Shown here in pieces: positions 1 to 64,000 of a stretch of DNA of 64,000 nucleotides. The position numbers and the translations under genes are program-made. Each line of letters starts with the position of its first letter. Position 1 is the first letter of the stretch. The stretch is taken from assembly GCA_048938105.1 (NCBI GenBank), contig JBHLMN010000001.1, positions 64,001-128,000 of the forward strand, written 5' to 3'. Source of the stretch: Promethearchaeota archaeon. GTDB taxonomy: Archaea; Asgardarchaeota; Heimdallarchaeia; Hodarchaeales; Hodarchaeaceae. The notes under the pieces are model-generated. The model did not search any database. It saw only the letters and a list, made by a program, of their open reading frames with translations, and was not told the DNA's origin.

Positions 1-1541
1 CCTGCAGTTCCTCCTACGATGAAATTAGTATCTGCAGTTCCCATATTATCTGAATAATAACCATATCCCGAAGCGCTATCATAGAAAAGGAAATCAGAGG
101 CCTCACTTGTTGTACTTGGATCGTGATCAATATTCGGAGCAGTGTTGTCCTCGTAAAACGTAAATGAAGTAGTCTTGGTATTACCTACTTTATCATTGAC
201 TATATAATTTACAGTAAATGATCCAAACGAGGAATCACCTGAATCGATAGTGTACGCAAAAGTCCAAGCCGTTAATGAACCGCTATAACTTGGATTGTCC
301 CCGAAAATTGTATTATCTTGAACATACTGTAGTCCTGCACCTCCATCACTAGCAGTGCCTCCTACATTGAATGTTTGTTTTGTACCCTCCATATTGTCTG
401 AATAGTAACCATAATTAGAAAGAGTATCATAATAGAGATAGGGAGAGGTCTCATTAGTAGCACTGGGTTCGTGAGTGATGGTAGGATCATTGTTATCCTC
501 TCGAAAAGTGAAAATAGTTATAGCAGTGTTGTTAACAAAGTCTGTTGCTGTATATTTCACTCTAAATGTCCCATTGTTCTTATCTCCTTGATCAATTACA
601 TATGTAAATGACCAGCTTGCTAACGAGCCACCACGAGAGGGATCATTCCCAAAGCTGGTGTTATCCACAATAGATACTAGACCAGCCCCACTATCACTAG
701 CTGTCCCTCCTACTACAAAATTGGTATCTATAACACCCATATTATCTGAATAATAACCATAAGCTGAACTCCCGTCATAATATAGATAATTAGAGGCCTC
801 GCTCGTGGTACCGGGATTATGGGTGATGGTAGGATCGGTATTGTCCTCTCGGAATTCAAAGCTGACAGTATTACTGTTATTCACTCTATCAATGGCAATG
901 TAAGTCACCGTAAAGGTGCTATTCCCTGCATCCCCTTGATCAATTTCATAAGTAAACGTCCAGCTGGTTAAGGTCCCACCACGAGGGAGATTATTCCCAA
1001 AAGTAGTATCATCTTCTATAGATAAAAGACCCGCTCCTCCATCGCTAGCTGTACCTCCCACGATAAAATCAGTATCTACAGAATCCATATTGTCTGAATA
1101 ATAACCATAAGTAGTACTCCCCTCGTAGTAAAGATAATCAGATGACTCGCTAGTGGTACCAGAGCTATGGGCAATTGTAGGATTGGTATTGTCTATCCTG
1201 AATTCGAATTCAGTAGTATTAGTATTTCCTACGTAGTCTGTAACGGTGTATGTTATAACAAACGTACCATAGGAGGTGTCTCCTGATGTAATTTCATAAG
1301 TATAGATCCAACTACTATATGATCCCCCCATAGAAGGATTTCCACCGAAATCTGTATTATCAGTAAGTGATGCAATTCCTGAGCCTTCATCGCTTGCAGT
1401 ACCACCTATTATGAAATCAGTCGGTGATGCCCCCATATTATCCGAATAATAGCCATATGTTGAGCTAGTATCGTAATAAAGATAATCTGATAATTCACTG
1501 GTCGTTGCAGGATTGTGCTCAATCGTAGGGGGAGCATTATC
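1..1541 (-). repeat. Coding tandem repeat, exact 348-bp (116-aa) period, at least 4.4 units
   Basis: The Asp codon of the 'DN.xP.I.H' motif starts at 1541, 1193, 845, 497 and 149, each 348 nt apart. Units diverge in sequence but keep YLYY..YGYYSDNM..F.(V/I)GGTA. Confidence 0.92.
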
Positions 1542-4500
1542 CCATCCAATGTCTGGAAGGCTTGCAGCCAGAGTTGGATCGATATAAACTTGAGGTCCAT
1601 AGACATTCTGAACTCCTTCTATGGCAGATCCCACCGTTATATCATCCCTTTCTTGGATAGTCCCAGCTGGGGGATTTTCTTCTACATCATTCCTTATTAA
1701 GCCTGTTGTTGCCCCATAAGCTCCAGTATTTCCAACATATCCAACATAAACCTCTCCAGCATACGGATTTGAAGTATAATTCCACACTGCAGAAACAGTA
1801 ATCCAGATCTCATCGTCTGACGCGTCATTATCCTCCCAAAACCGAGAACCATCATTATACTTATGACTAGATATAGTGATGGCTGTAATTTTGACACAAT
1901 CAACTGCCACTTCGACATTTGTGTTGTTAAGATAGTGGGTGGCGCCATCACCCGCAAGATCCACGACTGGATAGTAGGAATAATTCCCTACTGTAGATTC
2001 TGAATCAGCAGAAACACTGAACGACGCGACACTGCTAGATATTGTGGTTTCGTCTCCAGTAGTAGGATTTGCAGGGTCTCTAAAAATAGAGACTTGATCA
2101 ATTTGTGCATCTGGAACTGAATAGGAAGTCCCTTTATAACGAATAATTCCTGTGAATGTGAGATCTGACGCATTATTCGGATTAATAGACGAATCATCTG
2201 AAGTAAAAGAAGAGACAACGATATCATGATTGAATGAATAAGTACTTATCGAATTTTCATTATCCGAATGTGCTAATGAGTCATTTACAAATGCCTCAAT
2301 TGGAATCCCTGTTCCTGTGGGAAAATCCCAGTCAAATGTAATGTCAAACGTTACTGATAAATCATTCACAGAGCCAGTTCCGCTTGCTGAACTTAGACTC
2401 ATGTTATTTAAGGGATCCCAGATTTCACTATAGCTACTATCAGTCCTATTGTATCCGACTGAGAATTCAACACCATTTACTGTAAAATTCAGTTGGACAT
2501 ATTCAATATCTGTATAGCCAGAGAGATCTGTCGCATTCACTCGAAAAGTATAATCTTTTCTCTGGGAATGAATTTCTCCCTCATCGTCATTAGTGACAGT
2601 AATTTCTGTTATTTCAGGTATATCATTTTCTTCACTATCAATAGTTATTGTTGGAGGAGTTTCCACCGCAGCCATCACTGCCCACACGCCTATTTTCATA
2701 TATGAAAAAGTAGTACTTTCGTAAAACGTTAGTGAACCACTTGAAGGAAGTCCACTTGCAGTGTGGCTTAATGTCCATGCACTTGGCTCGTTATTCCCAG
2801 TTGCCCAACGTTTTCCTTTAAGGGTATCTCCTACAATCTGGAATTTATAAAAATACCAAAGTGCAGTGGAGTAACCTCCACTTATTGAAGTATATTGGAT
2901 AGTAGAGCCAGTATATCGACGAAGAGATATGGCAGTTGAATTTTGATCTAAATAGAGATAATTTGGTCCACCAATGTTTGTCCTTAAACTAATAGAAGAG
3001 CTTGTGGAAGCTATTGCTTTATACATTACAAATACTTGAGTGTTATTGGTTACTAGATTTGATCGTTCAAGTGTCCCATAAGCTGTATTAGATCCTGACG
3101 CGATATTATTATTAGTCCACCATCCGATGTTGGTGGGTTTTGTTCCATCAGTTGTCGCAGCCCAAGATGTTGTAATATAGGAATTTAAGTTTCCACTGCT
3201 AAAGTCATCATAATCTATGAAGATTTTTGAAGTGTCTGAAGGAGGATTCCCAGGATCTCCGGACCGAAAACCATAATAAATTGCATAATTATGATCTGAT
3301 GAAGATGCAGTTATTGTTTTTTGGAGTTTAAAGAACACTGCAGTTTTTTGTGTATTATTTTTCAGAACCACCCTGTTTAGTTCATACCAGGTTGAATCAG
3401 TTTCGTTATAGTAGACCACTCGTAGATCCTTACAATCAGCTCGCAGTTTGGACGCAGAAACCAGAGTTTGTGTATCTAAATCTACTTGGATAGTATAATT
3501 TGTCCCAATTTCGGATCCTGCTGTTATTCTAACTTGCTTGACGTATTGGTAGTTGCTATTCCACCACGAAGGACTCCCTGTTATATCGCTAAACGCAAAA
3601 TTTGGTTGCAAATAGGGATATGCAACGTCAACTAATGGAGAAGTTGATTCCTCCTCAATAGTTGTATCAATATGCTCTGTTTCATTTAATTGTAAATCTA
3701 CTTCACTATCTTCGATCGTTTGCTCAATTTTGGGATAAACAACGCTAGCGCCTGTTCCTGATAGTGCCTGTAATTCAAATGCTGTTGATAAGTCCTTTAC
3801 CATTTGAAGTGAGAAATAACCATTTCCTAAATCTCGTCGTTCGTACACTCGGTTAAAGAATGTGAAACGCGTTACACCTTCCTCCTTTTCTTCAGGAAGA
3901 GAGGTGAGGATATTCTGCACTTGAGTGATTATTGTTAGGGGCATCATCAGAAGAATGATTCCAAATAACAGCAACAAAATGTTTCCAAACTGCTGTGGAT
4001 AAACTATTGATAAGCCAAATAATCCAATGGTTCCTAGGATGAGTAAGAATAACTGACTAGGGATCCCTGTTATTGGGGTCAAATGAAATCGTATTTGTTC
4101 AAATTGGATTCCTTTTAGGCTGTCACTGGCATTCCATGACGAGAAAGACACCTCAAAATATTCTAACTCTTTGAAAGCGGTAGTATTAAAATTAAATTGA
4201 ATGTTTGTTCCACGGTATAAATCCAAGGCATTTATTACTTGAACAGAGTTGTTCACTCCCTCAATAGTAGCCAATTCAAACGGAAAAACGTTAATTGTAA
4301 CATTATGTAACCCACCCCAACAAATAAAACTGGTAGTTTTGGTTGTGAATAACATTTGCATACGTAATGAGAGCATTTCAAAAGGTTCTTTGGGAGTCTT
4401 GAAGATGAACCGGAATTTATAGGCATCCTGTTCACTAATCGCCTCTTGGATCTTCATTCCACTTTCTGACCTATAACTCTGATTATGAAGCCCATTAGTA

Positions 4501-4646
4501 ATAGTTCCATCCTTCCCAAACGCGAAATAATTGCTAAAAGGATAAATTGTATTGTTTGGCTGATTCATGGACACTGATGATATCATTAAAACTAGGAGAA
4601 GCAATAAGATCGCTTTTAAAAAGTATTCTTGGTATTTTAGTGTCAT
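1..4646 (-). CDS. Giant cell-surface protein (>=1548 aa, 3' end outside window): signal peptide, TM hairpin, DUF2341-like domain, tandem 116-aa beta-rich (Ig-like) repeats
   Basis: Manual translation of large parts of the minus frame from ATG 4646 (MTLKYQEYFLKAILLLLLVLMISS) found no stop, and the frame is consistent to the window edge, which explains its absence from the ORF track. Contains WWNSNYQYVKQVRIT...DLRVVYYNE (DUF2341-like) and repeated YGYYSDNM..GGTASD motifs. Confidence 0.88.
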   Translation of the reverse strand, partial: MTLKYQEYFLKAILLLLLVLMISSVSMNQPNNTIYPFSNYFAFGKDGTITNGLHNQSYRSESGMKIQEAISEQDAYKFRFIFKTPKEPFEMLSLRMQMLFTTKTTSFICWGGLHNVTINVFPFELATIEGVNNSVQVINALDLYRGTNIQFNFNTTAFKELEYFEVSFSSWNASDSLKGIQFEQIRFHLTPITGIPSQLFLLILGTIGLFGLSIVYPQQFGNILLLLFGIILLMMPLTIITQVQNILTSLPEEKEEGVTRFTFFNRVYERRDLGNGYFSLQMVKDLSTAFELQALSGTGASVVYPKIEQTIEDSEVDLQLNETEHIDTTIEEESTSPLVDVAYPYLQPNFAFSDITGSPSWWNSNYQYVKQVRITAGSEIGTNYTIQVDLDTQTLVSASKLRADCKDLRVVYYNETDSTWYELNRVVLKNNTQKTAVFFKLQKTITASSSDHNYAIYYGFRSGDPGNPPSDTSKIFIDYDDFSSGNLNSYITTSWAATTDGTKPTNIGWWTNNNIASGSNTAYGTLERSNLVTNNTQVFVMYKAIASTSSSISLRTNIGGPNYLYLDQNSTAISLRRYTGSTIQYTSISGGYSTALWYFYKFQIVGDTLKGKRWATGNNEPSAWTLSHTASGLPSSGSLTFYESTTFSYMKIGVWAVMAAVETPPTITIDSEENDIPEITEITVTNDDEGEIHSQRKDYTFRVNATDLSGYTDIEYVQLNFTVNGVEFSVGYNRTDSSYSEIWDPLNNMSLSSASGTGSVNDLSVTFDITFDWDFPTGTGIPIEAFVNDSLAHSDNENSISTYSFNHDIVVSSFTSDDSSINPNNASDLTFTGIIRYKGTSYSVPDAQIDQVSIFRDPANPTTGDETTISSSVASFSVSADSESTVGNYSYYPVVDLAGDGATHYLNNTNVEVAVDCVKITAITISSHKYNDGSRFWEDNDASDDEIWITVSAVWNYTSNPYAGEVYVGYVGNTGAYGATTGLIRNDVEENPPAGTIQERDDITVGSAIEGVQNVYGPQVYIDPTLAASLPDIGWDNAPPTIEHNPATTSELSDYLYYDTSSTYGYYSDNMGASPTDFIIGGTASDEGSGIASLTDNTDFGGNPSMGGSYSSWIYTYEITSGDTSYGTFVITYTVTDYVGNTNTTEFEFRIDNTNPTIAHSSGTTSESSDYLYYEGSTTYGYYSDNMDSVDTDFIVGGTASDGGAGLLSIEDDTTFGNNLPRGGTLTSWTFTYEIDQGDAGNSTFTVTYIAIDRVNNSNTVSFEFREDNTDPTITHNPGTTSEASNYLYYDGSSAYGYYSDNMGVIDTNFVVGGTASDSGAGLVSIVDNTSFGNDPSRGGSLASWSFTYVIDQGDKNNGTFRVKYTATDFVNNTAITIFTFREDNNDPTITHEPSATNETSPYLYYDTLSNYGYYSDNMEGTKQTFNVGGTASDGGAGLQYVQDNTIFGDNPSYSGSLTAWTFAYTIDSGDSSFGSFTVNYIVNDKVGNTKTTSFTFYEDNTAPNIDHDPSTTSEASDFLFYDSASGYGYYSDNMGTADTNFIVGGTA

Positions 4647-4995
4647 TTTCTATCCTCAAGAAAACAGAGCTATTTTTTGTCGGACTTTTGAAAAGCATTT
4701 GGTTGAAATGGAATATTATATCCATTTCTTGTCTATCTACAAGAGATCCTTCTTCACTTGATATAAGCAGATATTATGCTGATATTAGGAATATCACTTA
4801 ATTCTATATTTATATAACCCTAACAGGGAAATTCTGGAATTTTTACTTTTAACCTCTTCCGAATGGGAGGACGTAAAGATTTCAACCGAACAGAGTGCTA
4901 AGATGATAATCTACCACATCTTATGACTTAAAATTAATTCTTTTCCTCCTCACTTCTTTAGGGAGATTGTTCTACATTTTTTTTACAGGAATTCT

Positions 4996-5904
4996 TTAAA
5001 ATTTAGAAGTGAGAAATTCTGCTATTTCTGTGGGACTTTTTCCAAACAGATAAAGGATAGCTTCGAGGCCGACTCCTCCAGCATCAGCAATTACTTCAAT
5101 TTTTCTAATTTCTTCACTAGAAAATGTTTCAAGGGTTTTTTTCCAATTTTTATCGGCTTCCTCAGTTTTAACGATGTATTTTTCTGATTCCAGCGTTTTT
5201 AAAATCTCTTCTGTGTTTCGTAAAGATATTACTGATCTATGAGCTGACCCATGTTTTCTAAAATGAATTAGGATTTGAGCGAGAGTGAACCCTTGTTGAA
5301 ATTCGGGAGAAGAGACAATTCTCCCTTTTCCTTTGATTTTGATTATTCTACCAGGAAAACCAGCAACATCGGCTAATGTTTGACTATTCTTGGCTAGACT
5401 TACAAACTGACATCCAATTTCAGGAATTAATTGACCAAATGCTTCTCCAGTGTTAACTAATCTTTGTCCTGCTTCAAACAGTTCTCTTGTCGTCTGGAGT
5501 TTTTGGTTGAAAACTTCAGTTTGTACTGCTGATGGAAAGCATAGGTTACAATCAGGGGGAAAATCCAATGAAGTTTTCTTTCTATGAACGTCACATAATG
5601 GTCCAGCAGTTCTGAATTGTTGACATTCTTGACAAATGATTTCCATAAGATCTAATACTGCTGTTGAATCGCTCTTAATTCTCAATACAAGATTAGAAAC
5701 TAGCTCTTTAAAAGCAGGTCTTGATGTTACAGGAGTGGGAGGAGACTTTGGTGCCTTTAAATAGGATGAAACTACAGGTTGTGAAACACCGAGAAGTTGT
5801 GCGATCTCTATCTGAACAAAACCCTGATTAGCTAATTCTTGAGCCAAAGCTTTTCGCAGGGGAGTTAAGAAGCTCGATGGGACGATTTCGCAAATAAAAT
5901 GCAT
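4996..5904 (-). CDS. thiR: ThiR-type regulator (N-terminal HTH + ThiN-like thiamine-phosphate synthase domain)
   Basis: HTH QIEIAQLLGVSQPVVSSYL; ThiN-like motifs LIPEIG, DVAGFPGRI, D.GG.GLE; adjacent to a thiamine ABC transporter. Confidence 0.8.
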   Translation of the reverse strand: MHFICEIVPSSFLTPLRKALAQELANQGFVQIEIAQLLGVSQPVVSSYLKAPKSPPTPVTSRPAFKELVSNLVLRIKSDSTAVLDLMEIICQECQQFRTAGPLCDVHRKKTSLDFPPDCNLCFPSAVQTEVFNQKLQTTRELFEAGQRLVNTGEAFGQLIPEIGCQFVSLAKNSQTLADVAGFPGRIIKIKGKGRIVSSPEFQQGFTLAQILIHFRKHGSAHRSVISLRNTEEILKTLESEKYIVKTEEADKNWKKTLETFSSEEIRKIEVIADAGGVGLEAILYLFGKSPTEIAEFLTSKF

Positions 5905-6005
5905 ATAATCACATAATTAAATTCTATTACTTACGACTTATTTTTTTTATCAAAAGGTGAACATCATTAAAATATTGCTTATTTTCGTAGTTAATAAATT
6001 CTCAT

Positions 6006-6160
6006 GTGAACCGCCACCAGCTAAAGCAAGGGGCTTCCTACGAGTTCGCCGAACCCCTTATCAACAAGATGAGGGGAAACTTTCGTTTTACCATTGACTG
6101 TATATCGTAGATTATCAATCCGATTTATGAAGTACTGATAACCCGTCCACAGGGCATTGT
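6006..6160 (-). ncRNA. Putative TnpB omegaRNA (reRNA) scaffold overlapping the tnpB 3' end; guide would be the flank ATGAGAATTTATTAAC...
   Basis: Established location of omegaRNA at the IS605 right end; hairpins visible at 6012-6060. The 5' boundary is approximate. Confidence 0.55.
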
Positions 6161-7325
6161 GTGAGAGAAATCGCTTCATTATGTTGATCGCAGAGTTTTT
6201 GTCGCGATCACGGACGATTCCACACACCTCACAGTGATAGATGCGTTCAGAAAGAAGCATCCTCTCTTTTATATGACCACAGACAGCACAGGTTTTGGTT
6301 GTATCCCGTTCATCAATTACTGTTACTCTTTTACCTAACTTTTTCGCTTTATAGGTCAGTAATTCGATAAAGCGACCTAGATGGCCAGTGTTGTGGACAC
6401 CACGATTAATACTCCTCTGATACTTCTTCTTCTCCCTCTTAATCATTCCATTTTTCTTGCCAGTCATTTGTTTAGGTGAGAGATCACCCGCGATAATGGT
6501 ATTGGCTTTGGTATTTTGTAAGAGGTTGATACTTTGCTTATGTTGCCAGTCCCTCGTTTGGTTTCGACATTTCCGTGTGATGGTCGCTAACCGTTGACTG
6601 AACAATCGGTGTCTGCGACTCCCCTGTTTGCAGTGATCTCTTCTCCGCTGCAAAGAGCGAATCTTCGGTTCCCAATATTTGTCGGGACGCTTGACCGTTG
6701 ATTCGAGAAATTTTCCATGTAGATTAATGGCCGTATGTTTAGTCGTACCAAGATCAAACGCTTGGTATAATCCATTGTCAATGAAAGGGGGATCCTCGTG
6801 GTCAAACGTAACTGCTAAGTAGAACTGCTTGTCATAGTGATCTTGAAAGATCTCAATCTGTTTAATGACGTAAGTAGAAAAGTCAAACGGGACTGGAAAG
6901 ATTAATTCTGTCTCACTCGGATGTTTGTGAGAGAATCGTATAGTCTGCTTCGTTATTTTAAAACCTGATTGATTGTAACATAATGTGAAAAAATAATCCT
7001 TGCCTCGGAAGGTTGGTGGCCGAACAGTATGATCTCCGCTCTTTAGTAACCCAAAAAATGATTTATACGCCGCGTCCAGCTTTTTAAGCGTCATTTGGAG
7101 GACTTTGGAGTAGACCTGGTTGTACCTAGGGAACAGCTTCTTTACTTGTGGTAAGGCGTTCTGCTGCTCTCTATAAGTAACACAATGGCTGTAGGTATCA
7201 TAAAGATATTTTCTTTCTGTTAGTGCATGGTTGTACAGTAGTCGACACGTCTCTGATAATTCCCGTAGTACCTCCTCCTGTTGTGGTGTAGGAATGACTG
7301 TGAACTTCCTTGTGAGAGTTACCAT
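6021..7325 (-). CDS. tnpB: RNA-guided endonuclease TnpB
   Basis: N-terminal PTPQQEEVL..CRLLYN; RuvC-I AFDLG; Zn finger CAVC/CEVC; RuvC-III RDKNSAINI. Confidence 0.93.
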   Translation of the reverse strand: MVTLTRKFTVIPTPQQEEVLRELSETCRLLYNHALTERKYLYDTYSHCVTYREQQNALPQVKKLFPRYNQVYSKVLQMTLKKLDAAYKSFFGLLKSGDHTVRPPTFRGKDYFFTLCYNQSGFKITKQTIRFSHKHPSETELIFPVPFDFSTYVIKQIEIFQDHYDKQFYLAVTFDHEDPPFIDNGLYQAFDLGTTKHTAINLHGKFLESTVKRPDKYWEPKIRSLQRRRDHCKQGSRRHRLFSQRLATITRKCRNQTRDWQHKQSINLLQNTKANTIIAGDLSPKQMTGKKNGMIKREKKKYQRSINRGVHNTGHLGRFIELLTYKAKKLGKRVTVIDERDTTKTCAVCGHIKERMLLSERIYHCEVCGIVRDRDKNSAINIMKRFLSHNALWTGYQYFINRIDNLRYTVNGKTKVSPHLVDKGFGELVGSPLL

Positions 7326-7653
7326 GTAATTAACCTGAGATATTTTTTGTCCAATACTTTATATAAGCCTTCTTAACCACTTTTTCCAACTTAAGTAGCA
7401 ATTATTTCTCCTTTTGACCTTTCTGTTCCTATTATTCCTTCTTTCCCCTTTTCATTGTCTTTGAGGTAATATTTACCTCACTGTTCATCCCCCATATGAA
7501 TAAAAGGGGACTTCTCGTGAAGCTAGGTTAAATTTGTCATGGTCTTTTAACTACTATTTAATACAAAGAGATAAAAGTGCATTTCCTTAGTACTTTTACT
7601 TCAGATCACGAGAATTCAGTAGTAATCGCTGATCAATAAGGATATTTAATCAA

Positions 7654-8610
7654 ATGAACCACTACTCAAAGCTTCTAACACAGATTCCTCCTATTCTTCT
7701 ACCAAAAGAAATCACTTCTGCACGCATAATCGAAGATGGTTTAAACAATAAGAATATCCTCATTAACGATTCATGGTTAGTCAAGGAATATCAAATTACA
7801 GATGAAATAAATGATCCTATCTTTCTACGTTTTCTACGTGAGAAAGATAGCCTTTTGCTGCTTAAACACAACGCCCATGCTCCTCGACTATTGAAATATT
7901 ATGATGATGGAAAAAGGTTTTTCATTTCTCGTAAGTGGGTTGAAGGACAACCTTTCACTCACGATTTACTCATAAATAATATGGAACTTCTATCTAATGC
8001 TCTCATGTCTATTCACAGCTTAACGGAATCCACAGCTGGTGATTTCCATTACTATGATGTGATTAAACGATATCTTCTTGAATACAAAGGGATTGAACGG
8101 CAGTATCCTACCTCTCCCTCTCTGGAAACAGAGTTTTCACATTTTCCTTCGTATGAGAGAGTGAATCAATTTTTTAATGACCATATTCATCAACTTCAAA
8201 GTATGAAAACTGCTAAACCTGGTGTTCGAATTCATGGAGACCTTGTTTTCTCTAACATCATTTATTCGCAAAAAAATAATGAAATCGCTTTCATCGATTG
8301 GGAGTATTCAACCCTAGCGGATCCATGTATTGATTTAGCTTATCTTATAACTCAAAACCAGCTTCCACAAAAAACCCAACAAACTTTTGTTCAAAAATTT
8401 GAAGAACAGCTGGGTGATCAAATCAATCCCAAGGTTTTGAAGTTCACTTGTAACTTAATGAATTTAATGTCTGGTTTATGGTATGTAATTCAAGCAGCGC
8501 GATTTAAATCAACATCTGTTTCCATTGTAGAGCCGCATCCCTCTTTTATCGAGTTCCTCTCTTTTGCCCAAGAAAGATTTCAAGCTCTGGATCTGGTTAA
8601 GGCTTTATAG
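7654..8610 (+). CDS. APH/choline-kinase-family phosphotransferase, candidate thiamine kinase (ThiK-like)
   Basis: GLNNKN, IHGDLVFSNI, FIDWEYS, DPCIDLA motifs; directly upstream of thiBPQ. Confidence 0.75.
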   Translation: MNHYSKLLTQIPPILLPKEITSARIIEDGLNNKNILINDSWLVKEYQITDEINDPIFLRFLREKDSLLLLKHNAHAPRLLKYYDDGKRFFISRKWVEGQPFTHDLLINNMELLSNALMSIHSLTESTAGDFHYYDVIKRYLLEYKGIERQYPTSPSLETEFSHFPSYERVNQFFNDHIHQLQSMKTAKPGVRIHGDLVFSNIIYSQKNNEIAFIDWEYSTLADPCIDLAYLITQNQLPQKTQQTFVQKFEEQLGDQINPKVLKFTCNLMNLMSGLWYVIQAARFKSTSVSIVEPHPSFIEFLSFAQERFQALDLVKAL

Positions 8611-8661
8611 GGCCCCTATATTATTAACCTATACTATTTAAATCTATGAAAGGAGGTTTCT

Positions 8662-9972
8662 TTGTTTTCAATAATCTTTCATAGAGGTTGTACGGACATG
8701 ATAAAAGATGTAATAAAACCAGTTCGTGGAATATTTCTGAAGTGGACCTTAATAGTTGTAGTTCTTATCGTTTCAGCCTCGCTCATCCTCGCTCAAGTCT
8801 CAATCGCTAGTGGTCATCTCAACTCGACCTATCAAACCCCTACTTTAACCATTTACACTTATGATTCCCTAATTAACTGGGGATTAAATGCTACTGATGC
8901 AAACCTTCGCGTCTTCGATGCTTTTGAAGACCAAGAAAATTGTATTATTGAACTAGAGTATTTTGATGATGCAAACTCTGTCCTTGCTAAGGCTGTAGCA
9001 GAAAAAGATTCGCCAAAAGCTGACATTATTATAGGAATTGACAATATATTGATTTACGAAGCGTTAACTCAAGGTATCCTCATTCCGTACGAGGCTTCTA
9101 CGCTGCCCGACCTTTCGGAAAGTGCTATCAATGGACTGGATCCTGACCATTATGTCACCCCTTACGATTATGGCCTTATTGCTATAATTTATCACAAACA
9201 TTTAGTGAATTCATCAAATGTACCAACCATTGACAATCTCAAACTTGACGATTTACTTGACCCCAAAGTAGCTCAAATGCTTGTTACCGAAGATCCAACA
9301 TTAAGCAGTACAGGTCTTGGTTTTCTTATGTGGACAATCGGAGTTTATGAAAAAGTCCTTGATAAAGACTGGGAACTTTGGTGGAACGATACAAGGAAGG
9401 ATATACAAGTAGAAGATAGTTGGGGGGACGCATTTGATGTTTTTTACACTCCTGCTGCTAATCGGCCAATGGTAGTGTCATACGGAACGGATCCTGCATA
9501 TGATTACCTTTTCTACGGAAAACCTTACAATACAACTTACATAGGAGCAACAGTTTCTCATGAAAATGGTTCGAAGTACGGCTGGTTACAAATTGAAGGT
9601 TTAGGTATTTTAAAAGGAACTGAAAATCTTGTTTTAGCTCAAAAATTCATTGATTGGTTTACAGGAGTAACTGTACAAGAAATAATTCCTGAAACCAACT
9701 GGATGTATCCTGCTAATGAGCTTGCTAAACTTCCAGAGAGCTATAATTATGCAATTGATCCTACAACTGTTACACCACTGAATGATTTTTTCACCCCTGA
9801 TGAACTAAAAAAGTCTTTAGATGAATGGCTAGATATTTGGGAACAAGTAATGATCTTAGGTTATACCATAGCTGAATCAACACCATTTCCTCCGAGTTTA
9901 TTCATCCTGATCCCAATGATTCTCATTGTTATTCGAAGAAGGCTAAAGAGAAAAGTTAATCTTTCTGTTTGA
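8662..9972 (+). CDS. thiB: Thiamine ABC transporter substrate-binding protein with C-terminal TM anchor
   Basis: LTIYTYDS, PKADIIIGIDN, EDP.LSSTGLGF, VVSYGTDPAY, QIEG, TNWMYPA. Start may be ATG 8698. Confidence 0.88.
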   Translation: MFSIIFHRGCTDMIKDVIKPVRGIFLKWTLIVVVLIVSASLILAQVSIASGHLNSTYQTPTLTIYTYDSLINWGLNATDANLRVFDAFEDQENCIIELEYFDDANSVLAKAVAEKDSPKADIIIGIDNILIYEALTQGILIPYEASTLPDLSESAINGLDPDHYVTPYDYGLIAIIYHKHLVNSSNVPTIDNLKLDDLLDPKVAQMLVTEDPTLSSTGLGFLMWTIGVYEKVLDKDWELWWNDTRKDIQVEDSWGDAFDVFYTPAANRPMVVSYGTDPAYDYLFYGKPYNTTYIGATVSHENGSKYGWLQIEGLGILKGTENLVLAQKFIDWFTGVTVQEIIPETNWMYPANELAKLPESYNYAIDPTTVTPLNDFFTPDELKKSLDEWLDIWEQVMILGYTIAESTPFPPSLFILIPMILIVIRRRLKRKVNLSV

Positions 9973-11930
9973 ACATTGTGAAGGTAGCATATGTGGTTCA
10001 AGTACTCCAGAGTGAAACATCAAAACAACAGATCATTAATAAATCATTCAACGCAATTTTATTGACTCCTTTGCTAATCTCTCTTTTGTTCTTCTACATT
10101 CCCCTTATTTTTATTTTAATTGATGCAGTTACATCTACTTCAGGTGTATTTACTTTTGAATTCATGAGAGATGCGTTAATAGATCCATTGAATCTATACT
10201 TTATCCAATTTACTATTAATCAAGCTATTATCAGTTCAATTATAACAGTAATTATTGGATTACCTGGTGCCTACATCTTTGCTAAGTACCAATTTACAGG
10301 GGATAAATCTTTAAAAACTATTTTAACTGTACCGTTTGTATTACCACCAATTGTCGTTGTACTAGGTTTTGTTTTACTAATCGGGCCAAATGGAATTATC
10401 AACTCTTTTTTAATGACATCTTTTAACTTAGAGAGTCCTCCAATCCATTTATATAAAACATTCGATGGAATAATACTCGTCCATGCTTTTTACAATGTCC
10501 CTATTGTTTTACATCTAGTATCTAGCGCTTGGGCAAAGGCAAATGTGGATATGGAAGAGGTGGCAACTACTCTTGGAAGTCGAAAACTCCACTTCTTTCG
10601 TTATGTAACCTTCCCCCAAATTAGCTCAGCTATTCTAGTTAGTGGAATCCTCACTTTTCTCTACTGCTTCACTTCTTTTGCAGTTGTTCTATCTTTGGGA
10701 GGAATTCAATTTAAAACATTAGAGGTACAGATTTACTCTCTATTTCACTATCGATATGATTATCATCAAGCTGCTGCATTAGCGTTATTTCAATTATTCA
10801 TTACCTCTATTCTCATTATTTCATACCTTTATTTTTCTGAACCTGTTTTCAAACGTGAAAGATTTCCAGTATTTTTCTCGGCAATTTGGATTAAAATTCT
10901 ACAATGTTTAATTTTGGGGGGAATAGTTCTGTTTTTTCTTTATTTCCGTGTCAATATTATACTGATATTCTTACTTGGACTTATTGGAGGGGGATTTTGG
11001 AAATATGGCAGAACTACACCTTTAACCATTGGAGAAATCCGAGAGAGATCAAAAACGAAATTAAAAGGCCTTCTTTCTCATGATAAGTTCCATTTCTGTA
11101 TAATAGTCATCTATATCACTTCTATAACCATTTTTCTTCTTTCCCCCATCGTTATAATCTTTTTCTCTGCTTTTTATGATCGCATGACTAATAATTGGAA
11201 CATTGAAGCGATTTTCAGTCTTTTAGGCTTCAGACTAAATGAAGCTGGTTTAGTGTGGGCTCCAAAGTCAAATCCTGCTTTAGGGGCAAACACATCTGCA
11301 ATTAATTTAATCTTCAATTCAGTGCTTTTTGCTTTCATCACATTAATTTTATCAGCTTTTTTTGGAGTTGTTTCGATTTATGTAGTCAGAAGATCAGAAT
11401 TTCTAGGACAGCACCATTTCATAGCTCTGATCATTTCGTGGTCTCTAATTCTTCCATTAGTAACTTCTTCTATTACCATTGGCCTAGGAATGCTCCGAGC
11501 TTTTGGATTTATCCGAATTTCCTCTCAAGATGCATGGATACCCATCATACTCGCTCATCTTATTGCTGCTTATCCTTTTGTATCACGTACAGTCAGTACT
11601 GCGTATAATAAAATTGATTTCAGCTTGATTGAAATTGGAAAAACATTGGGAGCCTCTAGGTGGTATATTTTCCGAAATATTGAATTCCCGATAATTTCAT
11701 CTGGTATCTTAGCTGGAGCGACTTTCGCACTCGCTATTAGTCTTGGGGAATTTGGAGCTACATATTTTATTGCTCGTTCAGAATTCACAACGATGACGAT
11801 TGGAATCTATAAATTCTTAAATCTAAGACAATTACAAAATTCTGCAATAATGGCTTCAATTTTAATCTTAGTTTGTATTATTGCCTTTCTCCTTGTCCAA
11901 AAACTTGGTGAAGACGAATTCCATTTTTAG
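9969..11930 (+). CDS. thiP: Thiamine/Fe(III)-type ABC transporter permease (two BPD domains)
   Basis: PFVLPPIVV; EAA-like loops EEVATTLGS and IEIGKTLGA; SLGEFGAT. Confidence 0.85.
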   Translation: MNIVKVAYVVQVLQSETSKQQIINKSFNAILLTPLLISLLFFYIPLIFILIDAVTSTSGVFTFEFMRDALIDPLNLYFIQFTINQAIISSIITVIIGLPGAYIFAKYQFTGDKSLKTILTVPFVLPPIVVVLGFVLLIGPNGIINSFLMTSFNLESPPIHLYKTFDGIILVHAFYNVPIVLHLVSSAWAKANVDMEEVATTLGSRKLHFFRYVTFPQISSAILVSGILTFLYCFTSFAVVLSLGGIQFKTLEVQIYSLFHYRYDYHQAAALALFQLFITSILIISYLYFSEPVFKRERFPVFFSAIWIKILQCLILGGIVLFFLYFRVNIILIFLLGLIGGGFWKYGRTTPLTIGEIRERSKTKLKGLLSHDKFHFCIIVIYITSITIFLLSPIVIIFFSAFYDRMTNNWNIEAIFSLLGFRLNEAGLVWAPKSNPALGANTSAINLIFNSVLFAFITLILSAFFGVVSIYVVRRSEFLGQHHFIALIISWSLILPLVTSSITIGLGMLRAFGFIRISSQDAWIPIILAHLIAAYPFVSRTVSTAYNKIDFSLIEIGKTLGASRWYIFRNIEFPIISSGILAGATFALAISLGEFGATYFIARSEFTTMTIGIYKFLNLRQLQNSAIMASILILVCIIAFLLVQKLGEDEFHF

Positions 11931-11939
11931 AATTGGAGT

Positions 11940-13016
11940 TTGAGAAGAATTATGGCTTTCCTCGAAATTAAAAATCTTTCTAAGAAATTTGAGGATGTAA
12001 TCGCTGTTGATTCAGTTAGTTTTTCAATTGCAGAAGGGGAGATATTAGGAATTCTTGGGCCATCTGGATGTGGTAAAACAACCATCTTGAAGGCTATTCT
12101 GGGTTTGATAACTCCAACAAACGGGGACATTCGTCTTAAGGGTGAATCTATTGTAAAAGTTCCGCCCGAATTGCGTAATTTTGGATATATTCCGCAGAAT
12201 TTGGCTTTATTTCCTCATTTAACCGTTTTTGAGAATATAGCTTTTGGATTAAGGGCAAAAAAGTGGAAAAAACCAGAAATAATTGCTAAAACAAAATCCT
12301 TGTTGAAAATGCTAGAATTAGAAAATCTAGAATCAAAACTACCCTATGAAATAAGTGGAGGCCAACAACAAAGAGTAGCTCTTGCACGAGCTCTTGCTCC
12401 AGAACCAGCATTATTATTGATGGATGAACCTCTGACTTCATTAGACACCACATTGTCCTTTCATCTGCGTTGGGAAATTAGGAAAATCCTCAAAACCACC
12501 ACAACAACTGCTATTTTTGTTACTCATAATCCTGAGGAGGCTATCTCCATTTGTGATCACTTAGTTTTGATGGATGCTGGCCGAACCATTCAAATTATAT
12601 CCTCTAAAGATGTCTTTGATTCTCCTACTTCTGTAAAAGCTATGCAAATTATGGGTAAATCCAACATATTTCCTATTATTAAACATACAAAGGATCAAAA
12701 TGGAAGAGATGTGGTAATGACATCGCTAGGTTTGCTTCCTCGTCCAAAGTTTACACTAGAAAAACCGATTTTAGGGTGTTGGATCCCTGAAGCAGATATT
12801 GGGTTTCAAAACTTAAATAAAAACCAAAATGATCATCTAGATACTACAGGAGAGTTGTTAGGTATTATATGGGGCAGGACTAAACATCGACTCATTTTCC
12901 AATTACCAGACAACAACCAGATCGCAGTTCAAATACCCTCAAACTATCCTATCCTCCCAACCATTGGAGAAACCATTACTCTCATTATACCCTTAAGTAA
13001 AATCCGCTGGTTTTAA
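11940..13016 (+). CDS. thiQ: ABC transporter ATPase (thiamine import)
   Basis: GPSGCGKTT, ISGGQQQRVALARAL, LMDEP; in operon with thiBP. Confidence 0.8.
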   Translation: MRRIMAFLEIKNLSKKFEDVIAVDSVSFSIAEGEILGILGPSGCGKTTILKAILGLITPTNGDIRLKGESIVKVPPELRNFGYIPQNLALFPHLTVFENIAFGLRAKKWKKPEIIAKTKSLLKMLELENLESKLPYEISGGQQQRVALARALAPEPALLLMDEPLTSLDTTLSFHLRWEIRKILKTTTTTAIFVTHNPEEAISICDHLVLMDAGRTIQIISSKDVFDSPTSVKAMQIMGKSNIFPIIKHTKDQNGRDVVMTSLGLLPRPKFTLEKPILGCWIPEADIGFQNLNKNQNDHLDTTGELLGIIWGRTKHRLIFQLPDNNQIAVQIPSNYPILPTIGETITLIIPLSKIRWF

Positions 13017-13084
13017 TTCATCTTTATTTCGTTTGTTTAGATCTATTTGGTTGATCCTTTTAAGCTTATATACGTATTAGCACG

Positions 13085-13342
13085 TTATAATTGATTATTA
13101 TTGTTTCCAAGGGATTCACTAATGATAAGTGTTATTGATTTCGTTATTCCTTCAATTGAACGAATTTTCTTAGTCATGAGGGTTCCTAATGCCTTAACTT
13201 TATCCGTCTGTACTTCAGCTACCAAATCATACTCACCAAATGTAATACGACATGACTTGACTTGGTCTATTTTATTTATTTCTTCTTTAACAGAATATTC
13301 CTTACCTGGAAATACACATAATAATACAACAGCGTCAACCAT
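13085..13342 (-). CDS. Stand-alone Lrp/AsnC ligand-binding domain protein
   Basis: TFGEYDLVAEV...IRSIEGITKSITLI. Confidence 0.8.
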   Translation of the reverse strand: MVDAVVLLCVFPGKEYSVKEEINKIDQVKSCRITFGEYDLVAEVQTDKVKALGTLMTKKIRSIEGITKSITLIISESLGNNNNQL

Positions 13343-13618
13343 AAATCTCAGTCCTTTTTACCTACTTTTTTGACTTCAATAATGAGATTTCCTACTATTA
13401 CATGGTGATTTTCTTATGACTAACAGAAAAATTAGAAGTATTAAATCTGTTTGTGAATAATCTAAAACAAAAAAATGGAAAAACTTTTTAGTTTCTTGCG
13501 AAATTACTTAGCAGGAATCATAATTTTTGCTGAATCGAGGTTTAAACGAAGATCATTTTCGAATAGTCATTGATAGACCAATAATAATGAAAATTCTAAC
13601 AATAAATAACCAATAACC

Positions 13619-14326
13619 TTGACAAGAGGAATTATTGTGACATCCGTCCAAGAACTTTATCATCTACAAAACAGTCTTTCTCAGATTTTCGATAGAATCG
13701 GAATTACGCAGGAAATTCGAGAAAATTTTTCTCTAGACGAATTATCACGCCAAGAGCAAGAGCAATTAACTTTCCTGATTGAAAAATTCGAAGTTAGTCT
13801 CAAAGAAATCCGTCACTCACCCAATATCATAGAAGAAATAATTGATCAACGTTTGTTAATTCGTCTTGGGAATTATTACTATTGCCAAGGTGATCTATCT
13901 CAAGCCTTAGAACATTATGATTTAAGCAATCTAGTTGAAGAAAATGAGTGGGCGTACTTCAATTCAGCTAGAATCCTACAGATCAACGAACAGCTACGAC
14001 CTGCTTATGAAAAATATGATTTAGCAATAAAGCTCAAACCTGATTTTCCCCTGGCTCTCCGACATCAGGCTGAAATTTTAACTCATCAAGGTGATCATGA
14101 AGCAGCTCTGAAAAAATTACAAAAGTGCCAACAGCTTAATCCAAATGATCCTGAAACTAATAAGCTTTTAGCAAACTATTATATTGAGCATGGGGAGAAG
14201 GAAGAGGCGTTGATACGCCTTAAAGCCATACATCATCGCGATAAGGATGTTATAGAGAAGATTGAAGAACTAGAACGAAAGGAATCCTTCCTAAGTCGTA
14301 TTATCGGCCGATTCCGTAAAAAATAA
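13619..14326 (+). CDS. TPR-repeat protein
   Basis: LG..Y...GD..QA; AIKLKPDFPLA; QLNPNDPET helical repeats. Confidence 0.8.
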   Translation: MTRGIIVTSVQELYHLQNSLSQIFDRIGITQEIRENFSLDELSRQEQEQLTFLIEKFEVSLKEIRHSPNIIEEIIDQRLLIRLGNYYYCQGDLSQALEHYDLSNLVEENEWAYFNSARILQINEQLRPAYEKYDLAIKLKPDFPLALRHQAEILTHQGDHEAALKKLQKCQQLNPNDPETNKLLANYYIEHGEKEEALIRLKAIHHRDKDVIEKIEELERKESFLSRIIGRFRKK

Positions 14327-14382
14327 GAGTAAAATCTCATTCGGGACTATGTGAAACGAATGAAAGATGGGAATATGTCCTT

Positions 14383-14577
14383 ATGTCTCCCAAGCAAAAA
14401 GGCTCATTGCGGTTAAAACGAAAACATCGTCCCCGATTGAAACATAAAAAACCTGAATCGAAGGGTAGTGGAATCTCAAAAGGTGACGGAGTGCTTTTTC
14501 CTTCTACCAGGGTTCCCAATGGTATGAATAAAAAGACAGCAAAAAAGTTGAAAAAGGCAACACGTTACAAATATTAA
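14383..14577 (+). CDS. Small very basic Lys/Arg-rich protein
   Basis: 64 aa, K/R-rich, co-oriented between the TPR and helicase genes. Confidence 0.55.
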   Translation: MSPKQKGSLRLKRKHRPRLKHKKPESKGSGISKGDGVLFPSTRVPNGMNKKTAKKLKKATRYKY

Positions 14578-14677
14578 GAATAATCATCTGAGAAATTATA
14601 TTCTATTTTTCCATTCAGCGTAGTATAGAATTCTGATTACCATTAAACTGACAACCTCTTCAATCTGAGGAAGCTTC

Positions 14678-16489
14678 GTGAACACGCACATTTCAAGATT
14701 AATTATACATCCCACTGTTCGTCCTCAACAGCAACGTACTTTTAATGCTATTTCACAAAAATGGTCTCAATATAACTCTTTTTTTTGTTCACTCCCGACA
14801 GGATCTGGGAAAACCGATCTTGCTGCATGTATTATATCAGATTATCTTCAAACCAACTCATCAGATAAGATAGATATTTTGGTTCCCTATCGGATGCATC
14901 AAGATTTTTGGTTCAACATCTTACAGAAGTATGCTCGAAAACATGATTTTTCCGTTGCTTTATTAAAGGGAAGATCAGCATATTATTGTCCAATTATACG
15001 TTCAGGAGCAAATATCTCCCCTTGTGCATTTGATCCTTACTATGCTCAGAATTGTCGTTCAAAACGGCAGTGTCCTTTATTAAAAGCTCGACAACAAATC
15101 CGAAGAAGCCAAGTTCGAATTTTAAACTGGTGGGTCTTTAAATACGTAGATTTGGGGGAAGATAAAGCGACTTTCCGAATATTTGATGAAGCACATAATT
15201 TATTCAATCTAGAAAATTTATTGCGTGTGGAAATCAATAAGTCTTTTTTATTTAACATTACCCAAGACCAGGAATTATTGACCAAGTTTGTGAATTGGGA
15301 AAACAAGCTTAAGAAACGCCAATGGATTGAAGTAAAGCAAGATACAGGATTAAATTTCATACGACAACTCCAAGCTGTCTTAACTGAACGTGAAAGAAAC
15401 ATCGCCAAAATGTTGAATGAAAGTTCTCAGATTACCATTAAACTTGATTTGTTAAGAGAACTCCAAAAGATCACGGAGATGGTTGCTGCTCTTTCTGATT
15501 TAATTGCTAATCCCGTATCTTCAGATCTAACATTCTTTTTTCAACGTGACAAGTCAAAAAAACAAGTTCAACTTATTATTCAACCCTTTGAAATCGCATA
15601 CATTTTTACCCAATTATTTAGTGGAAGTAAGAACCTATTTTTGTCAGCAACAATTGGGGATGGTGAATACCTAGCTAAGTTACTTGGATTAAATACCCAA
15701 TATTGTCATTATATACATGAAGACTCCTCATTTGATAAAAAAAATCACCCTTTCATACTGTTGGAGGAAGCAGAGAAGCTTTCGACCGCAACTAGTGAGA
15801 AAAAGGGAAAATCATTTCAAATTATAAAAAATCAATCTCAAACTTTTCTTGATTTATTGAAACAACACCATTTACGTGCTTTGATTCTAACTTCTAGTTT
15901 TGAATTAGCTAATCTGATGTACGGACTTGCGAGGTCAAAACAGCTTGAAGTTATTACACATTCAGCTGGAAAATCAGACAAAGCTATTAAGAGTTTCATA
16001 TCAAATCGTCAAGGAGACGTTCTAATTACTCCTTCAGGGTGGGAAGGGATTTCCTTAGATGATGACCTAGCACGATTATGTATAATTCCAAAATTACCTT
16101 TTCCAATGTTGAGAGATCCAATTATTCAGAAAAAGGCTAAAAAGTATCCTCAATTCCTTGAGAACGACGTTTTAATATCAATACAACAAGCTCACGGTAG
16201 GATTCAACGAAATAGTGCAGATTGGGGAATATCTGTTTGTTTGGATGGAAATTTTCGATGGCTTAAAAGAAAACGAGCGAAGAGTCTAGAACCGTGGTTT
16301 TCAAACAGGATTCATGAAATCTCAATGTTGGAAGCAAAAAAGCTAATTCTTCAGTTGATTTCAGAACAAAGATTGGAAAAAACATCTAAATTATTATCAA
16401 AAACAAAAGCCCCAGCTTTTTCACGAATGAGTAAGAAAGATAGGGAATGGTTAGAATCAAGCGGTTTGGGAGATTTATTGAAAAAATGA
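14678..16489 (+). CDS. DinG/XPD-family SF2 helicase with Fe-S cysteines
   Basis: Q motif RPQQ, PTGSGKT, LKGRSAYYC..C..C..CP, DEAH, LSAT, WEGIS, QQAHGRIQR. Confidence 0.88.
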   Translation: MNTHISRLIIHPTVRPQQQRTFNAISQKWSQYNSFFCSLPTGSGKTDLAACIISDYLQTNSSDKIDILVPYRMHQDFWFNILQKYARKHDFSVALLKGRSAYYCPIIRSGANISPCAFDPYYAQNCRSKRQCPLLKARQQIRRSQVRILNWWVFKYVDLGEDKATFRIFDEAHNLFNLENLLRVEINKSFLFNITQDQELLTKFVNWENKLKKRQWIEVKQDTGLNFIRQLQAVLTERERNIAKMLNESSQITIKLDLLRELQKITEMVAALSDLIANPVSSDLTFFFQRDKSKKQVQLIIQPFEIAYIFTQLFSGSKNLFLSATIGDGEYLAKLLGLNTQYCHYIHEDSSFDKKNHPFILLEEAEKLSTATSEKKGKSFQIIKNQSQTFLDLLKQHHLRALILTSSFELANLMYGLARSKQLEVITHSAGKSDKAIKSFISNRQGDVLITPSGWEGISLDDDLARLCIIPKLPFPMLRDPIIQKKAKKYPQFLENDVLISIQQAHGRIQRNSADWGISVCLDGNFRWLKRKRAKSLEPWFSNRIHEISMLEAKKLILQLISEQRLEKTSKLLSKTKAPAFSRMSKKDREWLESSGLGDLLKK

Positions 16490-16654
16490 TCCTCATTTTG
16501 TTATTGAATTTCCTTTGCACAAGTCAATAAAACAAGTCTTATATTAAGAACAGGTTAAGTTAAATTTATAAAATTCCTAGTTAAATGATAACCTCAGATT
16601 TGATAAATCCACCAAATAAAAACATATTTAAGAGTAAATCGAGAAAAGAATCGC

Positions 16655-16920
16655 TAGGATCTATGACTAAGACGGGTCTAGTGTCAACGGGTGCAAAACC
16701 TTGCTCTTCGCATTCATCCCGGTAAGAATGGGAAATGGTCAGGTGGGCAGACAATTTTGGCCTAGACATCCCAACCGAATCACAGGAAGTCATGATTACC
16801 AGTAGAGTTAAAAATAAGCATTCCTGAAAGTTTGGTGAACAAACAGACAGGATAGAGGGCATAGGGTTATGCCCAATATGATGGAGGTTCGTATCGGTAA
16901 CGAGCTAGCTGATGATCCCA
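16655..16920 (+). ncRNA. Candidate structured non-coding RNA of unknown class
   Basis: GC-richer intergenic island with TATA-like TATTTAAG about 25 nt upstream. Nested pairings: GGATC/GATCC, ATGACT/AGTCAT, GTCTAG-GTCAA/TTGGC-CTAGAC, CATTC/GAATG, TCCTG/CAGGA, GTTTG/CAAAC, GGGCATA/TATGCCC, TTCGT/ACGAG. Confidence 0.6.
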
Positions 16921-16990
16921 TGTGAATACAAATGTCTATCTTTTATAGCATTTGTGATAACCTGTATACATATATTGTGGTGAAAGCGAA

Positions 16991-17842
16991 TTGTATTTTT
17001 CCTTATTCCCTCCAATATCGATTGAGGGGCCAACAACGGAGAAAAACTTAGATATACCTGGACTAGAAGCGCTGAAATCTGTTCAGGTTTCGCCTGATAA
17101 GGTTAGTTGTGTCCTTGATATCGATGGTAGTACCCGAACAATCGATGTGATTAATTTCAATGATCCCAGTCCAGACATAAACCACCGTATTGAAATCGAT
17201 GATAAATTTCCTTTAGAGCTCATGCCACTTGTAACAATAGAGTTATTAGAAGATTTAGCTCAGAAAATTGGAGGATATACCCTAATTTTTACAAACCCTC
17301 CCGAAGCTGGATATTTCGAATTCTACCGTGGAGATTTTTATCCTATTTCCATTCGTGGAACTGATAAACAGCTTTATGCTTCCACTGCTGAACTACGGCC
17401 TCTAAGAAATGATTATTTCGTCGCATTGAACAGTTTGCTTGAAATTGATTTCGAGTCACAGCTCGAAACCTCTCTCGCAACCTTTTCTGAAAATGTCCTT
17501 AAACCAATGTCTACAACAATGGATGAAGTTTTCTCTTTGGATAATGAGTTAGATTCTGATGACTCAATTGTCAATATCATTGGTAGTGATTTTAAGCGAC
17601 TTATTTCCCGAACAGATCAGCTTATCACCATTGTTAGTTATCATATGGATCAAACAGCAGAACGGAATAAAGCCTTCCTCCGTTTAACTCTACCTCTGAT
17701 GTTAAAACAAGCCCTCCTTGAGAACTTTACAGAATATCTCCAATTTGAAGCGGAAAATTCTGAGCTTAGACTAAAAATCATTAAACGAAAGAGCCTAGCC
17801 GTTGAAGACCTTTTGAATCTAATTTTGAAATCTCTTCAATAA
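16991..17842 (+). CDS. Hypothetical acidic protein
   Basis: 283-aa ORF with upstream GGTGA; no recognisable motif. Confidence 0.7.
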   Translation: MYFSLFPPISIEGPTTEKNLDIPGLEALKSVQVSPDKVSCVLDIDGSTRTIDVINFNDPSPDINHRIEIDDKFPLELMPLVTIELLEDLAQKIGGYTLIFTNPPEAGYFEFYRGDFYPISIRGTDKQLYASTAELRPLRNDYFVALNSLLEIDFESQLETSLATFSENVLKPMSTTMDEVFSLDNELDSDDSIVNIIGSDFKRLISRTDQLITIVSYHMDQTAERNKAFLRLTLPLMLKQALLENFTEYLQFEAENSELRLKIIKRKSLAVEDLLNLILKSLQ

Positions 17843-17872
17843 TTTAGGATATTCTTCTTAATTTTTGGAGCT

Positions 17873-19654
17873 TTGGTTAAATTGAACATTTCTTCCCTTA
17901 AAGAATTGATCTCTTGCGCGCGTGGTGAAATACCTTCCAATTTGCTAATTCGAGGGGGAACACTGGCAAATGTGATTACTCGAGAATTGTATAAAGCAGA
18001 TATAGCAATTTGTGGTAACCGTATAGCGAATGTCGCAGAACCAAACTCATTAGATCCAGAAAATTGCCATAAAGTGATTGATATTCAAGGTAAATACGTG
18101 TCACCTGGCCTTATTGAGTCTCACCTTCACATTGAAAGCACAATGTTACCACCAACGGAATTTGCCAAGGTTGTGGTTCCCCGAGGAACGACTACTGTAC
18201 TCCTAGATCCACATGAAATTGGTAATGCTTTAGGAGTAAGAGGACTTCAACTTCTTCTCAATCAATCCGAAAATCTTCCTTTACGATTTCTAATTGAAAT
18301 ACCATCTTGTGTGCCTGCAGCACCAGGTTTAGAAACTTCAGCTCATAATATTGATTCTAAAATAATAAAAAAGCTCATTGAGAATGAACCTCGTTTTTTT
18401 GGCCTTGGAGAAGTAATGAATTACCCAGGAGTACTTTTCAAAGACGATGAATTATTAACTAAAGTTAAATTAGGTTCTAAACTTAATATTGTGGATGGTC
18501 ATAGCCCTGGCGTCTCTGGTAGAGATTTAGATGCCTATATAGCAGCTGGTATAGAGTCGGACCACGAAAGTACTACAGCAGATGAATTTCTGGAAAAATT
18601 ACGTAAAGGTATGAAAGTTATGGCAAGAGAGGGATCTCTAACTAAAGACCTAAGAAATCTATTGAAAGCAGTTAAAGGTACCAATTTAGATCTGAGAAAT
18701 TGCCTCATAGCATCAGATGATCGTAATGTCATTGATCTTTTAGAAAATGGGCATTTGGATAATCAATTAAGGATCGCTGTTGAAGAAGAAATCCCTCCAT
18801 TATCAGCATTACAAATGGCTACCATCAACCCAGCAACATATTTTGGGTTAGATCACAAGCTCGGAAGCATCGCTCCTGGAAAAATTGCTGATATAGTTGT
18901 TTTTGAGGACCTACGACAATTTCAAATAAATTCAGTCATTTTTGGCGGAAAGATCGTCTTTCAAGACAAAACACTGAATTGGAAGTTTCCTGAACCTAAT
19001 TTTCCACAGTGGGCTATTGATACGGTAAAATTAACACAACCAATCACCCCAGAAGCATTTCGCGCAACAGTCGCACTTTCAGATGGAACGTATCAAACTC
19101 GAGTTATTGGTGTCCTACCGCACTCAGTGATTACTGAAGCATTAGTAGAAAATCTCAAAGTGGAAAATGGATGGATACATCCTGACCCTGAGAAAGACAT
19201 CCTATCATTGTCAGTCATTGAGCGTTATGGGATTAATGGTAATATTGCGAATGCTTTTGTCAAAGGATTTCGTATTACATCTAAGGATTTTGCAATGGCA
19301 ACAACAGTAGCCCACGATTGCCACAACCTCATCGTAACGGGAACTGATCATATCATAATGACCAAAGCAGTTGAAATATTGCATCAAATCAAGGGAGGAT
19401 ACATTGTTATCATGGGAGATAAAATCCAAAAGCTCCCCCTTTCTTATGGTGGCTTAATGAGCATAGAACCATTTATGGTTCTTTTTAATCAATTAACTGA
19501 GTTGAATAATGTTTTCTCTGAAATTACTGAATTTGATGAGCCCTTAATGGCGTTATCATTTATGGCTCTCTCTGTTATACCTCATTTAAAGCTTACAGAC
19601 AAAGGGCTTGTAGATGTTGATAGTTTCACCTTCACTGACCTTATTATCCAATAA
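17873..19654 (+). CDS. ade: Adenine deaminase
   Basis: HLHIES, DPHEIGN, PSCVPA, EVMNYPGV, DGHSP, SDHE, AHDCHN, IPHLKLTDKGL. Confidence 0.95.
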   Translation: MVKLNISSLKELISCARGEIPSNLLIRGGTLANVITRELYKADIAICGNRIANVAEPNSLDPENCHKVIDIQGKYVSPGLIESHLHIESTMLPPTEFAKVVVPRGTTTVLLDPHEIGNALGVRGLQLLLNQSENLPLRFLIEIPSCVPAAPGLETSAHNIDSKIIKKLIENEPRFFGLGEVMNYPGVLFKDDELLTKVKLGSKLNIVDGHSPGVSGRDLDAYIAAGIESDHESTTADEFLEKLRKGMKVMAREGSLTKDLRNLLKAVKGTNLDLRNCLIASDDRNVIDLLENGHLDNQLRIAVEEEIPPLSALQMATINPATYFGLDHKLGSIAPGKIADIVVFEDLRQFQINSVIFGGKIVFQDKTLNWKFPEPNFPQWAIDTVKLTQPITPEAFRATVALSDGTYQTRVIGVLPHSVITEALVENLKVENGWIHPDPEKDILSLSVIERYGINGNIANAFVKGFRITSKDFAMATTVAHDCHNLIVTGTDHIIMTKAVEILHQIKGGYIVIMGDKIQKLPLSYGGLMSIEPFMVLFNQLTELNNVFSEITEFDEPLMALSFMALSVIPHLKLTDKGLVDVDSFTFTDLIIQ

Positions 19655-19723
19655 TTTTAAATAACGGTTTCCTTCCTTGTTTAGTGAAACCTTATATAGG
19701 AAATACTAGGAGGAGATGCCCAA

Positions 19724-20098
19724 ATGAAAGTCCAAAAGCATTGTATATATAATCTAGATTTTTCCTATACCCGAATTACAGCAAATCAAAACGAAATTGA
19801 TTTTCGAGGTGTCCTTAGCTACCATATTAAAGGCCTAGAATTACTCAAAGAGTCTACAAGAGGGCTTTTAGAACTTGATTCAGTAAACATTTTCCTCTTC
19901 TTTCAAGTTCAGCGTCATATAGATCTTGTACTTAATGATGTAGATGAAAATGATGTTGTAAACCAGCGGCCTATAATTATTAACAGGCTGAAAATGATTC
20001 TTCGTCGTGAATTAATTGATATTGGACTTGAACTAGTGGATTTCAAGCGAATATCACTTTGGTGTTATGGTGCAGCGGATCGAGGAGTGGAATTCTAA
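19724..20098 (+). CDS. Small protein, possibly a divergent stand-alone SPFH/band-7 core
   Basis: The pattern T.N..EIDF.GVLSYHI...DVVNQR..I..RL...L......GLELVDF resembles SPFH; AGGAG upstream. Confidence 0.5.
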   Translation: MKVQKHCIYNLDFSYTRITANQNEIDFRGVLSYHIKGLELLKESTRGLLELDSVNIFLFFQVQRHIDLVLNDVDENDVVNQRPIIINRLKMILRRELIDIGLELVDFKRISLWCYGAADRGVEF

Positions 20099-20412
20099 CA
20101 TTTTAGGAATCTTCCAAATTCTCAAGGAAGGAACGACACATTTCCAAGCTTTAATAGACTTCTCCTAGGAAAAAGTTCAATGTAGCTGATTACAATTAGA
20201 GTTGTAGATCATTTTTAGTACTAAAAGACTGTTAGGGGGTAATTAAACTATTTTTCATTAGGATATTTTATCCAATGATATATAAAGCCGTTTTAAAGAG
20301 GATTCCCTCCCAACCATAAAATGATAATAAACTCCCTAAGCCTTTTTATCCTCAAGATTACCTTTCAAGAAACTGAGAGCAATTTAATCATAAAATGCGT
20401 GAATTGGTTTAA

Positions 20413-20955
20413 ATGCCTTTGATTATGATGACTGGATTACCAGGTACAGGGAAAACCTATTTGGCGCTAAACCTAATTGAATCTCTATTACATCATTACA
20501 TCTATTTGAGTACTGACAACATTCGAAGAAATCTTTTTGATTTCTCTCATCATCAATATGTGCCCTTTGGAGATAAATTATACACCCAAGAAAAGCGTGA
20601 TCTTGTTTATAATGCATTATATTTAATTACTGACATTTTATTAACTCAACAACTTTCTGTAATAGTAGATGGTACTTTTTACTCCCAAACAAAAAGACAA
20701 CCACTTTTCACAATTTGCCAGCGGTTAAATCAGAAGTTGATTATCATCAAAACAATCTGTTCTGAGGATAAAATCAAACAACGAATCCAAGGACGAAAAA
20801 CACAAGTAGAAAATACCAGTGATGCTGATTTTAATATTTATATGGAAATCAAAGAAAGATTTGAACCAATAATTCCACCCCATTTAGAAATTAATACAGA
20901 AAAGAATCTACCGTTAATTCTTAAGGAAGTGAAAGCTTATATTGACAGCTTTTAA
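20413..20955 (+). CDS. AAA_33-type P-loop nucleotide kinase
   Basis: GLPGTGKT, STDNIR, VIVDGTF, SDAD. Confidence 0.85.
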   Translation: MPLIMMTGLPGTGKTYLALNLIESLLHHYIYLSTDNIRRNLFDFSHHQYVPFGDKLYTQEKRDLVYNALYLITDILLTQQLSVIVDGTFYSQTKRQPLFTICQRLNQKLIIIKTICSEDKIKQRIQGRKTQVENTSDADFNIYMEIKERFEPIIPPHLEINTEKNLPLILKEVKAYIDSF

Positions 20956-21922
20956 TCCTAGTATGTTAAAGGCACCTTCAGCTTATGATCATCCCATTGA
21001 ATCAATAGAGATACGAGAAACACATATCTCTTGGGTGTTTTTAACTGGACCTTTTGCTTACAAAGTAAAAAAGCCTGTAAAATTCGGAGATATTCTCGAT
21101 TTCTCTACCCTGGATTTACGCAAGAAATTCTGTTACAAAGAAATTGAGTTAAACAGACGATTTTCTCCAGAAATCTATATTGATGTCTTTTCAATTAATT
21201 CAGAGGGTAGGATCGCTGGATCAGGAGAGATCGTGGAATATGGGGTAAAAATGAAACAACTTCCAGAAGAATGTTTAATGAAAAATGTTTTGATGAAAAA
21301 AAGAGTAACAACCGCTACCATTGAAAAAATTGCAATGGTGCTTGCGGATTTCCATAAAAAAACTGTAAAAGTCCCTGAATGGGGTAAATTAAAATATATC
21401 TGGGAAAAGTGGGATGAAAATTTCCGGACTACAGCCCAATTTCGCACTGAAAGCGAAGAATTTCAAAATCAGATCTTTGGTTTCATGCGGGGAAATAAAG
21501 GCTTATTTCAAGAACGTATTAATGATGAACGAATAACGGATAACCATGGAGATCTTTGTAGTAATAATATTTTCATTGTACATGAAGAGGAGATCAAAAT
21601 TTTTGATTGTATTGAGTTTAATCCTCTATTACGATATGGGGATGTGTGTGAAGATGTAGGATTTTTAGCAATGGATCTCGATTATTGGGGAGAATCGAAA
21701 TTATCAAAACATTTTATAAATAAATATGTCGAATATAGCGGAGATGAATTATTACCAGAGATTATAGATTTCTTTAAATGCTATCGTGCATATGTTAGGG
21801 GAAAAGTATATGGGTTTCAAGCAATGAATGAATCCAATCTTCAAAAAAAGGAAGAACAAATAACTCTTTCAAACCGATATTATAATTTAGCACACACATA
21901 CGTCTTAAATTTTGCAAAATAA
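20942..21922 (+). CDS. Aminoglycoside-phosphotransferase-like kinase
   Basis: ETHISWVFL, YKVKKPV, HGDL, FDCIEFN, YRAYVRGKV. Confidence 0.88.
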   Translation: MTAFNPSMLKAPSAYDHPIESIEIRETHISWVFLTGPFAYKVKKPVKFGDILDFSTLDLRKKFCYKEIELNRRFSPEIYIDVFSINSEGRIAGSGEIVEYGVKMKQLPEECLMKNVLMKKRVTTATIEKIAMVLADFHKKTVKVPEWGKLKYIWEKWDENFRTTAQFRTESEEFQNQIFGFMRGNKGLFQERINDERITDNHGDLCSNNIFIVHEEEIKIFDCIEFNPLLRYGDVCEDVGFLAMDLDYWGESKLSKHFINKYVEYSGDELLPEIIDFFKCYRAYVRGKVYGFQAMNESNLQKKEEQITLSNRYYNLAHTYVLNFAK

Positions 21923-21995
21923 AAAAAATGCTTACAATACCATTTCACATCTTATACATGTAATATGCTTGTTTTTGAAGCCGATTTAAGAAGAA

Positions 21996-22982
21996 TCACT
22001 CGGATTTCTGGGTTATTTTAACTTCGAAAGCACGTAAAGTCACCTGTTCCAAGCTCGGTGAATATTGTTGATTCTCACGTGTTTCAACTGCATATGATGC
22101 AAGAGCAGAACCAATTTTAGCAGCCTCATCAATTGGTTTCTTTAATGATATACCGTAGACAAGACCCGCGCGGAATGCATCCCACCAAAACTCTTCTGCC
22201 AGAACTTCTTCTGCTGGACCTTTAGACACTTTCATCTTAAATTCCTTAGAATGGATTACGATTTTTGATCTCTCTACCATAGAAACAATATATATTAACC
22301 GTCTTGAATTTGCTAATATCTCATTACTTGTTTGTTTCATCCGTTCTTCTATTATCTCCAGTTCTTTTTCTGTACAAACCAACACCGTGATTTTATCAAG
22401 GATTTGAGATAATCTCCATTTGACCAATTCATTCATATTCAGATCTGGAGAGTAGACTACAGGAACTCTATTAGCCTGTTCTTGTACCTTTGAAATAAAT
22501 TTAATATCAGCCTCAACCTTTCCTGTCCCAACGAATATAGTATCAAGAGTTTGAAACTCACTTGATTCAAGTTGCTCTGCTAAATTTCTTTCAGCAAAGA
22601 ATCGATAACTATTTTCTTGATCAACAATAAGAATTTTATCCTGTTCATCTTTTATTCTGTAATAACAAGCAGTCTCTTTTTCTGGATGAGTAAAAACTCT
22701 CACGTCAATTCCTGTTTTTTCCAGGTGGGGACGAAAGATCCAATCAAAGTCAGGCCCTACCTGGGATACAATAATCGGATGTGATCCTAAAATTGCCAGA
22801 CCATAAGCGACATTTGCACCCATTCCACCAAATGTTCGTTTAACGTCAGTACCAACTGTAGTAGGATTCTTATTATCCTTATTACATAGAATAGAAAACT
22901 CAGATGAAATAGAGAAGTCAAAATGATAAGTGACCTTTCCTATTACCAGAATCTGTGCCACAAGACCACTTCTTTTAAACAT
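21996..22982 (-). CDS. PfkB/ribokinase-family protein with degenerate anion hole
   Basis: FGGMGANVAYGLA, VGPDF, DAFRAG. Confidence 0.8.
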   Translation of the reverse strand: MFKRSGLVAQILVIGKVTYHFDFSISSEFSILCNKDNKNPTTVGTDVKRTFGGMGANVAYGLAILGSHPIIVSQVGPDFDWIFRPHLEKTGIDVRVFTHPEKETACYYRIKDEQDKILIVDQENSYRFFAERNLAEQLESSEFQTLDTIFVGTGKVEADIKFISKVQEQANRVPVVYSPDLNMNELVKWRLSQILDKITVLVCTEKELEIIEERMKQTSNEILANSRRLIYIVSMVERSKIVIHSKEFKMKVSKGPAEEVLAEEFWWDAFRAGLVYGISLKKPIDEAAKIGSALASYAVETRENQQYSPSLEQVTLRAFEVKITQKSE

Positions 22983-23003
22983 TGAAGTTGTGAATTTCTA
23001 AGT

Positions 23004-23915
23004 TTAATTATTCTTTAATATCGCAATTGAAGCATAACCAACAACTGCACTTTTAGATCCACAAGTCAACCCGCTAGTTGAATAGTTTAGCAATTTAGCT
23101 GATTTCGCCTGTAATCTCTCAGTGAATGAAAGAAGAACTTTAACAGGCCCCACTCCGCACATTGATATGTTATTTTTTTGTACTGCTTCCTCCAATCCTT
23201 CAGGATCTCGATTTAACAAGGGTTTCAAAGCAAACTTATCAAGTGTAGAGACTTGATCGTGATTAAGAATAGGGAAATAATTGCCATGAGTCATATCAGT
23301 ACTAGCAATAGCGATTGTTGAATCTTCAATTCCTTCCTCCTTGATTAGATCAGCTAAATAACTCCCAAAAGATTGAGTAAGACTTGTCGGTAAGTAACCA
23401 ATCGCAATTGGGGCTATTTTAAAGTCTGAAAAAATATCTTGGAGAAAGGGAATCTGTAATTCAATTGAATGCTCGTCCATATGAGCTGTTTCGTCAAAAT
23501 CTATCATTTGTGCCAATTGATCGGGTAATTGATCCTTATTTTCAACTAATTTTCTTAATAATAGCATATTTACTGGAACTTGGCCAAGGGGGGTGTTCCA
23601 GGCATCATAAGGGGCAACTGAAATTTCTGGTCCACGGTGAGAATGTTTATTTCCAAGTAATACCGCTGTATCGATTTCCTTACGATCTTCCGCTAAGGCT
23701 AAAAATCCATGAACAGCAGTGGGAGCAGAGCATGCATAACCAGCATGAGGTGAGACTATCCCCAAAATATTCTTAACGTTTTTCCTTTGATCTAGTGCTA
23801 ATGGTTTTCGGCCTGGGCCTACTTTATGGGAGTACATCGAATGAATTTCATTAATTAGCCGATCTTTTTGGCCAGAATACCAACTACCAGCACGCACAGC
23901 AGCACGAACTCGCAT
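23004..23915 (-). CDS. MEMO1-family protein (AmmeMemoRadiSam protein B)
   Basis: AGSWY, PHAGY, EHSIELQIPFLQ, STDMTH, SMCG, VVGYAS. Confidence 0.93.
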   Translation of the reverse strand: MRVRAAVRAGSWYSGQKDRLINEIHSMYSHKVGPGRKPLALDQRKNVKNILGIVSPHAGYACSAPTAVHGFLALAEDRKEIDTAVLLGNKHSHRGPEISVAPYDAWNTPLGQVPVNMLLLRKLVENKDQLPDQLAQMIDFDETAHMDEHSIELQIPFLQDIFSDFKIAPIAIGYLPTSLTQSFGSYLADLIKEEGIEDSTIAIASTDMTHGNYFPILNHDQVSTLDKFALKPLLNRDPEGLEEAVQKNNISMCGVGPVKVLLSFTERLQAKSAKLLNYSTSGLTCGSKSAVVGYASIAILKNN

Positions 23916-24198
23916 ATTAATTTCAACTCATGATTTGAATTTTTAAAATAGCGTTTTTTTGAAATCGATTGAGTCAGTGCTGGGATGATTTTAAAGTGTT
24001 TTGTAGGCCAATTCTAATACTGATTTATTCCAAAAATTCCTTAAAATTGAAAGATCTTTCACAATGGAGGAATTTCATTTTAGAACTTATAATTTCTATT
24101 GGACCTTGTTACTTCTACTCTAAATTGAAAAAAAATCTAATTTTAATTTCCCCAACTTCAAGCGTTAAAACAATTAAATAATTACTGGAAGTGACTTC

Positions 24199-24681
24199 CT
24201 ATTTCTTAACTACTTGAAAATGCTTTCCTTTCATGATTCCATACTGTTGAATTAAATCTCTATTCTTAGACTTAAATTTAAAATCACCAGTATCCTTGCG
24301 TAAAAATCCTACATAAAATTCTTTTTCATCCTTTTCTAACCATAAATGTATGAAATTTGCAAATTGTGGGTCATCAGATGGTTTTATGCTAAATTTACCT
24401 AGATTTTGTCCTTCGTCTGTAATTTTGAGAGAATACTCAATAACTGGTTTTTCTTCTGTCGATACTTTACGTGGTTTTGTTTTTTCTCTTAATTTCTTCT
24501 CTTCTTCGTCTAAATAAGCAATAGCTAATTGTGTTGCCTCTTTAATTGCATCTTTCATTACTGAGGGATCACTAACATCCAACTCATACTCTATGAAGAT
24601 CTCTTCAGGTTCAAATTGCCTCACTTGAATTTTACGACTCCTCCCTATACGTTTAGGCATTATACGCCATTTATCTTTCAT
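24199..24681 (-). CDS. Hypothetical protein
   Basis: 160-aa ORF in the same transcription unit as nfn; function unknown. Confidence 0.7.
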   Translation of the reverse strand: MKDKWRIMPKRIGRSRKIQVRQFEPEEIFIEYELDVSDPSVMKDAIKEATQLAIAYLDEEEKKLREKTKPRKVSTEEKPVIEYSLKITDEGQNLGKFSIKPSDDPQFANFIHLWLEKDEKEFYVGFLRKDTGDFKFKSKNRDLIQQYGIMKGKHFQVVKK

Positions 24682-24788
24682 GGGGTTCCCACCTTGGCCT
24701 TTAAAGAATTCTTTTACTACTTTTTTATTGCTAATGAAGTTCAGCTAATGAATTAAGTTATAAGTTTTATACTCATATCTTTTTTAAC

Positions 24789-26210
24789 TTATTTCTCGAC
24801 TTGCACTGTTTCTATTTTCCCTAGATCTTTCTCTAATATCATCTCATGGATGGCCTTGGCTGCTTTTCGTCCAGCTTCCATTGCAAGAATAACAGTAGCC
24901 GCTCCAGTAGCAGCATCACCCCCAGTATAAACTCGTTCTCGTGTTGTTTTTCCTGTTTCTTCGTTATGAACCAATGTACCCCACTTTGTAGATTCAAGAC
25001 CTGAAGTTGTTTGGGTAATTAATTGATTTGGTCTTTGGCCAATAGCTATGATTACGGTATCTACAGGAAAAATAAATTCGGTATTAGGGATTGGAATGGG
25101 TCTTCTACGACCAGATTCATCTTTTTCACCCAATTGCATACGTAAACACTTTAATCCAATTACATTCCCTTTTTTATCACCGAGGATTTCCACTGGGGAT
25201 GTTAGTTCTCCTATAAGAACTCCCTCTTCTTTAGCGTTAATGATTTCCTCCAATCTTGCTGGACATTCTCCCTCAGTACGACGATAAATAATATCTACTT
25301 CACGAGCCCCTAGGCGGAGTGCAGTCCGAGCAGAATCCATGGCAACGTTACCTGCCCCAATAACGGCTACTTTTTCACCCACAGACACAGGAGTGTCATA
25401 TTCAGGAAATTGATATGCTTTAAGAAGATTTACACGAGTTAAGAATTCATTTGCAGAATAAACTCCTCTTAAATTCTCTCCAGGTACTCTTAAAAAGTTT
25501 GGTGTCCCTGCACCAGAAGCAATATATACCGCATTGAATTTGTTTTCATTTAAAAGCTCATCAACTGTAACTGTCTTTCCTATTAGAATATCTTTCTCTA
25601 ATCTAACCCCTAGACTTTGTACATATTCTACTTCTTCTTTTACAATTTGTTTTGGCATTCTAAATTCAGGAATTCCATAAATCAATACTCCCCCAAATTC
25701 ATGTAATGCTTCATATACTACCACTTCATGACCATAATTTGCCAACTCAGCTGCACAAGTCAAACCTGAGGGACCAGAGCCAACAATAGCAACTTTGGTT
25801 TTCAATCTTTTATGTGGGGAAGGTTCAGGTCGTTTCCCATGATCTGCAACAAATCTTTCCAGTGCGCCGATACTGATTGCATTGGGGTGTATACAAAACT
25901 CTTGACATTGATTCTCTTGCGGACAAACCCGCCCTGTGATAGCTGGTAGACTGTTAGTAGATAGAATTATCTCTTTTGCCGCATTAATGTCTCCTTCTCT
26001 CATTTTAAGTATAAAATTGGGTATTTGAACATTAACAGGGCATCCTTGAATACACCGAGGCCGTTTACACTGGAGACACCGTGATGCTTCCTCCAGTGCC
26101 TCCTCCTCTGTAAATCCCAGAGCAACCTCTTCAAAGTTTCTAATTCGTTCGTCTGGTTCTTGAACTGCCATACGGACTCTTTGTTTCTTAGTTTTCTTTT
26201 TCTTTGACAT
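24789..26210 (-). CDS. nfnB: NfnB/SudA (GltD-like) large subunit of NADH-dependent ferredoxin:NADP+ oxidoreductase
   Basis: RCLQC..C..GCPV, GRVCPQE.QC, GSGPSG, YGIPEFR, GAGNVAMD, GAATVILAM; adjacent to an NfnA-like gene. Confidence 0.88.
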   Translation of the reverse strand: MSKKKKTKKQRVRMAVQEPDERIRNFEEVALGFTEEEALEEASRCLQCKRPRCIQGCPVNVQIPNFILKMREGDINAAKEIILSTNSLPAITGRVCPQENQCQEFCIHPNAISIGALERFVADHGKRPEPSPHKRLKTKVAIVGSGPSGLTCAAELANYGHEVVVYEALHEFGGVLIYGIPEFRMPKQIVKEEVEYVQSLGVRLEKDILIGKTVTVDELLNENKFNAVYIASGAGTPNFLRVPGENLRGVYSANEFLTRVNLLKAYQFPEYDTPVSVGEKVAVIGAGNVAMDSARTALRLGAREVDIIYRRTEGECPARLEEIINAKEEGVLIGELTSPVEILGDKKGNVIGLKCLRMQLGEKDESGRRRPIPIPNTEFIFPVDTVIIAIGQRPNQLITQTTSGLESTKWGTLVHNEETGKTTRERVYTGGDAATGAATVILAMEAGRKAAKAIHEMILEKDLGKIETVQVEK

Positions 26211-26224
26211 TGTTTTTGCTCCTT

Positions 26225-28072
26225 CTATGACCTCTCTCGGGCCATTTTTTCACCAGCTATTCGTTCTTCATATAAGTAGGCCCTTGATCTACGCGTTAAT
26301 TCCTCGAAATCTACCTTAAGACCATCAAAATTAGGCCCATCCACACAAGCGAATTTAACCTCACCGCCAACAGTCACCCGACAGGCACCACACATTCCAG
26401 TACCATCTACCATTATAGGCGCTAAACTTACTGTAGTAGGTATGTTATGTTCCTTGGTGAAAGCACATGTGAACTTCATCATGGGAATTGGACCAACAGC
26501 AACGACATGGTCGAAATGCCTTCCTTCTTCAACAAAGTGTTTTAAAATATCAAGGCCAAATCCGTGATGGCCCTCTGTACCATCATCAGTAGCAATATGG
26601 AGCTCATCACTCACGGCCCGCATCTCATTACGACATATTAAAAGTGAAGATGTTCTCGCTGATATTATACTTACCACATAATTCCCCAACTCTTTCAAAG
26701 CTTTAGTTTTAGGTAATACTGGTGCAACACCACAACCACCACCTAATACAGCTACTGTACCCCACTTCTTAATTTCGACGGGTTTTCCTAAAGGGCCCAA
26801 GAGATTGAGAATGTGATCACCAGCTTCCATTGTCCCCATAAGCTTGGTACTCTTCCCTATTTTTTGAAAAATCAGTGTTATTGTACCCTTTTCCTTATCG
26901 CTATCAGCTATAGTAAGGGGAATTCGTTCACCATTCTGAATTACTCTAACAATAATAAATTGTCCTGGTTGAGTTTTTTTTGCAATCAATGGTGCTTTAA
27001 CAATCCATCTAACAATTTCTGGAGATAAATCCTCTTTTTCAATGATAGTACATCTACCTTCAGTAAATCTTTGAACACGGATTGGTTCTTCCTTTTTTTC
27101 TTCTTCTTGAACCTCTTTCTCTTCTAACTTAGTAAGATACCTTGAAATTTCTTCTGCTGCTTTAATCCCCTCTGCAGCCCCAACACCTACTACTGAGTCC
27201 CCTCTTGTTGCACTACCTGCTGCAAAAACACCAGGAATATTTGTATCTTGATTAGGTGAATTTACAATAATTCTTCCCTGAGGAGTAGTCGCTAAACCTG
27301 CATCTTGGAATAGCTCGCGGTTTGTGTTCTTACTACTCAGAATCAATACCATCTCTGTTAAAATAGAATATTGTTTTCCGTCCCTGTTTTTGAGACGTGT
27401 TTTTTTCAACCTATCAGTTCCTTCAAAATATAAAACTTCATGTGAATATAGGACTTCAACAAAACTTTCATTTAATCTTCTCATAAGAGCAGGATGGGCA
27501 TCAAAAGCGTCTCGAACAGTAATCAGGTAGACATGCGCGCCCATGGCATCATAATGAAGCGCATTTCGGACAGCCCACGATGTATGTCCAATTACTGCAA
27601 CATTTTTTTCTGTATAATCTCCCTCTGGAAGAGAATAGAATACTCCTTTTCCTCTAAATTTTCCCTCACCAGGAATATCAAGTTTCTTAGGTTGGAGGCC
27701 CGTGGCAATCAATACAGCTCTACTTTCGTACTTAAATTCTTCAGTAAAGAATTCTCCTCTTGTGACTTGGGTATAAATCCGCTTTAGGGGATCATTAAGC
27801 TCAAGATTACTAACTTTTTCGGCATAATTGATAGTTGCATGATACTTTGCTTGTTTAGCCATTTTATCCAGTAGCTCTTGCCGAGTAATGCTAAAGAAGC
27901 CTGGGTAGCCATCTACAGCCATACTGCCTGCGGTAGCTGTTCCAGAACGTGCATCAAGAACAAGAACATATAGTCCTAGTTCTGCAGCCCGTATAGCACC
28001 AGAAAGGCCTGCTGGCCCACCTCCTACAACAATGAGATCCCATATCTGTGAACTCAAAATATTCTTCTCCAA
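26225..28072 (-). CDS. Fusion: thioredoxin-reductase-like flavoprotein domain + NfnA/SudB
   Basis: N half has GGGPAG, ATG, GVFAAG. C half has PGQF, ERIPLT, GPLG, TDDG, MVDGTGMCGACR, CVDGP. Confidence 0.88.
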   Translation of the reverse strand: MEKNILSSQIWDLIVVGGGPAGLSGAIRAAELGLYVLVLDARSGTATAGSMAVDGYPGFFSITRQELLDKMAKQAKYHATINYAEKVSNLELNDPLKRIYTQVTRGEFFTEEFKYESRAVLIATGLQPKKLDIPGEGKFRGKGVFYSLPEGDYTEKNVAVIGHTSWAVRNALHYDAMGAHVYLITVRDAFDAHPALMRRLNESFVEVLYSHEVLYFEGTDRLKKTRLKNRDGKQYSILTEMVLILSSKNTNRELFQDAGLATTPQGRIIVNSPNQDTNIPGVFAAGSATRGDSVVGVGAAEGIKAAEEISRYLTKLEEKEVQEEEKKEEPIRVQRFTEGRCTIIEKEDLSPEIVRWIVKAPLIAKKTQPGQFIIVRVIQNGERIPLTIADSDKEKGTITLIFQKIGKSTKLMGTMEAGDHILNLLGPLGKPVEIKKWGTVAVLGGGCGVAPVLPKTKALKELGNYVVSIISARTSSLLICRNEMRAVSDELHIATDDGTEGHHGFGLDILKHFVEEGRHFDHVVAVGPIPMMKFTCAFTKEHNIPTTVSLAPIMVDGTGMCGACRVTVGGEVKFACVDGPNFDGLKVDFEELTRRSRAYLYEERIAGEKMARERS

Positions 28073-28443
28073 GTATTTGAGAGTTTTTGATTAATTGTTT
28101 CTATTAGGGTGAGTAAATGAGGATATACTAAAAAATTACGTTTCAAAGTAGAAAGAATTTTCTAGTGATATTGAATTTAGTTACATTATTTCTTTGCCTT
28201 GTTAACTTGGTTTATTTTAGTGACAAAAAAGAATTTTTTGCACTTACCTATCTAACTACTATAAAAGAGTCAAAAGTGCTCAATAGAACTGGATAGAAAC
28301 AATAAACAGTCAATAGTCTCACAAAAGAAAATTACATTGTATTTGCGAAAACTTTTGAAGTTGGAGGGAGATGTTACCCCTGACTGTAAACTGTTCCAAA
28401 AAGACTTATTCTCGTCAATAAATTAAAAATGTAAGGAGAAACG

Positions 28444-29382
28444 ATGAATATCGATCCCTTTTTTGAAACGAATATCAAAACAACACCAAATAAGCAAACT
28501 TTCGTATCAAAAGTGGGCTTGATAGGGGTTTTTTTATGTTCTTTTGATACTACTTATGGTTTACAGATCCTATTTTCCATTCCATCAAAATTACAGCATG
28601 ATCAAAATGAAATTAACATCCTGAAGACACATTGTGTATGGAAAATAGAAAATGTACCTCTCCGAATTGACCTGAAGTTTTCAGAATTTGTATATTCAGC
28701 TTTTCAGCTCCAAACGACTTCACAGGAAATAACACCACCGAAGGATCAACCAATTTATGGTATTGTAATAAAAAATTGGAAAGATATTAATCCCATTCCA
28801 AATGAGGTTTATCTTGATTTTAAAACCACTTTAGAATCAAGTATCGCTTCAGAGCTCGGATTGTTATACAAGCGTGAACGATTAGAATCAAATCCTATTA
28901 AAAAAAAGGAATACAAAAAGCTTGTAAAACTCACAGAAAAAACTGAAAGACAACTAAAATCTATGTGGAAGAAATTCTGTATCCGTATTGGTGAAAAGAT
29001 TGATACTTTTACCACAGAGATAATTCCAAGCCCAGTTAATTCTTCCATGGTTCCAATAGAAACAAGTCAATGTGCTCAGGAGTTATTTAAACAGAAAATA
29101 ACCATGAGGATCTTATCATCAGAGGATACAGGGGGATTAATGGTAATTTTAGTTAATCAGAGTGAGCATTTGAAGGATGTATTGATTCAGGTATCAAGAA
29201 GAACTGAATTTTTCAGTGAACCTATCTGGGAGCAAGAACTTGAAGATTGGCCGTTGAAAGAGGATTTAATTTTGGAATTTCCCAGATCCGATGTAGTCGA
29301 AAATTATCTCATCAGAATTAGTAGCAGAAAAACAACGATAGACATAAAATCTCTTGAGGTTGGTACAGCTTCTGTCAGTTAA
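28444..29382 (+). CDS. uDENN/longin-like protein + shared C-terminal beta domain
   Basis: IGVFLCSFDTTYGLQILFSIP matches the uDENN F-D-x-x-x-G pattern; C-terminal domain homologous to those of 29483 and 31035. Confidence 0.65.
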   Translation: MNIDPFFETNIKTTPNKQTFVSKVGLIGVFLCSFDTTYGLQILFSIPSKLQHDQNEINILKTHCVWKIENVPLRIDLKFSEFVYSAFQLQTTSQEITPPKDQPIYGIVIKNWKDINPIPNEVYLDFKTTLESSIASELGLLYKRERLESNPIKKKEYKKLVKLTEKTERQLKSMWKKFCIRIGEKIDTFTTEIIPSPVNSSMVPIETSQCAQELFKQKITMRILSSEDTGGLMVILVNQSEHLKDVLIQVSRRTEFFSEPIWEQELEDWPLKEDLILEFPRSDVVENYLIRISSRKTTIDIKSLEVGTASVS

Positions 29383-29482
29383 CTTAAAGATCACTAGAAT
29401 TAACAATAAAGTTGCAAAAACATTTTAGGTTTTGTAAGATTGATGTATTGCATCAGAGAAAGCTCTTATAATCATTTAAAAA

Positions 29483-30556
29483 TTGCCTAATCTCGAAAAA
29501 AAGGAGAAATATCTAGTTATGAGACATGGGGATCTGTCCCAAGCCACAGATATTGATCAATCAACCACAAATGATACTTATGGATTTTTTCTCTACTTTT
29601 TTGATGAAATTCAAGGGCATGTCCCCCTTTTTGCTTATCCACAAGAATTACTTAATAATAAAAACGAAAAACAGATTATTTCGATTCACAGTATTTGGTG
29701 GCATCAAGATAAGTTCTTAGAATTAAATAAGTTTATCTCCATGGATCTGGAATTAGGAGGAGTTATTTACTGTGCTACTCTCATTTTATGTCAAACTAGG
29801 AGAACTAAAAGACGGTCTGGTATGGATTCTCAGAAATGGCAAGCAGAGAGATTTGTTTTAATCGTAAAAGCCCCCTCGGCGGTCTCTTTCATTGCTCAAG
29901 AGATTTTACATGAATTAAAAACGAGGATACAAGGAGTTATTGGCGAAAATTTGTGTTTTCTAGTAGAAGACCACCTTAAAATGCAAGAAGATCCAGAGTT
30001 TGGAGAACTTCTGAAAAAAAAATCTAATCATATTGAACAAGAGCTTGTAAAGCTGTGTGTCTCGTTAATTCCTAAAACCCCTATATCAAAACTTGACTTT
30101 CAGTTAGAAGGAGGGTCCCAAGAAAAAATAGATGAATTGTTGGCTCCAACCATTCAAACACCACAAGAACAACAAAAGCCCCTGAAAAAACCCCAATTAA
30201 GATTTTCAATACCCATGGGGGATAAGCATAAAATAAAAAGGGAAAAACACGAGGTAACTCTAGCTCCAGAAGCAAAACGTGTAAAAGTAGTAAAAATCAA
30301 GCGTTCTGAAGATGATAAGTTCGTTCAAGTAACTGTTCGTAATAATAGTTTAGATGTTATTAACAATGCTCTTCTAAAAATATATGAATCACAGGGATTT
30401 TTCGGAAACGACATTCTTATTTCGAGGCTGAAGAAATGGGCACCAAATGAGGAGATTTCCATTGAATTTGAGCTAGCTAATACAACTGGAATTATCTATT
30501 TCCTGAAGATTGAAGATGAAAAAGAAACGATAAAAGTAAAAAGAATCGTTGGATAG
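29483..30556 (+). CDS. uDENN/longin-like protein + shared C-terminal beta domain
   Basis: YGFFLYFFDEIQGHVPLFAYP; paralogous to the upstream gene (HSIWW vs HCVWK; MDLEL vs IDLKF). Confidence 0.65.
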   Translation: MPNLEKKEKYLVMRHGDLSQATDIDQSTTNDTYGFFLYFFDEIQGHVPLFAYPQELLNNKNEKQIISIHSIWWHQDKFLELNKFISMDLELGGVIYCATLILCQTRRTKRRSGMDSQKWQAERFVLIVKAPSAVSFIAQEILHELKTRIQGVIGENLCFLVEDHLKMQEDPEFGELLKKKSNHIEQELVKLCVSLIPKTPISKLDFQLEGGSQEKIDELLAPTIQTPQEQQKPLKKPQLRFSIPMGDKHKIKREKHEVTLAPEAKRVKVVKIKRSEDDKFVQVTVRNNSLDVINNALLKIYESQGFFGNDILISRLKKWAPNEEISIEFELANTTGIIYFLKIEDEKETIKVKRIVG

Positions 30557-30567
30557 GATGTAGTAAC

Positions 30568-31017
30568 ATGTATTCAACTAAAGTAAAAGACCTAATGAAT
30601 AAAGAAATAATTGCTGTTAGTGTCAACGATAACCTTGATAAGGTCGCCCAATTGATGTTTGAAAATCATATCGGCTCAATATTAGTACACCAGGATCATG
30701 AACCAATTGGAATTATTACAAAGCGAGATATAATTGAAAGAGTGATATTAAATTGTCAAGATCCTTGTGAAGTAAAAGCAAAAGATGTCGCGACAAGAAA
30801 CCTTATTACGATATCTTCAGGAGAAACCATTAAAGATGCTTTGATGTTGATGTATAAACATAAGATCAAGAGAGTTCTTGTGAAAGATCCTGAAAGTTTT
30901 GAACTAGTAGGAATAATCACAACATATGATTTAATTGCAGCCTTCAACGCATTGGAGCTCCAGTCTTCGTCTCCAAACGAATTCTCATCCTCCATAAATA
31001 AAAAATCCGACATCTAG
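30568..31017 (+). CDS. CBS-pair protein
   Basis: VKDLM, IGSILV, GIITKRD, IKRVLV, VGIITTYDL. Confidence 0.9.
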   Translation: MYSTKVKDLMNKEIIAVSVNDNLDKVAQLMFENHIGSILVHQDHEPIGIITKRDIIERVILNCQDPCEVKAKDVATRNLITISSGETIKDALMLMYKHKIKRVLVKDPESFELVGIITTYDLIAAFNALELQSSSPNEFSSSINKKSDI

Positions 31018-31034
31018 CTTAAGGATGGTAAAAA

Positions 31035-32510
31035 ATGACTGAAATTAACCAAGAACAAGGTCAGTTGATCAGTTATCGATTATCTAAACGGAAATTACAG
31101 GGAAATAAAGAAGCAAAATTTGCTACGCTGAAAAAACAAGTCATTGACACTGGATTGTGCAGCGCATGTGGAGCCTGTGTTGCTTCATGTGTTGAAAATG
31201 CGCTAGAAATGATTAATGATCGACCACAATTAACAGGAAAATGCACAGCTTGTGGAGTCTGTGTCCACCAATGTCCCAAGACAAAGACTACTGTCCCTCA
31301 ACTAGTGGGCAATTTTATTGAAGCTTTCCGTGCAAAAAGTCTTCTTTCTGAAGTAGTTGGTCAGGATGGAGGAGTGGTGACTAGTCTTTTGATCTACTTA
31401 TTGCGTGAGGGAATGATAGACGGTGCAGTAATAACCGCAAAGGATGATTCAGAACATTGGAAACCAAAACCTATCATAGCCACCACGGAAGATCAAATAT
31501 TATCTTCTTCGGGATCTATTTATAGTCAAAGTTCAGCAGTGGGAAAACTCCTTGAAGCTATCAAATCGGGATTGAATTCTATTGCTTTTGTCGGATGTCC
31601 ATGCAATATTGATGCTGTAAATAAAATGCAAAGCTCTCCATACGGACTAGTCAGATTATTTATGCGAAGTTCAGTTCTTAAAATCGGTCTTTTCTGTATG
31701 GATGCTTTCTCTTATGAAAGATTACGGCATTTTGTAGAGGAAGTTGATAAAGTCCCTCTGAAAGATATAGAGAAGATGACAATTTCTAAGGGAAAGTTTC
31801 ACATGATACAGGAAAGTGGGGAGACGATCAGTCACCCAGTAAAAGAAATGGATAGATTACGAGCAAGCTCCTGTCATTATTGTATTGATTTTTCCAGTGA
31901 AAATGCGGACATTAGTGTTGGATCTGTTGGGGCTCCAGAGGGATACAATACAATCCTAGTCCGCACAGGATTGGGATTGGAAATTCTTCAAGATGCTGCT
32001 GATAATGGTTATATCGAACTTCAACCAATCACAAGAAACCAACTTAATCCAGTATTAAAACTTGCTAACCTAAAGAAAGTCCAATTATACACCGTCAATC
32101 GTCGTCGATCATACACTTTTCAGGTTCCTTCATCTCTACCAGCAGAACGCCAACCCCTACCAACAAGAGAAATCTTAGTTGAAAAAGGAGTCAGTGGGGT
32201 AAAAAGACGCCGAATCGTACGAATACAAAGTTCAAAAATCATTGATGAAGGCCGTAATATCCAGGTTACCTTACAAAATCGGAGTGGTAAAGTTTTAGAA
32301 CGAGTTCAAGTACGGATAACTCTATTAGCAGGAGAATTGTTTGAATCACATAACTGGGAAACTACAATCCGCGAATGGTTCCCTGCAGAGGCTTTAGACT
32401 TCGAATTTCCACGTTTTGATGACAATAGTGAGTATATAGTGAGTCTCACGGATACAGAAGGGAAGCTGTTAACAAAAAAAGTTGCTGTTGCAGATCTTTT
32501 AGAAGAATAA
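31035..32510 (+). CDS. FrhB/FdhB-family coenzyme F420 oxidoreductase subunit with 2[4Fe-4S] domain and extra C-terminal beta domain
   Basis: CSACGACVASC, CTACGVCVHQCP, GQDGGVVT, VGCPC, IGLFC, CHYCIDF, ADISVGSVG. Confidence 0.9.
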   Translation: MTEINQEQGQLISYRLSKRKLQGNKEAKFATLKKQVIDTGLCSACGACVASCVENALEMINDRPQLTGKCTACGVCVHQCPKTKTTVPQLVGNFIEAFRAKSLLSEVVGQDGGVVTSLLIYLLREGMIDGAVITAKDDSEHWKPKPIIATTEDQILSSSGSIYSQSSAVGKLLEAIKSGLNSIAFVGCPCNIDAVNKMQSSPYGLVRLFMRSSVLKIGLFCMDAFSYERLRHFVEEVDKVPLKDIEKMTISKGKFHMIQESGETISHPVKEMDRLRASSCHYCIDFSSENADISVGSVGAPEGYNTILVRTGLGLEILQDAADNGYIELQPITRNQLNPVLKLANLKKVQLYTVNRRRSYTFQVPSSLPAERQPLPTREILVEKGVSGVKRRRIVRIQSSKIIDEGRNIQVTLQNRSGKVLERVQVRITLLAGELFESHNWETTIREWFPAEALDFEFPRFDDNSEYIVSLTDTEGKLLTKKVAVADLLEE

Positions 32511-32538
32511 AAAAACTAGCGATAATAGGAAATCTCTT

Positions 32539-33441
32539 TTATTCCTCTCTACTAGCTTCAATAATTAATTCCGCAAACACTTCCATATCTTTTAACAAAG
32601 CTTCGATGTCCTCTGGAGGATCAATAGCTGCTCCTTCATCTACCATAATGAGAACTGCAAGCACAAAACTAAAAATGTGTAATTGTAATTTCTTTGTATC
32701 AGAAACTGCGGAAAACGAAGCTGAATCACTTGTGAGGAAATTCTCCCGTAAGACATTACAAGAAAGAATATAATCACGCAAATCCTCACGGAGCTGGATT
32801 CCCGTCGAAAAACCCTTGATACTGTGAGTAATAACATTCCCATTCACATCACTCACTATAATCTTTGAATTCAGCTTCATAAGGTGCTTTTGAGCATGCT
32901 CAACACTATCTCTCAATTGATCAAAGTCTGAAATCAAAATTTGGCGAAAGACTTCACTTAATTCTTCTTGTCGATAAATGGATGTAATGAAAGATTCAGG
33001 TTCATATTCATGGATAAATGGTAATTCTCTGGCTTTGTCGAGATTCTCTTCAAGCTGTTCCTTAGGATATTCCTCAGTATCATACTTATGATAGAAAATA
33101 ATTAATCGGGGTTCTCCACCATTTTCCTTAATAGCGGAATACACCTGCTTGAAGTAATCATCTGCTTTGTTAAAATCCTCAGGATGATGGAGATCAAGGA
33201 CAAGAATTAAAACCGTGGTGTTGGCAAGAAGTTTGGGGGTCTCAAGGTAAGATTGGCGATATTTTTCTTGTCCACCAAAATCCCAGAGGGAAATTTGAAG
33301 ACCTAGATAGTTATGGGAGCGCGTTTCATACATGATAGTCGGCCCGAACTCCCTAGTCTGAATAGGGGTCATTCCACCTAATGTCGTTGAATAGATTGAC
33401 GTTTTACCACAACCACTTAGTCCAACAAGTGAAATCTTCAT
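32539..33441 (-). CDS. Rag/Gtr-like small GTPase with C-terminal roadblock/longin-like domain
   Basis: G1 GLSGCGKTS, G2 PT, G3 WDFGGQ, G4 HKYD, G5 TSIY. Confidence 0.88.
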   Translation of the reverse strand: MKISLVGLSGCGKTSIYSTTLGGMTPIQTREFGPTIMYETRSHNYLGLQISLWDFGGQEKYRQSYLETPKLLANTTVLILVLDLHHPEDFNKADDYFKQVYSAIKENGGEPRLIIFYHKYDTEEYPKEQLEENLDKARELPFIHEYEPESFITSIYRQEELSEVFRQILISDFDQLRDSVEHAQKHLMKLNSKIIVSDVNGNVITHSIKGFSTGIQLREDLRDYILSCNVLRENFLTSDSASFSAVSDTKKLQLHIFSFVLAVLIMVDEGAAIDPPEDIEALLKDMEVFAELIIEASREE

Positions 33442-33697
33442 ATTTTATTCCTCAGTTCAAAACTAACCTAAGATATGTCTTCTTTAAAGCGAATTTGAAC
33501 AATATGACCGTTTGCCCTACATAAGGCACAAAGAATTTTAAATTTTCCTTATTTTGATAAAATTTAACTGCATTATGACCTTTAATGCAAACTTAATAAG
33601 ACAACGTAGAGGAAGAAAATATTTAGTTTATAACACCCGATAGCTAAGGCTAAAGGGTAATCTGAAAATTTTTCTTCTCCAAAAGGAAAAGAGAGCC

Positions 33698-35179
33698 GTG
33701 TCACGCAGTATAATTTCGAAATATACTAGGGATACTTTACATTTCATTGGCCAACCCATTTCCTTTTTGCTCAAGAAGCAAAGTATGGTTCTTTTTATTG
33801 CAGTTGCTGTAACGGAATGTGCATTTGCTTCATCAGCATTTGGTTTACCTCTATACCTTCAAGCATTGGGTAAAGAAAGTGGAACGACAACGGTGGGTAT
33901 CGAAACCGCAATTATTACAGCCACTTACTATTTCGTTTCATTATCAACTGCATCATTTTTCGGTTTAATTAGTGATCGTTATGGACGACGCCCATTTTTA
34001 ATCATTGGTACTGCCCTGTCAGGTATTTCCTTTATTATTTTTCCCATTATGTATCCTTATTATGCAACTGTTCCAGCTAGTTTTCTAGTTCTAGCCTTCT
34101 CGAATGGATTGAAAGGATTAGCTGCTGCTATGATCTCTGGACCAATATTGGCAGTAATTGCAGATTTATCCCCCGAAGAAAAGCATGGGGAAACAATGGG
34201 GAAATTCTATTTAGCAAAAGCTGCTGGGGGAGCTATTGGGAATCCATTTGGTTTAGTAGCATGGGCGATCTTTGAACATGACTCCTTCTTCTTCTTTGCA
34301 ATCATAATGTTCCTGGCTAGTTTAATTTATGCGTTTAGGTTCTTCGAACCTCATAGAGATTTAGCCTTGGATGATGAAACTGATATAATGCTAACAGATT
34401 TCACTCAAACTGTAACAGATTCAGAAATTGACATAAATCCATTTAAAACTATGCTTGAAAGTCTTCAAGACAAACAGTTTCGAAAATTCGCTATTGCATG
34501 GTTAGCTTATACCTCACTTATAGGAGCTAGCACTTTTGTAGCACCTACTATAATATTTGACCTCGGTATAGAGGTAGGACCTATTATTATAGTAATTGGT
34601 ATTCTTGCGATTGGTATTATGGGAATAATGCAACCTGTATTAGGTAGACTTTCTGATAATATAGGGAGAAAACCCTTCTTGGTAATTGGAGTTGTTGGTA
34701 CTAGTATGCTTTTAGTAACGCTTGCTTCCATCCTTGATTATAAATCTGTAAATGGAACACAAGTATGGGAACTTTCCGAATTATCTGATCTGATAACAAA
34801 TCCATTCTCATTAACAGATACAATTTCCATGAATCTGATCCCTGAAAATCCACTTCCAATCCCTCATCTCCTTGTTATCTTAATGATTATAGTCTATGGT
34901 CTCTCCGCCTCTTGTTTTATTTCAGCTGCCTTAGGTCTAGTTAGTGACGTAACTAAATCGGGACAGCGGGGTCGTGAAATGGGATTTACTCAATCAATTA
35001 TGGCTTCAGGTAACATCATAGGGGCCATTATTGGCGGATACTTTGTTAGTCTTGGACCGGAAGGCATTATTGGCCTTTTAAGTTTTTGTTTTGGACTCAG
35101 TTTGATTGCCATAATCATCATTGTTCTATTTCTATACGAAACAAGTGGTTTTTACCACTTTACTCACAAATTAGTCTAG
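33698..35179 (+). CDS. MFS transporter
   Basis: Motif A GLISDRYGRR and GRLSDNIGRK; about 12 TM segments. Confidence 0.9.
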   Translation: MSRSIISKYTRDTLHFIGQPISFLLKKQSMVLFIAVAVTECAFASSAFGLPLYLQALGKESGTTTVGIETAIITATYYFVSLSTASFFGLISDRYGRRPFLIIGTALSGISFIIFPIMYPYYATVPASFLVLAFSNGLKGLAAAMISGPILAVIADLSPEEKHGETMGKFYLAKAAGGAIGNPFGLVAWAIFEHDSFFFFAIIMFLASLIYAFRFFEPHRDLALDDETDIMLTDFTQTVTDSEIDINPFKTMLESLQDKQFRKFAIAWLAYTSLIGASTFVAPTIIFDLGIEVGPIIIVIGILAIGIMGIMQPVLGRLSDNIGRKPFLVIGVVGTSMLLVTLASILDYKSVNGTQVWELSELSDLITNPFSLTDTISMNLIPENPLPIPHLLVILMIIVYGLSASCFISAALGLVSDVTKSGQRGREMGFTQSIMASGNIIGAIIGGYFVSLGPEGIIGLLSFCFGLSLIAIIIIVLFLYETSGFYHFTHKLV

Positions 35180-35228
35180 CCTATCTAACACAGTAATTAA
35201 AATAAATTCTCTAAAGTGATTTGTAGCC

Positions 35229-35576
35229 TCAATAGAAGTCTTTGAGCTTTAGATTTTTCCTCATTTTTTTATCAAGCATTCCTCGATATTTCAAGGGATC
35301 TTCTTCGATATACTTCCTATTAGGCTGTTCTTTCCGTCGAGGTTTCTGTTTTTTCATCTTTTGAGAACAAACACCTGTTGTAACATCTAAGGCTGAAGGC
35401 CGAAAAAAACAAAGTGCATATTTACATTTATAGCCTATACATTCGTCACCTTCAACCATTCGACAAAGAATTTTCTTCTCACCGTGTTTGCGTGTGATCA
35501 TTAAGAATCGTTCACTGCATTTAAAAAATTTACATGTAGTATCACACAATACATTCCGAGATTGGCTTTGTTGCAA
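35229..35576 (-). CDS. Cys-rich basic small protein (putative Zn-binding)
   Basis: CDTTCKFFKC...C...ECIGYKCKYALC...C followed by a Lys-rich tail. Confidence 0.7.
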   Translation of the reverse strand: MQQSQSRNVLCDTTCKFFKCSERFLMITRKHGEKKILCRMVEGDECIGYKCKYALCFFRPSALDVTTGVCSQKMKKQKPRRKEQPNRKYIEEDPLKYRGMLDKKMRKNLKLKDFY

Positions 35577-35773
35577 GAATCGAACGCTCCAACACTAGAA
35601 CAAAAAAGAAACGAGCTTTTTTTTTTCAGCGAACTATCAGTTTTTTCTTAATAGAAGTTTATACACTTCTTATCAAGGACTTATATAAAAAGATTTATTT
35701 GATGAATCGTAAATCTTTACACTTGCAATTGTGTAATTATTTCTATGTGTAAGTTTTCGAGAGGTCTATCCTA

Positions 35774-36778
35774 ATGAGTCACTACTTAAAACAATTGAAA
35801 ACTCAGAGTTCTCGGAAAATAATACTTTTAGGTCTTTCGCAAGCAGGAAAAACATCTATTCGTGATGTAGTCTTTGAAGGGAAAGCACCTGAAGAAACTC
35901 AAAATTATGCAGCGACTTTGAACTATGAACGGCAGATTGAGCAAGTTGCGGATGAGCCAATCACCGTTATGGATTTGGGAGGACAGGAAGTCTTCTTGAA
36001 GCGTTTTTTGAGTAGTATGAGTTCGTTTATCTTCAGTAATGTTGCTGTGTTAGTTTTTATATGTGATATTGCGACTCCTGAGAAATTTCCCGCTTCACTA
36101 AAAGCATTTGTTGAAGGTGTTACTCGGTTAGAAGAGATGTCAGACGTGCAACCCGCTATTTATGTCCTGTTACACAAGACAGATCTTATGCCCGACCTTA
36201 CACAAAGGGCTGAAAGGATGGAATTCTTGATGGAAATGTTTCAGGATGCGGCAGCAACAAAGAGTATAACATTTTTGCAAACATCTATATATGACAATTC
36301 AATTCATGAGGCATTTAAGCGAATAACTGCAGAGGCAAGTGAAGTCATTCCTGAAGTAGAAGATATAGAAAAAGAAGAAGATTTAGAAGCTATTAAACAG
36401 AAACTTAGACTTCGACCGATCCAACAGGTTCTTCACACACTCAAGTTTATGAATCGTCTGGATGAGGTCATTTTAATATCATTAGATGATCCAAACTTTA
36501 AGATTAACGCATCAGAATTAGAGGATAATGAAATCAGGCATATATTGACTCTCTTAGACAAATCAAACGACCTAAGATTAGTTACTGGTTCAAAATCCGA
36601 ATTAGAGCGATTAGGATCAGTAATGATGTATAAATCCAAGATTCAACCGAATCATTTGTTGATTCTAATCTCTAGAGACGATAAATCAATGCTAGAAACT
36701 AGAAACCTTCAAGAAATTGAAGAAACCGTTGATCTTCTATCTAATCAACTTGAATCAATGCTTAAAACACCAATTTAG
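35774..36778 (+). CDS. Rag-like small GTPase + roadblock-like domain
   Basis: GLSQAGKTS, DLGGQ, HKTD, TSIYD. Confidence 0.9.
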   Translation: MSHYLKQLKTQSSRKIILLGLSQAGKTSIRDVVFEGKAPEETQNYAATLNYERQIEQVADEPITVMDLGGQEVFLKRFLSSMSSFIFSNVAVLVFICDIATPEKFPASLKAFVEGVTRLEEMSDVQPAIYVLLHKTDLMPDLTQRAERMEFLMEMFQDAAATKSITFLQTSIYDNSIHEAFKRITAEASEVIPEVEDIEKEEDLEAIKQKLRLRPIQQVLHTLKFMNRLDEVILISLDDPNFKINASELEDNEIRHILTLLDKSNDLRLVTGSKSELERLGSVMMYKSKIQPNHLLILISRDDKSMLETRNLQEIEETVDLLSNQLESMLKTPI

Positions 36779-36788
36779 AGGAGTAAAT

Positions 36789-37715
36789 TTGCGTCAAAAC
36801 CTTATCGCGCTGTCAGGATTATCCCATTCAGGAAAGGATCTTCTATTCAACCAACTCATGAAGCTAGGGAGGTCTGAACCTGATCTAAAGATTTTACAGA
36901 ATGTAGTCTTCTTTGATTGGTTAAACACGTCTTTTAAAAAAGAAGACATGTATTTTGAAACTTTACTTCCATCTATTCGTGAAAAGATCTTAATGAAAAT
37001 AAATACTCTGATTTATGTCCATGACATCTCATACCAACTACTAGATGAGATATCCACTGACTTTCAGAATATAACTTCCAATATCAGTACTATTAATAAA
37101 AACTATCAAGTGGTTCTTTTATTAAATCGAGGACATTTAATCCATAATGAAGCAGAGCGTAATAAGGTAAAGAATGTAGTTATTGCGCGCTTGCAAGAAT
37201 TTTTTCCTCAAGAAATTCCCTCTTACATTGTTTCGCTTAAGGGACCAGATGAACAAAGATTAACTAACCATATTTTTACACAAATAATCAAAAAAGCCTC
37301 CGAATTTAGCAAACAACTTTACTTTGAAGAACAGTTGAATCTAGATCAAGAAAAACAGCTTCAAGTCGAGAATATTTTGAGTGAGAAAATGAACACCTAT
37401 GGTTTCGCTGGAGCTTTTTTATTGTCTCGAAACCATAACATTATTCTAGCTAAAGGAAAGAGTCAAAGCTGGCAGGAGAAGGTTGGACCCCAAATTATTC
37501 GCATGTTAGATCAATATGAAGCATTTGATGTTACTCCGCAGGCAAAAATGAACATTCTTCGAATTGAAGATTTTTTAATGTTAACTCAAACTATTACTAA
37601 AGGAATGAAATTGATATTAATTGGAATAGAACCTACACTTAATCTTGAATCCTACAGCACTATAGAACAAATATGCCTCGAGATATCAAATGAGCTTATT
37701 TCAAAGCTGAATTGA
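36789..37715 (+). CDS. Degenerate (pseudo) Rag-like GTPase + roadblock-like domain
   Basis: GLSHSGKD, no DxxG, LNRGH in the G4 position; C-terminal GFAGAFLLSRNHNIILA is roadblock-like. Start moved to TTG 36789, after GAGGAG. Confidence 0.65.
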   Translation: MRQNLIALSGLSHSGKDLLFNQLMKLGRSEPDLKILQNVVFFDWLNTSFKKEDMYFETLLPSIREKILMKINTLIYVHDISYQLLDEISTDFQNITSNISTINKNYQVVLLLNRGHLIHNEAERNKVKNVVIARLQEFFPQEIPSYIVSLKGPDEQRLTNHIFTQIIKKASEFSKQLYFEEQLNLDQEKQLQVENILSEKMNTYGFAGAFLLSRNHNIILAKGKSQSWQEKVGPQIIRMLDQYEAFDVTPQAKMNILRIEDFLMLTQTITKGMKLILIGIEPTLNLESYSTIEQICLEISNELISKLN

Positions 37716-38533
37716 ATCATAAAGCCTGTGAAAAGATGAAGCAAATGATTTCTGGACTTATTGTAACTGCGATGACCGATATGGGGCCATATCCTGTACT
37801 TAACTTATCCCCAATCTCTGAGGACACAACGGTTAAACTAAGTGTCATAGGAATGACTATCCTCTCTATGGGAGCAGGAACAGTAGCAGAAAAACAGCAT
37901 TATCGTTTACATGGTTCCATACCTATTCCTGATTCTCCCACTTTAGAAGCCTTGGCAATGTCTTTCACGGTTACTCCAACAAAGACCAGTGATGTACGCA
38001 TTGACCAACATGGCCGTGAATCAACCATCTGGTTATTATTCGAGTCTAAAGATCGTAATCGTATTTTTCTTCAACATAGTTCCATCGAGAAAGCCCTAAA
38101 AGAGGAAATTAGTACTATCCACATCGAAGATAACCTCTCTGATCCTACTATCATGAACCGAATTCTTGATCGTATTAAAGAAATGCTTAGTACGGCAGAA
38201 ATCCCTACAGAGACACCCTATTATATTCCTGAAAGAGGAGGATTGGAATTCTATACTATCAATGCAGATGGTGACCTAATCGAACTGGAAACTAGTGTTG
38301 ACCTCAGTGCTTATTCTATATTGATGGTAATCAATGCTGTTGTTAAACGAATATTTCTAATAAAACTAGATGATTCTACCCCCCAGCGACTCATGTTTTT
38401 AGCCGGCCGATCAGCTTCAAACCTAAATGTAAACCGCTTTAAAAATGAGTTTACGATTCGTGATGTATCAGATCCAATCGAACGTGATATGATTCTTGAA
38501 AAAATTGGGATCATTCAAAAGATTGGCGTTTAA
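37712..38533 (+). CDS. Longin/uDENN-like domain fused to gelsolin-like domain
   Basis: N-terminal SGLIVTAMTDMGPYPV; C-terminal FYTINADGDLIEL...KRIFLIK...RLMFLAGRSA resembles Asgard single gelsolin domains. Confidence 0.55.
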   Translation: MNHKACEKMKQMISGLIVTAMTDMGPYPVLNLSPISEDTTVKLSVIGMTILSMGAGTVAEKQHYRLHGSIPIPDSPTLEALAMSFTVTPTKTSDVRIDQHGRESTIWLLFESKDRNRIFLQHSSIEKALKEEISTIHIEDNLSDPTIMNRILDRIKEMLSTAEIPTETPYYIPERGGLEFYTINADGDLIELETSVDLSAYSILMVINAVVKRIFLIKLDDSTPQRLMFLAGRSASNLNVNRFKNEFTIRDVSDPIERDMILEKIGIIQKIGV

Positions 38534-38549
38534 ATGAGGTCTAGTAAAA

Positions 38550-39479
38550 ATGTCTTATCTTGCGAGGAAAAAAACAAGTAAAATTCTGATCTTAGGGTTA
38601 GCAAAATCAGGAAAATCAACTATCATACGAGTGGTAACAGAAGGAATAATCCCCTCGAAAGACGAAAATTATCATGCTACCATTGATTATGAACGCAAAC
38701 AAAAGGTCATTGCTGGCACAGAGCTCACTCTTTTCGATTTAGGGGGGCAGACAGCCTTCCTTGACCGGTTCACTGGAGAATTATCAGAATTTATTTTTAG
38801 CGGAGTTAGAACTTTGGTGTTTGTGGTTGATTCAATCGAAATAAAAGATATTTCAAGGGCAAAATATTACTTAGATTTATCATTAAAGAAATTAGCCCAA
38901 TTTAGTCCTGAAGCTTCTGTCTTCATCTTTCAACATAAAACAGACCTGATTCCTAAAAAGCTTCAAGATGAAGTCAGAAAAACAATCAGGGATTATCTCT
39001 CAACAGGAGTTTCTCAACAGCTTAAATTTTATTCAACTTCCGTTTTTTCTGACTCTGTCTTTAAAGCGATGGGAGATGTATACGCTGAAGCCAGTGGTGC
39101 ACGTAAAACTCTAAGACCATTACTAGAAACCTTCATTCGCCATAATGCGGCAGATATGGCACAGATATTCACAAAGGAAGGCGCACCCCTAACACAAGTG
39201 AAGGATATCTCAAAATTTGACCATATATCTTTATCAGAGGTAAAAAACTTTTTTGACGCAGTTGTAGAACGCTTAGCAAATTCTGAAAGCCAAAGATCAA
39301 CATCTGTTCTTGTAGAATCAGATCGCCGTGTATTCATCATTAGATTTATGGAGAGTGGTTTAGCTTTATTCTTTGGATTTCCTAAAGAACGCCTCAGGGA
39401 GAAAAATGAGCAAATCCCTTCTCTTTATAACAAAGTACTCGCATTCAGTTCTCAATTAAAAAGTATGATAGAATCTTAG
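38550..39479 (+). CDS. Rag-like small GTPase + roadblock-like domain
   Basis: GLAKSGKST, DLGGQ, HKTD, TSVF; tail AQIFTKEGAPL. Confidence 0.9.
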   Translation: MSYLARKKTSKILILGLAKSGKSTIIRVVTEGIIPSKDENYHATIDYERKQKVIAGTELTLFDLGGQTAFLDRFTGELSEFIFSGVRTLVFVVDSIEIKDISRAKYYLDLSLKKLAQFSPEASVFIFQHKTDLIPKKLQDEVRKTIRDYLSTGVSQQLKFYSTSVFSDSVFKAMGDVYAEASGARKTLRPLLETFIRHNAADMAQIFTKEGAPLTQVKDISKFDHISLSEVKNFFDAVVERLANSESQRSTSVLVESDRRVFIIRFMESGLALFFGFPKERLREKNEQIPSLYNKVLAFSSQLKSMIES

Positions 39480-39596
39480 GTTACATCTACTAGATTAGTA
39501 ATCAAAAATCACCTAGGTAGTCACCACAAGATTTGCGGTACAATGTATCTATAAAGCTCTTAAAATCTGGATAAATGAATTTTCTTAGAACATACA

Positions 39597-40151
39597 ATGA
39601 ACTGTAAACTTTTACACCTGATTTTTGATAAAAGAGATCAATTTCACTTCTCATTTAACCGAGATGCGCAAGTAGAAGCAATTCTTGAGTTGGGACGGGT
39701 GAAAAGAATCAGTATTGACTTTTTATCTGATATATGCCATCATCCGAAACATCCAAGTCGGATTTTTTGGCATGAAATTCCAATAGTTTGTATCAGATGC
39801 TTTGGAATCCAATGTGATTTTGAAGTGCTTGATAATACACACAACATCCTATTCCAACTCATTCAACCTGTGATCCAACTTCCTGCAGTACGATATATTG
39901 CAATATTAGTCAATCTTGCGCTACCAGGGTGGAAAAGTCATCAAGAGTTTATTATGATCCTCAATCGTGTGGGAAAATTATTACTTATCCCTTGTGAAAT
40001 AGCTCTAACCCCATTAGAACTACTAAAAATTAAGAAAAACTGGAGAATTCGAGTTAATAAGTTGATTGAGTTAAAGAATAATTATAAGTTGTTGGATGCC
40101 ATTGCGCCTCGGTTATTTCCAAACAGTGAATTTCGAATATTTATCCAATAA
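39597..40151 (+). CDS. Hypothetical protein
   Basis: 184-aa ORF, no recognisable motif. Confidence 0.6.
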   Translation: MNCKLLHLIFDKRDQFHFSFNRDAQVEAILELGRVKRISIDFLSDICHHPKHPSRIFWHEIPIVCIRCFGIQCDFEVLDNTHNILFQLIQPVIQLPAVRYIAILVNLALPGWKSHQEFIMILNRVGKLLLIPCEIALTPLELLKIKKNWRIRVNKLIELKNNYKLLDAIAPRLFPNSEFRIFIQ

Positions 40152-40213
40152 ATGATTTCTAGCTAACGATCAAATGAAGTCGAAATGTGGTAGCTCATCC
40201 TTCTTAAAGTAAA

Positions 40214-41464
40214 ATGTTCGTATCAAAGGGTTTATCAAGTGTCTTTGACCACGAGGGACATGAAATTCATATGTATGATATCTTCAATAGTAAGGGATTT
40301 GGGGTTTTTTCACAAATTGATGGAATAATCAGTAAATACTTCACTATTACGTCTATTTCTTACAAACAAATGGCTCAAACCAAAAGAACTTTACAGGTAG
40401 AAGTCATTCCAGCCTATGAAATACTCCGCCGAAGTGATTTGACGTCTAACATGCAAACAGTTAACCTGGAGCTTAAACAATTAGGTTTCATGCCTCTTTT
40501 GCGTCGTCATCCGAATATTGAATCACGAGGGATGTTGTATGTTTTTCCTATCAGCGATAAAATGAGGACAACAAAACAAAAGCTAACCACTCCTCTTATT
40601 CTCTTTGGACTCACTGTATTATCCGTGTTATTTGTAGGATTTATGAGCTGGGACGTATTACAACAGATTCAACCAGACCTTGATCCCCTTGTTACCAGCC
40701 TCCTGTATACTATTGGTTTAATTGGAATTGTCGGGATTCATGAAGTTGGCCATATGTTTGCATCAAAGATGCATGGAATTAACGCAAGTTGGCCTTATTT
40801 TCTACCCTTTCCTTTTGGTTATGGAACATTTGGAGCTTTTATCTCCCAAAAGACTCCTATAAGATCAAGAAATGATCTCTTTGACGTTGGACTTGCAGGA
40901 CCAATTTTTGGTTTAATTCCCTCTATTTTTTTCACCATTTTAGGTTTAATGATTTCTATTGTTGTTGATAGCTCTCTCATCCCCGAAAATTTTGACAGCT
41001 CCCCATTTGCCTTGGACTTTAGGTTATTTAGTGACACCAGATTCCGAATTCTTCTGTTTGAAGCTCTAGCATCCTTTATAATTCCGAATAAAGGAGGAAA
41101 TACGCAGATTATTCTTCACCCTCTAGCATTTGCAGGATACATCGGCCTTTTAATAACAGGATTGAACTTGATTCCAATTGGTCAACTCGATGGTGGACAT
41201 GTCGCTAGAAGCTTGTTTTCGGAAAATAATCATCGTGTCTTGACTTATATCAGTGCAGGACTGATGATTCTTCTAGGTTTTTGGATGTTTGCGATCCTAA
41301 TCCTCTTAATGTATTCGCAAACAGGTCACGCTGGTCCTCTAGATGACCTTTCTTCCGTCACACTTAGTCGCAAAATTATGGCTGGTTTTTCGATTCTCCT
41401 CGCATTACTATGTTTACCCATTCCTGTTGGAACTTTTAAATTGATTTTTCCTTTTTTCAGCTAA
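40214..41464 (+). CDS. Site-2 protease (M50)
   Basis: HEVGH, GTFGA, AGP, NLIPIGQLDGGH. Confidence 0.93.
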   Translation: MFVSKGLSSVFDHEGHEIHMYDIFNSKGFGVFSQIDGIISKYFTITSISYKQMAQTKRTLQVEVIPAYEILRRSDLTSNMQTVNLELKQLGFMPLLRRHPNIESRGMLYVFPISDKMRTTKQKLTTPLILFGLTVLSVLFVGFMSWDVLQQIQPDLDPLVTSLLYTIGLIGIVGIHEVGHMFASKMHGINASWPYFLPFPFGYGTFGAFISQKTPIRSRNDLFDVGLAGPIFGLIPSIFFTILGLMISIVVDSSLIPENFDSSPFALDFRLFSDTRFRILLFEALASFIIPNKGGNTQIILHPLAFAGYIGLLITGLNLIPIGQLDGGHVARSLFSENNHRVLTYISAGLMILLGFWMFAILILLMYSQTGHAGPLDDLSSVTLSRKIMAGFSILLALLCLPIPVGTFKLIFPFFS

Positions 41465-41480
41465 AATCCAAGGCTAAATT

Positions 41481-43259
41481 TCATAAATCATAGTAATATG
41501 CCTCAATTTCTCGCTGCGCACGGTCTAAACGACTTCCTAACTTGTTCAGTCGTGCACGACCTGTTTCAGGATCACGTCGGAATGTAATGTTAATTCTTTC
41601 CAAAAAATGGTTCAAACCCTCTCTCTTTGAGAAAGGGCCAACAGTGTTTCCAGAATATCCAGGTTCTCCTTCAAACAACAAAATTCTATCAGATAGTGCT
41701 TCTGCAATTTGTATATCATGTTCTATAGCAATACACGCTGCTCTATTCTTAGAAACTATATGCCGAATGACTCGTGTTGCATTCAATCGTTCTTCAACAT
41801 CTAAGAATGCGCTTCCTTCATCAATAATGTATAAATCAGCTTTTTTGCCCAAACAGCCTGCTAGAAAGGTTCGTTGTAGTTCTCCTCCACTTAATGCTCC
41901 TATAGGTTTTTCTAAAAGGTGTGAAATCGAAAAAGGTTTGAGAATATAGAGTTTATATTCATTAGATTCAATAAATGTATTCGAATAACGAGTGAGAAAG
42001 TCACGTACTGTCCCCCTAAATTTTTTATGCAGGAATTGGGGTTTATAGGAAACTTTCGCTGTTTTTAAGGTATTAAATAAATACTGAGCAAATGTAGTTT
42101 TTCCTAATCCATTCTCTCCTAAGACACAAAGAATTCCCCCAAAATGGATAATTCCTTTGGTGGCCGTTAAAGTAAATGAACCCAACTGCTTTGTAAAAGA
42201 TGGATATTCAATACCTGGAACACCATCCCATTGACGCTCTTTAACCACTCGGGTGAAAATAATTTCCTTCCCACGAATCCGAATGTTCTCATCTTTCAAT
42301 TTTCCAATTAAAAAATTATTAATGCCTTTCTTAACTGAATATGACAAGCGAGACATGACACCAAATTTATGTGGTTCGCCATAGAAAATATATATCAAAT
42401 CGCTTTGAAAATCATGGATAGCAATGTCATGTTCAGCAATAAAAACAACTTTTCCTGCTTCAGCTAGTGTATGGAATATCTTAGCCATCTTTATTCGTTG
42501 GCGGAAATCTAGAAAAGTACAGGGTTCATCTATCAGGTAAATGTCAGCATTTTTCAGTAGTGCAATCCCTATCGCTAATCGTTGCAATTCACCTCCCGAC
42601 AATTCTGAAGGAATACGATCTGAAATAGAGTCTAATTCCATTGATTTGATTACTTCCTCTCTCGAAAATAACCCCTCTTGATAACTGGAAGAAATGACCT
42701 CTTGAATTGTATCTGATCTTGTGAGGAGTTCAGTAAACACTTGGGGTTTATATGCAACCGATACGGAAGTTAAATCAGTTAAGAATTGCCGAAAACTGGC
42801 AATGGATAATTGGTCCATAAATTCACGGAAACCATCTTTGGGATTACGAAAATTACCACCATTCAGTTGTTTTCGGCCTGCCAAAATTTCTAATAATGTC
42901 GATTTACCAATACCATTTACACCTAGCAAACCAACAACTTTTCCAGGACTAATTTGGGGCACACCAAAAAAGCGAAAGCCATTTTCACCATAACAATGAA
43001 CTTGAAGACCAGCAGTTTCAGGGCTAGGAAGATTAACAACACTAATCGCGCCTGGAAAGCATTTATTGATACATATACCACAGGTTCCTTTTTTAGCCAT
43101 TAGACATCTTTTATTATTGATGATAGGTTTACCTGTTTGTTTTCGAATGGTAATGACTTTTTTATCTCCCTTTTTTATAAGAGGACAATAATTAAGACAT
43201 GCATATCCACAGAGATCGGGTTTGCATTTGTCGTAATTAAGGTTGATAATTCGGATAAT
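41481..43259 (-). CDS. rli: ABCE1/RLI ribosome-recycling ATPase, N-terminus extended relative to the ORF track
   Basis: Two ABC domains (GVNGIGKST, LSGGELQR twice, TFRRD). The in-frame upstream extension IRIINLNYDKCKPDLCGYACLNYCP completes the Fe-S domain. Confidence 0.9.
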   Translation of the reverse strand: MIRIINLNYDKCKPDLCGYACLNYCPLIKKGDKKVITIRKQTGKPIINNKRCLMAKKGTCGICINKCFPGAISVVNLPSPETAGLQVHCYGENGFRFFGVPQISPGKVVGLLGVNGIGKSTLLEILAGRKQLNGGNFRNPKDGFREFMDQLSIASFRQFLTDLTSVSVAYKPQVFTELLTRSDTIQEVISSSYQEGLFSREEVIKSMELDSISDRIPSELSGGELQRLAIGIALLKNADIYLIDEPCTFLDFRQRIKMAKIFHTLAEAGKVVFIAEHDIAIHDFQSDLIYIFYGEPHKFGVMSRLSYSVKKGINNFLIGKLKDENIRIRGKEIIFTRVVKERQWDGVPGIEYPSFTKQLGSFTLTATKGIIHFGGILCVLGENGLGKTTFAQYLFNTLKTAKVSYKPQFLHKKFRGTVRDFLTRYSNTFIESNEYKLYILKPFSISHLLEKPIGALSGGELQRTFLAGCLGKKADLYIIDEGSAFLDVEERLNATRVIRHIVSKNRAACIAIEHDIQIAEALSDRILLFEGEPGYSGNTVGPFSKREGLNHFLERINITFRRDPETGRARLNKLGSRLDRAQREIEAYYYDL

Positions 43260-43553
43260 AAACCACTCTACCTACATGAATCGATCTATTCATTAGTTTG
43301 TGTTTGTTTGCTGAATAACATTGTTGATTATCAGCAATTTCATGATTATTGAAAATATTATTTCATTGATTATCTGAAAAAATCCAAAGGAATAATTCAA
43401 CAACTTTAAATAATCTCGCTTTGTGGGAGGCATTACACTGTCTTACCCCCAATGGTTGGATAGTACCATTGAAAATGAACATATACACACATTCAAAGAC
43501 AGTCTACTGAAGAATACTAAACATTTCTAATGTAACCAATTACTATCAAAAAC

Positions 43554-44090
43554 ATGGAGAACGATGATCCATTGGAACCAATCGCTCACTTAGAATGGAC
43601 CTTGGGCATAAGTTTAATCTGTTTATCTATATGGAATACCTCAATTGATGCACTAGGACTTCTCTTATTAGCTATTGGATCAGTTTTTCCTGATATATTT
43701 GATTGGGTATTGTTTCGTGGGAAAAGATTCATTCATGGGCATCGTGAATTTTCCCATACCGTCTTTTTTGTGTTTATTCTCCTTATCATCAGTCAAATAA
43801 TCCCTATACTCATCTTCCTAACTTTCGGTTCAATTCTCCATATTCTGGAAGATATCCTTTCAGGAGGCAATCCAGTCTTTCTATTCTCCCCTATAACCCA
43901 CCGAGGGAATATATTGCTTATTAGTAAAGCTCAATCCATTAGAATTGGTGCTTGGTTTAGAAAAGTGATTAAAGGATCTTATATCGGCTCTGAAAATATT
44001 GGGGACGAGCTTTCATGGCTCTGGCTCCTAACAATACTGGGTTCTTGGATTTTGATGTTTGGAGTCTTAGTTTTCTTTGGCTCATTATGA
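43554..44090 (+). CDS. Membrane-bound metal-dependent hydrolase (YdjM-like)
   Basis: GSVFPD, HREFSH, HILED. Confidence 0.75.
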   Translation: MENDDPLEPIAHLEWTLGISLICLSIWNTSIDALGLLLLAIGSVFPDIFDWVLFRGKRFIHGHREFSHTVFFVFILLIISQIIPILIFLTFGSILHILEDILSGGNPVFLFSPITHRGNILLISKAQSIRIGAWFRKVIKGSYIGSENIGDELSWLWLLTILGSWILMFGVLVFFGSL

Positions 44091-44099
44091 TAAAAGAAG

Positions 44100-44636
44100 T
44101 TGAATACAAAAATGGAAGCTTTAAAGCATACGGAGTGGACTCTTGGTGTTATATTTTTTTGGTTTGCCTTTTACAAAGCCCAACTTACCGCAAGTTGGAT
44201 TTTAATAGTACTTGTAAGCAGCCAGCTTCCAGATTTTCTCTCACTATTTTTACGTAACTTAAAACTCCAACCTAAACTGGTTCGTAAGATTACTCATGAT
44301 TATATCTACGTTATTCTACTATGGTTGATTTTTCCGTTTCATATTAATCCAGAAATCAGTTTATTGGCCACGGGGATTGCAATCCATTATGGAGTGGATC
44401 TATTTTCAGGATTAGAACCTATCTATATTGCAGGTTTTCTTTTCGGTGACCACACAGCAGCTCTTTATGTTACTGCAGCTCACAGAATATCTATTGGAAA
44501 ACGAATCGAGGGCTGGGGTTCAAACTACCTAATCACAGAAGTCGAAAAGCCAACTCCAGAATTGGCATGGTTTTGGGTTATGCAATTATCAGGAACCATT
44601 TTTTGCGGTTTAGGAATGATATTCTATTTGCTGTAA
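44100..44636 (+). CDS. Membrane-bound metal-dependent hydrolase paralog
   Basis: HTEWTLG, SQLPD, RKITH, HYGVD; same length (178 aa) as the upstream paralog. Confidence 0.7.
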   Translation: MNTKMEALKHTEWTLGVIFFWFAFYKAQLTASWILIVLVSSQLPDFLSLFLRNLKLQPKLVRKITHDYIYVILLWLIFPFHINPEISLLATGIAIHYGVDLFSGLEPIYIAGFLFGDHTAALYVTAAHRISIGKRIEGWGSNYLITEVEKPTPELAWFWVMQLSGTIFCGLGMIFYLL

Positions 44637-44967
44637 TCAAAATGATGATACCATAACATCTCTTTCAATCGAACTTATGACACGATATCCAGTTATTACC
44701 CAACAGGCAATTTTAATTGAATTAATAGTCACTGTTCAGAATTTAGAACGCGATTTTTTCAACTGTTCTAAAAAATGGCTTCATTAAAGATGTTACTAAC
44801 TGGTATCAACAGATGTAATTCCCCCTTTACTTGTACTGTAGGAAACTAGTAATGAACATCTTCCAAGATATTAAGTTTAATATATGTCTTACTGATATAG
44901 GATGTTGTCTATCCAATCTCCACCTTAAGGAATTTTCGTCAATCTTTCAACCCAATATCGCGGGATT

Positions 44968-47898
44968 ATGAGCCTCATGTCAATCAAATTACTGTTCACA
45001 AAAATCACTAATCATATTTTTCTCACCTATGAGCTCATCATAGGAAATAGAAGACTAATCATACCAACAATGATTGGACTTATAATCGCCTTAACTGTCA
45101 TTTCACAAAGCGGAGTCCTTATTGAGTCCTATCGTCAAGAAATTTTTGAAGAACTCGTCATTGAAGAACTTGAAAACAATTATTATAAATATGGAGAGAG
45201 TGACATTAATATTGATATGTGGCGATGGGAGTACAGTCAATCAGGGGAATCTCACAATATTACTGAGTTTAAATATTATAATACACTCATCAACCAATCA
45301 ATAGATCAGGTGAATTATTCTAATTATATTTCAGACCAGTTTTGGTCCAGTCGGCTTGATACTTTTATTTGGTTAAACAATACAGAGGAGTATCTTGACA
45401 AAGGAATACACACAGAGCAAATACCTCTATACGTTAGTTCTAGCCCCGATTTTTATTCAGCACTCGAAAATATTCTGAGTTTGACAGGTAATGGTCGACT
45501 CCCTAATAATTCCTCTGAAATTGTTTTAATCCGCCCAAAACGAGATCCTAAAGACGAATACTACGAAATGGAATATAAAAGATATGAAAATGTTACATTA
45601 GGAGCAAAGGTAAATATTACCTTAAATCCAGATTATCGTGAGGGAGGCCTAAACAAGACTGTAAAAATAGTTGGTTTAATGGAACATTCACTAAATTATG
45701 ATGATTATACTGATAATGGCACTTCATTGCTCAGAGAATATTTCATGTGGCTATGGGGCTATTTTTTTATTACTCAACCTAATTTTTTAGACCAAACCTT
45801 CAAAGATCTTTCCAATCCCTTTGCGGATCCTAATATGGATACTAGGGGGAAAATTTATCTCGATAAAACGCGTTTTGACGCATATAATATTAATATTGAA
45901 ATTAATAAACTACAAGACTTTATTCGGGCATTAGAATGGCAATTCCAATCTTATTCTCCGTGGCTTTATTCAAGACTTCTAGAGAAAATGAGGGCCTATG
46001 AAACCAGTATATTTTCATTACTCATTACAATGATGTTGTTAAGCTCTCCTGTTCTCTGTATCGCTCTATATTTAGTAGTTTATTCATTTGGTCTCATCAG
46101 AAAACAAAAACAAGAACAGATTGGTATTATAAAAACACGGGGAGGATCGTGGTTACAGACATTGATAATTTTGCTTGGTGAAATGATTATTTCGACGATT
46201 CTGGCTGTTTTTATTGGATTTTTACTTAGTACATTCTTGGCAGATATTGTATTACGTTCAACAAATTATTTAGAATTCCTAGGAGTACAAACCCCAGTCC
46301 AAATAACCATTGGAATGATTCAAGCACTATTTTTATGGGGAATATTCTTTGCTCTCATCCTTAATCTTCGGAATATTATTCGAATGAGTCGTCAAGATAT
46401 TTCAGAAACTTTAGAACCAACTGAAACCCAAAATCCAGTTTGGAAACGATATTATCTCGACATAATAATTTTTGTTATTGGTACCGCTGCTTGGGTTATT
46501 CTTATGACTCTGATTCGGTCGGGGGGTGAAATAGTAACACCAGAATTCTACATAATATATATTTTAATCTCATTGCTAGGAATTCCAGCCCCATTCCTCA
46601 TGTTTTTCGGTACAATCATGGTAATCGCACGGTTTTTCCCTTATATTATGAAAAAGATCGCGGAAATTCTCTGGCGATTAGAAGGTGGAATCAATGCTTT
46701 TTCCATTCGAAATATTGTTAGACATAAACAGGCTGCAAACCGTGCGGTACTTCTCATTACTCTTGCGCTATCATTTTCGATTCTTTCCTCTTCACTAATC
46801 TTCTCAGTCGATGAGACAGAACGTCTGAAAAGCTATTACGACGTAGGCGCCGATTTATCTATCTCTATGGGAGTTTCGTTAAATACTACAGTGTTAAAAA
46901 ACCTTGAACAGAACGTTTCCCATCTGAAAAGCATTTCAGGCGTGTACTCGACCTATCATTACTCATCTGGTGATTACAGTCCAACGCGATCTTATCAATT
47001 TATGTTTGTAGATCCCTCCACATATGCAAATACTGCTTTTGAAAATCCAAGCTTCAAGTTGAGCAGCTCATTGCCTAGTCTTATGGAACAACTTGAAGAT
47101 AATAATACAGTGATTCTCTACAAAGGAAATCTGGAAGCTGATCTTTCAAAACCAAAGATTGGGGATAATATTGAGCTGCAGTTTAGTAATGATACTCATT
47201 CTGAACAGCTCTCATTCCGTGTCGGAGGGACGTTCAAGTACTGGCCCACTATGTTCCCATACGAGTGGGAGGACCCTGCATATAATTTTTGGGGCATTGG
47301 TAGTTTAGGAATGTTTGAGAAATTAAACCGATTGAATTATTTTAGTTCAATTGAAGCCACTTATCAAGCAAAGATTGACTCACTCAATAACATTGAAAAG
47401 ACTGTAGAAAGAATATACAATGTTACAGGTATCACTCCCAGTTCTCCCGCTCTCTCTTACAAGGAATATAAAACAAGCTTTGAACGACGTTTTACGCTTT
47501 CGATACTTAATTCCGATTTAGTTGTCTGTTTTGCAGTAGCAGTGATTGGTGTAATCATGTTTGCATTCTTTACTTACGTTGAGCGTGGTAAAGAGATTGG
47601 AGTAGAACGAGCTCTGGGGATGACTCAGTTTCAAACAGCGCAATCGTTTTTAGTAGAAGCTGCCACGATCCTATCTTTTGGTTGTATTATAGGATACATT
47701 ACTGGAGTATACTTTGTTACGATGTTTTTGCAAATAATACAACTTGGAGAATCAATCCCGCCATTAGCAGTCACTTATCCTACAGCGTTTTTAATCCAGA
47801 TATTACTGGGAATCATTATTAGTGCTGGGATTGGAACCATCATCCCAGCATATATTGCCACGCGAAAAGATATCAGCCGGATATTAAAGGTGGAATGA
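44968..47898 (+). CDS. FtsX/MacB-like ABC permease
   Basis: EQIGIIKTRG and ER.KEIGVERALG FtsX motifs; two large extracellular domains. Confidence 0.88.
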   Translation: MSLMSIKLLFTKITNHIFLTYELIIGNRRLIIPTMIGLIIALTVISQSGVLIESYRQEIFEELVIEELENNYYKYGESDINIDMWRWEYSQSGESHNITEFKYYNTLINQSIDQVNYSNYISDQFWSSRLDTFIWLNNTEEYLDKGIHTEQIPLYVSSSPDFYSALENILSLTGNGRLPNNSSEIVLIRPKRDPKDEYYEMEYKRYENVTLGAKVNITLNPDYREGGLNKTVKIVGLMEHSLNYDDYTDNGTSLLREYFMWLWGYFFITQPNFLDQTFKDLSNPFADPNMDTRGKIYLDKTRFDAYNINIEINKLQDFIRALEWQFQSYSPWLYSRLLEKMRAYETSIFSLLITMMLLSSPVLCIALYLVVYSFGLIRKQKQEQIGIIKTRGGSWLQTLIILLGEMIISTILAVFIGFLLSTFLADIVLRSTNYLEFLGVQTPVQITIGMIQALFLWGIFFALILNLRNIIRMSRQDISETLEPTETQNPVWKRYYLDIIIFVIGTAAWVILMTLIRSGGEIVTPEFYIIYILISLLGIPAPFLMFFGTIMVIARFFPYIMKKIAEILWRLEGGINAFSIRNIVRHKQAANRAVLLITLALSFSILSSSLIFSVDETERLKSYYDVGADLSISMGVSLNTTVLKNLEQNVSHLKSISGVYSTYHYSSGDYSPTRSYQFMFVDPSTYANTAFENPSFKLSSSLPSLMEQLEDNNTVILYKGNLEADLSKPKIGDNIELQFSNDTHSEQLSFRVGGTFKYWPTMFPYEWEDPAYNFWGIGSLGMFEKLNRLNYFSSIEATYQAKIDSLNNIEKTVERIYNVTGITPSSPALSYKEYKTSFERRFTLSILNSDLVVCFAVAVIGVIMFAFFTYVERGKEIGVERALGMTQFQTAQSFLVEAATILSFGCIIGYITGVYFVTMFLQIIQLGESIPPLAVTYPTAFLIQILLGIIISAGIGTIIPAYIATRKDISRILKVE

Positions 47899-47902
47899 TT
47901 AC

Positions 47903-48778
47903 ATGGCTTTCCTTGAATGTCAAGATCTGATAAAATTATATGTCGACGAACAGAGTAAAATTCAAGTCCCTGCTTTACGGGGGATTGAACTCTCTGCCAA
48001 TGAAGGAGATTTGATCGCAATCATTGGTCCTAGTGGATCCGGAAAAAGTACATTAGTAAACTTAATTGGTGGAATCGATCGCCCATCTTCGGGAGACATT
48101 ATCTTAGGAGACAGTATCATAACTAAGATGACCACTCGACAATTGACAAAGTATAGACGCCATCGAGTGGGTTTCTTATATCAGCTCCCTGAACGCAATC
48201 TAATTTGGAACTTATCTGCTTTGAAAAACGTAATGTTGCCAATGAAGCTCGCAGGATTACTAACTTATGGAGAACAGAAGAAACGAGCGCATTTATTATT
48301 AAAAGATGTAGGTTTAGAAGGGCGTACAAACCATAAACCATCTCAGCTATCTGGAGGGGAAGCCCAGCGCGCTGGGATTGCTGTGGCTCTAGCGAATGAT
48401 CCAGATATTGTGTTAGCAGACGAACCAACAGGGGAACTTGACAGTGTAACGACATTTAAAATCATTGATTATTTTAAATCACTCAACGAAAATCTTGGAA
48501 AAACCTTTATTGTCGTCACACATGATAATAGATTTGCTAACATGACAGATAAAGCATTACGAATCTTAGATGGTAGAATAGTAGGCTTACATCGTGCAAT
48601 AGACCCCACAAAATCACTCGCGACTCGCGAAGAAGTGATATTCGTTGATGATCATGGTAACCTACGACTCCCAGATGTAATCCGCCGCCAAGCAGGAATC
48701 AAAAACCACATTCAAATAGAAATGCGAGATGGATTTGCTACTCTCATTCCCGTTCGAGGTGACCTTAGAAGTGAGTAA
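47903..48778 (+). CDS. LolD/MacB-type ABC ATPase with C-terminal AbrB-like domain
   Basis: [22 protein letters not shown]; tail VDDHGNLRLP. Confidence 0.9.
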   Translation: MAFLECQDLIKLYVDEQSKIQVPALRGIELSANEGDLIAIIGPSGSGKSTLVNLIGGIDRPSSGDIILGDSIITKMTTRQLTKYRRHRVGFLYQLPERNLIWNLSALKNVMLPMKLAGLLTYGEQKKRAHLLLKDVGLEGRTNHKPSQLSGGEAQRAGIAVALANDPDIVLADEPTGELDSVTTFKIIDYFKSLNENLGKTFIVVTHDNRFANMTDKALRILDGRIVGLHRAIDPTKSLATREEVIFVDDHGNLRLPDVIRRQAGIKNHIQIEMRDGFATLIPVRGDLRSE

Positions 48779-49469
48779 AGAGAACTTATCGATTATTGAA
48801 CTAGAGAACGTAAATCAAAGGTATACTCTTGGAAGTCACACCATTGATGCTCTTAATAACATAAACTTATCTATATTCGAAGAAGAATTCATCATGATAA
48901 TGGGGCCTTCTGGGAGTGGTAAATCTACGCTTATAAATGTGATGGCTGGCCTCGAACAACCCTCTGCGGGTACTGTTCGTATTCATGATGAAGATCTGTC
49001 AACTCTTAGTGATCGTGAACTGTGTAATCTGCGACGTCATAAGTTAGGCTTCGTTTTTCAATTTTTCAATCTCCATCCTGTCCTAAATGCGATCGAAAAT
49101 GTAGAACTGCCTATGCTAATCAGTGGAGTCAAACGAAATCAACGTGAACCACGTGCTTTAGAACTATTAAGACTAGTAAATCTTGAAAATCGAAAGCATC
49201 ATCTCCCACATGAACTTTCAGGTGGAGAAAAACAAAGGGTTGGTATCGCACGGTCTCTAGCTAATGACCCCGAAGTGATTCTGGCTGATGAACCCACAGG
49301 AGATCTAGATTCGGCGATAGGGAATGAAATTATGACTTTACTAAGGGATCTCAACCAAACTCATAGAAAAACAATCGTCTGTGTTACCCATGACGAGGAG
49401 ATGCTAAAACCAGGTATGCGCCTAATAAAAATGGAGGATGGGCGTATTATTTCTGATTCTCACTTGTGA
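48729..49469 (+). CDS. LolD/MacB-type ABC ATPase
   Basis: [25 protein letters not shown]. True start probably GTG near 48771. Confidence 0.9.
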
Positions 49470-49654
49470 GAACCTCCCCCAACAACCCTAAACACTTCCT
49501 TGATTCCTACTATTGATGAAATTATATTGCTTATCAATTTACTCTTGAAGTTCTCATTCCGATAATGATTTCAAGAAATCCATAAGCATATTGTTATAAA
49601 GAGTATCCTCACGAAATTATCCAAATAGTCGCGATTCAATGGTGATAAAAACTC

Positions 49655-51622
49655 TTGTATGTTTCTAAAATTATATCCCTGACTCTACTATTAATAATCA
49701 TCGGAACAGGATGGTCAATGGCAATTAGATCACTAGCCATTAGTGAAAATAGCACTAGTCTCCAAGAAATCAAAATTAACAGTGAGAAATCGCCTCAAAA
49801 TTACTTTAAAATTAACCAACGAACTCCTATTAAATCAAGAATGCAGAATTATATTGAGACGTCTGATAAATCCACTCTAAAACCAAAAAAACAAGTTACT
49901 CAAACTGTGGGAGATACGAGACTTTTTTGGGTTCTAAACTTAAAGAGGTCGTGGGAACTAAATGAGTGGATATATGAAGAAATAAATGCCACTTTAATAT
50001 TAGAAGGAGCCCACTCCCAAATTTATACAGACCTTACTGTTGATTCAATCCTTAGTAACGTTATCCAAGCAATAAACACTTCATTTGAAACCATTATTTA
50101 TCCAACAATTACAGGAGTCTATGGTTTACCTCCTGATATCGATAGTAATGGGAAAATTATCATTTTACTTTTTGATATTATTGATGGTCAAGGTTCTTCT
50201 TCTTACGTTGCAGGGTTTTTTGATTCAAATCACGAAACCCAGAATTTCAAGTACAGTGAAAAAGCTGAGATCCTCCATATTGATGCTAATGAAGGCTTAC
50301 CACACCTCAAGGCTGGTGAATTTGAAACAATAGCTCATGAATTTCAGCATATGATTCACTATTACCATGATTATGAGGAGAACATTTGGTTAGATGAAGC
50401 AGCCTCTATGCTTGCTGAGTATCTTATTGGAGAAAATCCTTTTGATGGGACCGATCCCTATCAACCTGCTTTTGAATCACATCCTGATGTTTCTTTGACT
50501 TATTGGGATTATTATGGAACCCCAGGATTAGTCTTTGCCAACTATGGCGCTTCTTTTGCATTTTTCCTTTATCTTCTTGAAAAATATAATGGTACTAATA
50601 GTATCCAGAACATTGTTAGGCGTTCGGGTGATCAGGGGCATGGCATCCTCAGTATAGAACAAGCTCTCCATAGTGAGGGATATCAGGTAGAATTCAAGGA
50701 TGTCTTTCGAAATTGGACAATCGCTAACTATCTAGACGATCTAGAGATTGATAAGGCGTTTTATTATGAAAATATTGATCTCTCAATGGATCACGATCAC
50801 AGCGTTTATTATTCCTCTTCTGTCCCACGAAGTGAGAATTCTGTGCCTTATTGGGGTACAGATTACTTAAAATTTGCTGATCGTACCAATGTACCTTTTA
50901 TTTTAGAATTCCAAGGGAAATTTTCATCAGATTTTATGGTCACAGCTATTTTCTCAAACACCAGCACCATTCCTTCCAATACTGAAGTTATACCGATTGA
51001 AATCTCTGCTGATCAATTTGGTAATTTTTCAACAGAGGCTTATGGTATTTCCGCAGATGAAATCGTTTTGATAATCAGCTCTTATACGCCAATTGGACAA
51101 TTTGATCATGATGATGAATATCCAGCACCTGCACAAGATTATTGGTTTATGATAAATCCGCAGGGGCTAGTCATCAACCCAGGTGACATTTCTTTTTCTA
51201 GTAAAAAGCCAGTTCTTTTTATTCAGAATATTGAGGTTTATGACCAGAGTGGGATTTACTGGAAAGAGGCTGATGGAGCTACTTATACTATTTTAACTGA
51301 TTCTGGAGATTCTACTGGAATTAGTGGGAACTTAACCTTCAATTCAGAGGCCAATTTTTGGGAATCAAATGCGATTGACATATCACCTCTTTTAATAAGG
51401 AATAATACCTATCGTATAAAATATCATTTTTTCAACTCCACTTGTAGTGGAATTGCTTTTTCTGAGACATTTGAAATTAATCAAACTTATACGACTCAAT
51501 CGTCTAATAGCACTGCAACTGAGGACACTTCACGAACTCCAGGATTCATGTTGGTTATTTCGGTCATGACAATCGTGATTCTCATTAGTAATCGGAAGAG
51601 AAAAAGAGAGAAGATGAAGTAA
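49655..51622 (+). CDS. Secreted zinc metallopeptidase (M30/M6-like) with PGF-CTERM-like anchor
   Basis: Signal peptide; D.D.NGKI; HEFQHMIH; WLDEA; S/T-rich linker then TPGF, TM and basic tail. Confidence 0.82.
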   Translation: MYVSKIISLTLLLIIIGTGWSMAIRSLAISENSTSLQEIKINSEKSPQNYFKINQRTPIKSRMQNYIETSDKSTLKPKKQVTQTVGDTRLFWVLNLKRSWELNEWIYEEINATLILEGAHSQIYTDLTVDSILSNVIQAINTSFETIIYPTITGVYGLPPDIDSNGKIIILLFDIIDGQGSSSYVAGFFDSNHETQNFKYSEKAEILHIDANEGLPHLKAGEFETIAHEFQHMIHYYHDYEENIWLDEAASMLAEYLIGENPFDGTDPYQPAFESHPDVSLTYWDYYGTPGLVFANYGASFAFFLYLLEKYNGTNSIQNIVRRSGDQGHGILSIEQALHSEGYQVEFKDVFRNWTIANYLDDLEIDKAFYYENIDLSMDHDHSVYYSSSVPRSENSVPYWGTDYLKFADRTNVPFILEFQGKFSSDFMVTAIFSNTSTIPSNTEVIPIEISADQFGNFSTEAYGISADEIVLIISSYTPIGQFDHDDEYPAPAQDYWFMINPQGLVINPGDISFSSKKPVLFIQNIEVYDQSGIYWKEADGATYTILTDSGDSTGISGNLTFNSEANFWESNAIDISPLLIRNNTYRIKYHFFNSTCSGIAFSETFEINQTYTTQSSNSTATEDTSRTPGFMLVISVMTIVILISNRKRKREKMK

Positions 51623-51667
51623 AAATACATCCTCATCTTTTTTTTACTTGATTCGGTACATTCATAC

Positions 51668-53374
51668 TTATTTCTTAAAAACAAGAATACTCTGATGAAC
51701 AACGCTGGGGATATAAGAAAATGGATATCCAAACACATGTAACGCCTTATCTGGTGCATACCAAATAACTTCGGTTTCAAAAGAGTAACCTATATCTAAC
51801 AGGACTTTAGTAAGCATAGAAGACAGAAAGAGATATTTTCCCACCCTCCTAGCTACTCCGTTACTGACTTCTTTGATAGTTCGATACATATTGCCAATGA
51901 AGACCACCAAATATTTTCCAGCAATAACCTTCGGATAACATTGACTAAAAACTGTTTTTAGTAACTCAATCCATTCTTCAATTGTTAAAATGGAAGCTTG
52001 GTTGAAGCTATGCAGAGGGGAGGGTAATCTGTCTCGTGATTCTTCACCAGCCTTAGAAAAACGACCTCGAGTTTTTTGAAGTTTATCCATTGCCCAATAG
52101 GGGACATCCGTTAAAATTAGGGCAATGCTATTGTCTTCTATTGCAGTTTTAACAACCTGTCGGGAATCTCCAATGAGGAATTCTTGTGGTATTAAACCAT
52201 TATCTTGTGAAACTGTTAAATAGATGGTTTTCCAACGTTCATTGATATCGATTCCAACAGCTTTTCTCCCAGATAAACTAGCTCCCATCAGAGTTCCTCC
52301 AACTCCAGCAAATGGATCTAATATTACACCTTCTCGGCTTTTTGAATATTTTTCAATTAATATTTGAGTAAGCTCCGGAGGTTTCATACCTCCGTGTTCA
52401 CTTCGTAATTTGTGATTAAATGAGGGTGGAAACGACTTATGTATGATGTATGTGTCTCCTACTGGAATATCATGCTTAAAAAAAAGAGGATTATGATTAA
52501 TACCGTTGTAAGAAGATTCTTTTCGGAAAACCAAAAATCGACGAAGCAATTTCTTATAGGTTATCTCGCTGGATGAATCAGGTGCAAACCAGATTCTTTC
52601 TGCTTTAAGAACCAATCCCATTTCTTGTAGATTATATGCTAAAATTGCTGAAAAAGAAAAATTTACAGGTGGAAAGCCCTGTTTTTTAGATTTTCCTTTA
52701 TTAAATCCATTGGGAATTGAGACGACAATATATTTGGATTCTTTCAATTTTCTCGTCGTTTCAGAAAGAACATGGCATACTGAAGAACACCAATGCCTTA
52801 TAGATTCTTTAGGTGACCCCTTATAATCATTGAGCCTTATACCAATCTTTTCAGTATCTTTTGGCCCCGATATATCCCAGATTGGGATATCAGTGAGTAT
52901 AAAATCAATAGACTCATTTTTTACTTTTGATAGAACTAGAACTGGATCACCAGATAACATTTCTTGTTCTGAGATGTTTAATTTCTTTATCAATTGATAA
53001 TATCTTTGGATAAGGGATTGATTATTTTCAATACCAATACATTTTCGTCTAGGGGTGGTTCGGCTTTCGTTTGCAAAAAAGCTTCCAATTAATGTACTAC
53101 CTATTCCTGCAAAGGGATCTAAGATGGTATTCCCAGGTTTTGAAAAGGTTTCTATGAGCTCTTTGCTTAAATCGCTAGGAATGGGGTTATAATTCCTACT
53201 CCTTATATTAGATGGCCAAATCAGAGGATATTTCTTCGGAATAATTGTTTTTGTAGAGAAAAGCCATTCTTTTCCTGTTAAATCATTTAGAACATTACGC
53301 TTATCATAAATTCCCCGTTCTTGACGATTTTCTTGATAATCTTTCAAAGAAAGTGATGGCAAAGCTGTTTTCAT
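51668..53374 (-). CDS. Tandem double-domain N4/N6 DNA methyltransferase-like protein
   Basis: Two ILDPFAG.G.T SAM-binding motifs, followed by TDIPIW and TDVPYW respectively. Confidence 0.8.
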   Translation of the reverse strand: MKTALPSLSLKDYQENRQERGIYDKRNVLNDLTGKEWLFSTKTIIPKKYPLIWPSNIRSRNYNPIPSDLSKELIETFSKPGNTILDPFAGIGSTLIGSFFANESRTTPRRKCIGIENNQSLIQRYYQLIKKLNISEQEMLSGDPVLVLSKVKNESIDFILTDIPIWDISGPKDTEKIGIRLNDYKGSPKESIRHWCSSVCHVLSETTRKLKESKYIVVSIPNGFNKGKSKKQGFPPVNFSFSAILAYNLQEMGLVLKAERIWFAPDSSSEITYKKLLRRFLVFRKESSYNGINHNPLFFKHDIPVGDTYIIHKSFPPSFNHKLRSEHGGMKPPELTQILIEKYSKSREGVILDPFAGVGGTLMGASLSGRKAVGIDINERWKTIYLTVSQDNGLIPQEFLIGDSRQVVKTAIEDNSIALILTDVPYWAMDKLQKTRGRFSKAGEESRDRLPSPLHSFNQASILTIEEWIELLKTVFSQCYPKVIAGKYLVVFIGNMYRTIKEVSNGVARRVGKYLFLSSMLTKVLLDIGYSFETEVIWYAPDKALHVFGYPFSYIPSVVHQSILVFKK

Positions 53375-53405
53375 CCATAATTAGAATTTATCTGTATTAT
53401 CTTCT

Positions 53406-53714
53406 TTAAATTCTTGATAGAACTGAAGAAAGAAGCCATAAAACAATTGGACCACCAAATAGCAGTAGTAAGCCTAAGTAAGCAATCATACGAACCCGCA
53501 TAACACGATTATAACATGGTTTACAATATATTTTCTGAATGAAATCCCTTTTTTGGCCAAGGAATTGTTGAAAGAAGTTCACAGACCAATCTTCAATATA
53601 ACAATCGGAACAAAAATATTCGTTACATCGTTCGCATTCTTTGGTTTCAAAGTTATTCGGATGATTTACACACATATGGCCCTTTCTAAGCTGTTTCTCT
53701 TTCTTCTTCGTCAT
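53406..53714 (-). CDS. B-box-like Zn-finger protein with C-terminal TM helix
   Basis: CVNHP..CERC..FCSDC..YCKPC followed by a hydrophobic tail. Confidence 0.75.
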   Translation of the reverse strand: MTKKKEKQLRKGHMCVNHPNNFETKECERCNEYFCSDCYIEDWSVNFFQQFLGQKRDFIQKIYCKPCYNRVMRVRMIAYLGLLLLFGGPIVLWLLSSVLSRI

Positions 53715-53722
53715 ATATTATA

Positions 53723-55429
53723 TCACGCTTTGTCTACACGCTTCTGACGTTGTAATTGATCTTGATAAAGCTGTCTTACTGTTTCAATGGTATCTGCATC
53801 TTCAATATTTTTATCATTTCGAATTCTCTTTATTCTAGCAAAACGTAACGCCATACCCGAGGTATATTTCGAAGATTCTTGAATATTGTCAAATTCAACT
53901 TCTACAACTATTTTAGGCTGAACACTTATTCCATATGATTCTTTTGACATTTCTAACTCTTGTAATTGTTCAGTTAATTGTACAAATTCCTCATCTTTTA
54001 ATCCTTTGAACGTTTTACCAATCACATAAAATTCATTATCATCGTGTGCAGCTAGATGATAATTTGATAACCATCCTGTTCGTCTTCCATGTCCCCATTC
54101 CGCTCCTACAATAACTAGATCAAGAGTAGGTAAAGTAACCTTAAGTTTTAACCAGCTTTTGCCACGTTTCCCAGCTTGATATGTGGAAATTGGATCTTTA
54201 AGCATTAAGCCCTCTGAACCATTCTGAATGGCCTCTTGAAGTTGGTTCTGAATATCTACCTTATTTCCAAGGGTTTTATGTCCCATTTTAATAATATTCT
54301 TTCGATCTGGAATTGAAGAATATAATATTTCCTTTCTTTTCATCAATTGAGTATTTAAAAGAGATTTTCCTTTGTATAAAAGGATATCAAAGACATAATA
54401 ATAACATGGAATAGATTTGACAGAGACATCGATATCTCGCTTCCTTTGTATACGTGTCGAAAGATCTTGAAAAAACACTGGTTTTCCATCAACGAGCGCA
54501 ACCACTTCACCATCAAGGATACTAGAGGTTAATTGTTTTCTAAACTCACTTGAAACCGAGGTTATAATTTCAGGAAACGCATGTGTGACATCTTCAAGGT
54601 TTCTCGAGTACAGTTTACACTTATTCTTCCCTATATGTAGTTGCGCACGAAATCCATCGACCTTTGGTTCACAAACTAACTGTTTATAATTATTCAACGC
54701 GTCATCAATCGATTCAGCCTTTGAAGCTAACATAGAGCGTAATGGATGAAAAACCCGTGGCTCTAGTGATAATAAATCAACTGAATGATCTTTAGCTATT
54801 TGAGAAACATCTCCAATGTCACTAAGAACCATATATGCATATCTAACATCTTCATTGCTACGATTGAAAGCTAATGCGATTGCATCTAATAACAAACCTC
54901 CCCGAAAACCAGTTCTCGTGTCAGAAGTAATGATTCGAGCAATATATTTTGCTTCTAAGGGGGAGGCATTTCTTAATAATTGTAGTAATTGGTTTTGCTT
55001 TGCTTTTTGTGATCCTTTCCCTTTAAATGAAGCTATTTCCACGAGATGCTCATTTACATCTTCAATTGAAAGTTCCTTGGTTTCTCTTTGGCCAAAATAG
55101 CTGTCAAGAGATTTAGGTTGGGATGTTCGTTTCATTAAAGCATATTCTATTAAACTCCCAAAATCTGCTTTTGTACCATAAAAACCTCTCAGATCATCAG
55201 GAGTTCTACTAGTGAGTTGATGAACAACATTCATAAAAGAACTCCAACCAAATTGAATCTTATTTTCTGAAGTTTTTGAAAATGGTTGACCTGTGGCATA
55301 ATAACACACAAGAGGTAGTTCAGGTTCCGGTAATTTTTTTAAAAACGATGCAAATATTGTAACTTTTTCATTCTTTTTGCTAGTTGAGTCGACTTCCTCC
55401 ATCACATCACAAAAATCTTTGAATTTCAG
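53723..55429 (-). CDS. lig: ATP-dependent DNA ligase
   Basis: EPKVDGFR, ILDGE, FDILL, EGLMLK, WLKLK, LRFARI. N-terminus extended in frame to (L)KFKDFCDV. Confidence 0.93.
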   Translation of the reverse strand: MKFKDFCDVMEEVDSTSKKNEKVTIFASFLKKLPEPELPLVCYYATGQPFSKTSENKIQFGWSSFMNVVHQLTSRTPDDLRGFYGTKADFGSLIEYALMKRTSQPKSLDSYFGQRETKELSIEDVNEHLVEIASFKGKGSQKAKQNQLLQLLRNASPLEAKYIARIITSDTRTGFRGGLLLDAIALAFNRSNEDVRYAYMVLSDIGDVSQIAKDHSVDLLSLEPRVFHPLRSMLASKAESIDDALNNYKQLVCEPKVDGFRAQLHIGKNKCKLYSRNLEDVTHAFPEIITSVSSEFRKQLTSSILDGEVVALVDGKPVFFQDLSTRIQRKRDIDVSVKSIPCYYYVFDILLYKGKSLLNTQLMKRKEILYSSIPDRKNIIKMGHKTLGNKVDIQNQLQEAIQNGSEGLMLKDPISTYQAGKRGKSWLKLKVTLPTLDLVIVGAEWGHGRRTGWLSNYHLAAHDDNEFYVIGKTFKGLKDEEFVQLTEQLQELEMSKESYGISVQPKIVVEVEFDNIQESSKYTSGMALRFARIKRIRNDKNIEDADTIETVRQLYQDQLQRQKRVDKA

Positions 55430-55560
55430 TATTATCGTCCTCTAAGACTTCTAATTGGTTGTTGTTATGATATCAGAGAGAATTACCTTGAAAATAAATT
55501 TTATCTTTATAAATTAGGTTAAGAGGGAATTAGCTAGAGGAAAGAATAAAGGCGAATTAA

Positions 55561-56763
55561 ATGAAATTCCGCGAAGCAACAAGCGAGGAGCAGGTTGTAA
55601 TTAGAAAAATAGCTCGATATGCTTTTAGTGGTCACAGAAATAAGTATGAAGATCCCAATAACCCCGAACCATTTGATTTCCCATATTCAGCGAAAGATTA
55701 TATAGTTGAAGATTTTAATACCATCATTGCTGTTGTAGGAGTAATAGATTTTTCCCAACATCTTCGAGGAAGTTGGATAAAGATGGCAGGGATGACAAGA
55801 GTAGTCTGTCGACCCGAATATCGCCGTCAAGGCTATATTACAAAATTATTCCAATTCGTCTTCAAAAAGATCTATGATCAGAATTTTCTAGTTTCAGCAC
55901 TATATCCCTTTACATTTAGTTTTTATGAGAAATTAGGGTATGGACAAGCGGATTCACTCCATGTTCTTACCATTAAAAGTTCTGATATTATCCAAAAACC
56001 AGTGTCAAATCGTGTTGTTGTTGAAGACTTCGATCCAAACTATAAGCGATGTCAACCTCTCTACAAACGTCTGAGTCAGCAAATAGATGGATTAGTTAAG
56101 AGACCTGCTAGCGTATGGAAAAATCTTGATAGTTGGGATTGGAAAAAACACGGATTTCAATTTATTTGTCAAGACTCTCAAGGGAGAGATTCGGGTTATC
56201 TATTGTTACGATTTGAGCAAAGAAACCAAGATAATCCTTTTCCTTTCCTCGGAGTAAGAGAAGTAGTGTATTTTGATTCAGAAACTAAACAAGCATTCTT
56301 AAATTTCCTAGCAAATCACGATTCGCAGAGAGAATATATTAAATTGGTTCCTTTTGAGTCCAATTTTTTACCCTATCTTAAAAGTCCTCGAATGAAAGAA
56401 AATTTACTAATAGCAAATTCAATGTTTCGAATTATCAATGTTGAACAGCTTTTACCTCGTTTAAAATATCAAGAGGATGTTAATGAACAAATTACCATTG
56501 ATCTTGAGGATCCATCAAATCAATGTCCTTGGAATAATGGGGCTTTTACACTGGAAGTTGCAGACGGAAAGGGAAACATAATAACGAAGCCCAGCCCAAA
56601 TAATTTACGAATGGGTATTAAATCTTTTAGTCAAGTTCTTATTGGATTTCACAGTCCAGAGGAGCTCGCTGAAGCAGGTCAGATACAGGGTTCTACTCAA
56701 TCCATAAACATTTTGGGTAGAATATTCCCTAAACAAACAACCGCTTTACGTGATTTTTTCTAA
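55561..56763 (+). CDS. Eis-like GNAT acetyltransferase
   Basis: RPEYRRQGY, LYPF..FYEKLGY, PWNNG, SCP2-like tail. Confidence 0.88.
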   Translation: MKFREATSEEQVVIRKIARYAFSGHRNKYEDPNNPEPFDFPYSAKDYIVEDFNTIIAVVGVIDFSQHLRGSWIKMAGMTRVVCRPEYRRQGYITKLFQFVFKKIYDQNFLVSALYPFTFSFYEKLGYGQADSLHVLTIKSSDIIQKPVSNRVVVEDFDPNYKRCQPLYKRLSQQIDGLVKRPASVWKNLDSWDWKKHGFQFICQDSQGRDSGYLLLRFEQRNQDNPFPFLGVREVVYFDSETKQAFLNFLANHDSQREYIKLVPFESNFLPYLKSPRMKENLLIANSMFRIINVEQLLPRLKYQEDVNEQITIDLEDPSNQCPWNNGAFTLEVADGKGNIITKPSPNNLRMGIKSFSQVLIGFHSPEELAEAGQIQGSTQSINILGRIFPKQTTALRDFF

Positions 56764-56767
56764 AGGA

Positions 56768-58057
56768 TTATTTTCCTTTAAAAGCAATTTCAAATTGTTT
56801 AGCAAACCTCCCCATGACAATTTTAGTTTTAGCTAATCTTCCAATCTCTGATTGAACTTCCGGATCTAAACGTGCTGGTGAACTATTTTCCCAGGGGGTA
56901 CCTGGGAGGGGCATAAAGTAATGGAGTCTCACACGAGCTTTTCTTCCAAGGTCATGAATTAAAGCTAATGTTTGCCACTGTTCATCGGTTGTTTCAGAGG
57001 GTACTCCAAGTAAAAAGTCAAATACAGGTGTAAAGCCTTGGGCGATCAATAAATCAGATGCATGTAGCCCATCTTCGACAGAATGTCCTCTACGCATTTC
57101 ACGAAGGATTCGATCGGATCCACTTTGAAATCCAACTGCCACTTGACGATTAGTCACCTCATCAAATAACAATACAGTTTCATCTGTTATGTACTCTGGT
57201 CTAATCTCTGAGGGGAATGTTCCAAAAAATATTCGGATATTATATTGTGAAAGTCGTTTTAAGAGCTTAGTTAAGGCTTCACAATTCGGCTGGCCGCGTT
57301 TCTTCTCCATGTACCCAAGTGAGTTGGGTGCAATAAAGCGAATATCAATATTTTTTTTCAATGGTTTAAAATGTTGAATATAATGTTCTACAATCTTGGT
57401 AATAGTCTCAATCGAACGAAATCGAGGATTACCATAAACATAAGGTACTTGACAAAACCGACAGCGAAATGAACATCCCCGCATTAACTCAATGGGAGGA
57501 TGTAACGGGAAATTTTTGTTATCAGAGTATGGACAATGATCATTTAGATTTATCCGATCTCGTGAGGGAGTGTGAATTAACTCTCCTGCTTTGTTCAAAA
57601 ATACGATTCCAGGTAAAGAATTTATACTATTCTGTTGAAATCTATTGTTCGCTAATGTAAGTACGAATTCAGGAAAAGTTACTTCCCCTTCGCCTTTAAT
57701 CACATAATTCACTCCCATCTCTAAGATTGTTTGAGGATCTCCAGAGGCATGGAATCCACCAATTACTGTGATTAACTTTGATGACAATATCTGTTTGTTG
57801 ATATCTGTTAATCGATCCTTGAGCGAACTAAGGGTTGTGATTCGTGCGGATTCTCCGTAAATAACATGAAGGCCACGACCTAATTGTGTCTGGATCTGAG
57901 AAATGGGATCTCCCTTAATAATCTCATAAGGAAGCCTGTGTTGTCGTAGACTAGAAGCCAAAGGCCCGAGTGCATACCACGTGGTTTTATCCCAATATAA
58001 GAGAATTATATATTCACTGGGAGGTTGTTGCATGAAGACAGAATCCCTCAATAACAA
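56768..58057 (-). CDS. B12-binding radical SAM protein (TIGR04013-like)
   Basis: GGFHAS, GEGE, RGCSFRCRFCQ, GTFPSEIRPE, HYFMPLPGTP. Confidence 0.88.
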   Translation of the reverse strand: MLLRDSVFMQQPPSEYIILLYWDKTTWYALGPLASSLRQHRLPYEIIKGDPISQIQTQLGRGLHVIYGESARITTLSSLKDRLTDINKQILSSKLITVIGGFHASGDPQTILEMGVNYVIKGEGEVTFPEFVLTLANNRFQQNSINSLPGIVFLNKAGELIHTPSRDRINLNDHCPYSDNKNFPLHPPIELMRGCSFRCRFCQVPYVYGNPRFRSIETITKIVEHYIQHFKPLKKNIDIRFIAPNSLGYMEKKRGQPNCEALTKLLKRLSQYNIRIFFGTFPSEIRPEYITDETVLLFDEVTNRQVAVGFQSGSDRILREMRRGHSVEDGLHASDLLIAQGFTPVFDFLLGVPSETTDEQWQTLALIHDLGRKARVRLHYFMPLPGTPWENSSPARLDPEVQSEIGRLAKTKIVMGRFAKQFEIAFKGK

Positions 58058-58266
58058 GAATTCATATATCTGTGCATCAAGACTTCATTTATAAGTAATA
58101 TTAAGCGCATAAAAGAAAAATACAATCCTTGCATAATAGTAACAAGTCCAAAAAAAAGCACAATTAATTTTAAAAAAAATAATAATTCGGTCTTCATGTA
58201 AGTTTTTGCGAAAAAAACTATATTAACCAAATTATTTTGGTTTTTAACCAAAATGAGTGATTCATT

Positions 58267-58305
58267 CCCTTGGTAGCTCAGCCTGGCAAGAGCCCCCGGC
58301 TGTAG
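58267..58305 (+). tRNA. Orphan 5' half (positions 1-37) of tRNA-Tyr(GTA)
   Basis: 38/39 identical to the 5' exon of the tRNA at 60888-60850. Identity ends at the canonical intron junction, and no 3' half was found downstream. Confidence 0.8.
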
Positions 58306-58366
58306 GCGCAGACGCCACACCCTGGATGATGCGATGAAAGGGTCGATAATTGGTATCTTTTAACAA

Positions 58367-60259
58367 TTAAATTCGGTTTATACTCCTAATGGTATTGAAT
58401 ACTGGTTTAATTCCTAAATGTTTGAGAATCCTATTGTAATAATGTTTGTAAATGGTCTTATTCCATTTTTTTTGAAATTCAGAATAATTATTAATTTTCT
58501 TTAAAGCAACCAACTCTATTAAGCCTCTTATCAGAGGTTTAATATCATTTACATAACATGTTATAGCCTCATTTAATTGAGGTTCACTAATGACATACTT
58601 TAATGATTTTGTGAAAGTAAACGCTGCAAATCGATCATAAGCGCTATTTATCTGATTAAAAATTAATTTTAAGGCTGATCTTTCAGATTTTTTAAGGTTT
58701 ATCTGATTAGAAGTTATTGATTTATAGATTTGCTTAACAATTTTGCGACATCTAGCGTTCCTATATAAAATCGGATCTAATAAAATATTTCTATTGTCTC
58801 TCCTCTCATAGAAAATTTTATTTAATTTATTTGAAATTTTATGATTATTCCGATAATCTAATTCATGAAAAATCAACCACTTGTATTTTGCTACTTGTGC
58901 TTTAATATCTGATTCAATAATCACCATTGCTGTATTAATTCCAGAATCTGCCTTATATTTCTTTAATTCCATTAGTTGAAAGAAGATACCTGTAGCATGA
59001 GGTTTTGCTATTGTTCTTGATCGTCCTTTTAGTTGTATAATGGCATAAATCTCTCTATTAATTCCCATTATGCCGTTAGTGACTAAAATGTCAGGAGCAA
59101 AAGTATCAGACCTTAAAAATCCTCTCCAGTCTTTTAATCCCCAACCCAATTCGAACTCACACGTCTTATATTGGTCTTCAGTCAAAATTCCATATTTAAT
59201 TAATGGTGATGATTCAAGATTTGATTCTCTAAGTTTTGTTATTCGATTTATGAAAAGTCTTGAAGCACCTTTATTCTCATTATCAACTTCTGTTTGTTTC
59301 AATCCTTTAAGAGCAAGATAAGCATCTGACTCTGAAACTACATCTTCAACTTTATTGTGGCTAACGATCTTACTTTTTTTCTGTGCAATAGCAAGGTTAT
59401 TCACAATTTCATTCATTGTAGAATTTAAAATGCCTTTTTTACCTGCTTCTATTGCTTTAATAACACATAAATCTGCATCTAAAGCTATATCAACAAAATG
59501 TAGCTCATTTTGAGCTTTGAAAGCTTTAATTCTCTTTGAATAGCCTCGTAGTGGTTTAACTTGATGAAAAAAGAAATCTCTTACTGTTTTATTAGATATT
59601 TGTCTCGTTTGACTAACCCATTCTGCAGATTTGTTTTCTACCCAAGTTGAAGGCTTCTTTACTTTATTTTTATTTAGAGCGTAACCTATCCAAGCAATTT
59701 TTTCATTAACTATATAATTCACTCTGTTTTTATAATCCTCATACAAATCAAGATCAATTTCAAAAATACGAAAGTTATGAGGGGACTTTTTGTTAATTCG
59801 TATGAAATCAAGAAAGCCCCATGTCTGCAATTTTCTGCTTCTTACAGTTTTTCCTGCCTGATTAACTGTACCATATTCAAATCCAATTTTGGTCCCTCGT
59901 TTGATAAAAATATCTTGATTCTTACCAGAAATTGTGAGAAAAAGTTTGTGTCCCATTATAGCATAGTTTACTGATATTTTCTCAATATCAACGTTTATTA
60001 CACCATTTGAACCGTCTATAAAATTTTCCCTTTCATCAATAGGAGAAGGATCCATTTTAGAAATAACATACGACTCAAACTGTTCAAACCATTTATATTG
60101 AGAATATAGAGTCTGTGATTTCAACTGCCACCCGCGATAAAAAATGCTTGCACAATATTTCTGATTTGAAGAGGTTATATTGCTATAATCCCTTTCAGAA
60201 GGGTGTAAAGACTTAAAATTAGCCTTTTTTTTTGCAAAAAATATTTGCTTTTTAGCCAT
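58367..60259 (-). CDS. AT-rich, Lys-rich hypothetical protein with possible PD-(D/E)xK nuclease motif
   Basis: CEFEL...FAPDILV...AIIQLKG; DNA visibly more AT-rich than neighbouring genes. Confidence 0.6.
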   Translation of the reverse strand: MAKKQIFFAKKKANFKSLHPSERDYSNITSSNQKYCASIFYRGWQLKSQTLYSQYKWFEQFESYVISKMDPSPIDERENFIDGSNGVINVDIEKISVNYAIMGHKLFLTISGKNQDIFIKRGTKIGFEYGTVNQAGKTVRSRKLQTWGFLDFIRINKKSPHNFRIFEIDLDLYEDYKNRVNYIVNEKIAWIGYALNKNKVKKPSTWVENKSAEWVSQTRQISNKTVRDFFFHQVKPLRGYSKRIKAFKAQNELHFVDIALDADLCVIKAIEAGKKGILNSTMNEIVNNLAIAQKKSKIVSHNKVEDVVSESDAYLALKGLKQTEVDNENKGASRLFINRITKLRESNLESSPLIKYGILTEDQYKTCEFELGWGLKDWRGFLRSDTFAPDILVTNGIMGINREIYAIIQLKGRSRTIAKPHATGIFFQLMELKKYKADSGINTAMVIIESDIKAQVAKYKWLIFHELDYRNNHKISNKLNKIFYERRDNRNILLDPILYRNARCRKIVKQIYKSITSNQINLKKSERSALKLIFNQINSAYDRFAAFTFTKSLKYVISEPQLNEAITCYVNDIKPLIRGLIELVALKKINNYSEFQKKWNKTIYKHYYNRILKHLGIKPVFNTIRSINRI

Positions 60260-60730
60260 TGAATTAATTCCTTTGAATGCTCTGAACCGATCAAATAAGA
60301 TATTAAAAGACTTTTTGGATAGATCTCTTATCTAAATTCGAAAACTTCATGAGAGAAAGTAGGAAACACTTACATAGAGCATTATTTCAACTAAACCTGA
60401 GATTTTAAATTTTAAAAGATTTAATCTCCCTCTTATCAATATTAAATTCGCCACAATTTCAGTTATTCCACGAAAAATTATGTAAAAATGTTGTCTCCCT
60501 ATCCATTCGACGTGAGACTTCTCCAAAACGACTTTTTACATCTTTTTTAGATTCCTAAGTCTTTAAAAAATATCGAATTGTTACTTTTTTCTTTTCTATA
60601 AGGTTTCCCTTCCCTTCATTTTTGATCATTTCAGCACTCTTAAAAGATAATAAAAAATTGTAATTCATCCAAATTTCGCTATATAATCTCAATGTTCTTA
60701 TTAAAAGAATCTTTACATAGGGAAGAAAAG

Positions 60731-60888
60731 TCCCTTGGCCGTGAGTTTCGGGAAGAAGTGTTTAAATCCCTCCATTCGAACACGGGACAACCCGGTGGCT
60801 GATCCAGCTGACACACTCTTCATAGGTGTCTCGGAGGTGCGAACTAAGTCTACAGCCGGGGGCTCTAGCCAGGCTGAGCTACCAAGGG
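60731..60888 (-). tRNA. tRNA-Tyr(GTA) with two introns (53 nt at 37/38, 60797-60849; 30 nt at 59/60, 60745-60774)
   Basis: Acceptor CCCTTGG/CCAAGGG-A (C1-G72, A73), D arm GCTC/GAGC, anticodon stem CCCGG/CCGGG, T arm CCGTG/CACGG. A perfect BHB motif surrounds intron 2. Mature length 75 nt without CCA. Confidence 0.92.
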
Positions 60889-60984
60889 AGAACTTTGTAG
60901 TCATATAGGGCCTCTAGAAGGAGATTTATAAAGATTATTTCTGAGAGATAAAGATCATTATTGGGTTCTGCATAGTCTTAGACA

Positions 60985-61389
60985 TTACTCTTGTTCTGGT
61001 GTAAGTTCAAGCTTTGCTTCTATATTATCCAATCGTTTATGGAGTTTTTGGAGGGAACTTATGATTATGGCTAATTTTCGGTCTAATTCCGTGGCTTCCC
61101 CACCCAGCTCGAATTCTTGTGGTAGCAGAACCTTTCCTTCACCTAATCCCGATTGTTTGTAGAGATCACCTGCAACTTGGCTTAAAGCTGCTTCCGTGAT
61201 TTGATGTTCAATATCAGCTTCAGTACAGGCGAGTTTGAGTGCACTTCGTATGGATGCATCAGTTACATTCCCTGTAATATCAATAGTTGTGATAGAATCA
61301 CCACGAAAAATCAGCTCTATAACATTAGCTCCAGATTTTTTTGACAAACGGGCACGAAAAGCCATTCCTGGTATCGAAACTTCTGGCAT
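60985..61389 (-). CDS. Hypothetical protein with C-terminal coiled coil
   Basis: GGAGG upstream; LQKLHKRLDNIEAKL. Confidence 0.7.
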   Translation of the reverse strand: MPEVSIPGMAFRARLSKKSGANVIELIFRGDSITTIDITGNVTDASIRSALKLACTEADIEHQITEAALSQVAGDLYKQSGLGEGKVLLPQEFELGGEATELDRKLAIIISSLQKLHKRLDNIEAKLELTPEQE

Positions 61390-61569
61390 TTACGGTTTCC
61401 TCCTAATTTGGTATTTTTTATTTAATAAAAGAGATCGAGTTTAAGGTCTTAATGATATCTTTTAAATTTAGAGGAATAGATGAATCATTAATCTACTCAA
61501 ACTTTTGAAGGATAGAGCTTGAAGCTTTTCACAACCAGGGATTGATTGAAAAAGTCGCTTATTACACCA

Positions 61570-61956
61570 TTATCCGAACAGATCACGAAATCCCCGTCGT
61601 ACTGAATCTAGAAATGAAAGCCCCTGGAGCATTAACCGTTGTACTTCTAAAAGATAACGTCTACGTGCTAATGTTTCTTGAAAAACAAAATAAGATACAA
61701 TGAAATCAGCAGCAGCAGCCACTCCTATTAATATACGTACAATACTAAGGTCTTCACTTGTATCAAGTAAAAACAGAATGATAGACACCCCAACCATGAG
61801 GACTCCTGCAGAAACTGCCAAAATGGTGACAAATAACCATATATGATATTGACGTTCTAATTGAGTTACTTCTCCTCGTCCTGAATCAAGAATTTTCCGA
61901 ATACTAGGTGGTATTGCTGACGTGATGGTAGATCCCTCAATTAAATTTATGTCCAC
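61570..61956 (-). CDS. Small 2-TM membrane protein
   Basis: Two hydrophobic helices; coupled to the ABC ATPase gene. Confidence 0.65.
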   Translation of the reverse strand: MDINLIEGSTITSAIPPSIRKILDSGRGEVTQLERQYHIWLFVTILAVSAGVLMVGVSIILFLLDTSEDLSIVRILIGVAAAADFIVSYFVFQETLARRRYLLEVQRLMLQGLSFLDSVRRGFRDLFG

Positions 61957-62896
61957 AATGGATACAATAAATTACCTGTTGAGGAACAGACTGAGAGCAA
62001 GCAGGGCACTTTTTTTCTGCTATCTCGATTGGTTCCTCTGTTACTACTGGTGGAGACTTCACAGAGCTAGGATATAATTTTAGGTGATCACCTTTTGAGG
62101 AAACACGAAATTCTACTAATCGTTCTAACCCTACTTGTCGCCTAAGTTCCTCTGGGATGGTGATATGGCCTTTGACACTGATTTCATATAATTCTTCTGC
62201 TGAAGTATCATCCCTTAGCCGTTGTGTTAATACTGATCCGTCTTTGATTCGTAAAATTCTATCTGCTTGGGATGCAATCTGTTCATTATGAGTAACTACT
62301 AGCATTGCTAAACCTCGTTCCTGATTTAAATCCTTAAGAAAGCCCATCACTTCCTGCGAGGTTGTAGTATCTAATTCTCCTGTGATTTCATCCCCTAATA
62401 GAATTTCAGGGTCATTCGCTAAAGCACAAGCTATTGCTGCTCGCTGCAACTCACCACCAGATAATTGAGCTGGTTTATGCTTTCGTCTATCTTTCAATCC
62501 CACAGCACTTAACAATTCTAGGGTTCGTTTCTTCGGATCTCTCCTTCCCGCAAGTTTCATTGGAAGCATAACGTTTTCCTGAAGTGTCAACATTGGAACC
62601 AAATTTGAGATTTGAAAGACAAATCCAATGTGTTCGCGTCGAAATTGGACTAGTTGATTGGTATGTAGTGAGGTAATGGTGGTTCCTCGGATAAAAATCG
62701 TTCCTGCAGTCGGTCGTATTAAACCACCGAGTACAGAAATCAAAGTAGTTTTTCCTGACCCAGAAGGACCAATTATCGAAACAAATTCTCCAGTATGAAG
62801 CTCAACATTGACTCCCCGCAAAGCTACGACATCTGTTCTCTGCTCTTTTCCTTCATAAATCTTAAAAACATCATGTGCTGCCAGTGCTATTGTCAA
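61937..62896 (-). CDS. LolD/MacB-type ABC ATPase + AbrB-like domain + zinc ribbon
   Basis: GPSGSGKTT, LSGGE; ISVKGHITIPEELR; CPAC..YCIHCG. Confidence 0.9.
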   Translation of the reverse strand: MTIALAAHDVFKIYEGKEQRTDVVALRGVNVELHTGEFVSIIGPSGSGKTTLISVLGGLIRPTAGTIFIRGTTITSLHTNQLVQFRREHIGFVFQISNLVPMLTLQENVMLPMKLAGRRDPKKRTLELLSAVGLKDRRKHKPAQLSGGELQRAAIACALANDPEILLGDEITGELDTTTSQEVMGFLKDLNQERGLAMLVVTHNEQIASQADRILRIKDGSVLTQRLRDDTSAEELYEISVKGHITIPEELRRQVGLERLVEFRVSSKGDHLKLYPSSVKSPPVVTEEPIEIAEKKCPACSQSVPQQVIYCIHCGHKFN

Positions 62897-62908
62897 TATC
62901 CTTTCACC

Positions 62909-64000
62909 TCATATTGTTCGTAAAACCTCACTCACACTAGTCTTTTTGATTTCCCAAAGGCTGATAATTACTGCTATTATTATTCCTAGAACGACACATC
63001 CTAATAATATTCCAAAACCAGTAACAGAGAAAATTACAGGGCTTGCAATTGATCCTGGTTCAGCACGAAAGCCTCTAAATAGAATAGTAACAATTAAACC
63101 GATAATCGTTCCTGCTAGAATTGAGAAAGTACCCGCGGTAATCGCTTCACCAATAATAAATGTTCCTACTTGGTTATTGGTCGCTCCTAGGGCAATCAAT
63201 GTTCCAACTTCCCGCTTTCTTTTTTGAATCGCGGTTAAGAGAAAAATACCTGAGCCTATACATGCAATAATAATAACTACAACAAACTCAATACTTAACA
63301 CTCCATTGAAATTAGCTATCCCTGGTTCTTCGATTGTTGATAGAATTTCTGAGGAAGTCGTAATATCAAGACTTTTCCCATAAACATCAATTAATTGAGC
63401 TTGTAGCTCTAAAGGATCAATTTGGGTGTTAATCAAGAAAAAAGACGCATTTCGAGACCCAAAAAAGGTTTCAAATGTGTCTGAACTTGTTACAATGAAA
63501 TAATTGCCAGAACTCGAAGTTCCAGTGGAAACGGTCAGTCCTATTCCATATAATATTTGACTACCTATTGTTGGGAAGTTATAGGCAATATCACTCACAA
63601 TAAGCCCTGAATCAGCTAAAGAACTCGCAATGTCATAATCAAAATCTAGGGCAAAATCATTACTAATTATACAATTATTTTGAATTAACAGATTGGAAAA
63701 CACTTCTTCAATTCTAGAATCGACAAAAAACTGATCACGAAGGAAAGCTACTTTATAGAAATTATTATCGACACCCAAGATGGGGACTTGTGTTCCACCA
63801 AATATTATGTTGTCCTTATAAACAGCAGATGTGATTGCATTTGAATCAATTGACTGTATACTATTATCAAGCTCTGTTATTGATAAAGGAAGAATGGATT
63901 TAACTTGAACATCCGCTCCAGAAGCAAATTGTGCTTGAGAGACATTTGTCAAATGGTCTGTATGCGCGGTAGTACTAACCATGATCCCAAATGAAAATGT
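62909..64000 (-). CDS. FtsX-like ABC permease (5' part outside window)
   Basis: KRKREVGTLIALGAT; C-terminal TM segments; frame open to the window edge. Confidence 0.85.
   Translation of the reverse strand, partial: TFSFGIMVSTTAHTDHLTNVSQAQFASGADVQVKSILPLSITELDNSIQSIDSNAITSAVYKDNIIFGGTQVPILGVDNNFYKVAFLRDQFFVDSRIEEVFSNLLIQNNCIISNDFALDFDYDIASSLADSGLIVSDIAYNFPTIGSQILYGIGLTVSTGTSSSGNYFIVTSSDTFETFFGSRNASFFLINTQIDPLELQAQLIDVYGKSLDITTSSEILSTIEEPGIANFNGVLSIEFVVVIIIACIGSGIFLLTAIQKRKREVGTLIALGATNNQVGTFIIGEAITAGTFSILAGTIIGLIVTILFRGFRAEPGSIASPVIFSVTGFGILLGCVVLGIIIAVIISLWEIKKTSVSEVLRTI

Follow-up and report, generated by a model that had tools for sequence, protein, structure and literature searches.

Does the structured stretch between a DinG-like helicase gene and the next gene in a Hodarchaeales genome encode a new cellular RNA, or does it belong to something larger? 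The question was raised by a first-pass annotation of the window (the whole 64,000-nt stretch of DNA that was analysed, positions 64,001 to 128,000 of contig JBHLMN010000001.1), in which a GC-rich island at 16655-16920 was proposed to be a novel Asgard non-coding RNA of about 265 nt. The GC content is 0.48-0.50 at 16650-16800 as against 0.24-0.29 in the flanks, and the Asgard lineage agrees with the related contigs, which belong to Candidatus Hodarchaeota. The stretch does correspond to a non-coding, structured RNA that is probably transcribed and has a conserved TATA box of its own. Nevertheless, the unit exceeds the proposed span, with its ends at 16545 and 16963, and constitutes a multi-copy mobile element, the 3' half of which is a TnpB omega-RNA and right end.

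Taken as a whole, the plus-strand sequence 16545-16963 is best explained, with high confidence, as a protein-less element of 419 bp derived from a TnpB-only (IS1341-like, IS200/IS605 superfamily) insertion sequence. The unit is a variant of a known element type and not a new cellular RNA. Its sequence is best read as a PATE-like, promoter-bearing orphan guide-RNA cassette, with TnpB acting in trans. One candidate "novel Asgard ncRNA" is thus removed, its 3' half being a TnpB guide-RNA scaffold, and the annotation of this orphan omega-RNA cassette from an Asgard archaeon gains its exact ends, a candidate TAM (TAT) and a predicted guide. What remains of interest is the conserved, covarying 5' domain and promoter that stand in place of a tnpB gene.

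No Rfam family accounts for the locus, as the annotation had supposed. There was no Rfam match at the gathering score in the whole window, and a scan of 16450-17100 at E<=10 returned only noise, namely HgcG, mir-190 and SNORD48, the last on the opposite strand with 14 bits (E=2). SRP RNA and RNase P RNA, already doubted for want of their signatures, could be rejected because both are found elsewhere on the contig (137 bits for RNase P RNA, 70 bits for SRP RNA), and neither model matches here.

Extent of the element and its insertion site

The features that delimit the element are as follows.

16542..16544, + strand: TAT abutting the element on its 5' side, a candidate target motif or TAM; NTAT precedes the copies
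16545..16963, + strand: whole protein-less element; similarity among the seven genome copies begins and ends here
16964..16983, + strand: predicted guide segment in the flanking DNA, placed by position only

Pairwise identity between the seven full genome copies is 0.72-0.88 inside the element as against 0.22-0.29 in the flanks, and the similarity stops abruptly at both 16545 and 16963. All copies end in ATAACCT and then diverge, the sequence after GATAACCT being different in every copy; in the window it matches the right half of the empty site. No conserved protein gene is present inside the element, the sole ORF being an antisense frame of 93 aa.

The element follows TAT in the spacer that separates the DinG-like helicase gene from its downstream neighbour, a single-copy ortholog in the genus. 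In seven relatives, the corresponding spacer measures 120-136 nt, contains no element and reads AAGTCTTATAT followed directly by GTA, so that CTTATAT abuts GTA at the empty sites. The spacer of the window is 504 nt long, with the element exactly between TATAT and GTATAC. NTAT precedes 9/9 copies in which the left junction is present, that is, the seven genome copies and the metagenome copies L103 and L088; L103 is the same insertion as L004, and L092, the left end of which is cut off by the end of its contig, falls outside this count. Together, NTAT before the copies, the empty site and the unrelated flanks indicate IS200/IS605-type behaviour, in which TAT would be the target motif or TAM.

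Compared with the empty sites (L049-L055), about 40 nt of spacer are gone to the right of the insertion in the window, between ATATAT and GTGGTGAAAGC (16964-16990). The conserved TATA-like motif of the downstream gene, CTTATAT, now lies on the far side of the insertion. Since this gene starts 27 nt past the right end and is cut off from CTTATAT, it may depend on read-through from the element. Promoter donation to downstream genes is not general, given that the next gene runs in the direction of the copy in five cases and converges on it in four.

The right half as a TnpB omega-RNA scaffold

Judged by homology, the right ~150 nt is a conserved TnpB omega-RNA scaffold and right end. Stem counts below refer to the last 175 nt aligned in 33 copies, seven of them protein-less and 26 of the TnpB family (intact or truncated).

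16816..16963, + strand: TnpB omega-RNA scaffold and transposon right end; homology to tnpB 3' ends, stems in 33 copies
16822-26/16848-52: stem A (UCCUG/CAGGA), enclosing hairpin 16830-44; 100% of cells paired, 2 double-sided changes
16857-63/16868-74: stem C (GGGCAUA/UAUGCCC vs GGAUGUA/UACAUCC); 89% paired, 3 double-sided changes
16865..16869, + strand: GGUUA, candidate pseudoknot partner of UAACC (16958-16962) beside the guide, from complementarity
16876-81/16918-23: outer stem, enclosing stem D; 83% of cells paired, 3 double-sided changes
16888-92/16904-08: stem D (CUAGC/GCUAG); 95% of cells paired, 1 double-sided change
16923..16925, + strand: relic tnpB stop codon, TGA in CATGTGAATA, aligning with the stop of 402-aa TnpB ORFs
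16928-34/16949-55: right-end hairpin ACAAATG/CATTTGT; 97% of cells paired, 4 double-sided changes
ending at 16963: terminus GATAACCT

Over 16812-16963, the identity to the 3' termini of 402-aa TnpB ORFs and their right ends is 70-82%. Six of the copies in this genome have a 3' module that overlaps the final ~90 nt of a same-strand ORF of ~402 aa. These ORFs match Pfam OrfB_IS605 (6.5e-25) and Cas12f1-like TNB (9e-13), and can therefore be assigned to TnpB; the genome has 23 TNB-domain matches in all and six intact TnpB of related full-length copies. The right ends of the TnpB copies read GAUGACCUCAUG-UGA(stop)-AUA, then the hairpin, then the terminal AAUAACCU, and the layout in the window is identical. 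The terminus GTGATAACCT is likewise common to the element and the TnpB copies.

Three hairpins had been recognized in this half from the letters alone. They are conserved in 33 copies, and because they recur in the TnpB copies, they are stems of the TnpB omega-RNA/right-end module. Compensatory changes, which had been named as a check on the fold, are present. Two other elements of the proposed fold did not survive comparison. The GGATC/GATCC end stem exists in the window copy only, the other copies reading GAATC and GACCT, and the downstream T-tract (16941-16944), which forms part of the right-end hairpin loop, is confined to this copy. Stem D is weakened in the window copy by one C-U mismatch and two wobbles.

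Besides the nested stems, GGUUA and UAACC are complementary in 162/165 cells (98%; 33 copies), although both segments are invariant and hence show no covariation. Counted from the guide, they lie at about -100 and about -5, where the pseudoknot of the ISDra2 omega-RNA is also located (PMC10097598). A long-range helix GUCAUUAA/UUGAUGAC is predicted in the tnpB-bearing copies and is partly possible in the window via AGUCAU; it competes with the local outer stem, which has better support. The string UGAUGA (16910-16915) is kept in all copies within an asymmetric internal loop rich in G-A steps, and in autonomous copies it is also tnpB C-terminal coding sequence. A possible K-turn in the UGGAG/UGAUGACC internal loop gives no clean fit to the canonical three-nucleotide bulge.

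Left end, promoter and 5' structured domain

The left part of the element comprises four segments.

16545..16620, + strand: left-end region, in which GTTAAATTTATAA is conserved and the right-end 9-mer TGATAACCT is repeated (16588-16596)
16620..16632, + strand: putative archaeal promoter, an A-rich BRE-like stretch and TATA TATTTAAG (16625-16632), from conservation
16657..16798, + strand: 5' structured domain of 142 nt, seven helices closed by AAUC-U-AUGACU/AGUCAU-GAUU, from the consensus fold
16799..16815, + strand: variable linker; mean pairwise identity 0.61, the lowest in the element

Apart from its own family, the left ~270 bp (left end, promoter and 5' domain) has no relative in the genome or in the fetched TnpB loci, neither in their left ends nor in their coding parts, when searched by BLAST, local alignment with shuffles and nhmmer. 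An origin by simple deletion leaving a left end and a right end is therefore not supported. The TnpB copies' own left ends are heterogeneous. The terminal 9-mer of the right end (16955-16963) recurs at 16588-16596, where it is moderately conserved among copies; it may serve in recognition by a transposase or may mean that the left end arose from a right end.

The TATA box noted upstream of the island lies about 25 nt before 16657 and is kept as TTTTTAAGA in every copy, the promoter stretch being conserved as AAAACATTTTTAAGA in all of them. A sister family in genome G020 has TTTAAAAAG at the equivalent place. A promoter, a start site and read-out into the guide are predicted.

The 5' domain is as conserved as the scaffold (identity 0.87 vs 0.855), whereas the linker (0.61) and the left end (0.72 mean pairwise identity) drift faster. 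Its annotated stems, ATGACT/AGTCAT and GTCTAG(T)GTCAA/TTGGCCTAGAC, are conserved with compensatory changes, and 98% of cells pair in the consensus fold. Columns that vary are fewer among paired than unpaired positions (11/84 vs 29/56, p=1e-6), a test that is partly circular because the fold was predicted from the same alignment. Several invariant G-U pairs fit the plus strand only, which is the tnpB strand.

Diverged relatives of the domain were detected with a covariance model in a fourth genome, G020, in which they form a repeat family of ~530 bp (L074, L076 and L078; copies 89-90% identical) and a decayed copy, L071 (G020:C64:9922-10061, minus strand). The order in this family is TATA, 5' domain, omega scaffold and terminal AATAACCT. 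The 5' domains of the 419-bp and G020 families are too diverged for BLAST to link. The long stem reads GUCUUAAAACAA/UUGUUUUUAGAC in G020 instead of GUCUAG-U-GUCAA/UUGGCCUAGAC, and the closing stem CCGACC/GGUCGG instead of AUGACU/AGUCAU. In the 11-sequence alignment that includes G020, 8 pairs are changed on both sides and 0/500 shuffles reach 8, a count that leans towards structure because the alignment was fitted to the model. A second covariance model recovered nothing further in the genus, and among 82 genomes of the class covariance models never placed the 5' domain outside these elements. No intact close TnpB was found in the 88%-complete G020 assembly.

Copies, distribution and mobility

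Among the 60 related genomes covered by the DNA search, seven full copies occur in three Hodarchaeota genomes: the window copy and one on contig C6 in this genome (G000), one in G005 and four in G012. Three more were found in metagenome contigs (L103, L088 and L092). Ten copies are thus known, of which nine are independent, L103 being the L004 insertion of G005 in a related strain, and 8/9 are complete. With the exception of this L004/L103 pair (one insertion in two strains), the flanks of the copies are unrelated. Pattern scans of metagenomes returned 0 matches at first and 16 in a second round, only 3 of which were real by covariance model. A 19-nt match in a Mangrovicoccus MAG (L037) was dismissed as chance. 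Four DNA runs yielded no more than contig pieces of the element and of its relatives, with no joint across the element.

The right-end module is more widespread than the whole. The last ~113-150 nt occur 11 times in this genome and are present in 10/20 congeneric genomes; the same DNA search of 60 related genomes found none outside the genus. Elements bearing the 5' domain are restricted to 4/21 genomes of one genus. The nearest right-end relatives (L006, L007, L017 and L018) are in genomes that lack the 419-bp family.

To judge from the copies and their junctions, the element has moved as a unit to many sites. Its present-day mobility in this genome is doubtful, since no Y1 transposase (PF01797) was found in G000, a 99%-complete genome; G012 has one partial match. 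The serine recombinases of this genome adjoin other TnpB families. As for the end hairpins, the right-end one is strong and the left-end one is clear only in L004/L103.

Proposed function and relation to known systems

In the proposed mechanism, transcription would start near 16657, cross the 5' domain and the scaffold, and run past the right end into the flank, which would supply a guide of ~16-20 nt from 16964. TnpB from related full-length copies, such as the six intact ones in this genome, would bind the scaffold in trans and could cut sites consisting of TAT plus the guide sequence. Such sites correspond to the empty donor site, and cutting them would help the element to be retained (homing). 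In place of the tnpB mRNA, the omega-RNA source of autonomous elements, this one would use its 5' domain and promoter. Their most likely contribution is to provide expression and a stable folded 5' end. If they serve as such an expression and stability platform, the element would illustrate how guide RNAs uncouple from the nuclease gene, and the pair could be used as a natural 5' module for omega-RNA expression in archaea.

The nearest described counterparts are palindrome-associated transposable elements (PATEs), which are IS200/IS605 derivatives that have no protein gene and frequently encode omega-RNAs (Meers et al., 2023; PMC10055086). Use of the omega-RNAs of PATE-like elements in trans has been proposed (PMC10055086). 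The present element resembles them in having no protein gene, a right end and omega scaffold common to TnpB elements, several sharp-ended copies, an empty site in relatives, and a presumed need for TnpB and transposase in trans. Nevertheless, PATEs share both ends with the autonomous parent, whereas this element shares the right end only, and its left ~270 bp contains a conserved TATA-like promoter and a covarying multi-helix domain of 142 nt. A classical PATE of the same TnpB family is represented by L006 in G002, unlike the present element.

In ISDra2, the omega-RNA has a core scaffold of 116 nt, preceded by a 5' region that is disordered and can be dispensed with (Nakagawa et al., 2023; PMC10097598). 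Similarly, the scaffold here extends from the tnpB 3' end through the right end with a core of ~116-150 nt, the predicted guide is flanking DNA, and the nucleotides that precede it are complementary to others ~100 nt upstream, the candidate pseudoknot. There is, however, no sequence similarity, and the candidate TAM is TAT rather than TTGAT. The RNA of the element also lies outside a tnpB gene, with a putative promoter of its own and an ordered, conserved 5' extension that replaces coding sequence. Since the matching region of the ISDra2 omega-RNA is disordered and dispensable, TnpB probably makes no contact with the 5' domain. A further comparison is with IStrons (IS607/IS605 elements with a 5' group I intron; 10.1101/2023.11.20.567912), which likewise carry a structured RNA module in the left part on a transcript shared with the omega-RNA. 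Unlike them, the element has no group I intron match and its 5' domain is only 142 nt long; moreover, 4/9 copies are convergent to the downstream gene, so that splicing is unsupported.

Alternative explanations

Three other accounts retain the mobile-element framework. Under one, the 142-nt domain is an undescribed structured RNA module that protein-less Hodarchaeales TnpB elements acquired together with the promoter, making the right end a self-standing guide-RNA gene, with the domain as a platform for expression, processing or stability, or as a site at which a host protein docks. If true, transcription of the guide would not depend on the nuclease gene, an arrangement known from CRISPR loci; in this specific form the proposal appears unlikely. 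Another takes the locus for an inert, decaying relic, whose conserved structure reflects recent common ancestry with no RNA function left. This would suit the lack of a Y1 transposase in the genome, the small number of full copies (two here, ten known overall), the weakened stem D and copy-specific T-tract of the window copy, and the clear decay of L071 in G020. The MFE z-scores, suggested as a check, are also modest at -1.75 (266 nt), -1.34 (5' domain) and -2.28 (3' domain); the sequence does fold into the annotated stems, and thermodynamics alone is weak. A relic, however, does not readily explain why variation in the 5' domain avoids paired columns, why the few stem changes are wobble-compatible or compensatory, why linker and left end drift faster than both RNA domains, or why TATA is retained in two families that BLAST cannot link by their 5' domains, and it is considered quite improbable. 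The domain could instead be an independent functional RNA cargo (a regulatory RNA, a self-processing element or an L7Ae host-factor platform) that the omega-RNA module merely spreads. Conservation equal to that of the scaffold, a closing helix and covariation of its own, the absence of any relation to tnpB sequence and retention of the two-domain layout in the diverged sister family would all be expected of cargo. Yet the domain matches no Rfam family, is always accompanied by the omega-RNA module among 82 genomes of the class, has a narrow range of 4/21 genomes in one genus, and no catalytic or K-turn signature could be established for it, which leaves cargo quite improbable as well.

Two readings outside this framework fare worse. 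The first-pass annotation had suggested a long box C/D-type RNA that binds L7Ae and has a structured 5' extension, in a U3-like layout, from box-like strings that do exist in the window copy; the conserved UGAUGA in its G-A-rich asymmetric loop could be cited for it as well. Against this, box D (16909) reads CTGA in the window copy and TTGA in every other, many copies have ACGATGG (ACGAUGG in RNA) for box C' ATGATGG, the boxes stand >30 nt apart instead of the expected ~12 nt, no Rfam C/D family matches above noise, and UGAUGA doubles as tnpB C-terminal coding sequence. The likeness to archaeal box C/D sRNAs is limited to the short strings and the G-A-rich loop, whereas the element is a multi-copy, mobile homologue of tnpB 3' ends with unconserved boxes and the wrong spacing and size. 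This identity is extremely improbable. The antisense frame (16581..16862, - strand) is judged not to be a gene. A frame of 70-93 codons is open in 5/7 copies with dN/dS of 0.46-0.87, slightly below the other two frames, but it is broken in the remaining two, L023 and L015, dN is ~0.2, the dN/dS values are far from coding ones, no Pfam family matches, and the G-U pairs and the tnpB orientation indicate the plus strand. As the annotation expected, there is no conservation at the protein level, and a real gene here is very improbable. The protein-less, TnpB-derived element with its guide-RNA scaffold is accordingly the reading preferred here.

Related loci elsewhere

Several observations were made at other loci. 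On the minus strand of the window at ~6180-6377 (G000:C52:70180-70377), a TnpB TNB-domain match of 74 bits lies in a 445-aa open frame and represents another TnpB family. A Resolvase (serine recombinase) adjoins TnpB matches at G000:C52:247713-249309, C64:32774-34620, C14:392490-393992 and C59:3-1447; these are IS607-type elements, separate from the TnpB-only family of the present element. L006 (G002:C58, ~29300-29830) combines left-end sequence (~190 nt) from the L017/L008 TnpB subfamily with ~175 nt of right end, the latter 94% identical to that of the C6 copy. The SRP RNA at G000:C52:297893-298199 (L002) scores 70 bits, below the gathering score of 96.5 of the Rfam archaeal model, so that standard annotation would miss it. 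At G000:C6:191824-193436, two right-end/omega modules that are 94% identical lie 1.5 kb apart, the first after a truncated tnpB and the second without an upstream tnpB.

Follow-up and report, generated by a model that had tools for sequence, protein, structure and literature searches.

Genes A–E, at positions 28444-33441 of the window (the whole 64,000-nt stretch that was analyzed), can be read as the form taken in Hodarchaeales by a signalling module that is widespread among Asgard archaea and centers on one orthologous Rag-family GTPase, E, a reading for which we find belief and doubt evenly balanced. The proteins of the module are marked by an Ig-like tail domain, carried by the FLCN/NPRL2-like longin protein B, by a second tail protein (its paralogue A in this locus, an arrestin-like one in other lineages) and by one soluble Fe–S flavoenzyme; B is accompanied by, or fused to, a CBS-pair protein. 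Synteny and a longin–tail–CBS fusion support a functional link among the longin-tail protein, the CBS protein, the tail-bearing redox enzyme and the Rag-type GTPase. The sequence is that of a Promethearchaeota archaeon (Hodarchaeales, Hodarchaeaceae; GCA_048938105.1, contig JBHLMN010000001.1, 64,001-128,000, forward strand), and we found no publication in the literature that describes the A–E cluster.

The A–E gene group and its shared tail

Gene A (28444..29382, + strand) is an open reading frame of 312 codons whose product, modelled by AF2 with a pLDDT of 70.6, consists of a longin domain (residues ∼24-148), a long helical hairpin extending to residue ∼189, a disordered linker and the tail (residues 212-306; 29077..29361, + strand; delimited by BLASTP and AF2). 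Gene B (29519..30556, + strand; AF2 pLDDT 72.9) has the same architecture, with its tail at residues 249-345 (30263..30553, + strand; BLASTP, AF2); its likeliest start is the ATG at 29519, giving 345 residues, rather than the TTG at 29483. Gene C, a CBS pair of 149 residues (30568..31017, + strand), starts 11 nt after B, and gene D (31035..32510, + strand) starts 17 nt after C. The 491-residue D protein is an Fe–S flavoprotein by Pfam and is built from a 2x[4Fe-4S] ferredoxin domain, FrhB_N and FrhB_C domains, a linker and a tail at residues 386-485 (32190..32489, + strand; BLASTP, tail tree). Gene E (300 residues; 32539..33441, − strand; Pfam Gtr1_RagA) converges on D across a 28-nt gap in the ORF map.

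Divergent from this group and upstream of it lies an NfnAB-like pair (24789..28072, − strand; Pfam and NCBIfam), comprising a protein of 615 residues in which a TrxR-like domain is joined to NfnA and an NfnB/GltD-like protein of 473 residues. Four further genes downstream (35774..39479, + strand; Pfam Gtr1_RagA and synteny) provide context: a Rag-like protein of 334 residues, a degenerate Rag-like protein of 332, an unknown protein of 273 and a Rag-like protein of 309, with Gtr1_RagA scores of 122, 26.8 and 117 bits in this set (Pfam). A scan for promoters and terminators gave no more hits than shuffled controls, the consensus patterns used being bacterial and uninformative for an archaeon.

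The initial annotation had proposed that A, B and D end in homologous copies of an unrecognized domain, and both parts of this proposal are borne out. Pairwise BLASTP of the ∼95-residue tails gives E-values of 4e-7 (A with B), 9e-7 (A with D) and 3e-6 (B with D), with 26-29% identity across 69-97 residues, and in none of the three does a Pfam or NCBIfam model extend over the tail. BLASTP and profile statistics rule out chance likeness. When the 5.85-Mb genome was searched in six frames with a tail profile, A, B, D and two paralogues of B were recovered at E ≤ 1e-20, and the next-best match had an E-value of 0.34. AF2 predicts a seven-strand β-sandwich at residues 219-306 of A and 255-344 of B (pLDDT about 80-89), and comparison of the two models with solved structures by VIA-align yields many Ig-like sandwiches at Z 8-9.5 (8-9.3 for the tail of A). 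A narrow profile of five tails matches 57 of 1.84 billion representative proteins at E ≤ 1e-3, the faintest of these (E 3e-5 to 1e-4) being multi-repeat CARDB/NEW3/NPCBM_assoc proteins; the tail itself has no Pfam match to CARDB or NPCBM_assoc. It is always C-terminal to the other domains of its protein, with nothing but the CBS domains coming after it in the fusions, and unlike CARDB repeats it is always found in cytosolic proteins that lack signal peptides. Together these observations support the tail as a real, family-specific domain common to A, B and D. Its conserved residues (N, FF, W, EF and Y) look mostly structural and point to no particular binding surface.

Longin proteins, Rag-family GTPase and redox partner

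The N-termini of the tail proteins had been described as unrelated, which does not hold for A and B: hhalign aligns them as full-length paralogues, beyond the tail alone (probability 99.5, E 2.6e-23). Of the uDENN/longin-like fold ascribed to these two proteins, the longin part stands and the uDENN part does not. The AF2 secondary structure of both follows the longin order β-β-α-β-β-β-α, with no DENN core after it; neither protein has a Pfam match to a DENN domain, and the longin domain is followed by the helical hairpin, the disordered linker and the Ig-like sandwich. Foldseek searches with the whole A model returned mostly low-TM, mixed matches, and domain-wise VIA-align comparisons were used instead. 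By this method A and B match solved longins at Z 8-11.4 across 117-148 aligned residues. The matches of A include 8yqg_B (Z 11.4), SMCR8/C9orf72 (10.3), Lst4 (10.1), GATOR1 (10.1) and FNIP2 (10.0), and the top matches of B are GATOR1 (8fw5_B, Z 10.4), SEA (8adl_S, 9.8) and FLCN (6nzd_H, 9.6), with the longins of AP-3 sigma and Sec22 (Z 9.6 and 9.1) level with those of the GAP proteins. The predicted structures thus scored support placing both longin domains nearest the group formed by NPRL2, FLCN/FNIP, SMCR8 and Lst4.

At the level of sequence this kinship is faint. All 55 homologues of A are named hypothetical, Pfam searches at E ≤ 1 with A, with B and with ten diverse B-like proteins found no relevant family, and neither A nor B falls in the FLCN/NPRL2/SMCR8 sequence family (Folliculin PF11704, NPR2 PF06218). 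Sequence and profile searches of the PDB with the A and B families reached a best E-value of 0.14, to unrelated proteins. The sole leads of this kind come from the Atlas, where 19-23% of the members of certain clusters have Folliculin or NPR2 families.

Two motifs of B, E..GH.PL..YP and an S.R.K.R.G loop, are conserved across 20 diverse Asgard sequences. The Arg-rich β4–β5 loop occupies residues 93-108 (29795..29842, + strand; placed by invariant columns and model secondary structure), between strands 82-92 and 109-119 of the AF2 model, and contains the invariant residues R95, R99 and G101; A has no conserved Arg in its β4–β5 loop. We regard the loop of B as a candidate arginine finger, perhaps equivalent to R164 of FLCN and R78 of NPRL2. 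At the GP-motif site, which opens strand 2, B-like proteins have E..G-H-x-P-L, with the G and H present in at least 90% of them, and A has an invariant Gly alone; the G-H-x-P of B differs from the strict GP motif (PMC12290439).

The assignment of E as a Rag-like GTPase is upheld, since Gtr1_RagA is its best GTPase family in Pfam (76.9 bits against a cut-off of 22, compared with 45.7 bits for Arf). Its motifs are GLSGCGKTS (G1), DFGGQ (G3) and HKYD (G4), and its sequence matches in the PDB run from an Asgard RagA-like protein (8yl2, 6.8e-15) through human RagA (1.2e-13) and Gtr1 (1.9e-12) to Arf1 (1e-6). Judged from its sequence, E belongs to the Rag/Gtr family, and its C-terminal extension of 110 residues is probably a roadblock domain. 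Orthologues of E share about 50% identity across Asgard lineages.

Modelling of the GTPase with A and B, part of a check that had been suggested, gave weak support for their association. In co-folds of A+B+E with GTP the median ipSAE was 0.58 and that of the best control 0.01, a score that covers E versus A+B only and that the solved Rag–GATOR1 and Rag–FLCN complexes may feed through model memory. Contacts agreed between runs by at least 86%, partner pLDDT was at least 82, and replacing B lowered the score of E to 0.01. In the benchmark 58 of 80 solved complexes reached the mark, as did 2 of 110 mismatched pairs, with scores at or below 0.60 taking in only 7 of the 80 solved complexes plus both of the mismatches that passed.

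In domain content C and D likewise match what had been proposed. The two CBS stretches of C score 89.9 bits in Pfam (E 1.2e-25), and D exceeds the Pfam cut-offs for FrhB_FdhB_N, FrhB_FdhB_C and 2x[4Fe-4S]. Twelve cluster cysteines of D are invariant across orthologues of 43-48% identity, and D is an intact FrhB-like Fe–S flavoprotein. It falls below every NCBIfam equivalog cut-off, FrhB and FpoF included, scoring 252.8 bits against the FrhB subfamily (cut-off 269) and 161 bits over residues 35-348 against the FpoF models (cut-off 444-475). D thus has the FrhB_N and FrhB_C domains, the FpoF-like N-terminal 2x[4Fe-4S] and the conserved cysteines of the FrhB/FpoF family, and its host genome is able to make F420, as shown by biosynthesis genes for which CofH and CofE served as markers (PF01933, CofD, was rejected as a marker; it matches control genomes without F420). 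D differs from that family in having no adjacent hydrogenase or Fpo partner genes, in carrying the Ig-like tail and in giving way to an NfnB-type enzyme in sister genomes. In 10 of 18 related loci it is this NfnB-type NADPH enzyme that bears the tail, which weakens the F420 reading.

Conservation of the cluster in Asgard archaea

The proposed synteny check came out in favor of the grouping, with A–B–CBS kept in all 18 related loci and C adjoining B in each. Every one of these loci has exactly one tail-bearing redox enzyme, FrhB-like in 8 (the window counted) and NfnB-like in 10, and the swapped redox partner always retains the tail; loci of the window's genus hold exactly three tails, those of A, B and one redox enzyme. 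E lies within 0-7 kb. In the tail tree three classes separate (A, B and redox), a branch with 83/85 support having the FrhB and NfnB tails together on one side, and the tail of D groups with NfnB tails. The NfnAB-like pair occupies the matching position in related loci that extend that far, and the 35774..39479 gene set is kept downstream in loci of the window's type.

An apparent restriction to Hodarchaeales was overturned by a broader, 16-sequence tail profile, which finds carriers in 176 of 399 Asgard genomes, mostly with three copies each; narrow profiles had misled on range, the five-sequence tail profile having suggested a very rare domain and the full-length A profile a protein confined to one genus. 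At least seven families have a cluster of FrhB-tail, the E-type Rag and an arrestin-like protein with the tail, often together with a CBS protein and a B-like longin-tail protein. The E orthologue directly follows FrhB-tail on the same strand in families f13, f14, f15, f17 and f20 (4/4 genomes checked), the two lie within 1.3 kb of each other in f32, and the arrestin-like tail protein comes after E. In f14, f15 and f17 the CBS and B-like genes are contiguous with the FrhB-tail/E cluster, and other lineages encode fusions of a B-like protein, the tail and four CBS domains.

The association is not without exceptions. The B-like gene can sit 13-60 kb from the FrhB–E pair in f20, FrhB-tail occurs without an E orthologue in family f9, and in one genome of the window's genus (94% complete) FrhB-tail is present with A, B, CBS and E all absent at the locus. 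The enzyme can thus occur independently of the other members.

Many Rag-, Arf- and Rab-like GTPases are encoded in Asgard genomes, as are many longin and roadblock proteins. In the cultured Asgard strain MK-D1, small GTPase genes as a rule do not share operons with those for longin or roadblock proteins, and gene order seldom helps to match regulator and GTPase (PMC10933270, Tran et al.). Asgard longins of FLCN/SMCR8 type and NPRL2-like longins have been described that resemble eukaryotic GAP longins in fold and have a conserved Gly motif and arginine, and a possible role in regulating Asgard Rag or Arf-related GTPases has been proposed for them (bioRxiv 10.1101/2020.10.19.343400, Liu et al.; PMC12290439). 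The arrangements described there are longin+DENN proteins, NPRL2-like proteins, two-component fusions and a LAMTOR1-like/Rab-like/DENN operon; neither this tail, nor its FrhB-, NfnB- and arrestin-like carriers, nor a link to a Rag-family GTPase features in those papers.

A proposed Rag-centered module and its alternatives

In the mechanism that we propose, A and B would pair through their longin domains, like NPRL2–NPRL3 or FLCN–FNIP, and the pair would bind the G domain of E. The Arg-rich loop of B might then act on the nucleotide state of E, as a GAP more likely than as a GEF. The homologous tails could dock the three tail proteins mutually or onto a common site and so bring in the redox enzyme, which would read, or be controlled by, the ferredoxin, F420 or NADPH state, and the CBS pair may contribute an adenylate-type ligand input. 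Several facts count against this module: E is on the opposite strand in the window, A and B have no sequence-level link to FLCN, NPRL2 or SMCR8, their scores to GAP longins are tied with those to AP-3 sigma and Sec22, B has G-H-x-P in place of the strict GP motif, the conserved tail residues look mostly structural, and the outlying B-like genes and solitary FrhB-tail enzymes noted above loosen the association.

The nearest known systems are GATOR1 (NPRL2–NPRL3–DEPDC5) and FLCN–FNIP, the longin GAP complexes for Rags. Like them, the locus has paralogous longin genes side by side, best fold matches to NPRL2, Npr2, FLCN, FNIP2 and Lst4, a Rag-family GTPase as genomic partner and an Arg-rich loop in one of the two proteins only, just as the arginine finger is found in NPRL2 and FLCN and not in NPRL3 or FNIP. 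Unlike them, A and B show no detectable sequence similarity to these proteins, B has G-H-x-P where GAP longins have GP, and the longin domain is followed by a helical hairpin and an Ig-like tail; the Asgard set has no DENN or NPRL2 C-terminal domain, DEPDC5, Ragulator or TOR, and it includes a redox enzyme and a CBS protein. The likeness to TORC1 is partial, and ‘TORC1-type’ can serve as an analogy only. C resembles AMPK gamma and other CBS adenylate sensors in that a lone CBS pair, or four fused CBS domains, is tied to a regulatory complex, but it has no kinase partner and its association is known from gene order and fusion alone.

An unlikely alternative is that the proteins form a proto-adaptor or recruitment system and not a sensor. 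E-GTP would recruit longin and arrestin/Vps26-like adaptors, as Arf/Arl proteins do with AP, retromer and BBSome; the tails would be appendage (GAE/ear) domains, and the FrhB-like enzyme, with its FpoF layout (an F420H2 input module), a client put on or off a membrane complex. The tail does match the GAE domains of BBS7 and BBS9 (Z 7.8-8.7, with a weak Pfam hit to GAE_BBS1 at E 0.015), but this is no higher than its scores to many unrelated Ig-like domains. Longins of AP sigma/mu, delta-COP and Sec22 score nearly as well as GAP longins, the third tail protein is arrestin/Vps26-like in most lineages and D aligns to FpoF models, though far under their cut-off; against this reading, neither a membrane anchor nor a coat scaffold is encoded in the cluster. 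The CBS protein, a constant partner that also occurs in fusions, suggests ligand sensing, and the conserved Arg-rich loop of B is more what one would expect of a catalytic regulator than of a passive adaptor.

It is equally improbable that the cluster is a redox-enzyme accessory system free of GTPase control, with A, B and the CBS protein as scaffolds or allosteric regulators, tails that oligomerize and the GTPase a mere conserved neighbor. No adjacency is better conserved than FrhB-tail followed by E, found with both genes on one strand in five other families, and longin domains are hardly known outside the role of GTPase platform or regulator (PMC3747258), both of which argue against an accessory role, as does weakly the loss of the E co-fold score once B is replaced. 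Such a role would fit the redox genes that flank the cluster in the window's genus (NfnAB-like upstream, FrhB-like or NfnAB-like downstream) and the persistence of FrhB-tail without A, B or E. It would also fit a B paralogue elsewhere in the genome whose gene adjoins those of a membrane Fe–S protein and an apparent hydrogenase maturation protease. That the tail is one of the generic Ig-like domains typified by CARDB/NEW3, scattered by domain shuffling and serving no shared function, its co-occurrence a historical accident among related and hence non-independent genomes, agrees with its weakest profile matches (CARDB/NPCBM_assoc repeat proteins) and its many unrelated fold matches but is very improbable, given that three tails per genome recur across families sharing only 25-50% identity in these proteins, that the tail stays through both the enzyme swap and the exchange of longin for arrestin-like partner, and that it is always C-terminal and cytosolic.

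On the Rag-centered reading, the cluster joins a single, widely conserved Rag-type GTPase to a specific FLCN/NPRL2-like longin, a redox enzyme, a CBS sensor and an arrestin-like protein, and is a testable candidate for the control of archaeal Rag GTPases, with the shared tail as a handle on assembly that can be deleted or swapped. A broader proposal, which we put forward tentatively and consider rather doubtful, is that one orthologous Rag-family GTPase acts as a metabolic switch in many Asgards, coupled directly through a dedicated docking domain to an Fe–S flavoenzyme (F420, ferredoxin or NADPH), to adenylates through CBS and to an NPRL2/FLCN-like longin GAP, as a forerunner of Rag–GATOR1/FLCN sensing that predates TOR. 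If the link between the Rag GTPase and these partners is real, the Rag–longin regulatory logic was already archaeal, with redox carriers and adenylates as inputs in place of the amino acids of eukaryotes, and the locus would supply biochemists with concrete constructs. Promethearchaeota, a phylum that includes cultured Asgard strains, contributes most of the B-like clusters in the ESM Atlas, and tests in culture may therefore be possible.

The five-gene locus and its shared tail

The stretch under study contains five genes, A to E. Gene A (28444–29382, plus strand) encodes 312 aa, and B lies in an ORF from 29483 whose likely start is the ATG at 29519, because paralogues and database entries start there, giving 345 aa from that ATG. 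C (30568–31017) and D (31035–32510) encode 149 and 491 aa, and E (32539–33441, minus strand, 300 aa) is convergent with D across a 28-nt gap. C, the CBS pair of the initial annotation, is recognised as such by Pfam; it begins 11 nt after B and ends 17 nt before D. The A-to-B spacing (about 100–136 nt) is looser than that of the rest of A–D. The names of its homologues place the genome, a 5.85-Mb assembly of 99% completeness, in Hodarchaeales, class Heimdallarchaeia.

The claim that three of these genes end in a homologous domain was correct: the last ∼100 residues of A, B and D align with one another by pairwise BLASTP (E 4e-7 for A/B, 9e-7 for A/D and 3e-6 for B/D). When the whole genome was scanned in six frames with a profile built from these tails, it yielded the three themselves and two additional B paralogues, all with E no higher than 2e-20, the next match reaching only E 0.34. 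The tail region of A, B and D is covered by no Pfam or NCBIfam model. In AlphaFold2 models it forms a seven-strand β-sandwich (pLDDT about 80–89), and fold comparison of the A and B models returns many unrelated Ig-like sandwiches at Z 7.8–9.5, including DUF3244, GH2 and GH3 accessory domains, the transglutaminase C domain, HAP2 domain 3 and the BBS7/BBS9 GAE domains. CARDB/NPCBM_assoc repeat proteins are the weakest matches in the tail profile search. We therefore regard the tail as an Ig-like E-set domain that is divergent and as yet has no name.

Longin proteins and a Rag-type GTPase

A and B are homologous over their full length (hhalign probability 99.5, E 2.6e-23, 278 columns), beyond the tail that they share. 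In both models a longin domain (β-β-α-β-β-β-α) leads into a long helical hairpin, and a disordered linker joins this to the tail. When they were aligned to 48,161 PDB representatives, the top match for A was the Asgard Roadblock-Longin protein 8yqg_B (Z 11.4), followed by C9orf72–SMCR8 (10.3), Lst4 (10.1), GATOR1 chain B (10.1), FNIP2 (10.0) and the SEA complex (9.7); B best matches GATOR1 chain B (10.4), SEA (9.8) and FLCN (9.6), the last level with AP-3 sigma (9.6). The longin half of the original 'uDENN/longin-like' label is thus upheld, but 'uDENN' was rejected because no DENN core follows the longin domain. An ESM Atlas shape search ranks unnamed Asgard clusters first, next a Heimdall cluster with Pfam Folliculin in 23% of its members, and then eukaryotic NPR2 and SMCR8 (TM 0.39–0.49). 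Kinship of A and B with the GAP longins finds no sequence-level support in Pfam or in PDB sequence and profile searches.

Two motifs recur in twenty diverse B-like proteins: E..GH.PL..YP at strands 1–2, and S.R.K.R.G in the β4–β5 loop (R95, R99 and G101 in B), the Arg loop being absent from A. This loop may correspond to the arginine-finger positions FLCN R164 and NPRL2 R78 and may have a catalytic role as a candidate arginine finger. According to published work, GAP longins are marked by GP at the second strand, with the arginine finger beside it (PMC12290439); the motif in B is similarly placed, yet reads G-H-x-P where GAP longins have GP.

The identification of E as a Rag-like GTPase is borne out. 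Its top Pfam score is to Gtr1_RagA (76.9 bits), the HKxD motif is present, and its nearest PDB entries are an Asgard RagA-like GTPase, human RagA and yeast Gtr1 (E 7e-15 to 2e-12), with Arf1 at 1e-6. Its orthologues, about 50% identical, are found among Loki-, Hel-, Frey-, Hermod-, Odin- and Hodarchaeal bins.

Conservation of the cluster and variation of its redox enzyme

D carries a 2x[4Fe-4S] domain together with FrhB_N and FrhB_C (Pfam), in agreement with its annotation as an FrhB-family Fe–S oxidoreductase, and scores under the FrhB and FpoF equivalog cut-offs (NCBIfam). Since all 12 cluster cysteines are invariant among orthologues of merely 43–48% identity, D is intact, and we read it as a working enzyme and no relic. 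The genome encodes CofH (above cut-off), two copies of CofE, and CofD, which makes F420 a plausible substrate.

A profile search detects the full-length A family in 17 of the other 20 genomes that make up the window's GTDB genus, and nowhere among 62 further genomes of the class. We compared 17 of these genus loci and one metagenomic contig. All 18 keep a common core on one strand (orf328, Memo, orf160, an NfnB-like gene and a TrxR–NfnA fusion), from which A, B and the CBS gene diverge. In the window, the NfnAB-like pair occupies 24789–28072 on the minus strand, divergent from A, with NfnA behind a thioredoxin-reductase-like domain in a 615-aa fusion; the same arrangement is seen in related loci reaching that far. 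An ORF of unknown function (24199–24681, minus strand, 160 aa), with weak Hint and MutS_IV Pfam matches only, recurs in nearly all related loci, flanked by Memo on one side and the NfnB-like gene on the other.

Downstream, the loci take two forms. In eight, including the window, D and E are followed by the gene of an MFS transporter and by another Rag-like set of four genes. Ten have instead of D an NfnA-like gene in convergent orientation and an NfnB-type enzyme of 577 aa (TIGR01316, 593 bits, above cut-off) that carries the tail at residues ∼476–572, with E still within about 5–7 kb. Each genus locus contains exactly three tails, which a tree divides into A, B and redox classes, FrhB and NfnB tails grouping together (support 83/85). 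At these loci the redox enzyme can be exchanged, the tail cannot.

With a broader profile of 16 sequences, 176 of 399 genomes from the Asgard phylum prove to carry the tail, typically in three copies each. By coded family, it is present in all or nearly all members of f9, f13–f18, f20 (128/135) and f21, and in 0 of 61 genomes searched from the six other Heimdallarchaeial families. In the loci compared from f13, f14, f15, f17 and f20, an E orthologue (HMM E about 1e-143 to 1e-149) comes directly after an FrhB-like enzyme ending in the tail (FrhB-tail, 485–514 aa) and shares its strand; the f32 orthologue of E is encoded on the other strand, no more than 1.3 kb away. After E there is usually a 376–406-aa protein likewise ending in the tail, with an arrestin/Vps26-like N-terminus (Pfam Arrestin_C E 0.001–0.004 in three orthologues and 0.075 in a fourth; Atlas feature scores of 0.91–0.92 to arrestin clusters). 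The CBS and B-like genes directly adjoin this set in f14, f15 and f17, in part also in f16, and lie 6–60 kb away in f13 and f20. In f16, f17 and one further bin, one polypeptide of 631–641 aa unites the B-like protein and its tail with four CBS domains. Two other Asgard families have a gingipain-like Peptidase_C25 protein (673–849 aa) inside or beside the cluster, placed between the B-like/CBS genes and FrhB-tail (at 11059–13080 in one locus and 6639–9188 in the other).

A candidate regulatory module

We class the cluster as a longin–Rag regulatory module with an unprecedented shared, putative docking domain and a redox-enzyme member. Proteins of the A, B, C, D and E types would assemble into one complex in which the tails are docking elements, B would act on E by way of its Arg loop, and inputs would come from the redox enzyme and the CBS protein. 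The initial annotation's reading, a possible TORC1-like sensing module, is supported in part, and its observation extends more widely than it saw. The analysis shows the homology of the tails, the longin fold, the intact redox enzyme, the Rag-type GTPase, and the conserved association of the genes with their fusions; complex, docking, regulation and inputs are what we infer.

Complex modelling, which it had proposed, gives weak support to the binding of E to A–B. Three runs on A (20–312), B (15–345), E and GTP, in which E was the partner that was scored, gave ipSAE values of 0.72, 0.45 and 0.58 (median 0.58), against 0.01 for the best control, the B-replaced control included, with at least 86% contact agreement and partner pLDDT of at least 82. 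Of 80 solved complexes, 58 pass the mark used, as do 2 of 110 mismatches; values of 0.60 or under comprise only 7 of the 80 and both mismatches that passed, and solved Rag–GATOR1 and Rag–FLCN complexes already known to the model may aid the score. The result modestly raises the odds that E binds A–B. A main rival is a recruitment or adaptor system, which the arrestin-like member would suit; the conserved Arg loop of B fits a regulator better. A second rival is a redox-enzyme accessory system independent of the GTPase. Family f9 has FrhB-tail without an E orthologue, and a 94%-complete genome of the window's genus (C4:31000–50999) keeps FrhB-tail with A, B, CBS and E absent at the locus, as if part of the module had been lost naturally; the recurrent FrhB-tail/E association favours the longin–Rag module. 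Accidental spread of a generic Ig domain would be in keeping with the tail's many unrelated structural neighbours, and sits poorly with its recurrence at three per genome across families and with its retention when the enzyme is swapped.

FLCN-like, NPRL2-like and DENN proteins and a LAMTOR1-like/Rab-like/DENN operon are known from Asgard archaea. We found no description of the tail, its carriers or the cluster in the Asgard longin/Rag literature, our coverage of which is incomplete, so that an earlier description is possible.

At the C4:31000–50999 locus, FrhB-tail lies between the Memo/orf160 genes and the MFS/Rag-like set, and the NfnAB-like pair is also absent there. The tightly packed Rag-like set (35774–39479 in the window) comprises a Rag-like GTPase (334 aa, Gtr1_RagA 122 bits), an overlapping degenerate Rag-like protein (332 aa, 26.8 bits), a 273-aa protein without assigned family and a Rag-like GTPase (309 aa, 117 bits). 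It is kept downstream of the module in FrhB-type loci reaching that far and in the sister genome without A, B and E. A tail-less B-like protein of 237 aa also came to light. Elsewhere in the window's genome there are two more B paralogues, both full-length and tail-bearing (341 and 340 aa; C6:392094–395360 and C41:245599–248862), one flanked by a membrane Fe–S protein with two CxxCxxC motifs and a putative hydrogenase maturation protease, the other adjoining a putative aconitase-like gene.
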